A stretch of DNA of 64,000 bases from Prorocentrum cordatum (Eukaryota). Where the stretch lies: assembly GCA_963575745.1 (NCBI GenBank), contig CAUYUJ010000137.1:124001-188000 (forward strand). Reading direction: 5' to 3'. Below, piece after piece: positions 1-64,000 of the stretch. Below the pieces are notes generated by a model. That model made no database searches, had not been told where the DNA came from, and was given only the letters and a program-made list of their open reading frames with translations. A program made the translations under genes and the position numbers. Position 1 is the first letter of the stretch. Each line of letters starts with the position of its first letter.

Positions 1-2381
1 GCAAAATCCGTCCTCCCACTGCTAGTGGGAGGGTTGATCACCGTCTCATATCTATGTACACCCCCTTTCCCCAAGCGACCGGCGGCCAACCAGTCGAGAA
101 CCCATGCAAAACGCACTCTGCTTCAAATTCAGAGCATGCGCAACCAACCCGATGCGGCCCCCCCCCCGCCCCCCACCCCCCACCATCCCTGTTAAAAAAC
201 AATGCAAACGACACTTCGGGGCAAGGACTTGTTGAGTCACTCTCGTGAGGCCCGCGAACACTTCGTCTTGTTTTTATTCCCGGGCGGCGGGGGGGTCAGC
301 ATAATGCCTGCTCTGCGCGGGGCTACCGCCCGTGAAAAACGTAATACCAAAAGCACCCCGCGGCAAAATCGGGAAAAATGCGCGGCCGCCCCGCGATCAC
401 AGCCAAGTTGTTCTTGACAGGGACGGCCTGGGTGGTGGCGTATGGCCCGCTGTGCGCAGGCCCACCAGACACAGACACAGTTTTATCAGCGCGAAGGAGC
501 CCCTGTGGCACGGAGGGAAGGGAAGGGAGGCGGAGGGCGGGAATGGGCGGGGGGCCAGGGATGGCGCGCGCCCGAGCGCGACGCCCCGAATTCACTACTT
601 AATCGGGCCCCCCAGGCCGCTCGGCCAGGCGCAAAACGCAGAACGACCCGTCGCTCGGCGTCGGTGCCCCCTGCGCACGCCGCCGGGAGCAACATGAGCG
701 CGGCTGCCCGCGGCGGGGGGTCTGGGACGCGCCCGCCACGAAATCAGCTCGCGAGGCGGTCCCACCGCGGGGCCCAACAACCGCAGCGCAGGCAGGCGAC
801 CCAGCGGGGCCCCTGCGAGGCCACGAGCGCGCGCCACGCGCCACGGGCGAACAGCGCCTGGCCTCTGCGGCCCCTCCCCTCCTCTGGCAGGGAGGCGAAG
901 GCAGGGCCCCCTTCGGGGCCGCTGGCACGGACAGCCCCAGTTGCTCCGGAGGCGCAGAGAGAAAACCCCGGCGCGGCGCGCCCGTTCCCGGGCTCGAGCC
1001 GCGGCGCGGGAGCCGCGGCACGGCCTTGGCGGCGGGGGTCCGCAGCGGCGGCCACGGCGGCGGTCACGACGGCCGCATCATCCGCCGCCTGGGGATTCCG
1101 CCTCCCTGCCCCTCTCGGGGGCGCGGCCGCCGCTGCCGTGGGCAGGCCCACCAGACACGATGATGGGCATTGGCTTTCGACAAGGACGGTCGGGGCCGAC
1201 ATGTTTCCCGATGTGTGCTGTCACGTGCGCAAGCGCACTTGACACACTCTGCACGTGCCCCGAACGTGGCGCATCTGGCGCGGCTAGAGTATGCGGCGCA
1301 CCTGGCGCACGCGGAGGCACGTGGCGCATCTGGCGCACCAGGAGTGCCTGGCACGCTCGGGCCCCAGGTTTGCCTGGCGCGCGTGGCGCGCCTGGCACGC
1401 GTGCGCACCTCGCCCAGCGTCGCACACATGGGCTCGGTTTGAGTTCCCAGTAGCTGCGCATCCAAAGACGACCGCTGAACATGGTGAGGCTCGGGTGGCA
1501 CATATGTGTTGTGAAGGCGGGTGGGAATGAGCTAGACGGCTTACTATCTGGAGGGTGGCTTGACCCCTCCCCCTTAACTCCTCCCCTGGGCCAACAAAAA
1601 GCGGTTGCCGCGACCCGCCGGAAAGTCCAAGATGGCCCAGGATGGCTCTAAGAGGGCCTCAGAGAGCTCAAGATGGCCTCCACGATGGTCCAAGACACGT
1701 CAAGATGGATCGAGATAGACTCCGACAGATGCCCAAGAGGCACCACGACAGCCCCAAGGCGGTTCCAAGTGCCCTTCGAACCGCCCAAGGAAGCCTCACT
1801 GATACCCAAATCCTTCAAACACTGAGTGCAACAGGACATCAATATTGTCTGCGTTTTCGCCTGTTCGCTTCCGATTGGCATCGCAGGCCTCAAAATGGCC
1901 CCTACATGGCCCAAGTGAGCCCCAAGAGGTGCCCAAAAGGGACCCCCAGAGGGCCCCAAGCAAGCCCAAAAGCGCCCCAAGACCGGCTCGAGAAGGCCCC
2001 AAATCGTAATTGTTGAGCCTCCGAGGGTGGGGGCAAGACGACCCGAAGAGGCTTCCCAGGAATCTTACTATAGCCCCAGAGAACTTTCAACAGAATGCTG
2101 CAGGAATCCCATCGACATCCTGTAAAAGAATCAACGAAATACTGCAGGGGTGTTGAATCCGTTCAGCACTGGGGGCCAAGGCGCTCCAAAGCGGTCCCAA
2201 CAGGAGCCTCCAGAAGAAAAAGCATCGAAACATCTACGGACAATTCGTGTTTTCGCGTTCTTGCCTTTTCGCTTCCGATGGCCTTCCGAGGCCTCAAGAT
2301 GGCTCGGATGCGGGGGCTGCGGGCTGGATTACTCGTCGAGGTCTGCAAACCTGGGCTCCAAGATAGCCAGGTGCAACTCCA

Positions 2382-3263
2382 CTCACTCACTCATGCCATA
2401 CGCCGGAGCGCGTGGGCGAAAGAAGACAAGACAAGGCCAGCCGATTCTCACCGCTTTGCGGGAGCGGCGGCACAACGGCGGTCGCATAAAACACAACGCG
2501 CGCGGCAGCAGGAGGAGGAGGAGGAGCAGGACGAAAGAGGGAAGACAAACGGCCGGCGAATGATACGGAACGTATCCGGCCGAAGGCTGCAGAAAGGACG
2601 CCAAAACACCGGGCATCACATGCAAGGTATGTACAAGCTACATAATGCTACTGGCGATCGGGTTCATCATCATGGTGTGCAATGTGTTCAGAAATACTTC
2701 GCCATTCGATGGGGTTTTGCAGGCGCTGCGCCCAAGTATGTTCCGGGCCAAGATGAGCAACCAAAGCCTTGTGTAGACATTTCGCCCATTCGTGTTTGGG
2801 CCTGCCTCTCCTCCTCGGGCATGCATCCACGGCTGAAAGAACAGTGCCGGGCTGAAAAGTTGCCGAAGAAAGTATGCATCTGGAGCCCGGCCAATTTTGC
2901 CAAATAGTAATATTTGTTGTTGAAGAAGTTGCGCGCTGTACTGTTTTTGGCCAGCATGTTCCAGAACTTTGCTATTCGGTACTCGCGTAATCAAGGCGGG
3001 AGGTATTCGTCGCTGGCATCTTGCTTGAAATCCTTCCAGTCTTCGCCTTTCTGCTTTGTTTAACCACGCCGTGTTTAGTGAGTACATGATTTTGGATGTG
3101 ACCAGTGCTTGGACTTGATACAGTTTTCGCTGGTTGCTCAAAGCAGTGTGTTTCCATGCTCTGTCATACTTGGAAAAGTCGGCCCAAACTGCCCCTATTC
3201 TTTTGTTTAGCTCGGTACCCAACTTGCCATTATTGTACAAAGTAGCACCCAAATATGTCATGC
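2382..3263 (-). mobile_element. 5'-truncated RTE-like LINE fragment with (TGAG)n tail and 129-bp flanking direct duplication
   Basis: ORF 2638-3261 reads YLG..ELNKRIGAVWADF..KIMYSLNTAWLNKAERRRLEGFQARCQRRI..LFGKIGR, and a shifted frame gives RRRGRPKHEWA, typical of post-RT RTE C-termini. The tail appears as ACTCACTCACTCA on + at 2381-2393. The duplication is 2253-2381 = 3272-3400. Confidence 0.85.
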
Positions 3264-4914
3264 TTCGTTTCTCGCGTTCTTGCCTTTTCGCTTCCGATGG
3301 CCTTCCGAGGCCTCAAAATGGCTCGGATGCGGGGGTTGCGGGCTGGATTACTCGTCGAGGTCTGCAAACCTGGGCTCCAAGATAGCCAGGTGCAACTCCA
3401 GGTTGCTCGAAATGGCTCCCAGATGGTCAAACAGGCACCACATTGGCCCCGCATGGGGAAACACAAAGGTACCGATGCCGCTACTCCCCTGGCCTCTCCC
3501 TGGGTGCGTTCTGACCATAATTTCGGAGCGCATTCAGCGGTGGCGACGAAAGCCTCCCAAGAGGCACAACACGGAGAAAACGGGCGAAAGGTAGCCGTAT
3601 GGGTGCACTGAAAACGAAAAGGATGAAAGCAAAACATTTGTGCTTCCAGTACATAAGCAAGAAGTATTTGGGGATGGCGGCAATGAGCCGCGTGAAAGCA
3701 AAAACACATGCGGCCTTCAAACAAATGCTTCCAATACGAACAACTTGTTGATTCCAAGCATTTGGCGCTCATCTGACCGCTTGGTGCGAGCATCATGCGT
3801 GCCTCCGCGACGGGCCGGGGCAGTCTCCCGCGGGTGGCACCCCAGAGCTGCCCCCCCCCCCCCCCCCCCCCGAGAGAGAGTTCGCGACACGGCCCGCGAG
3901 GCCCGCAAGGCATGAGTCCGTCGGATCCTGTCTCTACGTCTGGAAATGGTGCTTTTCGAGGTCGCACTTTCGGAAAATGCGGCACATGAGTGCATGGTTG
4001 CGGTAAGCGGAAAAAAGTACCTGGGCCCTCCCGACTCCCTCTTGTCCCCAGGGAAAAGGTCTGGCGGGGGGGGGGCTTGGAGAAGCTACTGGTGTACGGT
4101 CCCTCCCCCCCTCAGGCTGGGATGTGTTCGAAGACCTCAAACAGCAGCCTAGGAGGAGGAGGAGGAGGAGGAGGAGGAGGAGGAGGAGGAGGAGGAGGAG
4201 GAGGAGGAGGAGCAGGAGAAAGAGGAGCAGGAGGAGGGGGGGAACGCGCTCGGCGGAGTAGGAGTAGGAGTAGGAGTAGGAGGAGGAGGAAGAGGAGGAA
4301 AAAGGAGGATGAGGAACAAGGAGGAGGAGGAGGAGGAGGAGGACGAGGACACTGCTCGGCCCGTCCTCGGCCCGACGCAGTGGCGGACGCCCGGCGCCGC
4401 TGCATCTGAGAGCGTGCCGGCCTCGGAGCTCCAGGCACGAGGGAGGCGACGGGTCCGTCACGGGCGGCGAGCGTGTCAATAGCGGCGAGCGTGTCAATAG
4501 CGGCGAGTGTGTTAATAGGGGCGAGTGTGCTAATAGCGGCGCCCTCGCGGTCTGGATTCTGGGGCGGCCCCTCGGATACGCGCCTTGCATGTGACGTCGC
4601 CACGATGCAGTCGGGGGCGCGCAAGCATGGATGAGCGATCCATGGATCTGGCGCGCGGTCGCCAAATCCATGGATCGGGGGGGGGCCCTGCCCAAAATGC
4701 GGCCAGTGCCGCCTTGTTCGGCGGCGACAATCCGCGCTGTCCCATGGAACCGGGACCCGTCGCTGATCCGCGCCCCCTGAATCCATGTTTGCGATCGCCT
4801 GAGCCTTGCAGGTGCCGAGGCCACGACAGCAGGAGACCTCAAGGAGAGAACGGCGTGGACCCCCGCCGCTGTCGGCAGACCGCGTCCCTCCACGTTGGCC
4901 CAAACCATGCCCCG

Positions 4915-5739
4915 TGGGCGGCGCGCACAGGGGGGGTAGGGGGAAGGGGGAAGGCTTCTTAGAAGGAGCCTGCCTCTTAGAAAGCGCTAGCCTGCCATCT
5001 ACAGACAAGGACAGCACCTTCTAACAGGATGGTTCCGGAACCGAACCGAACCGGCCGAACCGAACTGGGCCGAACCGAACCAGCGCGAACCAATGTTTTT
5101 TGTCAATGGGAACCAATCCGAATCGAACCGGAAAATTACGACACCGAACCGAACCGAACCGAACCGAACCGGGACTCCGAACCGGGCCGAACCTCCCCCC
5201 GCCGAACCGGCCCGAACCGGACCGAACCGGAGCGAACCGGAAAACTGGCCACGGAGGGAGGAGGAGGGAGGATGACCGGCGGCGACGACGACGATGACGA
5301 CAACCCCCACAAACCCCCCTTTCCTTTGGGGTTTGGGGCCCCTTTGGAGCCCCTTTGGGGCCCCTATGCGGGTTTGGGGCCCCTGTGGAGCCCCTTTGGG
5401 GGTTTGGGGCCCCTTCGGGGCCCCTTTTGGGAGTTTGGGGCCCCTATGCGGGTTTGGGACCCTTTTGGGGGTTTGGGGCCCCTTTGGGGCCAGCTTGGGG
5501 CGCTCTAGCCGGAACCGGACCGAACCGGAACAAGAACCGGTCCGAACCGGAAACAAACAATAAACGTACCGAACCGAACCGAACCGGAAGATTACGACAA
5601 CGAACCGAACCGAACCGAACCAGAGGCGTTTCGGAACCTAACCGAACCGAACCGAACCGGAACTTTCCTGTTCTAAGCAGCAAGGATGCTTCCAAGAAGC
5701 CTTCCCCCCCTCCCCCTACCCCCTTCTGCGCGTGGCCGA
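4915..5739. mobile_element. Palindromic MITE family A (CTTCTAAGAAG-rich), copy interrupted by 5025-5670
   Basis: Ends TGGGCGGCGCGCACAG / CTGCGCGTGGCCGA. The core ATCTACAGACAAGG is shared with copies near 14850, 20613, 36743, 38385 and 49250. Confidence 0.75.
5025..5670. mobile_element. Non-autonomous TIR element (hAT-like ends) with (AACCG)n subterminal repeats and 6-bp TSD
   Basis: Left TIR CAGGATGGTTCCGG versus right-end reverse complement CAGGAAAGTTCCGG. TTCTAA is duplicated at 5019-5024 and 5671-5676. It splits a palindromic host element. Confidence 0.85.
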
Positions 5740-6059
5740 CCTTGGCTGCTGCCACGAACACCACACATGAACATTGTTTAAGCTGTCCTCATCCGCACTG
5801 GCATGGCATTCGCCCCACTAACCGACTGACGCGGGACGTAGGGGTGGGCTGACGGGGCTGAGATACCACGGCCCGATGTGGATAGGGATCGGATAGACGA
5901 TGCTGACACCCATGGCAACGGCGCCTCCGCTGACAAAGATAACCATGCCCTCACTCGAGAAGAGACGGCGCACTCTGAACGACATCCAGCAAACTTGTGC
6001 ATGTACGAGCAAGGCTGTCGTGCGCCCGATAATCGCCTAGCCGATCTAAACGAAGCGAC

Positions 6060-7000
6060 GTGCAGGCGTCAGAGCGAGAAAGCATGCCGGCAACAGTGGC
6101 TCAGACGCTCTCCGTCGCCTGGTCGCGGCGCCGCCACCCTGCCTGCACGGTAGCGGCAATCCGTTGCTACCAACGAGCTCCTCTCCAAGATCAACTCACT
6201 GAACAATCATGGATAGCAGCAGCCGTGCCTGTGATGGCCAGGCCAGCCTTGCCGCAGCTCCACCAAGGTCCCCACCAGCGTAAGCAGCAGCAACGCGAAC
6301 GCCTGCACGGCTGCCGGAATCCATCCCCGTCCCTCGACAAACAGTGTCAATTAAGAGAGCGGGGATGGATGCCGGCAGCCGTGCCTCGTCCGATGCCTCT
6401 GACGCCAGCACGCGGCGCCGCCAGCGCTGGTGCCGTGCCTGTACGGTTGCCGACATCCGTCGCTGCCAACGAACTCCCCTCCCAAACAAACTCACTGGAC
6501 AGCGACGGATAGCAGCAGCCGTGCCTGCCATGGCCAGGCCAACGCTGCCACAGGTCCACCAGGTGCTCCATCAGCTTAGGCGGCAGCAACGCGCCCGCCT
6601 GCACGGTTGCTGCAATCCATCCCCGTCCCAATCCCTCCTTTGACGAAAAGAGGCACAACGACTTAGGCGCGCAGTCTCGAAATGGCAAATGATTGCAACA
6701 GAGACTAGACATCGGGCACTGCCGACTCGATCAACGACCAATGTCAAGCAAGAAAGCGGGGATGGATGCTAGCAACCGCGCCTTGGCCGATACCTCCGTC
6801 GCCAACTCGCGGCGAAGCCAGCGGCGGGCATGCACGGTTGCCGCAACTCGTCGCTCCCAGCGAGCACCCCTCCAAGAAAGGCTCTATGGACGAGGACGGA
6901 GAGCGGCGAGCGTGCCTCCATGTACCGCGGCAGCACTGCAGGCAGCGCTGCATGACCTCCTCCATTGCGCAGCGCCGCCAGCTGCCAGCGCCTGCTCTAC
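6060..7000 (-). pseudogene. Decayed coding-like tandem repeats (three units; relatives at 11620-11830 and 12170-12410)
   Basis: Recurrent GATGGATGC..TGCACGGTTGCCG..CGTCGCT blocks. Minus-strand translations include ATVQAGWRRR and ATVQARHQRWRRRVLA..ARLPASIPA. Confidence 0.5.
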
Positions 7001-9719
7001 TTCCAGAATGCACTTCATTGTGATATCCTTTCGACAATGGGTGGGTCTCAATTCTACTGCATAATGGAAAGGACCTTTTTCATGCTTCGCGTGCTACCCC
7101 ACGCATCGGGGCCTTTCGACTAAAAACAAATCCACTCGATAGAAAAGGATGCTTTGCACAAAGTCTAATACATCAGCTCACATCAAGGACTCCAGATACT
7201 TTGCATAATGTCCCGCATGCAGAGATCCTGGATCGCCCCAACGAAAGAAAAACCATCCAGCGGCTTAATGTTCCATCCTCTCTGGCATCTCGGAATTAAA
7301 CCAACTCACACTTGCGCATTTCAGGCTGCCAAACACCGATCGCAGTCTGGACTTCCAGAGCATCAGCTGCTGACGACCTATCATATTTCCAACTTCGTCG
7401 GGTCCTGCCATCTATCCAATGACCTGGCACCCTGGTACTCCGCTTCTGCTTGAAAACTGCATGTTCTCCGCCGCGTGAAACTAAAGCCAATCCGCTTAGG
7501 AGTGCCCGCATATTTACGGTTTGTGAATGGGGGGCCCGGCTCTAGGTTTGCTGTTACCTTGGGACTCCGCGTCTGCTCGAGTACAACACGCAGTCGCTTG
7601 ACAAAGCTACATTCTCGTGTCAGATACATGCCAACAAAAACTTCGAACGAGACCGAGCATGAACCATAGCAGTAACATACTCCGCCAAGGTGCCTGCACG
7701 GAGGGGGCGTGCAAGAATGATCGTCCGTTGTCTGGAGGTCTCTTTGTGTTTCCTTTTCTAGGGCCACCCCCCTCGCCCCATGGGGGCCGCGTAACACAAA
7801 CATCTTACCATGGGGTGAACGGGTTCTGAGGAACGGGTCCTGGACACTGGGGCCTGCCCCCATGATACATTTGTCGTCATAGATCGCTTTCTGACACTCC
7901 CGGAGATCCGTGGAGGGCCCCAGGAGCCCGAGAACGGCGAACAATCTCAGGACCCTTCCCTCAGAACTCGCCTCCCCCATGGCGAACATCGTCCCTCCTG
8001 AACCTGCCCTCCGGCGCTTTCGTCGGCCTCTGAACGGCCGGGAGAGCTTCCAAGTCGGGCGACCAAGATTCGAGAAGGCCTTCAAGACAGCCCACGGGGC
8101 CTCCAAGACGGCCCAGGAGGGCTCCACGAGGGCCGCCGGGAGCCCAAGCGGCCCCAAAAGGCGCCCAAGAGGCCCAAGAAGACCCCAAGAGGCGCCCAAG
8201 AGGCCCCCAGGAGGGTCCCAGGAAACCCCAAGAGAACCCCCAAAAGCCTTGCCCTCCCTCTCGTCGACTTCTCCGTCTCCTCTTCCTTCTGCTGCGTGTC
8301 CTCGTCCCTGCCGCGGGACCGAGGATGGGGTCGAGTTCGCGACCCGACTCAATTCAGGCCGCTCGCGGAACTGCAGCGGGGCGTGATCTCGACCTCCCCC
8401 TTGACTCGCGGACGAAGACGATGTCGAGTTCTCACGACCCGTCCTAGTCCAGACCAGTCATCGGAATCGCGCTGCTCATACACCCATTGTCTTTCCTGGG
8501 AAGCATGAAACACACATATACTCATGGAAACAAGCAATTACGTACGCAGGCAGGTGCGCGCACAAGCAAACAAAGGCATCAACACAACTGTGTGCGCATG
8601 CCTCGAAGAAACTGACATGCAAGCTAGCATACGTGCAAGAGCGCCTTTATTTATTTTCGACGATCATGGGCATTACAAGGGGAGGGAAGGGGCCGGGGAG
8701 GGTATAATGTGTAACGCCTCCCCCCCGCCGTGTGCCCGATGCGCACGGCGGCAGTGCCCGGAGCGCACTGGGGGGGAGGGGCGTATAGGGGGGGGGGCGG
8801 GGGCTATAATGCCCATTATGCCCCAAACAATGAAGAAACACGCTCCAACCAATCAAACAAGTAAGCGGGCCAACAATCATACAAACAATACCATCAACAC
8901 AATCGAGTACGCAAGTAACGCAAGCACGTGTGATAAACAGGCAAGCAACCATTCTAGCGCGCAAGCAATCAAGAGAGCACGCAAGCAAGCAACGAGGAAC
9001 ACACAGAAGAAGAGCACGCACACACACACACACCCACCCACACGCAAACTGACAAGCAATGCGTGAGCATCCACTTAGGCATACATTCAAGCAAGCATGC
9101 AAATACCTAGGCATGAAAGCAGGCGCAAGTCAAGGCAACAGGCATCGAAACACACAACAGGAATCACCACTCAACGCCTGCGAAAATCTCAGCAATAATC
9201 TATATAGATCGGGCCCCCTCCGCCAGACAATGACGATTCGTGTCGACAGAGTCAGCAAGCTCACGTAAGCGAGCCTGTTTGGACTATCAACAACTTGGCA
9301 CATTCTCGAAATCTGAAGGGCCCTGCAACAATGTTTGTCAGCCTTCCGCGTCTGAGTTGCTCTACATACTCGGAGCGAATCTGCGAACCTCGAGCGAAAT
9401 TCGTTCAATGTGGCGAACATCCAACACAAATAATGAGATCTGTGACATTACACCGGAGAAAACCATTCGATCGTCCTTACGTGCCAGATCTGCAACCAAG
9501 CCATTCTGCGGAGTGTCCTCAGACCCCCTCAAGTTCCCTGCAATGACTAGTTACTGTAAACAGTCCGTAGAAGCCAAGCCATCCACTCAATCATTTTCTG
9601 GGGCTTGCCGCGTGACGCTTGCGGCGGCTCGAGTCATTCTGAAAATATGTGGCGTCATTTTCATGCGTTCGGCATCGGAGGGAGTAACCCGAATTGGCCC
9701 CGGGAGACATCCATTGCCA

Positions 9720-10490
9720 GGATGGCCTCCGAGACCGCCAAGAGGGGTTGAAAAAAGGCCCCAGAGCGCCCACGAGGTCCACTAGAGGCCCCCAGGAAAC
9801 CCGGAAATACCCCAGAGGCCCCCAAGAGGCCTCTAAGAGCCCCCAAGAAGCCCCTAGGAGGCTCCAAGAGGCCCAAAGAGGCACGAAGAGACCCCCAAGA
9901 GGTCGATTAGACGCCCCAAGAGGCCCCCAAGAAGTCCAGATGCTCCAAGAAGGCCCCAAGATGGCCCCAAGACGGCCCCAGAGGCCTGCAAGACGGCCCA
10001 AGACAGTCCAAGGAGGACATGCACGAGTTTTCGAGAGCGAACAACTCTGTCGTTCACCCCGTAGTTCTGACAGATGTTAGCATACTGGCCCCTTTCTGGC
10101 TGCCCGATACCCAAGACGGCGCAAAATCTCCCAGAGAGGGTCCCAAGACAGCCCAACAGGGTCCCAAGAGGGCTCCAAGACGGCTCACTGGCCAAGGGGG
10201 CTCCAAGACCACCCAAGGGGGCCACAAGACGGCCCAAGATGCCCCCAAGACGGCCCAAGAGGCCACCAAGAAGGCCCCGAGACGAGCTGGCCCTGACAGC
10301 CTTTTCCTACAGCCTTTCGATACAGACTTGTCTACCAAACCCCGAAAGGCCCTGAAAGGCCTCCAGAGGCCCCCAAGACGCCCCCGAGGGGCCCAAGAGA
10401 CTCCCAAGAGGCCACCAAAAGGTAGCCCTGCAGACAACCAAAGGCCTCGAAACAGAACTCCAAAAGGCTGCCGAGAGGCCTCCGAGAGGC
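9720..10490. repeat. Degenerate CCCAAGA-rich interspersed minisatellite family (also ~1620-2060, 8070-8250, 27000-27150, 54130-54340, 55540-55680, 61560-61820, inverted 62460-63110)
   Basis: Recurrent GGCCCCAAGA / CCCAAGACGG units. Confidence 0.85.
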
Positions 10491-13489
10491 TCCCTGCACT
10501 CTGCGCTGCTGTGCTGGCGCGGTGACGGGGCTTGCCGCGGAAGCAACCGCGCGCCCGCATTGGCTGCCACCTCCACACGACCACCTATGCCCCAGAGTCT
10601 GGGGAAATAATCAAAGTTTGACACTGCATCGCACTCTGTATGCCGACTCCATGGTTTGCCTCGGCGGCCACGTTCCTCAAGGAATCGCCACCACGGCCAG
10701 GAATATGGTAGCAGAGCAGACATGCTCTTTTTGTTCTGGACGTTGCCTTGCCGATTCTCTTTCCGTCTCTCTCTCTCTCTCTTTTTCTACTCACTGCGTA
10801 CTGTGCACATACAAGAACCTGGGGACAACCCAGCCGACCACAGTCTGCCGAACACGTTCACCAACGCCCAGAGACGGAGCTCAGAGAACATTGGGCTCAG
10901 CTGCCTAGCAGCACCGGCGAGACGCCTGGGACCCAGAGCTCAGCCGTCTACCGACATCGACGGCCATCTTTGGTCAGATCGTCTCAAACTCCTGATCGTG
11001 TGTGGAGCCCGCTGCAGCACGTCGGCCACGGGGGAGCGTTCCCATGGTCGCTTGACTATCCAACCGAGGCTGTAGGTTCGATATACACGATAGACGTGCA
11101 CAGACAAACAGGGGATCAACGGGAGAGAACAACTCATCTGCGGAGAAAAGACGCACACAAACAAACACGAGATGATGGTGAGGATGACTGTCTCGTGTGC
11201 GCAGGAGCACCAAGCACCAAGGAACAGCAGAAAAAGGAGGGGCGGCAAAGGCCATGCCTCATCTTGCAGAACACCTTGCTGAACATCAAAATAACGCCTG
11301 CACAACTGCCGCAATCCGTCGCCGCCCACGAGCGTACCCCACACGATCACTGCACTAGAAAGAGACAACAAAGAAGGAACCTCCCATTGTCAAGCCCATA
11401 CAAAGGCGCCTCCCATGTCACAAACAGCAGCAACCGTAACGTGCGAGTCGAATTGCACTTTTGCCAGAATGCATGCCTCTCCCTCGACAAGCGATAGCAG
11501 AATGCATCGGGCACGCAGTATCGTTTAGGTTAGGCGTGGAAGCCCAATTGGACATGACACGACCTCAAACATCAGCGTCCAACAGTACTCCCAAGCAACA
11601 CGGACAAATTCGTAACCGATCAACGGGCCTGGGGATGGATGCCAGTAACTGTGACTCCGTCACCACATCGCGGGGCCTTCCGCGCGCCTAGACGGCTGCT
11701 CCAGAGCGACGCTTCCCGCGTAGATAGGAGCAGCCATGCCGCTTGCTCGTGCCGCGGCAGTGCTGCTGAAGCTGCACGGCGCACCGCCACAACTCGCTAG
11801 CGCGTGCACGGCTGCAAGAGTCCCCCCTAAGTCTTCCTCAGCATGCGAGTGGCGACGTGAGGGCCATGGACAACAAGGGTGTTTCAGACATGATCGGGGG
11901 GCTGAGTTGAAGAAGAACAACTACATAACATAAACTGTTGGAACTTCGCGCGGATTCCTTGAATCTGCGCTGCACCCCTCTCCCTGGAACACGGAGCACG
12001 CCAGGTGCGTCGGCGCCGGTGACGCCGCCAGGGGGGTCCAGCGCCGATCCATGAACTGCGCGCAGAGCGAAACTTTATGCCTATGCCGGATTTTCGTCCT
12101 CGAGGGACGGGGGGGCCTTACGGTGAAGACGCCCGCTGGGCCCTAAGAGGGACTACAATCCAGCAGCAGAGAGAAGATGGATGCCGGGAGCCACGCCTCG
12201 GAATTCTCGGTCAGCGACTCGCGCCGCCAGCGGCGCGGCCAGCACGGTTGCCGCACTCCGTCGCTCCCAGGGGGCCGCCCGCAACTAGCAGGATCACTGG
12301 GCAGCGGCGGGTAGCGCATCCGCGTGCTGCGCCTGCGCTGCTGGAGCATCACCACGCTGTGCCGCATCATGCCCTCCAGCAACACTCAGCGCCTGCACGG
12401 CCGTCCCAATAGACCCATTCCGCCTCCGAGAGCAAGGCGGAAGCGAAGAGAGTAAGCCATGGCGGCTGCTCGATATGGGCAACATTGTTGAACTAGCAAG
12501 ACAATGCGGGCAAGATTGGCGTACGTGGGGCTGATCTACAGTAAGGAGCGTGAGCGAGTGGCTCAGTTTCGGTGCCATCGTCCAGACATCACATTCCCGA
12601 TGTGTGCATTCGCTCAGAAGCTAAGGGCGTGGGATTAGCATCGCGCTCCGGGTGAACATACGTCAACAAACTTTCACTTTACGAATCTCTGAGTTCCATA
12701 CATGTGCATGGTAAGAATAATCACGGTGGCTAATATCATTGCACTCTGCTTTAGGCTTCAACTCGTACACACCCCACCGAGAAATTTGACACATTCCGTG
12801 GTTGATGGTCTTGCAGATTCTCATGTCCTGGTGGGCCCCGCGATATTGCTTGGCACCCAGCGGCATAAACGTTCCACGTTGTCCGCCAAGAAGCCTGAAT
12901 AACTCTTCATGTTTGCCTGCTGGGAATGCCGATCCAACCTGCTTGCAGTGCGCCACTCCATTGGAACTTTTGAATCTCGCTTCCAGGCGTAACTCGAAGA
13001 CGCGGAAATGCTGCATTAGCTTGCGAGCCGAGCCCGTGCGTCTTAGAAGAGCGCTTCCATGCAGCACGTGCGCCTTTTCCCTCCGCGTGCCACCCTTTGG
13101 CATGCGCTGTCGTCTTGCCCCGAATGCTTAGACAATGAGTGACTTCGCCCCGCCTTGACGACACAAGCGCTCACGAGACAGGACTGCATGCGTACTCCCC
13201 AAACAGTGCTTGCACCTACGTGTTCGCACTTCTAATGCATGAATGCTGGTCTGGCTGGCTCGTCGCCGCCCCTCGCCGCCGTTCACTGAGCCCGAGTGTC
13301 TGTCCGGCCAGCTCCTCGCCGCCCGTCGACGCCATCCGTCGCAGCCCCGGTGCTGGTCAAGCTGGCTCGTCGCCGCCCGTCGCCACCCGCCGCCGCCATC
13401 CGTCGCCACCGCCCGCACGCGTCCACGCGCGCTCGTCCACTCGCACTCGTCCACCCGCATAGCGTAGATCAGCATAACAAAGCCCAGCA

Positions 13490-14070
13490 TGCCAGATCTG
13501 CAATGCTTCGCACTCCTTCTGCACTGCTGCGTATGTTTGCATTGCGTTGCATTCCGTTGCCTTGTCTTGCATTCCTGTGCATGGCGTTGCATTCCTGTGC
13601 ATTGTTTGGCAGTCCTTTGCATTGTTTTGCATAGCTTTGTATTGGCGTACAGTGTGTTGCATTCGTTTGCGTGAACATGCATTTCATTGTATTGCAGTGG
13701 TGTGCATTGCTTTGCATTGCGCTGCATTGCAATACATCGCTGTGCATCGTGTTGTATTCCTTTGCATTGATTTGCAGTGATGGCATTGCTTTGCGTCGCC
13801 TTGCGTTGCTTGATATTGTGCTGCATCAGTTCACATTGGTTTGCCCGGCATTGCATGGCGTGGCATTGCTTGGAATTGCTTTGCATTGAGCTGCATTCAT
13901 TTACACCACGTTGCATTTCTATGCATTGCGTTGCAGCGATTGTCATTGCGTTGCATTTCTTTGCTTTGCATTCCAGTGCGTTACGCCACATATATCGCAC
14001 CGCATGGGCTACACATCCTAGATTGCACCCCCGTGGTTGCACCACCAAGGCTGCACCTCATGTATTGCAA
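13490..14070. repeat. Degenerate (TTGCA)n pentamer tract; inverse tract at ~61340-61500
   Basis: Direct inspection. Confidence 0.85.
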
Positions 14071-14276
14071 TAGCGTTATGTTTGGGGTCCACGCGGGCTA
14101 ACATGTGTGCACAAACAGGTACATGAATAGTTGCACACTCATACGTATGTGTATGGCTATAGCGATTCATGTACAAGACAGATGGGGTTCAGGCGGGCGG
14201 GAGGTCATCAAAACTTGTAAAGCTCAAATCATTTAGTTCCGTACTGACTGTGTTCGGCACGCTATCCTGCATTCAG

Positions 14277-14803
14277 GGGCACTCTGGTATCGGAAAATCC
14301 GGTGGGACGATACCAGCGCCCTTGGAAATCTTCGCATGCAACTTAGCTGACGGAGCGCGCCCAACATGGTGCTCCCAGGCATGTTTCTGCACCCCAGAAC
14401 GTAGTATCCTCCAAGCTGGGATAGATCTCCCTCCCCTCCCGAACCCCCCCACCCTTCCATTTACGTCTCGAGGGGGAACGATAAGGGTGGACTGGCTCAG
14501 GCGGGCGAGAACTAACCTGGAATCGACGGTACACCGTCGAATCGGCGATATGCGATAGGCCCCTGATGGGGACCAGCTTTCCTGGCTTGGCAAGGACTGT
14601 TCGGTGCCAGCACATGGGAGCCTCCCATGCCATCCTGCTGGCTCTTGAGAATCGGCGCTATCCGATACAAATCGGCGCTTCGACACTACATGAACGCTAA
14701 TGGACGCTAATCGATGCTACATCGGCGTTGTCCCATCGACTACAAGGCGCTACTGCACGCTAGTGCAGTCTGAAGATGGACTTGCGAGGGCACACGCGGC
14801 TCC
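14277..14803. repeat. Dispersed ~530-bp repeat, copy 1 (followed by MITE family A)
   Basis: Colinear with 36179-36735, from GGGCACTCTGGTATC through GAAGATGGACTTGCGAGGGC. A partial copy lies at ~49040-49200. Confidence 0.85.
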
Positions 14804-15769
14804 CATGAGTTGCTGTGGTGGCGAGCACAAGAGGGTTGAAGTGGACGGGGGTAGGCGTGTTGCAAGGATGCTGCTTCTTAGAAGGCGCTGGCCCTACATC
14901 TACAGAGAAGGCCCGCGCCTTCTAAGACGCAGGAGTGCTTCTAAGAAGTCCCCCTCCCCCCAACCCCCCTCTGCGCGTGGCTGATTGCTACCAAAACAAA
15001 GGTATGGGGCCACGTTCAGGGAGGCAGATCCCGCTAGAGTAGCCCCACAACAGCCTCCCTCCCTGGCCCCGTCGGGGCCAGGAGAATGGACCAGGGGGTT
15101 CTTGCCGCCCTGGGCGGTTAGTACACGTGCTCGGTCTGTTGTCGGGCTCGTGGTTCTGCTGTCAGCGCTTGGCCAGGACTGGACCTGCTACCAAAGTCTC
15201 CCTCCTGACTGCCTTCCCTCGCTGCTGTGGCAGCGAGGCCTCGCGCCTCAGCGCGTCGGCATGCCCGGAAATGGCGGCGGGGCCTGCGGCGCCATGCGCG
15301 CGCCGGGGCCGACGTGCAGGAACCTCGGGGGCGGTTCGGGCATGGCTTTAAGTCGGGCGTGTCCCCCTACAGGGGGATTTTGGGCGAAAAATAAAAAAAA
15401 ACTCAAAAAATGCCCACCCCCAATGGGCAAAACTAGGTAAAAAAACGTCCTCTGACTATTTCCCAACCATCCTGTGGTGTTGGGTCCTCGTTTTGACCAG
15501 ACAGCGCCCCGCGTTCCTCTCCTCTCCTCTCCTCTCCTCTCCTCTCCTCTCCTCTCCTCTCCTCCTCCTCCTCCTCCTCCTCCTCCTCCTCCTCCTCCTC
15601 CTCCTCCTCCTCCTCCCCATCACCATCACCATGAACATCATCATCACCATCCCCTCCCTCTCCCTACACCATCGTCACCATCATCACCGTAACCCATCAT
15701 CCATCAGCATCATCATCCTCATCCACATCCTCCTCATCATCGTCCCTACCCCCCATGTCGTCACACCCC

Positions 15770-16795
15770 TCACATGTTTCGTGGCCCCACAGGGAGCCCC
15801 ACCTAAGGCCGCAGTGGCGGTGTTCGCATGCGCCCCCCCACCCAGGACAGCGTTTCGTGGCCCCATAGGGAGCTCCACCGAAGGCCCCAATGGTGGTGTT
15901 CGCATGCGTCTCCCCCACCCAAGACGGCGTTTCGCGGCCCCACATAAAGCTCCACCAACGGCCCCACTGGGGGTGTTCGCATGCGTCTCCCCCACCAAGG
16001 ACAGCGTTTCGTGGCCCCATAGGAAGCTCCACCGAAGGCCCCACTGGGGGTGCTCGCATGCGTCTCCCCCGCCCGGGACAACGTTTCGTGGCCCCATGGG
16101 GAACTCCACCGAAGGCCCCACTGGGGGTGTTCGCATGCGTCTCCCCCGCCCATGACAGCGCTTCGTGGCCCCATTGTAAGCTTCACTGAAGGCCCCAGTA
16201 GGGGTGTTCGCATGCGTCTCCCCCACCCAGGACAGCGCGTCGTGGCCCCAGGGAGCTCCACCGAAAGCCAGAATCGGGGTGTTCGCATGCGTCTTTTCGT
16301 GGCCCGACCTCCATACCACGGGACGCATGCGTCTCCCCACCCAGGACAGCGCTTTTAGAGGGACCGAAGGCTGTTCGCATGCGTCTCCCCACCCAGGACA
16401 GCGCTTCGGGGCCCCATAGGGAGCTCCACCGAAGGCTTCAATCGGGGTGTAAGCATGCGTCTCCCCCACCCAGGACAGCGCTTCGCGGCCCCAGGGAGCT
16501 CCACCGAAGGCTTCAATCGGGGTGTTCGCGCGCGTCTCCCCCACCCAGGACGGCGTTTCGCGGCCCCATCGGAAGCTCCACCGAAGGCCCCACTGGGGGT
16601 GTTCGCATGCGTCCCCCCCGCACCCAGGACAGCGTTTCGTGGCCCCATAGGAAGCTCCACCGAAGGCCAGAATCGGTGCGTTTGCATGCGTCTCCCCCAC
16701 CCAGGACAATATTTCGTGGCCCCATCGGGAGCTCCACCGACGGCCTCAATCGAGGTGTTCGCACGCGTCTCCCCCACGCAGGACAGCGTTCCCAC
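15770..16795. repeat. 77-bp tandem array (~13 units); dispersed relatives at 18130-18310 and 62200-62270
   Basis: CGTTTCGTGGCCCCATAGGGAGCTCCACCGAAGGCCCC..GTTCGCATGCGTCTCCCCCACCCAGGACAG recurs at 15851, 15928, 16005, 16082 and onward. Confidence 0.95.
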
Positions 16796-16989
16796 GATCC
16801 ACGCGAGGGGCGTGCCGATATGGGAGAGAGCGTGATCCACCGCCGCTTTACTGTGGAAAATTGCCAACCGTTTCCTCCGGAACCCGGGGGTTTCCCCCCC
16901 CCCCCCCCCTCTCCGAAAATCCCCCCCCCTTGCTGGACCCCCCCCCCCCCCTTTCCCCTCGGCAACCCCCCCCCCTCCCCTAACCCTCC

Positions 16990-17937
16990 CCCCCCCCTCT
17001 CCCCTCGAAAACCGGGGGGGGGGTCACTACCGGTTCGATGCCGTCCCCCTCCCCCCCCCTCTCGGATCCGGAAAACCCCTCGAAAACCGGAGGGGGGTCA
17101 CTACCGGTTCGACCCCCTCCCCACGCACCGCCAGCAAACGACTCCCGTCCCTACCACCGCTCGCATCACATCCCCCACTGTTGTTCCCAGCACCACTGTC
17201 CTCACCACCACTGTCCCCACTGGTTCCACCACCGTCCCTATTGTCCCCACCAGTGCCCCCACCACTGTCGCACTGTCCCCACTGTTCCCACACTGTTCCC
17301 ACCACGGTTCCACTCTCCCCACTGTCTCCACGGACCCAACCACTGCCTATCCCCACTGTCCCCACTGTCCCACTGACTCCTCCGCTGTCCCACTGAGCTG
17401 TCCCACTGTTCCCACCACTGTCCCCACTGTCCCCACCACTGTCCCCACTGTACCTCTGTCCCATTGTCCCACCGCCGTCCTCGCCACCGCCTTCACCACT
17501 GTCCCCACCACCATTGTACCCTCCACTGTCCCACTGTTTCCACCTCATTCCCACTGTCCCCACACCACTGTCCCCACCACCACCGTCCCACCACTGTCCA
17601 CTGTCCCCCCTGTTCCCACCATTGTCCCCACCACTGTCCCCACCACTACCGTCCCCACCACTGTCACTGTCCCACTGTCCCCACTGTCCCGCTGTCCCCT
17701 CACCACTGTCCCCACCAACACCGTTCCCACCACTGTCCGCACCCCCACTCGGTTTTCGAAGGGGGGGGGGTTCGAACCGGTAGTGACCCCCCCCCCTTTT
17801 CATGATGAACTGGGGGAGGGGGGGGGGCTGGGGGGGGGGAGGGGTTCGAACCGGTAGTGACCCCCCCCGGTTTTCCGGGAGGGGGGGGGGGGGGGGAGGG
17901 GTTCGAACCGGTAGTGACCCCCCCCCGGTTTTCCGCC
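16990..17937. mobile_element. Foldback-like element: inverted subterminal units around a (CCACTGTCC)n minisatellite
   Basis: GAAAACCGG(G)nTCACTACCGGTTCGA occurs twice on the left (17007, 17082) and three times inverted on the right (17772-17934). The 9-bp repeat core spans 17170-17740. Confidence 0.7.
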
Positions 17938-19259
17938 AGCAGCGGTAGAACACGCTCTTTCCGATATGGACGTCGGCATGCATACGCGTAGACTCACTCG
18001 CACGCAGACTCATGCACAATCAGATCCACTCGTGCTCATTCTCACCTGCTCTCAGGCCTTCGTTATTGGACCAATCGTCTTCTTCCGTGTTGCGTACCCC
18101 GCCACACATCGGCACGCCCCTCACACGGTTCTTGGCCTCATAAGGAGCTCGACCGAAGGCTCCAATGGCAGGGTTCGCATGCGTCCGCGCCACCCAGTAC
18201 AGCGTTTCGTGGCCCCATGGGGAGCTCCACCGAAGGCCCCAGTGGCTGCATTCGCATGCGTCTCCCCGCCCAGGACAGCATTCCGTGGCCCCACAGGGAG
18301 CCCCACCGACTGCGTTGCTCACAAAGGCGGTCCTCACAACTGCACTATGGTTGGGTCCTTCGCCAGGCTAACTGTTTGACCATTTCTGAATATTCCTCCT
18401 GTAGAGGCGCAGGCCCGACGTAAGGTAAGCATGGCCGGGGGGAGGACGGCAAGGAGAGGGGCGAATCGACGGCGAGCCCACGGGCGGAGCGAGAGCGGGC
18501 GGGCCTTCGCAGGGGGGCTCGCAGGGCCTCGAGCCCTCCGAGAAGTGCCCCGAGCCTCCCCCGAGGACAGGAAGTGCTTCGCGAATCCTCGAGGACTGCT
18601 GCGAAGGCCCGAGCCAGGTCACGACGGAGGGCCCTCGCCAGGCCCTGGCGCCGTCGAAGAGCACCCCGTGCTCGGCACGTGCGCCTGGGGATCCCCGGAA
18701 CTCGGGATCCAAGGCGGAGGCACCACTTGCCAGGAGGGAGCGCCAAGGGAGCCAAGCGAAGCGCCGCGCTCCACAGGCTGTCAGTGGCCCTGCTGCCGGC
18801 GGGTCTCCAGAGGGTTCGCCCTTTTGGCGGGCTGCTCCATTGAAAAGCAACACTGCGTACCTCCCGCATCGGCTTCGAGGCGGGCGCAGCACGGCGGCGG
18901 ACGGATGCGGGTCGGCACACCTAAGACAATCGCTCTCGATGTCCTGATATATACGGTGGTAGTGCATGATAACCGACAAGCTGCGAGTCCTGAGTGCAAG
19001 TGTAAGGGTGTGACATCGTTTGCTGACGAAGCGATGTGATTAAAGCGCCATGATGGTCAGATGTAACAAGCTGACGTAACAGCACAAACCTGTGGCATTA
19101 CCACATGAGCAGGGCGTGACTGCATCAGACATCCTCGCAAACTTCGAAGAACGTGCTTGGCGTTCAAATGATGGTTTCTTCGCTCACTGCGAGCCTACCA
19201 AATCGTTTCATGAACACGGATATATCAAAATGCCAACCCCCTACGATGCCAATGTCACA

Positions 19260-19649
19260 TCAAAAGACAACAATTGACCAGGAATATGTAGGTGGCCTGT
19301 CCTTGGCAGCGCGTTCCAGATCTGCTGCCCAGAAATGGCACTGCTTGTCCCATCGCTCGTGGACATCGCCCCCGATCGCACATGGCATCCAACACATTGA
19401 TTTCAATTCTTCAGATTGCCCTTCCCTCTCCATCCCAACACCTGTAGCCCGGAAGAAGCAGGGCAAGATCGGTGCACGCAACTGGAATCTCCCCGGCACT
19501 GATCCTGCAAGTCGCAGTCCCCTGGAGAGCCTGCAGTCGGCCCTGAAGCAGCGCCCGCTGGTGAAGTTGAAACAGATCTGCGTCCGCCTGGGGCTACTCC
19601 CCCGTACAACTGCGCTTCTCGCTCCTTCTCCTTCACCTTTGCATCTCAC
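19260..19649 (-). pseudogene. Remnant with degenerate CCCH-like zinc fingers
   Basis: TQICFNFTSGRCFRADCRLSR (C-x7-C-x4-C-x3, last His replaced) plus the partial units PCFFRATG and QCHFWAA. Confidence 0.4.
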
Positions 19650-20612
19650 GGTGAATGATCAAACAGATCACACAACAACACAACGTGTGCGTGGGGCGCC
19701 CGCGATGCAGACTAACTGTGTCTGAGCTTTGCGCCGACCTGGAACTCTTGTCGAGCTCGAACCGTCAACGTGAACATCTTTCCTTCCCAGGTCGACGAGG
19801 CCGACTCCGTCTGTCTGCCTACTCAGACCTACATCTTGAGACAATGGCAGCGCTGATCGAACACAGAGTCAGGATAATGTTGGAATTTCTGACGGCTGAC
19901 AAGTCTACTTAGTCTAAGATGTCTATATATATGTGTATATATATATATATATATGTGTGTATGTATATGTCGCCGAGGCCGCTGAGAGGCATCTGGAATA
20001 CTCTCGAACTGTCGGACCTCTTTACAAAGCCCCCTGCGTCGTGAACTGTTCAACACGAGGACCCCGAGGTCTGTCAACAGGGAAAACTCGGCACGGAAAC
20101 ACACAAAAGCTGATGCCCATGAAAAAAATAAAAACGATTGGCAGTGTAAGGGACAACGGAACCCATGAACTATTACAGAACATATTGGGAATCCTGGGAT
20201 TTATGTCCAGTTAGTTGTGTCGCTGGGCCCCTTCAGTCTGGACCTACCACCTGTAGCCCGCTCCTCGCCCTGAACCCTTGTTCCGACGGCCCAGGGGCCC
20301 AGAGTAGAAGGGCACCCCGCGGCTGGAGAACTTGCCCCCAAAACCGTCCACCTCGGCATGCTTCACGACGTCATGGCCATGGGATGGAAAGGAGGAGGAG
20401 GAGGAGGAGGAGAAAAGCGGGGAGGAGGAGGAGGAGGAGGAAGAGACAAGCGGTGAGGAGGAGCACGAGGAGGAGGAAGAAGCAGGGAGGAGAACAAGGA
20501 GCAGGAGGAGGGCTGCGCCTGACAGTCCCTGAAGCCACCAGGGACCAGAAACCAGGAGAAGGAGAAGGAGGAGCAGGAACAGGAGCAGGAGGGAACCCGC
20601 GACCAGCCACTC

Positions 20613-21056
20613 TTGGCGGCGCGCACAGTGGGGTCTGGGGGAGGGGGGAAGGCTCCCTACGTCTGCAGACAAGGTCGGCGCCTTCTAAGAAGCAGGGGTG
20701 TTTCTGAGAAGCCTTCCCCCCTCCCCCTACCCACCATGCGACGTCCTGATTTGTTCCGTACGCGGTCCCTGAGTCGCAACCCCTTCCCCTGGGGCGCTTT
20801 TTCCTCCTGAGTCGTTTTCTGAAGGTCCCGGGGGGCGGCGAGGGCCCCAGGAGGCAGAAAATCGCAGGCTGACTGTTTCTGTTTCTTCCCCGGGTAACGG
20901 CCGTTACCAAGGGGGGTTCAGGCGGGAGGGTAGCGGTAACGGCGGCCGCGGCGTGCTCCCGCCAGGGTGCGTCCGCGCCACCGGCGCATCAATCGCACGT
21001 GAGCACCGCGCTCCATGTGCACACGGCAATGTAATTAGGGGGAAGGCCCAGGCCCC

Positions 21057-21088
<32 letters not shown>

Positions 21089-21376
21089 GAGGAGGAGGAG
21101 GAGGAGGAGAGGAGGAGGAGGAGGAGGAGGAGGAGGAGGAGGAGGAGGAGGAGGAGGAGGAGGAGGAGGAGGAGGAGGAGGAGAGAGGAGGAGGAGGGTG
21201 AGGAGGAGGAGGAGGAAGCGTTCGCGTTCGTTCGCGTTACGTTAGAGGGGGGGGGGTGGCGCGTTACGCCAGGGAGGGGGAACAAAAAAACGCTCACAAG
21301 AAAACCTCCCGCCCAGGTTCTCTCACGCCTTCACGACGCGATCATGTCGGGGTACCCCAACTCTGCGCGTGGCCGA
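20613..21376. mobile_element. Palindromic MITE family A copy with 5-bp TSD, carrying a ~620-bp nested insert
   Basis: CACTC at 20608-20612 and 21377-21381. Family ends TTGGCGGCGCGCAC / GCGCGTGGCCGA. The insert spans ~20741-21352. Confidence 0.75.
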
Positions 21377-22929
21377 CACTCCCTGGTCCCTGGGGCGCCC
21401 TTGGTGCGCAAGGGGCCGCGGGCCGCAGGCCGCGGCCGCCCGCGGGAGGGGGCCCCGGGGGGGGCGCCGCTCCCGCGGGCCGTGGGCCGCCCCGCCCGGC
21501 ATGGCGCGCTCGCAGCGGGCACGTGGAAGCACGGGTGCGGTCGTGGCGCTCGACGACAGGCCAGAGTCCACCATCACTGCCACGGGCAGGACGGGGGAGA
21601 AGGGATGATGGGAAGGCAATCCTCCTCCTCCTCCTCCTCCTCCTCCTCCTCCTCCAACTCCACCTCCTCCTCCTCCTCCTCCTCCGTCCCCCTCGTCGTC
21701 GTCCTCCTCCTCCCCCTTCCCCTCCTCCCCCTCCTACCTCTGGCAGAAGGTGGCTGAACATCGGCCCGTCGCTCGATCAAGAACCGATGGGGGCTGTCCC
21801 GGGCCACGGCGAGCATCCGCCGCGGCTCGGCTCCCCGACCCAGCTCCGAAGGGGCGGCCCGAGAGACAGAGCCCCCCCCCCGGGGGTCCTTGGCGCTGCT
21901 TCGTGGCCAATGGGGGCCCGGGGGCCCCGCTCTGCCCAAGGAGGTGGCTTTGGCCCTCGAGGGACGACAGTCGACTCGCATCGGAAGGATGCGCGATAAG
22001 GACGCCAGGGCCTTGGGAGGCCGGTTCGAAGCTTCTCGAGCGTGGCGCGGCCAGCGGAAGTGGCGAAGGATGGACCGAGGAGGCAAGGATGCATGGGTAC
22101 CCTTGGAAAAGTTGCTGATCCTTACTATGCGGGTTGACTGTGCCCCCGACCACTCGGCGGAAACCACGCAAATGATAGAGAACCCGCAGAAGCACAACGA
22201 CATGATTACCGATGCGACACAATCATTGCGGAAGCCATGCACTATGCCCAAGAGCGGGCGCTGGCCAAAGCCGAGCGCGGCCGCCGTTTGGCAGGCGGCT
22301 CCCCTTCGAACACGGACGGAACAACGTCCGCGGATGTGCCGACAGCAAGCCCCGTCCAAAGCGAGCAGGAGCTGCTGTCTGCCTTTGTCCGTACGTCAGG
22401 TTCGTGTCGTGCCGATTGCGGCGTTGGTTTCTGACACCGCGGGGATCGTTCAACCTTGAACGATCGGCCGTTTCCGAAACGTCCAAATCGCTCCATATCG
22501 AACGATTATGGGTCGCCCGCGGCGTTAAAAATTGAACGCCACTGGCGGGGTCGCCGCTGGTCGACACGACACGAACCTACCGTACCCACTTTGGGGTCCA
22601 ACGCCGATCCGACACAAATCCGCGTGGAACTTCGCTTCAGGACCCTCAATGTTCCCGCTTGTGGTTGTGATGACCGCGCGGCCCCAAAGGTCCCGACCGA
22701 TTCCCCAGAGGTCGTTTCGTCCCATATCCATCTTTGGTAGCCTGGGCGGGGGCACAACGGAACGCACATGCCGAGATCGAAGAAACACGCCAAGATCGAA
22801 TTACTCCGACGGTAGGACCCCGCATGAGAATCGTCAGAACTAATCCGGAAGTAATCCTCATCGTCGTTCTGGTGCCTACGGAGGCTCCCTTCCTGTCTGG
22901 TATTAGCTGCTCCTTGCCGACGCCTGCGT

Positions 22930-24692
22930 GCTGGATTGAGGATGGAAGCCTCGGATTGCAAAGGACCCCTGACAACGGAACCAGGCTCCCGCTCGAGACT
23001 TTGTCCAGATTCAGACTCAAAGGTGTTACGGTGGGGGCGTTGGTTAAGGACTGTGCCCAGAAGGCGTCAGACCCTGGAGGGTTCCTTATCTGAGGAAGGC
23101 GGCGGTGATATTCATAGTCAACCCGCGATTGGAGCTCACCGTCTTCCGGACCCTGGATTCTTTATCCAATGATTCCTTATCCAGTGCCCTCACCGTACCG
23201 AGCCTGTGCTTCTACAGGGAATCCCAGCGGCCACTTCGGATTAGCAGCTAGCCGCTGGGACATCGGGAAGGGCCCCTGCTCGAGACTTCCGTTCAATGTG
23301 CGCAGGGATGAGGCTCCCGCTCTGAACTTCCTCGGGATTCGGGCTCCCAATTGCCACCAAACTTTGCTTGTACAACAAATTCCGATGGCCGCCTCGGATT
23401 GCCGTCATGTATGTCGGAACCCCATAGCGAGTGGCGCACGCCGCACGCCGAAGACTTCCTCGCGAATAACTCACGGACGAGGCTCCCGCTCGAAACATCC
23501 CCTCGCTTCGCTCAAGAGCGAAAACTCCCGCTTCAGACTCCTTCGGGAATCAAACTCCCAAGTGTTACGAAACTTATTTATGTTACATGCCAGTCCGATG
23601 GCAGCCTCTGGCTACCAGCATGAGGTGGGGACCCCATACGAAAGGAGAGGCTTCAACTCAAGACTTCCTCGCGCCTCACTCACAAACAGCTTAGCGCCAG
23701 AGGCATTCTCTCAAGTTGCTCAGGAACGAAGCTCCCCCTCGAGACTTCCTCGGGATTGATGCTTCAGGGTGTCACCAAACCTGTGCTGTTACAAAGAAAT
23801 CAGGTGGCCGCCTCGAATTGCCATCATGGATGTCGGGGCCCCGAAGGGAGGTGCGCACGCCAAAGACTTCCTCGCGATTAACTCACAGGTAAGGCTCCCG
23901 CTCGAAACACCCTATCGATTTGCCCGTTTGAGACGCATCCGGGAATCAAACTCCCAAATGGCACCAAACATGTCCATACACGGCATTTCGAGGTGGGGAC
24001 CGCCTGGGGGGGCCTCCGCTCGAGACCCCTTCGCGATTCACTCAAAGACGAGGCTCCTGTTCGAGACTGAATACCCAGGTGTCACCAAACCTGTGCTTCT
24101 ACAAAGTCTTCCTACGGCCGGCTCGGATTACCACCGTGAGGCGAAGGGAGGCGGCTCCCGCTCGAGACTTCCTCGCGATTCACTCACACGGGAGGTTCCC
24201 GCTCGAGACATCATTTCAATTTGTTCCGAAACAATGTTTCCGCACTAGATTTCCTCTGGATTCAGGCTCGCGGGTGTCAACAAGCTTGTGTTTTGTTGGC
24301 ATGGTATTCCTATGACCGCCTTGGACTACCATCATGGAGATGGGCACACCACAAGGAGGAGTTCCCACTCGAGACCCCCATCGCCAATCGCTTAAAAGCG
24401 AAGTTCCCGCTCCAGACTTTGGCCCCAGAGTATCCGATGACCTGCTCGGATTGCCAACGTGAGGGCGGGAATACCATAGGGAAGGGTTCCCCCTGGATAA
24501 TTCTTCGCGATTCATTCTCAGTCGCGACATACGCTCGAGGCGTAAGTTTTCAGGTGTCACCCAAACTGTGCGTGATTTAGTTACACGGCTATTCCGATGG
24601 CCGCCTCGGGTTGCCTAAAAGAACCACCCAATCAGGATGGGCTCTATACCGAAACCTCCTCGAAATTCAGGCTCCCAGATGCCACCATTTTT

Positions 24693-24728
<36 letters not shown>

Positions 24729-25000
24729 TGTCCCAATGGCCGACTCGGATTGCCACCGCGAGGCGAAAAACTCGTGGGGAGGCAGCTCCTGCCCGAAACT
24801 TCCTCGCGGTTCACTCACAGACGAGTCTCCCGCTCGAGGATTTGAGCCCTCAAGTGTTACCGAACCTGTCTTTGCAGGGTTTTCCGATGGCCACCTCGGA
24901 TTACTACCATGAGGCGGGGACCCCACAGGACAGGGGTCCCGATCGAAACTGCGTCGCGATTCTTTCGCAGGCAAGGCTTCTGCTCGAGACTCACTCAGGA
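22930..25000. repeat. Old, degenerate tandem repeat (recurring GGCTCCCGCTCGAGACTTCCTCGCGATT / TCCGATGGCCGCCTCGGATTGCC blocks)
   Basis: The motifs recur about ten times in the same order with heavy divergence. Confidence 0.75.
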
Positions 25001-27706
25001 TGAATGTGCGAGCGTTTCATGGATTGACTGTGTGTGAACGTCGGCAATATGATGTCGACGGCGATGATAATGATAACGATGATGACGCAGTCCGTGATGA
25101 TGCTGAAGATGGTGATGACGATGGTGATGGTGATGATGGAAAACGATGCGATTCAAGTTAATTATGGTAATGATGATGTTGATTATGATGGTTATGATGT
25201 TCTTGTGGATGATGATGGTGATGATGATGGTGTTGATGACCATGGCGCGGGTGTGAAAACTGGATACGAATGGCGGATGAGGCGATATTTCGTGCGGGAC
25301 TACCCCGAGAAAGCGGACATCCCACTTAGGATGTGGGGGTGGGAGAATCCCCCATCTTCGGAGATTTGGCTCCGACCCTGACACATGACCTTGCAAAACA
25401 AACTATCGCAGAAAATCATGACCGCAGCCTTGGGCCCCTTTCATTGGGCGCCATTTTCTGGCCAGATCGATACGTGAGGGCCAATGCGCCCGTCGAGAAA
25501 AAAACGCATGGGCACAAATTGCCAAGCAGACCCCCCCCCCTCCCCCAAGGAGCCGCAACGGTTCTAAAATGGGAAAATATCCAACACGTTGCTTTCATCA
25601 AGCTGGACCGCGGGAAATCATCGTGGAACGCCCGCGCGCCATCGATTGGGTGACGCCGCCTGCCCCTGCCACTGAATCGCGCCAGGCGCGCCGCGGAGGC
25701 GCGACCAGCGCGGCCCCCGAGCCGGGCCGCCACGTGACCGCTATGGAACTCATTGCCGCGCTGACGTCCCGCCACGCGGTCATTGGGCAGAACGCGCGCG
25801 CGAATGTGGACGAGCGCAGCCGTCGAAACGCAGACGGAATCGGCGCGCGCGCAGCCGTCGAACCGCTAGGTGCTGCCCCGGCCGCGCGGCCGATAGCATG
25901 CGCTGGAGAAACACCTCCCAAGCTGATATATGATGAAACGCGCTGGCGCGGGACCGACGGACCACAAGAAAGGGCCACTTTGGAGACCCCGCACGAAGCA
26001 AAAGCGCTCGAGCGCGAACGCCGCGCGGGGAATTGGCGGGACGCCGGAGGCGGTTGGATCTCGTGCCCGCGCAAGTCGAACAAACTCCGCTTCAAGGGAG
26101 CGGCGCTCGCGGGGCCCACCGTGGGCGCGGGGGTCGCTGGCGCAGACTCTGCCGCAACCGCGTCGAAGCCCCGGCGCTCTCCCTTGGGGGCCGCGGCGCG
26201 CGGCTGCGCTGGTGGCGGAGAAGAGGGGCCTGACGGCGAACGTCGGCTTCGAAGCCTCAACGGCCGGCCGCGGGGGCGGCGGCGCAATCGCGAACCTGCC
26301 GCGCGAGTCAGCGCAGCCCGCCGCGAGGACATCCTCTCCAACCGAGCGGGAGTCCCCGGGGGGAACCCCTCGCCCCCTCCCCACCCCCCCGCCGCCTCCC
26401 CGCGGCCCCCTGCTCCTCTTCCCCGTTTGGCTACGATTTTGAAAATTGTTGGTGGCCCCGATTTGCCTATTCGTTTGTCCTCCCTTCCGCGGATGCGCAT
26501 TTTTTTGACCGCGATTTTCTCACGATAAAATCAATGAGGAAAAATCGTGTTCAAAATCGTGGGTGGTTTCGTGGGGCCCTGCAAGGGGGCGCGGAATCGT
26601 GGGCGCAGAATCGCGGGTTTGCCCGGTGCGCCGGCATGCCAAGCTGGCGTGCCCGCGCAACATCAGCGACGGTAAAGAAAAAAGAAATGGAAGGAGCGGC
26701 AGCAGCAGCAGGGGGCCAGCAGCAGCACTGGGAACAGGAAAGACTGGGAACCAGCAGCAGGAGAGGAGGAGAGACAGAGTCGTCGAAATTGGCCCGCCGG
26801 GTCGTGGCGTGCCCCATAGCACGCTGGACATGCTTCTCGGAGGAAACTCGCCGGCCCAACGGGCCAAAGGCGTGCAAAGATCTCCGGCGACTGCCTCGCA
26901 ATAGTTCTACTTCGCGTGCGCGGGGCGACCCAGGGGGGCACGCGGACGCAAAGTGCCCCGGCCAGGTCGGGCCACAGATGGTTGCTTCTGGGCGCGGCTT
27001 TCAGGCGCCCCAAATCGATCCAAAAGGGCCCCAAGAGGCGCCCGAGACGGTCCAAGAGGGCTCCGAGTCGTCGAACGATCGGTCCGCGACACCCACGATG
27101 GCTTCCAGACGGCCCACGACGCGCACAACACCCCCGAAGAGGCCACCGCGAGCTGAAACGATACCTGAAAACGAGATTCTGAACTTCAAAGGAAAACGGA
27201 AGCAGAGAGACGAGGCGGAAACAGACCGGGGGCGACACCGCCCGCATGACGCGTCGAACCGAGATTGCGCGCAAGCCGCGCGCCGAATGCCCAACATCGG
27301 AGCGGGTCGGCGACGAAACAACTCCTGAACAAAGAAAAAAACTCGGCAATCCAATATTTTTGCATTCGGAAAAAAACACGAAATCGTTACATCAATCCGC
27401 GTGGGGTACGCAGCTTCATGAAAAAAAACCAGGAGGCTTCCTGGGGAGCTTCTTGGGGCCTCCTGGCATCCCGGAACCGCCTCGGGGCGTCCTGTGGCTT
27501 GGGCCTCCCGGGGGGGAGAAGGAGGAGGAGGAGGAGGAGGAGGAGGAGGAGGAGGAGGAGGAGGACGAGGAGGAGGAGGAGGAGGAGGAGGAGGAGGAGG
27601 GCGAGGAGGATGATGATGATGATGATGATGATGACAAGCCCTGAGGTCAGGGTTCGGCCGCCTGGCCGGCCTCCTCAGACGAGGAGCACGTACTGGCCGA
27701 CGGGCC

Positions 27707-30700
27707 TCACGACCTCTGCGCCAGCGCGACGAGCTGCTTGAAAGCCGCAGCCCTGGCTACCGCGCCGTCCCTCGACTCCTCGGAGTCGGCACTGGCCCGC
27801 TCCGCCCGCGGCGACGCAGCAGCAGTGGCAGCTTCGACGCCGTGCTCGAGGCCGCCGAGGGAGGCGCGGCGGCCGCCGTCCAGCGCGGCCACGCGGCCGC
27901 CGAGGCCGCCACCTTGCCCACGTCCTTGCCCTCGTACGCTCGGTGCGGCCCGAGGATCCCAGGGCCCTGGCCAACCGCCGAGGGCGGGGACTCTTTCCCA
28001 GGCAGGCCCGTGGCGCAGAGGGGGGTACGTGGCACACGGCCTGCACACCGCCCCCGCTGCTGCTGCCTCGGCGCCGCGCCCGCTGCCCTCGAGCTCGGCC
28101 GAGGCAATGGCGCCGTCGCGCTCGTCCAGGCTGGGTGCGACTGCGCCAGGGGCCTGCTGGCCACGCGCGCCAGCCGCCGCCAGGAGGCGGGCGACGCGCT
28201 CGGCGAAACCCAGCGGGCCCAGTGCCGTCGCGGCGCGGCCGTCCCGCGCGCCCGACACGCCACCGGCCGCGGCCGAGCCGCTCGCCACCCCCGCAGCAGC
28301 CTCCTCGGCGTCGTGCGCGGTGTCGTCCAGCGCGCCCACGGGGTCGACGTCCAGCGCGTCCGAGCCGTCGGCGCCCGCCGAAAGGCAGTCCGCCGCCCCC
28401 GCAGCTGCAGCCTCCGCGTCGTGCTCCGCGTCGCCCAGCGCGCCCTTGGTATCGACGCCCAGCGCGTCCGAGCCGTCGACGACCGCCAGCGATCTGCCCG
28501 CCTCTCCAGCATCAGCCGCCTCAGCGCCGAAGCCCAGCGCGCCCAGGAGGCCGTCGTCCAGCGTGCCCGAGCTGCCGAGGCCCATCGCTAGGCCGAGCGC
28601 CTCCGCAGCAGCTGCAGCCTCGGCGTCGTGCTCGTCGTCGCCCAGCGCGCCCTCGACCGCGACGTCCAGCGCGGCTGAGCCGTCGAAGGAGTCCTTCTCC
28701 AGGCCGAGCGCCTCCGAGGCTGCTATCTCCTGAGTGTCGTGCTCGTCGTCGCCCAGCGCGCCCACGCACTGTGCGTCCAGCGCGCCCGAGCCGTCGAAAG
28801 CCGCCGCCGAGCCGCGCATCGCCCCCGCGCCAGCAGCCCCAGCAGCGGCATACTCCGCGACGTGCGCCACGCTGTCCGCCGCGGCCGAGGAGATTACGCA
28901 CTGCGTGGTCTTGCGGCGCGGTCCCGTGCTGGCGGCGGCACTGGGCTTCCCAGCAGCAGCAGCTCCTTGGGCTCCCCTGAGTCGTGCCCCAGCACGCCTA
29001 TCCCTTCGAGCTCCGCGAACTTCCGCCTGCTGGAAATCTCCTCTGGCCGTCGCGTGTCCGAACATGGTCTTCCTCCCTTCCTGCTCGTCACACCAGGACT
29101 GTGCCCTTTCACGCACTCGTTGGTGAAGTGCAGCCATTCTGCTCTCAAAACCTGCCTCAGGCACTGCCCCGTCCGTGCCACTGAGGATGTCAACCTTCGT
29201 GAAAGTGGTGTGAACCTCGCTTGTCGCCTCCAGCCGTCGAAGAGGGGTGGCGCTGTCGATGAACTTCTTCAGCTTCTTGAAGGGACCGAAGCCACGCCTC
29301 AGGTTGTGGAGGACCTCGAGGCCCTTGGTAGTGGCGACTGCGAAGGGCTGTCGCAACTTGGCCTTGCGCCGCTGCAGCGCCCAAGCCCCACACTTGACAC
29401 AGATGAACACTGGCCTGTAGGTGTCCTGCCCGTCGCTCTCCAAGGTGCCCTTCTGGTTGACCGCGACCAGCTTGTGGCCATTGGGGTTGCGCCGATGGTC
29501 CAGCAGGAAAGCGGGCGTCCCAGGGCGCCCCGTGAGGGGGAGCGGTTGCCCAGGCATGTGCAACTGTAAGCAGGTGATGCATTGCGCGCCCAGCTCGCCA
29601 TCTTGCCATTGGTGCCATGTTGCCTTCCTTGTGCTCGCTGCTCGCCGCCAGGTCGGTGCCCTCCTGGTCCACCTGATTTGGTCGTCCTTGTCGAAGATGG
29701 GCATGACGTGGGCGATAAGCTTCGCTAACTGGGAAATTCTGTCTACGCCCTTCTGCATCTCCTCGACTACGTGCAGCTCGGGGGCGGGGTGGATCGCCGC
29801 TGCCTCCTTGGCCCTGAGGTCCGCTACAATGTTCGCGTCCGTTATCCTCCTCTGGCTGTCGGAGAGCGCTGCGTACTCGTCCCCAGAGCGGTGCGCTTTG
29901 ACGTGGGCGTACTGCTGCGCGTGCGCGAAGCCGTTGAGCGACTGCGCGAAGTGGGCGATGCACGCATAGGGGGTCCTGGCCTTCAGCTGCAGCTCTTTCT
30001 GCTTGTTGCCCAGATGGATGACGCCCTTGAAGTCGGCGTGGACGGTGCATGGTCGGTCTGCAACCTGAGACACGAAAGCTGCCGCTAGATGCTCTCCGAC
30101 GGCAGACTCTTGGGGTAAGGATGCGGGTACTGCTCCGTGCATGGTCGCCAGCGGCATGTCTGAGCGGGGGTCCAGCAGGGCGATGCTCCATCCTGCTCGC
30201 TGGAATTCCTTGATGGGCGGCTTGGTGCACGATCCGTCAGTAGCGACCTCCATACTAGCATCGTCATCCCTGAGGAAACAGGCTGCCAACTGCTCAGGCT
30301 CCTGACATACTTCATCTGGTACTGGGACTCCTTGGCCGTCAAGTATGACGCTGGTAGTGCCCAAACTCATTGTCGGAACATCAGCACACGCATATCCAAA
30401 CATACCCTCAATAAAACCAGGCTCATCTGCATGCATGCGTAGCCCGTCGAGGAAATGTTGTGGGACCTCTGCATCAGCTCGAGCTTGCTGAACTTCAGGT
30501 CTTGTGCAATCAAGAAGTCGGTGCACCAGCGAGTCGGGAGCTCCACAGGGACACCTACCATCTGTGTTGTATCCACGCTGTTGGGCTCTCATCCTTGTCC
30601 AGACTCCACTGCACGCTGCATTCATGATGCAGAACTTCTGGTGCGCCGTGTACCGTTTGCTGCGCATGGAGACCAGGGGGGCTAGGATGTCGAAAGTGGC

Positions 30701-33700
30701 ACGCTTGCCCTCACCAAGGCCAATCTTGCCCGCTAGGTCTCGCTCATGCTGACATTGAACGCCTTGCTGCAACATCTGGAGCATTAAGCTTGGGGTGAGC
30801 TGCTCCACAAATACCTGATCCCCTCGATGGTTACGCCACCTCAGTGCCGAGGTTGCTGTCCAGCCTGCCCGCGCCAGCGAGAGGGCAGCTCGTTGGAGAG
30901 GCCCACGGGTAGCTCCCCACGAGCTGCATACCCCAGGTACTTCCACCGCTCTTCGCCACCACGTTGTAAGTAGTGCCAGAGGTACTGGTGCCTGAGTAGG
31001 TTGCGATACTGCCATCCAGACCATCCGCGACCACTGCAGCACTGGCGCCATCGCAATCGCCACTGTGGGGTCGCCCAGTAGCACCACCTTGGCCGAGGCC
31101 GAGACACCCCCATGACAGGGTTTGCGGAACTTGTCGAAGTCTGTTCGCAGCTTGTGGAGCTCCCCGTCGGTGAGGCCCGTGATCTCCACGCCGAAGGTGG
31201 CCGCAGGTCGAGCTCCAGCTCGGAATATCTTGGCCGTGCGCTGCGTCTGCTGTCCTGGTAGTCGATGTCTGAATCGCCCCAGCTTGCGCAGCCTCTGCTT
31301 GTAGATCTTGTGGCGTGCCTGCTGCTTGGCGCGGAGGAGCTTCCCTCGCCTCCTCCGTGCTCCCGCGAAGTCAGTGCCCAGGTATGTCGCCCGACTGCGA
31401 TTCATGTCAGCAGGGAGTTGCAGCTGCCGCACCACTTCCTTCCCAATATCATTTGAGCTGGCCACCACAGCAAGCTTATCATTAATACGGGCGCCGAGCT
31501 TCTTAGCCACATTGAAAAAGGCATTGCCCGCCTCGACCGCCTGCAGGATGACACTCTCCTTGGTGGCTCCATTGATACCGAGGGAGGTGTCGTCAATGTA
31601 GGACGCGAACCTTACCAGCGGGTGGAGCGTGACGTAGATATCGTACTGCTCGATGGCGTGCGCCTTTATGACCACGTCTGCGTAGCCATCGCCTGCTGGG
31701 AGGCCGAACTTTGCATGCCGTGGCTGCGCGCCGTGATGCTGGTGGAGACGTATCAATCGTGGTCCTCTCCACTGGTTGTACACAATTTTTACCATCGCCA
31801 AGGGCATTCCAAGCCTCAGCAGCTTGTCCCTTGCTTCGTCCAGGGGAATCAGCTCGTAGTACTTGCTGTAGTCAGCAATGATGGTGACCGTGTGCCGCCC
31901 TGCCTCTGCATTCTGCTCCGCATCCGCTGCCAGGATCCAGGCACTGTCGACCGCGCTCCTGTTCTTGGCAGCCGCCCAATAGGGCCTTCGCAGGGCCTCT
32001 TGCAGAGGTAGGAGGGCAGGTTTACGTAGTCGTTGCCAGACTCTGTAGGCCATGGAGTATAGGATGATCAAAAGGTGGCCTCCAGCGGCCTTGGGCAGCA
32101 TCGGCATCACCATCCACGTCAGCTGGGCAGGGAAGAGGCCCAGCGCCTCGCAGGCCAGCATGATGTCGCACAGGCCCTCCAACGCGTCATCGCTGAGGTG
32201 CTCTAAGTGCGTGGGGTGGAGGCCGTCCAGGCTGCTGGAGGTCTTGATGCTGAAGGTACGGGAGGCGCGCCGAAGTTCCTCTGGTGATGGCCGTGCGAGG
32301 GTAGACCTATCAGGAATCCACGCCTGGGGAGGCTCCTTGACCGCCTTCCACAGCGCTGCGTGCGTATCCTCCATATCCTTGACTACAAAGTGCGGGTGCC
32401 CTGTGATGCCGTTCTCCGAGTCGTTAACCGTGGTGGGGGCCTGAATTGCTTGCACACGAGTGACCTTGTGGAGCTTCCCCGCTCCGCCCGCACAGGCCCC
32501 GTCGCACCATTCTCTCCAGCGCCTCGAAGATTCCTTGTTCGCTAGCTGCATGGCAAAGTTAACATCCTCGTCGATCTCCTCCGAGAAGGTCATGATGTCC
32601 TCACTGCTGAAATTCCTCTGCACAATCTGCCGAGCATGCCGAACTGATGCGTCGAGCCTCGCGCTTAGGTTCTGCCCACAGTAGTCTACACTGAGGAAGC
32701 CTTGCAGCTCGTTGTCGAGAAACTGTCGGCCCTCGGGTGTCCTGGCGTTCGCCTTTGCGGTGATGAGGCCCGCCAGGCAGTCCTGCAGCCACTTCCATCC
32801 ATCCGCGACCGCCTGTACCTCATCCTCCGTGAGGACCTGGTGCTCACGCTCGACCCACTTGGCTTGGAGCGGACGCGCGTAGGCGCTGGCTCGCGTCTCC
32901 GTACCAGTGAGGTGCCCGAGCCTCGAGGCTGCCCTGGTCGCCCATCTGCCCCAAGCCTTCGAGAGGAAACGCCAGGCGACTGCAGCAGGCGCCTCCTTGG
33001 CCATGCTCAGCGCCTGCTCAGCGAAGCTGCGCTCCAGGGACCAGCTGCTCTCCTCGAGGAAAGGCCCGTGCACAATCTGCGCTGGTATCTTCGCACCGCC
33101 TACGTAGGTGAGGTACCTGAGCTTGGTGCCCTCCGCTGTCAGTTGAAGCTGAACTGGTCGATGCGGCTTTACCGACCAGGTCAAGTCTGCGTTGCATGCA
33201 GCTAGCATGCGCATGGCTCCCGTGGTCAGCCCGAAGTAGTCGATGGTTGACAACGACGCCGCTGTCCTGCAGGTCGCGTGCCTCGGGGTGACCATCTCCA
33301 GCTGCGCGTGCACGGGGAAGCCGGAGTTCTTGACCACCTGCACGTCCATGTTCCAGTCACCGCCGATGATGCCAGGGTGCGCCTGGCCCGCAAGCGCGAG
33401 CCCCACCGTCATGAGTATACTTGCGTTGCGGCTGCTCATGCCCTCCCCTGTGTGGAGGTACACGTTGACGACGTTGAGCGGCGGCCAGTTCGGCAGCTCC
33501 ACGACGACGTGTTGAGCCCTGCCTCGGACGAGCTCGGTGCCGTGCGCAATGGTCTCGTTGACGCTGCCTGCACGTCTGGGCGGGGCCTCGCCAGGGTAAG
33601 TGGGCCCGCGCAGCCCGATCCCCTCCCTGGCGAAGACTGCCAGGCCTGCGGAGGGGAGGTACCCTCGTGAGGGCAGCCCTGGCACGATGAGGCTTTGCCA

Positions 33701-34087
33701 GCCGCGCGCCGTCGCCCAAGAAGAGAGGCTCTCGCAGTCATCGATGCCGTATCCTATCTCCTGAGCCATGATGACCATTGCTGTTGACCTTCTCAGCCGC
33801 TTCTGGAGGGTTAGCTTTCCCTGGTTGGCGTTGAAGGTCTCGAAGGTGTGCGTGATGGTGACCGCTGCTGGTACGTGTAGCTGCTTGGCGCCCGCGCTGG
33901 CATCCAGTAGCCCGCTGACCAGGGGCGGGTTACCCAGGCATCGTGCCTGTGCCCAGGGAGCCTCCAGTAGTCCTGCGGTGCTTGCTGTGCTGGACCTGCG
34001 TGAAGGCGTCGTCCAGCTTCTCCTTGGTCCAGTCCGTAGGCTGCTGTCCGCTGCTGAGGAGCTGCTGCCAGAGGGCGCCGACGTCAT
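27707..34087 (-). CDS. LINE ORF2 polyprotein: APE endonuclease, reverse transcriptase, CCHC finger, RNase H, Cys/His fingers, acidic repeat extension (start codon uncertain)
   Basis: APE motifs TFNAN, MAQE, AGLAVF, NVYL, GGDWN, TIDY, PHRPV (~33850-33140). RT motifs SLDG, MLPK, DYSKYYE, GLPAG, YIDD (31589-31600), YLG (~32300-31370). CPC..H..C finger (~30554-30504). RNase H ATDGS / GEH / HAD / HVKAH / NIVADLRAK (~30250-29795). CITC and CVKC fingers. No stop codon in frame. Confidence 0.93.
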   Translation of the reverse strand: MTSAPSGSSSSAADSSLRTGPRRSWTTPSRRSSTASTAGLLEAPWAQARCLGNPPLVSGLLDASAGAKQLHVPAAVTITHTFETFNANQGKLTLQKRLRRSTAMVIMAQEIGYGIDDCESLSSWATARGWQSLIVPGLPSRGYLPSAGLAVFAREGIGLRGPTYPGEAPPRRAGSVNETIAHGTELVRGRAQHVVVELPNWPPLNVVNVYLHTGEGMSSRNASILMTVGLALAGQAHPGIIGGDWNMDVQVVKNSGFPVHAQLEMVTPRHATCRTAASLSTIDYFGLTTGAMRMLAACNADLTWSVKPHRPVQLQLTAEGTKLRYLTYVGGAKIPAQIVHGPFLEESSWSLERSFAEQALSMAKEAPAAVAWRFLSKAWGRWATRAASRLGHLTGTETRASAYARPLQAKWVEREHQVLTEDEVQAVADGWKWLQDCLAGLITAKANARTPEGRQFLDNELQGFLSVDYCGQNLSARLDASVRHARQIVQRNFSSEDIMTFSEEIDEDVNFAMQLANKESSRRWREWCDGACAGGAGKLHKVTRVQAIQAPTTVNDSENGITGHPHFVVKDMEDTHAALWKAVKEPPQAWIPDRSTLARPSPEELRRASRTFSIKTSSSLDGLHPTHLEHLSDDALEGLCDIMLACEALGLFPAQLTWMVMPMLPKAAGGHLLIILYSMAYRVWQRLRKPALLPLQEALRRPYWAAAKNRSAVDSAWILAADAEQNAEAGRHTVTIIADYSKYYELIPLDEARDKLLRLGMPLAMVKIVYNQWRGPRLIRLHQHHGAQPRHAKFGLPAGDGYADVVIKAHAIEQYDIYVTLHPLVRFASYIDDTSLGINGATKESVILQAVEAGNAFFNVAKKLGARINDKLAVVASSNDIGKEVVRQLQLPADMNRSRATYLGTDFAGARRRRGKLLRAKQQARHKIYKQRLRKLGRFRHRLPGQQTQRTAKIFRAGARPAATFGVEITGLTDGELHKLRTDFDKFRKPCHGGVSASAKVVLLGDPTVAIAMAPVLQWSRMVWMAVSQPTQAPVPLALLTTWWRRAVEVPGVCSSWGATRGPLQRAALSLARAGWTATSALRWRNHRGDQVFVEQLTPSLMLQMLQQGVQCQHERDLAGKIGLGEGKRATFDILAPLVSMRSKRYTAHQKFCIMNAACSGVWTRMRAQQRGYNTDGRCPCGAPDSLVHRLLDCTRPEVQQARADAEVPQHFLDGLRMHADEPGFIEGMFGYACADVPTMSLGTTSVILDGQGVPVPDEVCQEPEQLAACFLRDDDASMEVATDGSCTKPPIKEFQRAGWSIALLDPRSDMPLATMHGAVPASLPQESAVGEHLAAAFVSQVADRPCTVHADFKGVIHLGNKQKELQLKARTPYACIAHFAQSLNGFAHAQQYAHVKAHRSGDEYAALSDSQRRITDANIVADLRAKEAAAIHPAPELHVVEEMQKGVDRISQLAKLIAHVMPIFDKDDQIRWTRRAPTWRRAASTRKATWHQWQDGELGAQCITCLQLHMPGQPLPLTGRPGTPAFLLDHRRNPNGHKLVAVNQKGTLESDGQDTYRPVFICVKCGAWALQRRKAKLRQPFAVATTKGLEVLHNLRRGFGPFKKLKKFIDSATPLRRLEATSEVHTTFTKVDILSGTDGAVPEAGFESRMAALHQRVRERAQSWCDEQEGRKTMFGHATARGDFQQAEVRGARRDRRAGARLRGAQGAAAAGKPSAAASTGPRRKTTQCVISSAAADSVAHVAEYAAAGAAGAGAMRGSAAAFDGSGALDAQCVGALGDDEHDTQEIAASEALGLEKDSFDGSAALDVAVEGALGDDEHDAEAAAAAEALGLAMGLGSSGTLDDGLLGALGFGAEAADAGEAGRSLAVVDGSDALGVDTKGALGDAEHDAEAAAAGAADCLSAGADGSDALDVDPVGALDDTAHDAEEAAAGVASGSAAAGGVSGARDGRAATALGPLGFAERVARLLAAAGARGQQAPGAVAPSLDERDGAIASAELEGSGRGAEAAAAGAVCRPCATYPPLRHGPAWERVPALGGWPGPWDPRAAPSVRGQGRGQGGGLGGRVAALDGGRRASLGGLEHGVEAATAAASPRAERASADSEESRDGAVARAAAFKQLVALAQRS
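28290..28798 (-). repeat. Five in-frame coding repeats of 33-37 aa (DGSxALDVxxxGALGDDEHDAEAAAA) in the ORF2 C-terminal extension
   Basis: Visible in the translation. Length differences between units preserve the frame, and third positions are GC-rich. Confidence 0.8.
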
Positions 34088-35195
34088 CCTTGGCCAGCTC
34101 CACCCAGGCGGCTCCGCGCTTATCGCCTCCTCGAGGCTGTGCGTCGCCGTCGGCGTCTCCGTCGTCCATGTCATCGTCATCCCGAGCTGGCGGTCCGTCT
34201 GCTGCGCCTGCGCCACCGCCCTCAGCATGAGGAGCATGAACACCAGGTTCCTCAGCCATGACCGTAGCCAGCTTCTCCGCCGCCTGCTTGCGGAGGGCCG
34301 CCTGGATCTTGCCGAAGTGGGGGCTCGCCTTGAACTGCTCGAGGGCCTCCTTCGCGCCATCGTCGTCGAGCTGCTCGGCGAGGTCGAAGCCAACCAGGTC
34401 TTCCTCCTTGATGACTGGGTGGGGCTTCTCACCACGTGCAGCCTGCATGGTTTGCTCGTGCTTCGCATTCTCCTTGCGCAGGACCTCCACCTCAGCCTGT
34501 TTAGCCGCAGTGGCCTCCTGCTTATCCTGGATCTTGCGCTGGGTAGCCTCCAGCTGCGCCTCCAGGCCCTGCAGGTCGCTTGTGAAGCGGTCCAGCTGCT
34601 GCATGCACCGCGCGAGCTTCTGGGACGAGGCCTTGTAAGCAGCGCCTGGGGGGCGCAATTCACGCGCCTGCTGCCGAAGGACGTCGAGGGCCCGCTGGTG
34701 CAGGAGGTGAATTGGGCCGCCCTCTGCCTCCACGATCTTGCATTCCTTGAGGCTCTTCTCGTGGAAGTTGATCTTCGCCTGGAGCTCCGTGCGCTGCTGG
34801 ATGTTGCCCTGCACGTGCTGCGCCTGCTCCTTGCAACCGGCGCCTGCTCCTGATGACGCTGGTGCCGTAGGCGATGGGGGCCCCTTGGTGCTGCCCGCGT
34901 GCTGGGAGATGCACTGCTGCACCAGCTCGCGGATCTTCTTCTCCGTGAGGCCGCTCTCCTTGGACCACGGGGCAGGCTTCCGCACGAGCCCTGTGCCTCC
35001 TGCTCTCTGCGAGGGCTTCTTGTTCCGCGCCTCCTGGTCCGCCTTCTTGGCAGCGTCGATGACCTTCTGAGAAGCCTGCCGCCCGCAGGAGCACACGATG
35101 CGGCAGGCCCAGTTGTTGTCCTTCCCACACTGGCATCCCCAGACAGGCTCTCGGGGGCCACGCAGCACTCTCGCCTGCGGCGGTGCAGGCGCCAT
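33930..35195 (-). CDS. LINE ORF1 protein (~421 aa): N-terminal RanBP2-like C4 zinc finger, central coiled coil, acidic C-terminal linker
   Basis: ATG at 35195 (MAPAPPQ...). Motif WGCQCGKDNNWACRIVCSCG. Heptad-like stretch LDRFTSDLQGLEAQLEATQRKIQDKQEATAAKQAEVEVLRKENAK. TAA at 33930-33932. Lies directly upstream of the pol ORF. Confidence 0.85.
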   Translation of the reverse strand: MAPAPPQARVLRGPREPVWGCQCGKDNNWACRIVCSCGRQASQKVIDAAKKADQEARNKKPSQRAGGTGLVRKPAPWSKESGLTEKKIRELVQQCISQHAGSTKGPPSPTAPASSGAGAGCKEQAQHVQGNIQQRTELQAKINFHEKSLKECKIVEAEGGPIHLLHQRALDVLRQQARELRPPGAAYKASSQKLARCMQQLDRFTSDLQGLEAQLEATQRKIQDKQEATAAKQAEVEVLRKENAKHEQTMQAARGEKPHPVIKEEDLVGFDLAEQLDDDGAKEALEQFKASPHFGKIQAALRKQAAEKLATVMAEEPGVHAPHAEGGGAGAADGPPARDDDDMDDGDADGDAQPRGGDKRGAAWVELAKDDVGALWQQLLSSGQQPTDWTKEKLDDAFTQVQHSKHRRTTGGSLGTGTMPG

Positions 35196-36178
35196 CGCCC
35201 CTGCAGAGGAGCCGTGATGGGCGTCCAACCGCTGGGCCGCGCCGCGCAGCCTGGCTACCAGCGCAGGGGTCGTGCGCCCCGACCAGGCGTGGAGGAGGAA
35301 CCTGTCCTCCCTGCGTTGTAGTCGCGCTCGATGATGGGCGGCAGCCTCCCGCGGAGCCGCCGTCGCGAGCGCTGGTCTCGGCGCGCGCCAGGAGCCTATC
35401 CCCTCGCCTGCCCCGCAGGCGCCCAAGGGGGAGGCAGCTCCTCGCGAGCCGAAAACTGGAGGGCGAGGAGGAGGAGGAGGAGGAGGAGGAGGAGGAGGAC
35501 AAGGAGGAGGAGGAGGAGGAGGAGGAGGAGGAGGAGGAGGAGGAGGAGGAGAAGGAGGAGGAGCAGGATGCCCCCCCCCCCTTGGCCCGTCCGGGCCCGC
35601 CCCCGCAGCTGCTGCGCCAGCGCCGCGCCAGTGGCCGGTTGGGCGCCCAGGTGCCCGGCCGCCGCGGCGGGCAGGGCCGTCGCAGGCGCTCTGCCTCGCG
35701 TGCGGGGGTCTCCTCCTCCTCCTCGCCCTCCTCCTCCTCCTCCTCCTCCTCCTCCCTCCTCGCCCCTCCTCCTCTCCTCCTCCTCCTCCTCCTCCTCCTC
35801 CTCCTCCTCCTCGCCCTCCGACTCCTCCTCCTCCTCGCCCTTCTCCTCCTTCTCCTCGCCCTCCTCCTCCTCCTCCACCTTCTCCGCCTCCTCTTGCTGG
35901 CTCTTGCGAATCGAGGGGGGACGATGAGGGGGGTATGCGTAAATGAATATGGATTCATATGTAGGTATATGTGTGTGTACATCGTAGAAATACAAATATC
36001 TATATATGTAAATGAAGACATGCCGATTCTTACCCCTGCGTGGATATCAGGAAAACTGATGGACATCAATTCATGTAAATCTCAATCCGCACATTTCCCC
36101 ACCTGACGTGCTCGGCATGCGGTACTGCATGGAGGGCCAGCGGGCCCTTCTCAAACATACTGTTGCAACTCTAGTATC

Positions 36179-36735
36179 GGGCACTCTGGTATCAGAAAAC
36201 CTCGCAGGTGGATACCGGCGCCCTTGGAAATCTTCGCATGGAACTCAGCTGACGGAGCGCGCCAAATGTGGCGCCCTCAGACATGTTTCTGCCCCTCAGA
36301 ATATCGTATCCTCCAAGCTGGGATGAATCTCCCTCCCCTCCCGAACCCACTCCCCCTCCACCCCCTCAAGTCATGTCTCGATAGGGGGTACAATGAGGGG
36401 GGATTGGCTCAGGGGGGCGAGACATGACCTGCAATCGACGGTACACCGCCAAATCGGCGATATGCGATCGGCCCCTGATGAAGAAACCCCACCCTTTCTA
36501 GATTGGCGAGAACTGTTCGGTGGCAATACATGAGAGCCTCCCATGCCATCTTGCCTGCTCATGCGAGTCGACGCTAGCCGACGCTAATCAATGCTGAATC
36601 GAAACTGATCCTCGCTAGTCGACGCTAGATCGACGCTAGCCGACGCAAAATCGGCGCTTGCCCATCAATGACGAAACGCTAGCTCGCGCTAAGGCGATGT
36701 GAAGATGGACTTGCGAGGGCGCACACGGCGCCTCT
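36179..36735. repeat. Dispersed ~530-bp repeat, copy 2 (followed by MITE family A)
   Basis: Colinear with 14277-14803. Confidence 0.85.
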
Positions 36736-38155
36736 GAATTGCTTTGGCGGCGCGCACAAAGAGGACAGGAGGAGAGTGGAAGGCTTCTTAGAAGAAGGCT
36801 GCAAATTAGAAGGGGTGTTTTCCAAGACGCCTTCTACATCTATAGACAAGGCCCACGCCACCTGAGAAGCAGCGGCGCTTCTAAGAAACCTTCCCCCCTC
36901 CCCCTAACCCCCTGTTCGCTCTGCCCATCGGTGGTTCAAAGACGGGGTCCTGAGGGACGTTGTCCCAAGGACTGGGTGTCTCAAAAAAACTGAATCCACC
37001 CGTAGATCTGTTTCTATCCTCAGGCTCCCGTCCCTCGGGGCCCCCATTTGGGCACCTCTGACGCAAACATGTCTTAAGAACCGAAACAGTGTTCTTAGAA
37101 CATAAGCCCGACGTGTTCAAGCAAGACAGTCCCGGCCAGAGATGTTCTGAGAGCAGCTCGTGGAACTCACAGAAGGCTCTCAGGACATTGCTTGGTGGGC
37201 CCACAGGCACGCCAGGACGCTTCGCCGCTGCTTGATTAGGGAGCCCACAAAGGACGTACGCGCCCAGCTATGTACATGAACACGGCCCCTCGATCTGCGA
37301 GACCGGCCGCGTGATACGAACTTTCGGGCAATGCGTACTCTCGAAACCAGCGTGGATTCATGTACGTGTACGTCCTCCGTTCGCTCCTGATTGATTCTTC
37401 CATCCTCCGGCCCCCGTCCCTCGGGGCCCCCATGTCTGCACCACTGACGGGCGGGGGGGGGGGGCGCGGGCTGCAGAGGCCGGCGGCCGGCGCGCGGCCC
37501 GGCCTCGCTCGGCTCCTCGGCGGGAGGAGGCCCAGGCTTCCTGCCTCCCCCGTGTCGGCCGGACCTGGGGCAGGAGAACACCCTTCGGGGACTTGAGGCC
37601 CTCCGCCAGCCAGCCCGCACAGGACATCCAAGGGCACCCTCCCCAGGGTGCACAAGGGGCATCCAACAAGCACGAAGGACATTATGGTACCCTCCCCGAG
37701 CCGGCCTCGATCTCGTACCTCGGTCCGACCGTAGATCTAGCTGCGTATTCCCGGTTGGCTTGCAGGTCCCAACTCGGCTTTCTGGCGGCCGATCGAGACG
37801 ATCCAGGCACCCCAGAAAGCTCTCAACGAGGCGCTCCGAATGGAGAGCGTCCCGAGGCTGGAAAGCCGCCGAGAACCAACGATAATCTCCGAAGCCTCGA
37901 ACCTCGAACCCGAAACTCTTGAAGTTCCCCTCCCCGAACCGACCTCGATTGTATGCCTCGGTCCGACCGTCGTGGTTTGTTCGCAAACGTCGACCTCCAG
38001 AGGTCTCGACCCCTACCCCAGGACCAGTTGTTCGCCCTCGATCGTTCTTGAACGGCCCCGAGGCCCAGCCACAGCCCCGCGGGGGCCGAAGACAGCGAAA
38101 AACCTCCCGTCGTGATCTTGTCACGACGCGAGGGCGTCTGGGACTGTCCTTCCTC

Positions 38156-38374
38156 TCGGCGGCGAGCGATGGGGAAGTGAAAAAGGGCGGGCCTTCTCAG
38201 AAGGCTCTGGAGCCCCCGGGCCTTCTGAGAAGTTTCACAAGCCTTCCCCGAAGACACAGAACACTTCTCAGGAGGCACAAGGACTCCCGAGAAGACTTCT
38301 CAGAAGACACGGCAGTCGGGCCGCCTTCTGATAAGGCCTTCTTCTCCTCAATGTCCTCCCTCGCTCGCCGCCGA
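38156..38374. mobile_element. MITE family B (TYGGCGGCGAGCGA ends, CCTTCTCAGAAGG palindromes)
   Basis: TIR TCGGCGGCGAGCGA / TCGCTCGCCGCCGA. Homologous to 40774-40977 and 55726-55926. No TSD is retained. Confidence 0.75.
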
Positions 38375-38384
38375 GGTCCGACTC

Positions 38385-38781
38385 TTGGCGACGCGCACGA
38401 AGGGATAGGGGAAGGGAAGAAGGCTTCTTCGAAGCAAGCCGCTTCTTAGGCGGCGGCCCTACATCTGTAGACGAGGCCCGCGCCTTCTAAGAAGCAGGGG
38501 TGCTTCTAAGAAGCCCTCCCCCCCCCTCCCCCCACCCCCCTCTGCTGGAGGCCTCCTAGATAGGGGTCCGAATAGATTGGGTCGAAGGATCGCGCCGCAT
38601 CGCAAACGCATCGCCGATGTATCGGCGATGCTTCGGCGACGTCGGCGATGCATCGGTGACGTCGGCGTGGGGAAACACGGACTCCGAATCGAGCCGCCTC
38701 GTCGATGCCTCGGCGATGCGGCGCGACCCTTCGACCCCATCTGCTCGGACCCCCTCTAGGAGGCCTAGATCTGCGCGTGGC
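38385..38781. mobile_element. Palindromic MITE family A copy interrupted by MITE 38545-38769
   Basis: The family core CCCTACATCTGTAGACGAGGCCCGCGCCTTCTAAGAAGCAGG is present, and the right arm resumes as TCTGCGCGTGGC at 38770. Confidence 0.7.
38545..38769. mobile_element. MITE with ~54-bp TIRs and apparent 4-bp TSD (TCTG)
   Basis: AGGCCTCCTAGATAGGGGTCCGAATAGATTGGGTCGAAGGATCGCGCCGCATCGC is mirrored at 38713-38766. TCTG occurs at 38541-38544 and 38770-38773. A related copy lies at 43199-43405. Confidence 0.8.
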
Positions 38782-38916
38782 TGCATTTCCCCCCCTCGCT
38801 CGCCGCAGCGGTCCGACTCCACGGCCCCCTGCGCGAGCAGGCACTTTTCGGAGGTGGACAAACCTCCCTTCCATAAACCTCCCCCTTAGTGAAAACGGCC
38901 CAGGACCGAAACCGAC

Positions 38917-40130
38917 GGACCTGGACCCGCAAACAACGACGGCCGTGACGCCCCCTCGCGAACCGAAAGCGGCCCATTCGCTCATCGACGTGCCAGGGTC
39001 GGAGGTCTATCCAACTCCGAGACGGACCTGGAGCCGCAAACAACGACGGCCGTGACGCCCCCTCGCGAACCGAAAGCGGCCCCGTTCGCTCATCGACGTG
39101 TCAAGGCAGGAGGTCTATCCAACTCCGAGACGGACCTGGACCCGCAAACAACGACGGCCGTGACGCCCCCTCGCGAACCGAAAGCGGCCCATTCGCTCAT
39201 CGACGTGCCAGGGTCGGAGGTCTATCCAACTCCGAGACGGACCTGGAGCCGCAAACAACGACGGCCGTGACGCCCCCTCGCGAACCGAAAGCGGCCCCGT
39301 TCGCTCATCGACGTGTCAAGGCAGGAGGTCTATCCAACTCCGAGACGGACCTGGACCCGCAAACAACGACGGCCGTGACGCCCCCTCGCGAACCGAAAGC
39401 GGCCCATTCGCTCATCGACGTGCCAGGGTCGGAGGTCTATCCAACTCCGAGACGGACCTGGAGCCGCATACAACGACGGCCGTGACGCCCTTCGCGAACC
39501 GAAAGCGGCCCATTCGCTCCTCGACGTGTCGGGGCAGGAGGTAAAACAGGGCTAGGATCGGGATAAATCGCTCCAGAGCGTTCCGGAGCGCTCTCAGAGC
39601 GTTCCTGAGCGCTCTGGAGCGGCCGCGGCGCCCAATGCATCCTCCAAACCGCCGATTCTCAGAGATTTCGAGTTTTGTCCCGATCCGATTTTGTCCCGAT
39701 CTTCGCGTCGTTTTAATCTAACTCCCAGACGGACCTGGAGCCGCAAAAACGACGGCCGTGACGCCCCAATCGCGAACCAAAAGCGGCCCATTCGCCCCTC
39801 GACGTGTCGGGGCAGGAGGTTAAACAGGGCTAGAATCAGGATAAATCGCTCCAGAGCGTTCCGGAGCGCTCTCAGAGCGTTCCGGAACGCTCTGGAGCGG
39901 CCGCGGCGCCCCATACATCCTCCAAACCGCCGATTCTTAGAGATTTCGAGCTCCCGATCCGATTTTGTCCCGATCTTCGCGCCGTTTTAGGACGACCCCC
40001 TCGCGAACCAAAAGCGGCCCCACTCGCTCATCGACGTGCCAGGGCAGGAGGTCCATCCAACTCCGAGACGGACCTGGAGCCGCAAACAACGACCCCCGCG
40101 CGAACCGAAAGCGGCCCCATTCGCTCGTCG
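38917..40130. repeat. 107/108-bp tandem array with 215-bp higher-order dimer, followed by a ~300-bp duplication
   Basis: GGACCTGG starts at 38917, 39024, 39132, 39239, 39347 and 39454 with alternating variants. Confidence 0.93.
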
Positions 40131-40773
40131 ACGCGTCGGGGCATGAGGCCCGCCCACCCTCTTGGGGGCGTCAGTCCAGTTGGAGGTTCCAGGACGTATG
40201 GTCTGGTGGTCTGGTGATCTGGTGATCTGGTGGTCTCGTGATCTGGTGGTCTCGTGGTCTGGCGGTGGTCTTGTGGTCGGAGGTGAGGGGGTGAGGGGGT
40301 GAGATCGAAGTGGAACGGAGAGCCCCCCTACCGGGAAATCGATTTCGGTTTCGTGTTCGTGCGTGCCGTGCGTGCGGGCGAGGCGAAGCTGCGTGGGCGG
40401 GCCGCACTCTTCGAACAGCGGCGCGCGCTCGGTGCCGCCGCTCCGTGCCGGCCCGTGGCCCTCGCGCAGCCGGCCCGCCTGCGGGCACCAGCGCCGTGCT
40501 GCCGGCCCGGAGGCCGGGAGGCGCCCCGCCGCCGCCCTCGCCTCGCGGCCGGGGTCGGGTGGGGCCTGCCCCTCTGCAGGAGGAGTGTGCAGAAACGGTC
40601 GACCCATCGTTCTGGGGACGATGTGCTGATTTCTTGTTACCAGTTCTGCCCGTTTGGGGGGGGGGGGCATGTTTTGAACACGTGTGGTTCTCACCCCAAA
40701 TCCCCCTGTGGGGGGACACGCCCGACGTGAGGCTGGTGGGGGTAGGGGGTCTGCCGCTGGAGCAGGACTCAGA

Positions 40774-40977
40774 TTGGCGGCGAGCGAGGGGGGAACGTGA
40801 GGAGGAGGAGGCCTGCTCAGGAGGCGGCGGGACTTCTCAGAAGGCCTCGCGTCTTCTGAGAAAATGTTCTTGTCTTCGGGGAAGGCTTACGTAGAACAAT
40901 TCTTTGAAGGCCGGGGGACTTCCGGGCCTTCTGAGAAGGCCCGCCCCTTCTCACTTCCCCCCCTGGCTCGCCGCCAA
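40774..40977. mobile_element. MITE family B copy with 3-bp TSD AGA
   Basis: TTGGCGGCGAGC..GCTCGCCGCCAA, with AGA at 40771-40773 and 40978-40980. Confidence 0.8.
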
Positions 40978-41949
40978 AGAGGAGCAAAACATGGTCTCTC
41001 ATGAACTAGGTGCTGGTGAGAATAATCCCCTGGGATGGTAAAACTCGGGGTCCAAGCAGGAGAGTATTTCTTCCCGGAGATATCGATGTCAAAATGTCTG
41101 CACGGCGTTTCGCCTGAGACATCCTCACACTCAGAGCCATGATAGGACTTTGGGAGAGGATAAAACATTTCGACCTCCCCGCCAGCTGTTTCAATTGAAG
41201 TGTTTTCCTTATCCCGTGGATAAAGTTATCCCGAGATGTTTTACTATCCCGAGGATGCGGTTATGCAAATGGTGTGCTCCGAGACTGCCATGATGGCCCC
41301 GGCAGTCGCCGAAGCGCACAGGCTCGTGCGGCCCCACGGCAGCGCGAGGCGATCGACCCTCCTGCCACCTGGGGCCTGGGCGCACCAGTCGCGAGCACTG
41401 GGGCGCCGTTGCTGCGAACGTGGACATTCGAAATATCAGCGAGCTCGCGGGGGGGAGTGGAGCGAGGAGGACGACTTTGAAGGGGCCCAGGGACACACAC
41501 ACACACATAAATAGACACACATCCCAGGACTCCTCCTATGCTTACAGACGTTCTGGATGTTCGTTTTCTCATCCGTTTCCGATGTTGTCCCATGGTTTTC
41601 TTGGCACCTACGTTTCATGGTGTCTGTCCTGTGCCTGTGTTTCCCTCCAGAGACTCTGACTTGGCATGAGAACATCGAGCCGCATCGGATCGTTGGCCAA
41701 CTGGCTTCGCGTCAGGCGCCTGGCGGTGCGAAGCGACTGGTGCCGACCCCCCGGAGAAGGCCGCGACGCGACACTCGCATTTTTCCTCGCGCCCCTGCGG
41801 GAGGTAAGAGACCCCCACCTCCCTCTTCCAATGGCATAAATCACATCAAAAACCCGCCATCAACTTTTGACATGCTCGGGCCAGAACGTGCAGGAATTCC
41901 CTGTGCGAGAGGAGGGAAAACGGACTCGCCACTGCGACCAGGAAGCCGA

Positions 41950-42400
41950 TCCAAGGATGAACGGCGCGATGGCGCGTCGGCGCCGGGTAAGCCTTCACAA
42001 CATCCGCCCAATACGCTTCGTCCTGGTAAACTGTTACAGCATCTGCCCACCTTTTCCGCGGACCTCGTGGACTTCTGGTAGAATTGAACGGTTTCCAGGT
42101 TGCAAGATTCGCTTTCTGTGTCCATGCGGCTTGATGCTGAACCACCCACTCCCACAGCCCCAAATCAATTGCGTCTGCTCCGCATAGCGTGTCGCACGTG
42201 TAAAAAATTATTAGTACTGGGGTTCCAATCTAAACATCGAAGAAGACCCTGAAGACGACGAATTGTTTGATGAGTATGATGGCGTCTGAATGGATGGCCG
42301 GGCGATGTGTCTGCGCTGCTCTGCGTCTCGATGTGCGGGCGACCAGCCGCAATATTCGCCTCTGAGTTCGCTGGATCTTGTTTTTCAGCTGAGAGAAAGA
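41950..42400 (-). pseudogene. Decayed RTE-like LINE 3' fragment
   Basis: Frame 41846-42163 contains TWKPFNSTRSPRGPRKRWADAV, resembling the W-x-P...R.RGRP..RW.D C-terminal motif. The upstream part is frameshifted. Confidence 0.45.
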
Positions 42401-43198
42401 CCCAGGAGGAGGGAATAGGGAGGCAACCGGAGCAAAGAGGGGATACGACGAGGAGCATGAGGAACTAGTGGCTAAAGACCTGCTAACCTCCTGTTTGTGA
42501 TGTGATGCCATCGTCGCCGCTGTCCCTCACCGTAGCCGCACGTTGTCGTTGCCTTCGTCGCACCCGTTGTCCAGTTGGGCTTGCTCCCACCCCCAAACGC
42601 TCGCAGCCATATACTTACAGCGATACGTGACAACATGATAAGTGCATATGGGGATATCCATGTCGAGTACTGATTCCAATGTGTCTCTTAGCGCTTACCC
42701 TTGACACAGACACTACCCCCAAGGAATATGCTGTGACCTACGCATCGTGCCGCGGCAAAACCATGATCGCAGACACGTCGGGATGTGCGTAAACGCCACA
42801 CTGATGTGGACAATGACGAGACTGATGACAACGGAAATGATGGCAATGAGAAAATCGCCTCCCCCAACCCTCGTTGCCACTGGCCCCGCCTGGCCCACAT
42901 CTGCTCCGGATCCGTCCCTGGACCCCTCCGGGGGTCCACCCTCACCACCTTTCGGCAGGAGTCGGGGATGGACAGACCTCCCTTTAGTAAAACGTGGTTT
43001 AGTGAAAACGACTTCGTGCCCAAACATGGCGGGCGCAAGCCTGGAAAATAACGGCCACGGCGCCCTCTCGAAAACCGAAAACGGACAATTCACTAATCGA
43101 CGTGTCACTGTTGGGGGTTCTGTCCACCCCCGAAGGAGACCCAGCTGAGGCGACGAAGAGCCTCCGGGAGGCCCGTGCCCCCGTTGGCCAGCAAAAAA

Positions 43199-43405
43199 CT
43201 CCCCGAATGGGGTTGGAGTGGGCGGGGTCGGAGGATCGCGCCGCCTTGCCGATGCATCGCCGATACATCGGCGATGCATCGGCGACGTGGGCGACGCACT
43301 GGCGCCGTCGGCGTGAAGAAAATCGGGCGCCACGTCGACCGCATCGGCGATGCGCCGGCGATGCGGTGCGATCTCCCGACCGTCTACTTCGACCCCAACC
43401 GGGAG
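43199..43405. mobile_element. MITE related to 38545-38769 (ATCGCCGAT-rich interior)
   Basis: Imperfect TIRs CTCCCCGAATGGGGTTGGAGT.. / ..ACTTCGACCCCAACCGGGAG with the same internal motifs. Confidence 0.6.
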
Positions 43406-43649
43406 CCCCATTTCCCATTATTCGCGATAACGCCCGTGACTGGCCCAGCCTCCCCCGCCCTGGTGACGTCGCGATTTGCGCTGGCGCTGTCTGGGACAGA
43501 GCCATTCCCCGGCATTCCCAAACAGCGCCGACGCGAATCGCAACGTGACCAGCCCCCGGCCCCCACGTTGGTCACGCAGGTATCGCCGTGGGGCATAAGA
43601 AATTATCTCCATCTGAAAGGCCCAGATGCCCAGCCCGAGCAAACAGTTG

Positions 43650-44413
43650 AAAAGAAAAGAGGAGGAAGAGGAGAAGGAGGAGGAGGAGGAAACGGAGGAT
43701 GAGGGGAGGAAAAAAGGCAGAGGAGGATGGAAGAGGAGGAGGAGGAGGAGGAGGAGGAGGAGGAGGAGGAAAGAGGATGAGGAGGAGGAGGAGGAGGTAG
43801 CGAGGAGGAAGAGTTCGTTCGTTTTCTCAAACGCAGAAACACAGAGGTTCCATACGTCACCCGTCCATGATGGCGCGCCGCCCGCTGGCGAGCACACGCT
43901 CACTTGGGGAGAGGAGGCAGCAAGGCAACGAGGGAACAGAAAAGGAGGAGGAGGAGGAGGAGGAGGAGGAGGAGGAGGGGGAGCAAATGGAGGAGGAGGC
44001 AGGCGGGGTAGGAGGAGGAGGAGGAGGAGGGGGAAAAGGAGATGGTGAAGGAGGAAGAGGCGGAGGGGGAGGAGGAGGGCGGGGGAGGAAATGGAGGATG
44101 ATGGAGGATGACGGAGATGACGGGGATGCTTAATTACGAGGGCGATGATTAAGCTGATGGTGGCGGTGGTAATGATGATGCTGATGTTACTGATGATGGC
44201 GATTATGCTGATGATGATGGTGATGGTGTTGGTGTTGATGCTCATGCTGCTGGTGCCGGCGCTGGTGGTTGTAAAGATGATGAAGAGGATGATGACGAGG
44301 ATGTGACTATGATAACGATTACGATTCGGTGTATGACGATGATGATGCGGATGATGATGGTGCCGATGCTGCTGATGATGGCGATGGTGATGCCGGCGGT
44401 GATGATGATACGT

Positions 44414-44467
<54 letters not shown>

Positions 44468-44690
44468 ATTATGATTATGATGATGATGATGATGGTGCTG
44501 CTGATGGTGTTGATTGTGATGATGATGGTCATGATTTGAATGATGATGAGGAGGAGGACGACGATGAGAATGAGGATGAATAGGAGGAAGAAAAAAAGGA
44601 AGAAGGAGGAGGGCGAAGAAGGAGGAGGAAGGAGGAAGACAGGGAAGCAGGTGGAGGAGGAGGAAGAGGAGGGCGGAAGAGGGAAGAGGC
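43650..44690. repeat. Compound (GAG)n/(GAT)n microsatellite region
   Basis: Direct inspection. Confidence 0.95.
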
Positions 44691-45039
44691 GGCAATCAGG
44701 AGTTACAGTTAAACAAGGTTTACTTTGGACTTAACCCTCCGCTGGGCGAGCATCAAGGCATTCGCCCTGCGAAAGGGGTTAGCTCTAGGTTAAACCTTTC
44801 TTTTCTCGTGGGCGCCGAGCGTCGCGGGGATCTACCCAGAGGAGGGCCACCTCCGTTCAAACCCGTTTCGCGGAAGCCGAGCGTCGCAGGGGTCCACCCT
44901 GAGGAGGGCTACCTCCAGATTAAGCCCTGTTCGCGGACGCCCCCGTGGCCCCCGCGCGCAATTCGCCACCTGGCAGGGCACCGGTAAATCTAGAGTTGAC
45001 CCTCCTCGTTTGGACACCCTCTAAGAGGCGGAGGCGGAG

Positions 45040-45460
45040 AAGGTGGAGAGCGAGGGAGAGGGAGTGAGAGAGAGAGAGAGGGAGGGAGAGAAAAAAAGAG
45101 AGAAACAGAGAGATGACGAGAAAGAGAGAGACAGAGAGAGACAGAGAGAGAGTGAGAGAGGGGGAGCGAGAGTGAGAGAGAGAGAGAGAAACATAATGAC
45201 GAACGCATAGCGAGGGATAGACAGAAAGAGAGAGAGAGAGATAGCGCGACAAGATACAGAGGGAGGGAGAGAGAGGGCGTAGAGAAGCATAAACCTAAAG
45301 GAAGGGAGGCATTCGACACAACTTACACGCAAACCTGTATTTATGCATATCTATACATATATATATACATATATCTATAGATACCGATCTATACATATAC
45401 ATATATATAACTAGATGCAACAATAATCACGCGGGGAGAGAGAGAGAGAGAGAGAGAGAT
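45040..45460. repeat. (GA)n and (TA)n microsatellites
   Basis: Direct inspection. Confidence 0.9.
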
Positions 45461-47437
45461 AAAGCAATACAGAGAGAATGATAAAGAAAACGATATCTGT
45501 ATATACATAGATGATAACAACAATAACAAAACAAACAACACATGAAAGGACAAGGGGATGGCGAGATGGAGAGCGAGGGGTGCAGAGTGACCGAACCTGT
45601 CGCCCGGAAGCTCCTCGGCGGTCCAAAGACTTCGCGGCCTTGAGCGTCGCGGCCTTGATTACCAATCCGCGGCAATGTCGGTTTCTGCTGGAGATCGGTT
45701 TGGTGTTGTTTGCGGCTCAGAGGTGGTTCTCTCGGGTTCGTCAAAGGGGCCATCAGGTCGATTCGGGAACATCTTGGGGACGCCTTGAGATCATATGCAA
45801 ACGTCGCATTACATTTTGAGGTCGCTGGAGGGTCGCGTTGGGGTTATACTGGGGTCGCGTTAGGTCCTGATATCGCCCTGGGATCGTCATGGGCTTGATG
45901 CTGTTGTCCCGGGGTGGCCTTAGGGCCAGCCGCAAGGTGATAGGGTCCTTTCGCAGTTGACGATGTCATTCGGGCCGTGTCGGGGTCACCCTGTGATCAT
46001 CACGGGTGCGAAAAGCCGTCTTAGTGTCGTCCTAGTGGTCATCAGGGGTCGTGGGATCACCGCACTGTCATAACGCCTTTCCGAACAATCACCAGTGTCA
46101 TCGTCATCGTTATCAAGACCATCACCATCAGCATCCTCATCATCCTCACCATCATCATATGTCCTCTCCACCTCCTCCATTGGACATCGTTACCGTGGCG
46201 TCTTCGGGCCTCCTTGGCAGGAGGTACCAATCGACTAGTTCAGTGACAAAGGAGAGAGGGCATTAATCATTTTGAATCAGTCGTGAGCATGTTGGGAATC
46301 TCTTGTGGACATCTAGAACACCTGTCCAGAGACTCTCAAGGCCTCTTAGCGGCCTTGCCAACCGACTTAGAAGGCTTATGGACGCTGCGAACCCATATAG
46401 ATCAAACTCATAATCGTTTGGGCCAGAGTTGACCTCTCGGTGGCAACTGCGTAAAAAATGTTACTCCAGAGTCAGCACTCCGACCGGAAATACAATTAAA
46501 CCAATTTACTCCAAACTTAACCCTCCGACAGGAGATCCCGCTAAAAGTGCAAACTCTGGAGTTAACCCCTTTGGGAAGGGAGCGTAAACTGCATGTGTGC
46601 TGTTGTTGTTGAAGAGAGCGCCTGCAGACCCCAGAGAAGGAACCGACGAAACAAGAAAGCCCGCAGCGTGTGAGAAGCACTCGCCCTAGATCAAAGCTAC
46701 GAGCGACCTGAGCCAGAAAGCCTACAGGGCAAGAGAAACACGCACACTGAACCAGCAAGCCTGCAGAACGAACAAACACCTCGAAAACCAGACGGGCCAG
46801 CAGCGCTGGAAAAGTAAGCCTCCAGAACCAGAAACATGACAACACTAAGGCAGAAGGGATTCATAGCAAGAGAACGCTCGTATTTGAAAAAAAGGAGCCG
46901 GCGTTACCAGAGAGCCAGCAGCCCCAAACAAAACAACCTTCGGAGCAAAAAAGCCTGAAGAGCGAGAAGCGGTGGCTCAATAACTGGGTGGGTCAATAAT
47001 CAGACAGCAGGACGAGAGGAGGGCGGCATAACTAAACTTACAAGGACCCACCCCCCTGAGCAGCCTTGACGAAACGTCGCCCATAACGTGAAAAAAACTG
47101 TGGAACTGTATTGGAAACCGAATCGATTGCAGAGATGCCAGCGCAACTTCAGAAAGTAACCCCCGATAACAACAAAAACCCAAGGACTAATGAAAGGAGC
47201 GACTGCACCTCCGTAAATGGCCAGCCCCACGGCGAGAATGTTTCGAGCACGGGGCCCAGGAAATGAAAAGAGCATGCAATAGAGAAGAGGCGACATGGTC
47301 GCCAGAGGGGCGCCTCAGATGTAGAGAGGTTTAATACAAAGTAAACCCTTTCCAATGGTGAAGCACTGAAGGTACAAGTTCAACAAGATTTAATCCAGAT
47401 TAAACCTTTTACAGAACTCGTGATTACACACTTTTTC

Positions 47438-48556
47438 GGAGGAGGAGGAGGAGGAGGAGGAGGAGGAGGAGGACTAGGAGGAGGAGGAAGGCGGAGGATG
47501 AGGAGGTGGAGGCTGAGGAGGAGGCTGAGGAGGAAGCTGAGGAGGAGGGCGGAGGACGGCCGAGGCTGAGGCGGAGGAGTGAGCTGAGGACGAGGAGGTG
47601 GCGGATGCTGAGAAGGAGGGCGACAGAAGGCAGAGGCTGAGGAGGAGGCGAGGAGGAGGCTGAGGAGGAGGAGGAGGACGAGGAGGAGGAGGAGGCTGAG
47701 GAGGAGGAGGCGGAGGAGGAGGAGGAGGAGGAGGAGTGCGGAGAAGGAGGCGGGGGCTGAGGAAGACGGCGGCGGAGAGCAGAGGCTGATGAGGAGGCTG
47801 AGGGGCGGCGCGGGAGCGCTGCGCGGCCGAGAAGTAGGAGGAGAAGGAGGCTGAGGAGGAGGAGGACGAGGAGGTCGAGGAGAAGGAGGCTGAGGAGGAC
47901 GGCAGCCGAGGACAAAGGCTGAGAAGGAGGCGGAGGAGGAGGAGGAAGAAGAAGGCGGAGGAGGAGGAGGAGAAGGAGACTGAGGAGGACGGCGGCGGAG
48001 GGCAGAGGCTGAGGAGGAGCTTAGGAGGAGGAGGAAGAAGAAGGCGGAGGAGGATAGGATGGCAGAGGAGGAGGAGGAGGCTGAGGAGGACGGCGGCGGA
48101 GGGCAGAGGCTGAGGAGGAGGCTGATGATGATGATGAGCAGGAGGAGGAGGAGGCGGAGGAGGCCGAGGAGGCCGAGGAGGACGGCGGCGGAGGGCGAAG
48201 GCGCAAAGGCTGAGGAGGAGGCTGAGGGGCGGCGCGGGATCGCCTGCGCGGCCGCCCGCCGCGTTGCCACTGGAGGCCTGCAGCAGCTCGGGCACCAGGC
48301 CCTCCTGGGCGCCGCTGGGCCCCGGTTCGACGCCGACGCGCGCGGGCCCCGCGGCAGCGGCCAGCGCCGCCGCCCGATGCCGACGCTGACGCCAACGCCG
48401 CCGCCACCGCCACCGACGTCGACGACAAAATAGCCGACGCCGCCGCCGCCGCCGCCGACGCCGCCGCCGACGCCCGACGCCGACGCCGACGACGACGACG
48501 ACGCCGCCGACGCCGACGCCGACGCCGACATCGACGCCTTCGCCGACGCCGACCCT

Positions 48557-48605
<49 letters not shown>

Positions 48606-48624
48606 ACGACGACGACGCCGACGC

Positions 48625-48661
<37 letters not shown>

Positions 48662-48720
48662 GGCAGCGACGACGACGACGACGGGCGACGGAGGCGGCGT
48701 CGGCGGCGACAACGGCGGCG
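47438..48720. repeat. Degenerate (GAG)n followed by (GCCGAC)n/(GAC)n microsatellites
   Basis: Direct inspection. Confidence 0.9.
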
Positions 48721-50576
48721 ATGGCCACTGGACCAACCGAGTCGCACGGCCCGCCGTCGGCACCCAGGGGCTTTCGGTCCGGTGCTGCGCAGCCGAGGCC
48801 GCCCCGCCGCCGCGTGGCCCAAGCGGAACGGACTCGTGGACCCCGCAGCAACGGCCAGAAACGCCGTGGAATGGCCAGGCCCACCGCCCGCCCGCAGGGG
48901 TCTCAGAGCCTACGGGGCGCGTCGCCTTGGGTGGAGGTAAAAGTGGGGCAGTGGCAGAGGGGGGGGGGGAGGAACATGCCTCTAGACAGCCCCTGGGAGA
49001 AGGGAGCGTGGGCATCAAGCTGGACCGCTCCCTAGCCCTCTCCTCTGTGGCAGGCAACGCATGGAAGCCTCCCATACCATCCTTTTGGCTCATGCGGATC
49101 GATGCTAATCGACTCGAGTCGACGCTAAATCGACGCCGAGACGGCCCTATCCCATCGATTGCCAGACGCCGCTCGACGCTTACTAATGCACTCTTAAGGC
49201 GGAATTCCGAGGGAACGCACGGCTCCCGTTATTTGCTTCCGAACCCTCCTTGGCCGCGCGCACACAGGGGTGGCGGGAGAAAGGTTTCTCAGAAGGAGGC
49301 TGCTCCATAGAAGGCGCCTGTTATACGTCTACAAACAAGGCCCGCGCCTGATCAGAAGCAGGAGCGTTTCTGACAAACCATCCCCCTTCCTCAGACCTCC
49401 ATCTGAACGTTGTTGACTTCTGCGAACCCCCGAGTCGGAAGACAACACGGCAGGTCGGAAGGGCCCGGCGCGAGGCCCGGGCGGAGCCGCTGCGCCGCAG
49501 CAGCGGCCAGCTCCCGGCGGTGCACGCCCGACTGGTCGCAAGTGGGTGAGCTGCTCCTTGCCCCTTGGAGCACGTTGCCATACAATTCGCGATAACGAAC
49601 GTTACCAGGATATCCCCCCCTCCCCCGAGCGTATCGCGCAGTTTCAAAGCGCCCCTGGGTCCTTTGATGCGCAGCCGATCCGACGGAAGCGCGCGCCATC
49701 ATACTCGGCAATGCCGAAACCCTCGCGACATGAAACCCGCGAGGGCAGAGGATAGGCACGTGGGGTGGTCATCAGCATTTTTGCGGCGATGGGTGAGAGA
49801 GGACGCTGTCGTCGGCCCTACGGGCGACGGAAGCGACTAGGACGGTGGCACACATATCACCGCCTTATCGATGCTCGCGGGGGGGCTCAGGCTCAAGTTG
49901 TTGGGCCGGGCCGACGAGTTCAAGGCTGGAGCCGCGCAGTCGCCCGCCATCCTCCAGGGTCACGCGGGAAGCCACAGGGGTTGCATCATTCCTCAGCTTG
50001 CGAGCGAGCTTCCGCAGTGACAGACATCGGGCTGGCCACCACCCTGGGCACTTCTGCCGGCGGCTCGTCGGATCCAGATGGTGACGAAGTGACGCTGGGA
50101 CGCACCCTGAGATCCGATGTCGTGAGTTCTTCAATACGGGGTCCCCAGAAATCTCGACCCATTCCTCAGAACCGATTTTTCATCCTGAGTTGGTTTTTGA
50201 AGGGCGCATTTGCTGCGGCCGCCCGTGCGCAGCTGCAACCGGGACGACGGGGCTTTGGCGTACATTGCAAAGCTTACACATCCAGCCACCGAAATGGGAA
50301 AATGCCAGAGCTCGTGCCCGGCCAACACAACAGGGTCCTCAGGTATGCCCCCAGAGCCCGCGCACGTGGTCGGGGGCGAGAGCTCCCAGGCCAACGCGGC
50401 GGAAGCTCGGGCCAGCCGAGACAACAGAAATCAAACGTGGCCTTGATCGATTTGATCGACCGGTTCGACAAGGCCTGGGGCCGGAGGCCTTATGCGTCGA
50501 GAAGAATGACATCCATCTGTCAGCATGCCGTCCAATACGAGGGAGGCCAAGAAAGAGTCCCACGACGTCTCTTCGT

Positions 50577-50821
50577 TAGTGGGGCCCTGGAAACGGCAGG
50601 GCCGTTGTTTCACCAGTTCTGTTTTGCCGTTTTGTTTCCGGTTCCGACGCCGTTTTTTACCCGTTCCGTCGCCGTGTTTTGACCGGTCCCGGCTCCGGTT
50701 CCAATCCTGGAGCCGTTTGTTTGCCGTTTCCGGTCGCCGATTTTTTCTGCCGTTTCCGTTTTCAAGGGGCAGTCTTCTGGAAACGGTGAAGCAACGGCCC
50801 TGCCGTTTCCGGGGCCCACAA
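50577..50821. mobile_element. MITE with ~35-bp TIRs and internal AAACGG/CCGTTT repeats
   Basis: GTGGGGCCCTGGAAACGGCAGGGCCGTTGTTTCACC is mirrored at 50786-50819. No TSD is visible. Confidence 0.75.
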
Positions 50822-50865
50822 AAGTCTCTGCTCGCACGGAGCGAGCTCAGGCGGTCAGACACAAC

Positions 50866-51025
50866 TGACTTGATGGGCCTGTTTTCCACCACCACCACCA
50901 TAATTTGGAAGGGGGGAGGAGGTGGAGGACGAGGAGGAGGAGGAGGAGGAGGAGAAGGAGGAGGAGGACCCCCTCCCTTTCCAAGTTATGGTGGTGGCGG
51001 CGGAAAACAAGCCCATCATGACTCA
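50866..51025. mobile_element. Short palindromic element (~50-bp arms) enclosing a (GGA)n tract
   Basis: TGATGGGCCTGTTTTCCACCACCACCACCATAATTTGGAA versus TTCCAAGTTATGGTGGTGGCGGCGGAAAACAAGCCCATCA. Confidence 0.7.
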
Positions 51026-52556
51026 TCCACAGGGCAGACTCGAAGCACCCGGAGCACGACGAGCCGCTCAGCCCGAGGGGCCCGACCGGGAAGCGACCGC
51101 AGCCTGGCGCGGACGGGCAGCCTCCGGGGCCCGACCTCGGCACCTGGCCGCCCACGCCCGCGGGTCTGTCAGGGCAGCTGCGGGCAAATCCTGCGCCGTC
51201 AGAGCAGCCAGCCGCGCACGAGGCCTCTTCGGTCGCACCCCGCGCGCACAGCGGGAATGGGCCAGCGGCGGGGTTGCGCACCGCGGGGGCTGGGTGGGCC
51301 GATGCAGAAACTCCACAAGATCCTAGACCTGCTTTCCGTCGTCAAAGACTACCTGGTCCCCGAGCTTCCCTCTGCGTCCTGACACGTCATCAGGGATCGA
51401 CGCGACGCGCCTGCATGGGCGTCCACATGGCATTGCCGATCAAACGTCTCACGGCAACACGGCGGGCATCGTTACAAATCCATGGCGAACCATCTAATCC
51501 ACAATACTTCGTCGCCCAAAGCCCGGTCTTGCAGCGCGCGGCGCGCTTGCATCCCCCACGCGCCTTCTCGGAGCTGCGCTGCCAGCTCAGACAGGGCGAC
51601 GCGGAGCAAGTCCACAGTGCCACCAGCATCAGCGATGCGAAGGTGCGCAGCGGCCATCATTCAGCCCGCGCACCCCGAACTTTACGTAACAGCACTGATC
51701 GGACCACGGCGCGCATTCCACGCGGGTTGATCTTGGATCTGACCTGACTTGCTGCCCATGCTTTCTGCCATGACGGTTGACCATTGGCACTGTAGCGTCT
51801 AACAGGGGGGTCGAAAAAAGGGCCGGGTTGGGTCGAGAGCCAGGCCGCCAACGATCCCGCCCGCTTCGCAGCGAACGTGCGGAGGGCCCGCAACGCGGGA
51901 CTCGTCAGACCAGCAATCCCCGCCCCGTGGGCCCCAACTAGCATCGAGCCACCGCGCCAGAGCATGCGCGCCTTGCCCGGAGCCCCTCGGCAGTGCCATC
52001 AACTTGTCTTGACGGCGCAAACAACGTTTCTAAACGGATCTGCTCTTGGGCCCTCACGGGCTCGCTTGAACAAAACAACGTCATATCAAATATTCCTCAT
52101 GTGGGCGTGGCTCCGAAGATTCGTGACGCGAACAGACGACGACAGATGAGACGACGCGAACAGACGACGACAACTGCTCCACTGTACTCTACTCTGTTCT
52201 ACTCCAGTGTACTCGACTTTAACTCTACCATGCATACCCAGCTGGACTCTGCTCCGCTCTACCCCCACCCTACCCGATCCTACCCTAACCTACTCCACTC
52301 CACACATACTGTACTCTACTCTACTCACACTCTACACTAGTCTTCTCTGCTCTACTTGCCCTGCTCTCTTCTACTCTTCCCTACCCTTCACGCCCCTGCT
52401 GTATTATGTTATACTCGGCTCGTCTGACCGTCTGCTCTCTACTCGAATATCCTCTACTCTACCCTACCTCACCCTACCCTACCCTACTCTACTCTAGCCT
52501 TCCCTAAAACGCTATATTCTACCCTCACCTGCTCTCCTCTAGTCTCCCGTACTCTA

Positions 52557-53673
52557 ATCCGCCGGCCCTCTTGTGGGGCCACTAGGCTGTAGGCCGAAAC
52601 TTCGCAGTTTCCTGTACCAGTTGCAGCTTCCAGTTTCCACTGTTACAGGTCTGCTTCTTGCTGCTTACTGTTCCTTGTTGACTTCTTGCTGCTTACTGTT
52701 CCTTGTTGATGGACTGCGCGAGGGGGGGAGGCCCAAAACGGGCATTTCTACCACGCCCTGGGAAGGTTCTCAGAATTTCTAGGGGTGTAAAAATTTGCAC
52801 CCCTCACGCAGATCGGCGGGGTCAGGGTCCAACAGCACAACGGATTTGCCACATTTCTGACATTCGGTCGCACCCCTCACACAGATCGGCGGGGTCAGGG
52901 TCCAAAAACAAATGGGATTTGCCACATTTCTGACATTCCGTGGCACCTCCCCTCATGCAGATCGGCCGGGTCAGGGTCCAAAAACACAGCGGAGTTGCCA
53001 CATTTCTGAAATTTGCTGGCAGCCCTCACGCAGATCGGCGGGGCCAGGGTGCAAAAACACAGAGGATGTGCCACATGTCTTAAATTCGGTTGCACCCCTC
53101 ACGCAGATCGGCGGGGTCAGGGTCAACAAAACATATTAAATGTGGCACATGTTTGAAATTCGGTGGCACCCCTCACGCAGATCGGCGGGGTCAGGGTCCA
53201 AAAACACAACGGATTTGCACATTCCTGAAATCTGCTGGCACCCCTCACGCACATCGGCGGGGTCAGGGTGCAAAAACACAGGGGATGTGCCACATTTCTG
53301 ACGTCCGGTCGCACCCCTCACGCAGATCGGCGGGGTCAGGGAGCAAAAACACAGAGGATTTGCTACATTTCTGAAATTCGCTGTCACCCCTCATGCAGAT
53401 CGGCGGGTCAGTGTCCAAAAACAAAAGGGGATTTGCCGCATTTCTGAAATTCGGCGGCACCCCTCACGCAGATCGGCAGGGTCACGACGTCTTACCAATC
53501 GCTAGGTGTGGTAACCCCTCTGGTCCTCTATTGTTTTTGCTCATTACGAGTCGGCCTCGCATGAAGTTCCGATACTGCTTCACGACAGCGCCCAGGCCTC
53601 ATGACATAGCTCTTGCATAGCGCATTCTGCGAGAGAGGGGGGGCCGGCGGCAGGGGACGAAGCCCTTACGGAT
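52557..53673 (+). mobile_element. Helentron/DINE-like non-autonomous element with internal 73-bp tandem array (copy 1, ~9 diverged units)
   Basis: 5' end ATCCGCCGGCCC. Subterminal inverted copy GGGCCGGCGG, a short hairpin AGGG..GAAGCCCT, then TACGGAT. Inserted in a degenerate (CTACT)n tract. Confidence 0.75.
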
Positions 53674-55725
53674 GATATACTCTGCCCTGCCATAAACGAC
53701 TCTACCCTACGATGCCCTCCTCTACTCATAAACGCTGTTCTACTCTAGTCTGCTCTGGTCTACTCTACTCGTACTTCTGAGTTTGACACTTGTTCGCCGA
53801 CTGCTGGGAAGCCATTGGGGTATCCACAGGAAGCCATTGGAATAGAAAAGGCAATCATGCGTATACGGAGAAAATTATGCGGACAGCAGGGGGAACCAGG
53901 CGGATATACGAGAACGATGTGGGTAACTTTGACGACTTATGGACGGAACAAATAAACGGCAATGTAATAGCCATAACAAACCGTTAGAATGACCAAGGAC
54001 GCCATGAAAATATAAAGAAAGTCATACGGAGAGGAGAGGAAGCCACTCGGATACAGAGGAAATCATGCGGATATCAGTTTGATCGGTAGCCTGCAAGATG
54101 GACAAAAGATTGCACGAACAGTCCTCGAGGGAGCTCCAAGAGGGCCCCGCTGATGCCCCGAAGAAGCCTCCAAGAGGCGCCCAAGCGGACCCCAAGAAAA
54201 CACCAAAAGGTCCCCAACAGGTCTCTGTTAAGCCCCTAGAGCCTAGAGCGGGCAAAATGTCCCCGATACGCCCCAAGAGGCCTCTGAGAGGCACCCAAGA
54301 GACGCCACCCCACAAGAACCAAGGAAGCTTCCAAGGGTCTTTGCCCACTGAGTCTCCCCGAGGTATCCCGTTGATGCCACACAACCCCGATACGGGCAGC
54401 TCTACTGGGCAGCGTTCTTGGATGGGCTGGGGGGGTCTTCGAAGCGTTGATAATACCCGATGCCCATTCACAAGACGGGCACACATAACAGGAACTAGCC
54501 GCTGCCCACTCTCGTACTGCACTTTCGCCCGGATATGTCGCTCCCACGCCTCTGGCCCTCCACCTCAGCCTCCCCTCGGCACAACATCCCCTCCCACTGA
54601 GCAGCGCCACTGTGTCCTCGACATTCAGCAGCTCCATCAACGGCGGAACGTGGTGAAAGCTCCTTGAAACCGCAAAAGAGTGGTCGATTCAACAACTGAG
54701 TGCCAAGAACCTGCCTAATCTCACCAAGCAGTCACAGCTGGCCTTGACTGGCCGGAGCAAACGATGACAGCAAAGGGAGAGCCCGCCTCGTTCGGGCCAG
54801 AATTGTGGCCCGCTCCTGTCGTCGAAAACCTCCTGCGCGGAGGTGGTGCGGGGCCGTGTGAAGGGGGCACCGCTTGGCGTGACAATCGGTTGGCAGGCTA
54901 AGGCGTGACGAGGCCACCGCACTTCCAGAGATTCGGGGATCTACTGAACCGGTCGACCCAAGCCTGGGCAAGTCAGGCTTTTCAAGATTCTGAGGATCCT
55001 GCAGCCAAGCCCAGGTCAATACGAACCTAGCTCTGCAGGATCCTTCAGGATCCGGCGCTCTGACGGACCCCCGTTTGCACTGACCCCCGTCTCAAGGCCT
55101 CCGAGGCATCACTGCTGCCTACGACCCGTGCGGAATTCAAGCGCTTGGTTCCCGTCGCCAACCCACCGACCGTGACCAGGACGTCCACCCTGACCAGGGG
55201 TGTTGCCCGTGCTGGGCAGACCACTGGCTCACGACGGCAGTGCGCCAGACAGCGCGACGCGGAGCCTTGCACGTGCCCGTGCGCCAGAGGAGTGGCGGCG
55301 AGGATGGCGACCTCGAGTGATGACGGCGGCGGCGGCCACTGATGTTGAAGACGGTGCTGCTGGCGAGGAGTGAACAGATAAAGAGCGGATGAGGATGGAC
55401 AATACAAGAAAATGGGATGAAGCCCTTCGCCAGGTTCCTCTCGCGACCTCAGCATCAGAAAAAGCTCGGGGGGGGATCGGGGGGGCGATCTCAGCCCAAT
55501 GGTCCCCCAGACTATCACAAGGTTCGCCACAGGGTGGCGAAGAGAGGCCAAGAGGCCTCGACGAACGCCCCAAGCGAGCCCAAGGATCTCCGAGAGCCCA
55601 GGACGGCCCAAGATGCCTTCAAGGTCGCCCCGAGACAACGCCTGAAGTGCCCACGACTCCACCAAGAGGGCCCCGGCACGCTCAGATAATGCAAGCAGCT
55701 AGTAGAAACACCTTGGTACTCCTGT

Positions 55726-55926
55726 TCGGCGGCGAACGAGGGGGGGAAAGTGAAAAGGGGCGGGCCTTCTCGGAAGGCTCGGAAGTCCCCCAGCCTTCTG
55801 AAAAGTTTCCTGGGCCTCCCGCGAGAACACGGAAGACTTCTCAGAATGCCCGAGGGCTTCTGAGAAGCCCCGCCGCCTGTTGAGAAGGCCTTCTCCTTCT
55901 CACTTCCCCCCCTCGCTCGCCGCCGA
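55726..55926. mobile_element. MITE family B copy with 3-bp TSD TGT
   Basis: TCGGCGGCGAACGAGGGGGGAAAGTGA / TCACTTCCCCCCTCGCTCGCCGCCGA, with TGT on both sides. Confidence 0.8.
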
Positions 55927-56949
55927 TGTGTGCCCTGTGCCCTCCCCCCGCCCGCCCCCCAGACCGTCGCTGATCGGAGCTCCTGCCGTGGCGGCCGCCC
56001 TCCTGCTCTGCCCTGCTCCTTTTCACCCCTCCTTTCCCGCCCCTCGGCGGCGCGCCCCGGGGTAAGGGGGCGGGGGGGAGACCCCTCAGCAGCAGGGGTG
56101 CGTCTAGGAAGCCCTCCCCCCTCCCCCTTTGCCGCCCCTGCGCGTGGCCCCCCCGAGCTCTCGCCCCCGGAGCTGGCGTCTCACCCCAAGTCGTTTTCGG
56201 ACGGCAGAGGCCCCTCCTCCCTCTACAATTACTCAATATGAAAATACTCTCCCTCTTCCCCTGATGGCGTCCGAGGAGAGGCAGGGGCGCCCCGCACGGA
56301 GCTCGGGGCCCCCTGGGGCCGCCCCCGCGCCACGCCTGGGCCCTCGGCAGGCCGAGATCGGCCCACGCTCCGCTCCTGGGGCGTGCCGCACCAGAGCTGG
56401 CTCCCCCCGTTGGGCCCTCCGTCTGCAAATGCCAGCCCTCCGACGGTCCAGCCCCGTGTGGCTCTGCCTCTCGCCTGGTGCCCACAAGTCGGGGGCCCCC
56501 AAACGGTGTGGTGACCACACCATGCGGTGAGTCGGTGGGGATTCGGGGTCACCGCACGGTTTTGGGACTCGGGTCGTTCTCCGAGGATGTCTCGGGCGAC
56601 AGGGGCCTCCGGGGTCCCAAGACCGTGCGGTGACGGACGGTGCGGTGAGGTCTCTTGGGGTTCCGAGGTCACCGCACGGTCTGTCACCGCACCGTTTCGG
56701 GATTCCAAAACAAGAGGTCACGCTGCGCCCATCGTCGATCCTCGGAACGTGGGTGGTTGCCAACGTCCAGCGTCTTCTTGTCCACCGAAGCCCTTCCTTA
56801 ACAGGCGAAGACCGGCAGAAGGTGAACCGTTTCGCCGTCGGGGGCGCCTCTTCCACAGAGCGCCCGGGAACTGTAGGACCCCGACGGTAACACGTCAACG
56901 CGTAAACCGTCAAGCCACCCTGTGACAGGTGCCCCTGGTGACAGAAAAT

Positions 56950-57710
56950 GTTGGCTAGAAACTCATTTGGGCCCCGTGCGTTCGTAAGGAAAAACTCCTT
57001 CGTAAAGACCCTGAAGAATCCGCACTCAAGAATTCGCAATGAAGAATCTGTGCCGAAGAAACACCAATGAGGACCTTGCCCTACAGAGCCCTTACGACGG
57101 AATTTGCACTCGAAATCCTTACTAAGGAGAATTGCCGAAGGACTTCTTAATCCGAATTCTTGACGAAGGACATACATACTCATCTCTGGGATTCCTTGCT
57201 GAGAAACATCTGCTAAGAAATATGTATAACGAAGACCCTTTTACTAAAGAGTCCAGTGGAACACATGTACGAAAGAACCCGGAATAAAGAATATTTGCTT
57301 CAGGGCCCTTAATGAAGAATGCAACGAGAAGCCTTTAACACTGAATGCGGATTAATGCATGCTGCAAAAGGGACCGTCACTAAGGAATCCCTGGTAAGGA
57401 ATCTCAAGTAAGGGACCCTTAACAAGGAATTAGTACTAAGGAATACTTGATACGGGATCTGCACTAAACGGGCCTTCGTAAGGAATACTGAAGGACGGAA
57501 CCTTTACTAAGGAATCCCTAGCAAAGCATCTGTACTCAGGATTCCTGAATGAAAAATCTGTACCAAAGAATCAGTTTGAAAAGAATCTGCATTAAGGAAC
57601 CTTTCGTGACGAGCCTGTACTAATGCATCCTGCATAAGCAACCTGGACGGGATCGCATGCACCAAAAAAATCTTAATGGGGAACCTGCGCTACGGAATCC
57701 TTGCGCGAGG
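56950..57710. repeat. AT-rich degenerate ACTAAGGAATCC minisatellite; continues at ~60455-60500 and 63255-64000
   Basis: Recurrent TAAGGAATCC / TACTAAGGA motifs. The three blocks look like one tract split by later insertions. Confidence 0.8.
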
Positions 57711-57819
57711 AAGTTTTTCCCAACACTCCTTGGTTGGGTATTCGTTTTGAATAGAGCAGTGTGGTCTCCACTCCTTCCTTCCTCCTCCTCCTCCCTCCCT
57801 GCCTCTTCCTGTCTTGCCT

Positions 57820-60228
57820 GCGGGGGGCTGCGATCTGTGAAACTGTCGCCATGTTCGAGGCCTGCTGGGGGGCCCAGCACAGTGAGGGCGACGCGCAGAT
57901 TCAAATCCGCCGGCCCCCTTGTGGGGTCACCAGGCTGCGAGGAGCGGGATTCGCAGTTTCCTGTACCAGTTGTAGCTTGTAGTTTCCAGTGTTACAGTTC
58001 TGCTTCTTGCTGGTTACTGTAACTAGTTGATTGACCGCGCGAGGGGGGGGAGGCCCAAACCACATTTTTAGCACCCCCTGGGCGCGTTGTCTGAATTGCT
58101 GGGGGGGCTCGAAGTCGTCACCCCTCACGCAGATCCGCGGGGTCAGGGTCCAAAAACACAGCGGAGTTGCCACATTTCTGAAATTTGGTGTCACCCCTCA
58201 CGCAGATCCGCGGGGTCAGGGTCCAAAAACACAAGGGATTTGCCACATTTCTGAAATTCGGTGCCACCCCTCACGCAGATCCGCGGGGTCAGGGTCCAAA
58301 AACACAACGGATTTGCCACATTTCTGAAATTCGGTGCCACCCCTCACGCAGATCCGCGGGGTCAGGGTCCAAAAACACATGGGATTTGCCACATTTCTGA
58401 AATTCGGTGCCACCCCTCACGCAGATCCGCGGGGTCAGGGTCCAAAAACACAAGGGATTTGCCACATTTTTGAAATTCGGTGCCACCCCTTACGCAGATC
58501 CGCGGGGTCAGGGTCCAAAAACACAGGGGATTTGCCACATTTCTGAAATTCGGTGCCACCCTTCACGCACATCCATCGCAAGGCGTGGTAACCCAAACTG
58601 CGAGAACTCCCTCGGCCCTTTAATCGCAAGGTGTGGTAACCAAGCCCGTAAACCATACACGTCTTACCAATGGCCAGGTGTGGTAACCCCTCTTGTGATC
58701 AGTTGGTTTTGCTGATTGCGAATCGGCTTCGCATGAAGTTTCGATACTGCTTCACGACAGCGCCAAGACCTCATGACTTAGCTTTTCCATGGCCCATTCT
58801 CCGAGAGAGGGGGCCGGCGGCAGGGGGCGAAGCCCTTACGGATTAGACCTCGCCATCCCTGGGGGGCTGCGATCTGTGAAACTGTCGCCATGTTCGAGGC
58901 CTGCTGGGGGGCTCAGCACAGTGAGGGCGACGCGCAGATTCAAATTAGACCTCGCCATCCCTGGGGGGGCTGCGATCTGTGAAACGGTCGCCATTTTCGA
59001 GGCCTGCTGGAGAGCCCAGGTCAGTGAGGGCGACGCGCAGATTCAAATTAGACCTCGCCATCCCTGGGGGCTGCGATCTGTGAAACTGTCGCCATTTTCA
59101 AACCCTGCTGGGGGGCCCAGCACAGTGAGGGCGACGCGCAAATTCAAATTAAACCTCGCCATCCCTGGGGGGGCTGCGATCTGTGAAACGGTCGCCATGT
59201 TCGAGGCCTGCTGGGGGGCTCAGCACAGTGAGGGCGACGCGCAGATTCAAATGAGACCTCGCCATCCCTGGGGGGCTGCGATCTGTGAAGCTGCCGCCAT
59301 TTTCGAGGCCTGCTGGGGGGCCCAGCACAGTGAGGGCCACGGGCAGATTCAAACTAGACCTCGCCATCCCTGGGGGGCTGCGATCTGTGAAACGGTCGCC
59401 ATGTTCGAGGCCTGCTGGGGGGCCCAGCACAGTGAGGGCGACGCGCGGATTCAAATTAGACCTCGCCGTCTCAGGGGGGCTGCGATCTGTGAAGCTGCCG
59501 CCATTTTCGAGGCCTGCTGGGGGCCCAACACAGTGAAGGCCACGGGCAGATTCAAATGAGACCTCGCCATCCCTGGGGGGGCTGCGGTATGTAAAACAGT
59601 CGCCATTTTCCAGGCCTGCTGGGGGGCCCAGCACAGTGACGCCGCGGGCAGATTCAAATGAGATCTCGCCATCCCTGGGGGGGGGGCGATCTGTGAAGCT
59701 GTCGCCACGTTCGAGGCCTGCTGGGGGGCCCAGCGCAGTGACGCCACGGGCAGATTCAAATGAGACCTCGCCATCCCTGGGGGGCTGCGATCTGTGAAAC
59801 TGTCGCCATTTCGAGGCCTGCTGGGGGGCCCAGCACAGTGAGGGCCACGCGCGGATTCAAATTAGACCTCGCCATCCCTGGGGGGCTGCGATCTGTGAAA
59901 CTGTCGCCACTTTCGAGGCCTGCTGGGGGGCCCAGCACAGTGAGGGCCACGCGCGGATTCAAATGAGACCTCGCCATCCCTGGGGGGCTGCGATCTGTGA
60001 AACTGTCGCCACTTTCGAGGCCTGCTGGGGGGCCCAGCGCAGTGACGCCACGGGCAGATTCAAATGAGACCTCGCCATCCCCTGGAGGCTGCGATCTGTG
60101 AAACTGTCGCCACTTTCGAGGCCTGCTGGGGGGCCCAGCACAGTGACGCCACGCGCGGACCCAAACTAGACCTCGCCATCCCTGCGGGGCTGCGATCTGT
60201 GAAACTGTCGCCACTTTCGAGGCCTGCT
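57820..60228. repeat. ~102-bp tandem array (~14-15 units), first unit split by 57905-58843
   Basis: GACCTCGCCATCCCTGGGGGGCTGCGATCTGTGAAACTGTCGCC... recurs at 58846, 58948, 59051, 59152, 59255, 59357 and onward to ~60169. Confidence 0.95.
57905..58843 (+). mobile_element. Helentron/DINE-like non-autonomous element with internal 73-bp tandem array (copy 2, 6 near-identical units plus a partial unit)
   Basis: Same termini as copy 1. It cleanly splits a unit of the 102-bp array at TTCAAAT/TAGACC. Confidence 0.8.
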
Positions 60229-60503
60229 GTGATTCCCGTTTTCGAAGTGGCTAGGAGTGCTCAGGAATTGTAACTCATCAGCTTTATCAAACCCTTTTCC
60301 TGTAGCCAGTGTCTTGCGAGTCTCCCGAATTCCGTCTGCAGACATATGTAACCCTCGCTCCGTCATCGCCCCCTTATAAAGTATCCTAAACTATTTGCGC
60401 CCCGCTTTTGCGCAGGGGTCGGGTACGTCGCCAGGGTATTTTTGTTATATAAAGGGAGGATCCCTTGATGAAGAACCTGGATTCAGAATCCTTAATCAGG
60501 AAT

Positions 60504-60537
<34 letters not shown>

Positions 60538-63500
60538 ATATACATATGTATATATATACACATATATACACTAGAACCACGCGCGCGCGCTTCGCGCGCG
60601 CTTAGGTTCTAGTCGACCCCATCCCTTGAGGAGGTCCCGTATCCACTGAAGTGATTACCCATTGATGGAGTATGCATGAGGTACAGAAAACATCCAAAAT
60701 GCTGGCCGAACAGAACCCAAGTACCGACAATGAAATATGCTCCTTAATCCGCCGACCCTGTCGGCGTGTGTGAGGCGCTCTTCGGTTTGTCGTCGTCGGT
60801 GTCGTCGTCGCAGTCGCTGTCGTCGTTGTCGTCGTCGCCCTCGCCATCTTCCCCCTTTCCCCGGGCCCTCTTCCTCAACCGATCCAGCCAATACGAAATC
60901 GAATCGAACAACGAAGGGAAGCACCTTCCCTTGATCCCTTCCCCAGCGGGGGGGGGTCCCGGGGCAACTCCCGGGGGGTGGTCCCGGCGGGTGGTCTCGG
61001 GGGGTGGTCCTGGGGGGTGGTCCCCGGGGGTGCCCTGGGGCCCGTGGGGCTCCTGTTACTGTTTTGCCGATCCCGAATATTTGGCGGAGGGTCCCCGGGA
61101 CCCCCCCAAGAACCGGGGGGAGAGAGTCTCTCCTCCCTTCCCCCCAGCGTCACCGCTTTGCCCCCCCTTCCAAGCGTCCCATGCTCCCCCTGTCCGCAGG
61201 AGGGAGCCCCCCCCACGGGCCAGTCCCCCCCTCCACAGGGGGGAGCGACCCCCCTTGGTGGTCGTCGTCGTCGTCGTCGCCGCCGTCGTCGTTCAGGGTC
61301 GGCGGCACCGGCAGCAAGGCCTCTCCAGAATTCAATTCGAAGCTATGCAAGCCAGTTTAGCCAAACACATGCAAAGCAGAATGAAATGCAAAGCAAAGGA
61401 AAGCGATGCTCATAAGTGCAATTTGGATCCCGAAACACTGCAATTGCACATGCAACGGAAAGCAGCCCAGTGGAATGCAATGCAATCCAATGCACGATAA
61501 GACAAAAGACCGAGAGAGTCCGAGGCGTCACGGAACTCAGAGATCCCAGGGACGAGCCGCCCTGGGAAGAGCCCAAGAGGACCCCAGAGCACAAGACAGG
61601 GTCACAGGGCACCCAAGAACATCCAATGAGTTCTCCGAAAGAGGCTAAGGGGGGCCCAAGCGTGGCCCCGAAAGAGCTCCAAGCAGGCTCCAGAACGAAG
61701 CACAGGAGGGCCCCAAGAGGCGCCCCAAGAAAGCCGGAAGATAACGACAGAAAGAGAGGGTCCAAGGAAGTGCCTCCTCAGCGCGACAAAAACACGCAGA
61801 GGCCCACAATGAGCCCCAAAAAGGGCGTTCTCAACAGCCCCATCCCTTGAGAAGGTCACAGCTCCACTGAAGCAGTGACCCACAACTGGCTTGAGCTCGA
61901 GGTGAAAAAGTACCGATCATGCGGATGGAAGCGAGACCTACGGCCCCAGATGAAGGCGGGGTTCACATGGCGCCCCCCGGTCAATTTCGGCACGGCACTC
62001 ACACGGATCTTGTCCCCCTGGGAGCTCCTCTTTCGGGCCCAGGGACAAAGTTCGCACGGCGTCGCTCCGCCCATCTCGGCACACCCAACACACGAATCGT
62101 GCCCCAGAGGGATGTCGTTTCACGTACGGCCTTAGTGTGGGGATTCGCATAACGTCACGTCCCTCCAACGCGTATGTCGACTGTCTCCTCACACGAATCG
62201 TATCAACAGGGAGCTCCACCGACGGTTCCAGAGCCAACGTTCGCATCCCGCCACCCCGCCCATGGCAGTAAATACACCCCTGACCTGGATCGTGAGTTCG
62301 GGGCGTCTTGGGTGCTTCTGTGGGCCACGCGGCATGTTTCTGTGAGGCCTCTGAAGCCCTGAGATGGATCGTGAAGCGGGAGCCTCTTGAAGCCTTCCCT
62401 GGGAGCCTCGTGCAGGACGTCGAAGCGAGACCTCCCATACGCTTACGGGTGACTACTGGGAAGCCTCCTGGGACTGTTTTGGGAGCGTTCTGGGAGTCTC
62501 TGGGGGCCTCTTGGGACCTTCTTGGGGGTCCTTTTGGGGATATTTGGGGCTCTTTGGGGCCCTCTTGGCCCGTCCTGGGGCCATCTTGGACCGTCTTGGG
62601 CGCTTGGGCCGTCTTGGGGCCCTCTTGGGGCCCTCTTGGGCCGTCGAGGGTGCCTCCTGTGGCCCTCTTGGGGCTCCCTGGGGACTCTTCTGGGAACCTC
62701 TGGGGACCGTCGTGGGCCGTCGGGGGGCTCTCATGAGCCGTGTTGGAGCTCTCTTGGGCCGTCTTGGGGCCCTCTTGGGGGCCTCTTGGGTCGTCTTACG
62801 GCCGTCTTGGGGGCCTTTGGGTCCGTGTTGGGCGCTGTTAGGACCGAAGAAGCGAATATGCTAAAAACGCATGTTTTCCGAAAGGAATTTGGCTGTTATT
62901 GCCTTTTGGTGACCTTCTGGGAGGCCTCTTGGGCCGTCTTGAGGGCTTCTGATGCCAAAAATATAAATTTCCCGCTGGTTTGTGAAAGATTCGAATTTCT
63001 CGAGGACCTTTTCGGAAGCCTCTCGGGCATCCTTGGGGGCCTCCTGGGCCGTCTTGGAGCGCTCTTGGCGTCCTCTTGGTGCATCTTGGAGAACTCTTGG
63101 GCCATCTGTAAACAATACTGGGCGGATTTAGGGCTGCTCTGAGCCTCGGGGGCGGGTCCCGGAGGGCTCCTGGGAGGGGGGCACTACCTATGTACAAGGG
63201 GGGGGCCCTGCGGGTCCCCTGGGTCGGAATCCCCCATATATGTATGCTCGGGAACCTTGGATAAGGAATTAAGGAATCCTCACGAGTAAATCTGTATTGA
63301 TAGATCATCAATGAGGAATAATTACGAACAGGCCCCTGCAAAAGAAGTTGCACAACATAATCCGTCATCGACAACCTTTGATTCATAATCCGTAACAAGG
63401 AACCAATCTCAAGAAATCAGTAATGAGGGATATGTAATGAGGGTTCCTACATCAAGGACATTTACTACGGAATCCTTAGCAATGACTCTGTACTGGAAAA

Positions 63501-64000
63501 TCCTTGGTAGGGAATGCGTACGAATGATTTCTACATGAGAAATCTTTACTGAGGAGACCTGCTGGAGGAATATGTACTAAGGACACCTTAACCAAGACCT
63601 CGCAATGCCAAGCAACCTTTGCTACTAAATCTTCAGCACAGAATAATTACGGATAGTTCCATATGTTTGACTGAGGACACCTTTAGTAAAAAAAACCTGA
63701 ATGCGGAATCCATAGTAAGGAATCTTGACTAAGGAACCCGTCGAGAGGAATATGTACTACGGAATGAGGGGCGTTACTAAGGAACACCTCGTAAGGAATC
63801 TTGGCTGAGGAATCCTTCACAAAGAATATGTACTCAATAATCCTCACGCATTCAGGAATTTGTACTAAGGAATCCATAACAGAATCCATCGGAAAGAACT
63901 CGTACTAAATAATCCGTTATCCTTACTGAGGAACCTTGACTAAGGAATCCTTGCTAAGCAACATGTTCCCCATGAATCTGCATGAAGGAGTCCCTAGCAA

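Follow-up and report, generated by a model that had tools for sequence, protein, structure and literature searches.

Architecture of the element and its open tail

The window analysed here, a stretch of 64,000 nucleotides from the red-tide dinoflagellate Prorocentrum cordatum (contig CAUYUJ010000137.1), contains a LINE on its minus strand in which the ORF2 frame stays open well beyond the ORF2 core. The features are listed by their positions in the window.

35254-27707, minus strand: long open frame of 2515 codons, uninterrupted
33930..35195, minus strand: LINE ORF1, 421 aa, with Met at 35195 and stop at 33930
29150..34087, minus strand: ORF2 core, from Pfam RVT_1, motif coordinates and relatives P0002-P0008
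29096..29149, minus strand: conserved helix FESRMAALHQRVRERAQS, the last segment common to related LINE families
29066..29116, minus strand: junction VRERAQSWCDEQEGRKT, 17 codons including TGG 29095-29093, open in the window copy
28886..29065, minus strand: basic linker after the ACC-ATG (29065-29063), 60 codons, net +9, GC3 only 0.60
28262..28795, minus strand: repeat array with units of 111, 111, 96, 108 and 108 nt (Tandem Repeats Finder, unit alignment, self-BLAST)
27710..28261, minus strand: distal non-repeat part (tail codons 271-452), G1 0.56, GC3 0.80
28210-28160, minus strand: predicted helix GFAERVARLLAAAGARG in the distal part, AlphaFold2 pLDDT ~51
27793-27710, minus strand: predicted C-terminal helix SADSEESRDGAVARAAAFKQLVALAQRS, AlphaFold2 pLDDT 66-88
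27707..27709, minus strand: TGA closing the long frame in the window copy, read from the sequence
27515..27706, minus strand: 3' untranslated stretch (27706-27635) and microsatellite tail, (ATC)8(CTC)n on the element strand
27742..28980, plus strand: antisense open frame of 412 codons, Arg/Pro-rich, without any Met

Near its N end ORF1 carries a CxxC...CxxC motif, and its middle part is long and helical; it matched no Pfam family above threshold, and its gene-model counterparts P0004, P0012 and P0013 are 91–92% identical to it and all begin with MAPAPP, as here. ORF2, whose candidate start ATG at 34087 overlaps ORF1, shows an endonuclease-like N end from ~33862, the reverse transcriptase (RT) motif YIDD at 31600, an RNase-H-like part at ~30256 and two CxxC pairs at 29584 and 29407. 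Pfam recognised the RT domain as RVT_1 (E 4.3e-07, 30.3 bits against a cut-off of 29.6, residues 1054-1260 of P0001) and found neither an RNase H nor an endonuclease domain in the window copy (endonuclease at E<=0.05). These two labels come from motif reading and from precomputed Pfam domains of distant relatives, with PF03372 annotated in P0006 and P0008, while P0003 gave a weak Exo_endo_phos match (E 0.032) below the cut-off; the RNase H of the initial annotation thus holds as a motif-based label and not as a domain that Pfam recognises in this copy. A sequence search of the ORF2 core returned no PDB match. Judged by sequence, with RVT_1 at threshold, no PDB match and no endonuclease or RNase H detected by Pfam, the lineage is very divergent.

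The element resembles LINE ORF2 systems in its order of ORF1 then ORF2, its RT domain followed by CxxC pairs, its many diverged copies and its microsatellite 3' tail. In sequencing run X1, 300 contigs aligned to it (63 at >=99% identity, 72 at 95–99%, 88 at 90–95% and 77 below 90%), and these identities, together with several distinct P. cordatum gene models, show many diverged copies in the genome; self-comparison revealed no further LINE copy within the 64,000-nt window. Both ends adjoin (GGA)n on the plus strand (27515-27610 and 35465-35568, Tandem Repeats Finder). The target site duplication claimed earlier could not be recovered, as this microsatellite is the only sequence common to both ends and no other direct repeat was found.

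Across eukaryotes, the ORF2 proteins of LINEs are compact and resemble one another, and they normally terminate shortly past the last Cys-rich or RNase H segment; to our knowledge, accessory coding capacity is rare in LINEs. Unlike the usual ORF2, the frame in the window adds 452 low-complexity codons common to no relative, which begin with the ATG at 29065 and are closed by the TGA at 27709-27707 (minus strand); the initial annotation had read this open frame correctly, together with the ACC before the ATG and the TGG of 'AQSW' at 29095-29093. Tandem Repeats Finder reported period 108 at 28283-28686 (3.8 copies, 69% matches) and period 111 at 28532-28798 (2.4 copies, 77% matches). The protein repeats already noticed (DGSxALD...GALGDDEHDAE) comprise four clear units of 36–37 aa, with a degenerate one of 32 aa among them, and a sixth that is very degenerate, and their length changes do preserve the frame, all alignment gaps being 3, 9 or 18 nt with unit limits set by us on codon boundaries. 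The description of the whole module as acidic applies to the 210-aa repeat part (tail codons 61-270: net -39, pI 4.05, 30% Ala, 16% Gly) and fails for the basic first 60 aa and for the last 182 aa, which are near neutral (net +4).

The tail is GC-rich (76%) and, as noted before, GC3-rich (0.80); its GC3 of 0.80–0.86 is an exaggerated form of the element's own codon style. The period-3 G signal reaches 21–47 in three of the four 600-nt tail windows, compared with 0.6–24 in ORF1 and ORF2, and is 5.5 in the last one, which extends into the microsatellite; the flanks showed no periodicity in the same analysis. The phase is that of ORF2 and persists outside the repeats, G at codon position 1 having a frequency of 0.72 within the repeats and of 0.56 in the distal part beyond them, which argues for coding. 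Frame 0 alone is stop-free, and shuffled tails were stop-free in it in 0.2–1.1% of trials. Since there are only 4, 3, 2, 1 and 2 stops per 452 codons in the other five frames, with an antisense stretch of 412 open codons among them, openness by itself is weak evidence.

These properties bear on a reading that is quite possible, namely that ORF2 ends just past the conserved helix and the 1.36 kb beyond it are a GC-rich 3' UTR with a 108-bp minisatellite. The coding-like periodicity would then be inherited from a triplet-repeat or captured coding sequence, and the window copy would have lost its stop (for example at TGG 29095-29093), the frame continuing by chance through stop-poor DNA. The scarcity of stops in all frames suits this untranslated region, whereas the exclusive openness of frame 0, and the G1 and GC3 periodicity in ORF2 phase that extends to 182 non-repeat codons, do not.

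Homology and structure searches gave nothing that would identify a folded product, again in keeping with an untranslated region. The 452-aa tail matched zero Pfam families at E<=0.1, the ESM Atlas held no usable match for the sense tail, and its ESM recognition of 883 lies within the range of shuffled sequences, which counts against a folded domain. Among 1.84 billion representative proteins searched with the tail, the single match was a sister fragment, and the metagenome, prokaryote genome and viral contigs scanned for sister DNA contained no relative. A captured host gene as the origin of the tail was rejected, no protein outside the LINE family matching it. AlphaFold2 modelled the last 626 aa at a mean pLDDT of 35.4, with most of the tail below 35; the two amphipathic segments proposed earlier do exist, being the only tail parts modelled as helices at pLDDT ~50 or more. 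The roles suggested with them (nucleic-acid mimic, metal binding, anti-silencing) drew no support from the Pfam, protein, ESM or AlphaFold2 searches. Full-text literature searches brought up neither this LINE family nor any ORF3 in a dinoflagellate LINE, and the available parts of PMC10449503 and PMC11453091 hold nothing relevant to this LINE.

Sister copies, related families and the suspected ORF2 stop

The closest proteins to the element are P. cordatum gene models, 91–92% identical. All five sister proteins that reach the region (P0002, P0010, P0012, P0011 and P0009) carry the tail in the same frame, at 70–83% identity, which bears out the proposal that it belongs to the element. P0009, a sister fragment from EukProt, starts at the same Met, directly after the junction, and keeps the linker frame with 9 of the first 60 residues different by eye, which speaks for coding; EukProt entries of this kind are presumably built from transcriptomes. 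The C end of the tail is not conserved, P0011 leaving the frame after LVAQ and reading on, as would be expected of an untranslated region.

The tail is also lineage-specific, as had been supposed, being missing from the nearest other LINE families (P0003, P0005, P0016 and P0017). In these related LINEs, at 44–49% identity, the protein ends soon past the helix or has an unrelated continuation: ORF2 of P0003, P0005 and P0016 terminates 24–55 aa past the helix, which favours the untranslated reading, and P0017 (44%) runs on for ~170 aa or more. The helix itself, FESRMAALHQRVRERAQS, aligns with FEVRMAALHERIKHKE (P0003), YESRLAALQERVRQRE (P0005) and YEERMTALMERIRAKE (P0017), and was modelled as a helix at pLDDT ~72.

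Between the helix and the tail, the junction codons 29116-29066 are skipped by all three gene models that span them (P0002, P0010 and P0012), in at least two lineages, and the other gaps of these models are not common to them. This makes the junction, on sequence comparison, the suspected place of the family's ORF2 stop, so that the fusion in the window copy may reflect a lost stop, and it counts among the points in favour of a 3' UTR. It is likewise consistent with the suggestion that the tail is normally separate from ORF2, the TGG lying in the skipped segment, although the fit is indirect because the models come from predictions on a masked genome with permissive splice sites.

It is distinctly unlikely that every active copy has the tail fused to ORF2 as a genuine C-terminal domain, with the model gaps as masking artefacts or copy defects. 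The window copy is continuous, at least two contigs among those listed bridge the junction gap-free, and P0017 also extends past the helix, with unrelated sequence; moreover, the prediction of P. cordatum gene models used a repeat-masked genome and allowed permissive, non-canonical splice sites, according to the available part of PMC10666404. Nevertheless, every spanning model skips the same 17 codons while their other gaps differ, and both the Met start of P0009 right after the junction and the stops of other relatives near it weigh against a fused domain.

Frame and substitution patterns in the tail

Frame conservation was followed in 378 contigs from four sequencing runs aligned to 27640-33900. 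The tail contigs show no net frameshift among the indels listed, which form three compensated sets (-1/+1 at 28092/28095; -2/+1/+1 at 28359-28366; -1/+1 at 28946/28949); for the ORF2 core, a +9 and a -1 are listed. Of 387 columns in the protein alignment of the window with P0012, 0 are gaps; against P0002 there is one, and the length variants of P0010 and P0011 are whole codons. The free length variation, also in steps other than multiples of three, that is expected of a UTR minisatellite was therefore not seen among the listed contig indels and sister proteins, which argues for coding and against an untranslated region. In addition, no frame-0 stop was gained on three lineages, where 3.1–3.8 were expected at the observed replacements (P 0.02–0.06), a comparison that points the same way and is to be read with the bias of sister gene models in mind, since predictors retain open frames; for the two sister branches alone, 1.7–2.2 stops were expected and the P of none is 0.11–0.17. 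Of the two marks by which the initial annotation proposed to recognise a UTR minisatellite, frequent frameshifts or stops are thus absent, but amino-acid evolution does look near-unconstrained.

In all six pairs compared, amino-acid sequences diverge 2.3–3.2 times as much in the tail as in the ORF2 core next to it. The tail identity of 0.73–0.89 brackets the 0.755 expected without constraint at the 12.7% nucleotide divergence of the divergent tail contigs listed, a rough comparison because it rests on 28 of 384 pieces listed and the contigs are not matchable to proteins. By BLOSUM62, random mutation would yield replacements at least as conservative as those seen in the tail (z -1.2 to -2.3, with +0.7 to +2.3 in the core), and differences between repeat units fall 49, 76 and 45 times at codon positions 1, 2 and 3, with no synonymous-site excess. 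Purifying selection on the amino-acid sequence of the tail was not apparent in the divergence, BLOSUM62 or repeat-unit tests, and each of these results counts in favour of an untranslated 3' region. Selection on charge is also hard to reconcile with the replacements, since D and E are often exchanged for G, A or V while D-N and E-K are missing from the 14 commonest tail replacements in all three comparisons.

The positions of change are uneven. Counted over three independent branches, inferred single-step tail replacements at positions 1 and 2 stand at 29:70 (16:20 in the core), and the position-2 excess is present both within the repeats (20:44) and distally (9:26). Much of it is due to A sites, which change fast (0.26–0.30 per site at either position) and lie mostly at position 2, and A-to-G changes predominate in the tail, as under a GC-enriching neutral process acting on untranslated DNA. 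After polarisation and with base-specific rates allowed, the observed 29:70 still departs from the expected 41:58 (p=0.014), a residual position effect that favours coding and that an untranslated region leaves unaccounted for. CpG hypermutation was rejected as the cause of the fast tail, because CpG transitions are equally rare at both positions (2–3 of 68 at position 2 and 2–4 of 111 at position 1; CpG observed/expected 1.14). Among the 40 of 778 variants that were listed, the tail has 3, 4 and 5 at positions 1, 2 and 3 (n=12) and the core 6, 5 and 17 (n=28), a difference estimated to be non-significant; eight of the 12 tail variants have A/T in the window and G/C in all others, indicating private decay of the window copy.

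From the coordinates, position 3 of the antisense frame corresponds to sense position 2, the fastest position, which is also the wobble position of the Arg/Gly-rich sense +2 frame. This coincidence, a position 2 that changes 2.4 times as often as position 1, the rarity of visible position-3 changes (2 on the whole tree), and the prevalence of D-G (synonymous in antisense), the commonest exchange, over D-N and E-K (non-synonymous there) would fit an antisense basic protein at 27742-28980 (plus strand) as the constrained frame instead of the ORF2 frame. Base-specific rates, however, account for most of the position effect, the ORF2 core is equally poor in visible position-3 changes (0–1 per comparison), and five of the 12 listed window-private tail variants lie at sense position 3; the scarcity of D-E exchanges was discarded as evidence for antisense coding on the same ground of the core's poverty in such changes. 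The antisense ORF also lacks a Met, and its codon style is atypical of the element, with C at position 1 and GC3 of 0.58–0.70 vs 0.72–0.80 in ORF1/ORF2; the sense +2 frame contains 3 stops. Neither the antisense ORF nor the sense +2 frame matched a Pfam family, and the former, with an ESM recognition of 745, had no ESM Atlas match. Antisense coding is thus very unlikely.

Possible nature and significance of the 3' module

Tentatively, the tail is probably a translated, composition-constrained disordered tail of ORF2 or an ORF3, as we infer from frame, periodicity and substitution patterns. The 1.36-kb stretch would be a family-specific 3' module of this very divergent P. cordatum LINE, fused in frame to ORF2 in the window copy. 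In the family, the ORF2 stop would probably precede the module, within the 17 codons 29116-29066; this would make the module an ORF of its own downstream of ORF2, starting from the ACC-ATG at 29065 and reached by read-through or re-initiation. Its product may be a low-complexity, mostly disordered polypeptide and not a folded domain, made up of the basic linker of 60 aa, an acidic core of 210 aa in Ala/Gly/Asp/Glu repeats (net -39, few Lys or Arg) and a 182-aa Ala/Gly/Arg/Pro-rich part that closes in an amphipathic helix. Selection seems to maintain the open frame and the composition (GNN codons, GC3), and not the residue sequence. Such a product would most likely act as an appendage that balances the charge of, or shields, the very basic ORF2 protein (net +39 in its core) or its ribonucleoprotein, an enzyme or a specific binding domain being less likely.

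A stronger form of this reading, which we consider rather unlikely, is that the tail forms a genuine third coding module, read either as a continuation of ORF2 or from the ACC-ATG at 29065; this module would be held open and held in composition, free in sequence, and would encode an acidic disordered polypeptide that the element needs. Such a module could serve, for example, in neutralising the very basic RT or in coping with the basic, histone-poor chromatin of the dinokaryon. In a bolder variant, the constrained frame would be the antisense Arg/Pro-rich ORF.

Tandem repeats and minisatellites occur in the 3' untranslated regions of LINEs. The tail resembles them in its place, after the conserved end of ORF2 and before the 3' tail, and in its GC-rich, fast-evolving 108/111-bp array, and differs in a unit length that is a multiple of three, a frame open in ORF2 phase, the lack of any net change other than multiples of three among the listed indels, a codon-like periodicity beyond the repeats and the absence of a stop between ORF2 and tail in the window copy. 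Acidic intrinsically disordered tails are known on nucleic-acid-binding proteins. By functional analogy only, the tail is similar to these in having a net -39 core beside a basic protein (net +39), predicted disorder and apparent constraint on composition in preference to sequence; unlike theirs, its acidic residues are not conserved and are replaced at many sites, and it is known here from sequence alone. Bdelloid LTR and Penelope-like elements carry captured ORF3s that are env-like or encode a GDSL esterase or a DEDDy exonuclease, according to the available part of PMC5408684. Like these, as they are described there, the tail is an extra lineage-specific frame downstream of the polymerase gene that travels with the element. 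In contrast to the bdelloid ORF3s of that account, which are recognisable folded enzymes or glycoproteins with homologues, the tail has no homologue, predicted fold or amino-acid conservation, and it sits in a LINE and not, as the bdelloid LTR ORF3s do, in an LTR element.

If the module is untranslated, it calls for caution in annotation, as a stop-poor 3' region in a GC-rich dinoflagellate genome can be mistaken for hundreds of codons, and at least three public P. cordatum gene models would already mis-annotate such a region as protein. Were it translated and required, a retrotransposon from an organism whose chromatin is very unusual would bear a disordered appendage that arose within the lineage and was built from repeats, and selection would here act on frame and composition while leaving the sequence unselected.

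The element and its ends

The element on the minus strand is a LINE by its reverse transcriptase, ORF1, copy number and microsatellite tail. A single frame of 2515 codons, part of this LINE, runs stop-free from 35254 to 27707 and carries a reverse transcriptase barely at the Pfam threshold (RVT_1, 30.3 bits against a cut-off of 29.6) as well as endonuclease-like and RNase-H-like parts assigned by motif, neither of which was recognised in the Pfam search of this copy.

Features of the LINE
35195 to 33930, minus strand: ORF1, 421 aa, in a frame different from the long ORF2 frame
29149-29096, minus strand: helix FESRMAALHQRVRERAQS, after the two CxxC pairs of ORF2
29116-29066, minus strand: junction of 17 codons, open in the window copy, with TGG at 29095-29093
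29065, minus strand: ACC-ATG, start of a further 452 codons (the tail)
27709-27707, minus strand: TGA closing the long frame
27634-27515, minus strand: (ATC)8(CTC)n end of the element, about 70 nt past the TGA

The nearest proteins to ORF2 were Prorocentrum cordatum gene models with 91-92% identity, which assigns the window to this dinoflagellate or a close relative of it. No second copy of the LINE was found inside the window, whose GC content (about 60%) is close to the 59.7% given in the genome description (PMC10666404). The target-site duplication that the initial annotation had drawn around the element was not recovered in ordinary form. The (GGA)n microsatellite of the plus strand adjoins both ends (27515-27634 and 35465-35568, also 35710-35893); on the element's strand, the 3' tail is (ATC)8(CTC)n and a (CTC)n run lies directly upstream of the 5' UTR. 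This arrangement could reflect microsatellite-targeted insertion or a head-to-tail remnant. ORF1 (33930-35195), which matched no Pfam family at threshold, opens with CxxC...CxxC (WGCQCGK...CRIVCSCG), after which comes a long helical stretch resembling a coiled coil. ORF2 has no ATG between the ORF1 stop and the endonuclease motifs, and its nearest in-frame ATG (34087) overlaps ORF1. Further stop-free frames of 425-584 codons occur in the window at 16202-17857 (+), 43418-44695 (-) and 47380-49228 (-), two of which overlap in different frames.

The tail and its distribution

Tandem Repeats Finder reported periods of 108 and 111 bp across 28283-28798. Instead of the five 33-37-aa repeats described earlier, the analysis found four good 36-37-aa units (DGSxALD...GALGDDEHDAE...), one degenerate 32-aa unit and a faint sixth; with unit limits set on codon boundaries, a plain nucleotide alignment of the units had gaps of only 3, 9 or 18 nt. 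Acidity is confined to the 210-aa repeat part (-39, pI 4.05; 30% Ala, 16% Gly), while the N-terminal 60 aa of the tail are basic (+9) and its C-terminal 182 aa close to neutral (+4). AlphaFold2, run on the last 626 aa with an alignment of five rows, gave a mean pLDDT of 35.4; the only tail segments above the disordered background were GFAERVARLLAAAGARG (about 51) and the C-terminal helix (66-88). The Pfam search of the tail returned no family, and the ESM Atlas gave no usable match, with a recognition score (883) such as shuffled sequences also reach.

Seven proteins were retrieved with the whole ORF2, two with the tail in a word-indexed collection and three with the last 626 aa against shorter proteins; P0012 came from a cluster look-up, and the tail alone matched one of 1.84 billion representatives, the 122-aa sister fragment P0009. 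Five sister proteins cover the tail, namely the P. cordatum gene models P0002, P0010 and P0012, P0011 from a 1034-nt contig, and P0009, and all five use the window's frame through it. Among related LINE families, P0003 (49% identical) stops 55 aa past the helix and P0005 and P0016 (46%) about 24-35 aa past it, while P0017 (44%) runs on for some 170 aa or more in sequence that is unrelated and not repetitive; none has the module. The module thus occurs throughout the family and is specific to the lineage, in agreement with the earlier proposal that it travels with the element, and the segment after the helix is variable across this LINE group. Literature searches found no description of the module. 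P0009 and P0014, both from the EukProt data set 'Pyramimonas sp. CCMP1952', are matches to LINE copies of P. cordatum: P0009 corresponds to 29065-28700 (82% identical to the window) and P0014 to about 29570-29215, the latter being identical by eye to P0012 over 119 aa. That data set probably includes Prorocentrum sequence.

The sequencing run X1 contained half of the words sampled from 27400-30400, and ten other runs listed, mostly metagenomes, contained small shares. Contigs were aligned to 27640-33900 at 80% likeness in 30 bins; X1 yielded 300 contigs, which fell into four identity classes (63/72/88/77) and covered every bin, and runs X2, X3 and X5 yielded 53, 21 and 4. Among the indels listed, those of the tail formed three compensated sets with zero net length, and the core (ORF2 upstream of the tail) had one +9 and one -1. 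Of the variants listed (40 of 778), the tail has 12, split 3/4/5 over codon positions 1/2/3, and the core has 28, split 6/5/17.

Frame-linked signals and sequence evolution

The frame of ORF2 (frame 0) stayed stop-free through the tail in 0.2%, 0.25% and 1.1% of shuffles keeping mononucleotide, dinucleotide or codon-position content, and the other five frames hold 4, 3, 2, 1 and 2 stops per 452 codons. By itself the open frame is weak evidence, because stop triplets are scarce in every frame of a stretch with 76% GC. On the plus strand, the antisense frame 27742-28980 has no stop over 412 codons. A single TGA (27739-27741), derived from the sense dipeptide F-K that sister proteins keep, separates it from a plus-strand frame (27250-27741) in which (GAT)n reads as poly-Met.

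Across the element the period-3 G signal peaks in the tail, where three of the four 600-nt windows reach 21-47 (ORF1 and ORF2: 0.6-24), and it is missing from the flanks. It shares the phase of ORF2: position 1 is G in 72% of repeat codons and 56% of distal codons, and GC3 is 0.80-0.86. Tail replacements assigned to the window, P0012 and P0002 branches were distributed over positions 1:2 as 10:29, 13:26 and 6:15 (sum 29:70), against 16:20 in the core, and the position-2 excess occurs in both the repeat (20:44) and distal (9:26) parts. Much of it traces to A sites, which are fast at both positions (0.26-0.30 changes per site) but found mostly at position 2; base-specific rates predict 41:58, leaving a residual (p = 0.014), and G sites change at 0.056 at position 1 versus 0.134 at position 2 (p = 0.024). 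CpG decay does not account for the fast tail. No new frame-0 stop arose on the whole tree, against 3.1-3.8 expected (P 0.02-0.06), or on the two sister branches alone, against 1.7-2.2 (P 0.11-0.17).

In each of the six pairs formed by the window, P0002, P0010 and P0012, the tail (387 columns) showed 2.3-3.2 times the amino-acid divergence of the adjacent RNase-H-like-to-helix region (334-372 columns). For the divergent contigs listed, differences from the window amounted to 11.7-14.6% over the tail and 6.8-12.4% over the core. Random mutation of the window tail at 12.7% gave an identity of 0.755 against 0.73-0.89 observed, and an unconstrained core at 9.4% gave 0.806 against 0.90-0.95, in a comparison where contigs and proteins cannot be paired. 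The core thus lies above its random-mutation value and is constrained, and the tail brackets its own, so that its amino-acid sequence looks close to unconstrained. Replacements were no more conservative than simulated ones in the tail (z -1.5, -1.2, -2.3) and tended to be more conservative in the core (z +0.7, +2.3, +1.6). Differences between repeat units U1, U2, U4 and U5 numbered 49/76/45 at codon positions 1/2/3, a pattern unlike that of a protein under purifying selection. On the window branch (27710-28891, minus strand) the commonest inferred change was A to G, with 11 cases that mostly turned Asp into Gly. Among contigs, the private variants with the best support run in the opposite direction, with A/T in the window and G/C in every other contig at 8 of the 12 tail sites listed; these sites look like private decay of the window copy.

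Readings of the tail

We tentatively favour a translated, composition-constrained disordered module, which would more likely be a separate downstream ORF in the family that became fused in the window copy. The absence of frameshifts and stops, the in-phase periodicity outside the repeats and the residual position effect pull toward frame-0 translation. Against it stand amino-acid evolution that is nearly neutral, the way the units differ, a C end that is not conserved and the lack of the module in relatives. An untranslated 3' region is a somewhat less probable reading. Priors favour such a stop-poor region fused through a lost stop, and 3' UTR minisatellites share the tail's place and repeat nature but differ in its frame discipline. 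Captured retroelement ORF3s (PMC5408684) share only position with the module.

At the junction, all three gene models spanning it omit what follows FESR or HQR: P0002 and P0010 read 24-26 aa in another frame before returning, and P0012 jumps in frame to GAQGAAAAG. Their remaining gaps have none in common, and the 17 codons 29116-29066 are the part skipped by all three and trimmed by the start of P0009, whose frame-0 sequence opens with the Met at 29065. The shared omission would follow from a stop in at least two of the three lineages, and a stop would fit where ORF2 of related LINEs ends. According to the genome description (PMC10666404), gene prediction used a repeat-masked assembly and permitted GC and GA donors; masking could yield the same gaps, so the omission points to a stop only indirectly. 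The P0009 start is weak evidence, because P0014 from the same data set starts at an internal ORF2 Met. On balance, the family consensus is judged somewhat likelier to be interrupted here than open. Two of the contigs listed bridge the ORF2-tail junction gap-free; a truly fused domain in all active copies is nevertheless improbable.

Constraint in another frame, such as the antisense 412-codon ORF, is a minor and still less probable rival: its wobble position is sense position 2, and the commonest exchange, D-G, with D-N and E-K missing among the commonest replacements listed, would suit it, but the ORF has no Met, a codon style atypical of the element and no Pfam or Atlas match, and the core is equally poor in visible position-3 changes.

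For the favoured translated module, the acidic repeat part (-39) beside the very basic ORF2 core (+39) suggests a putative role in charge balancing or shielding rather than catalysis.
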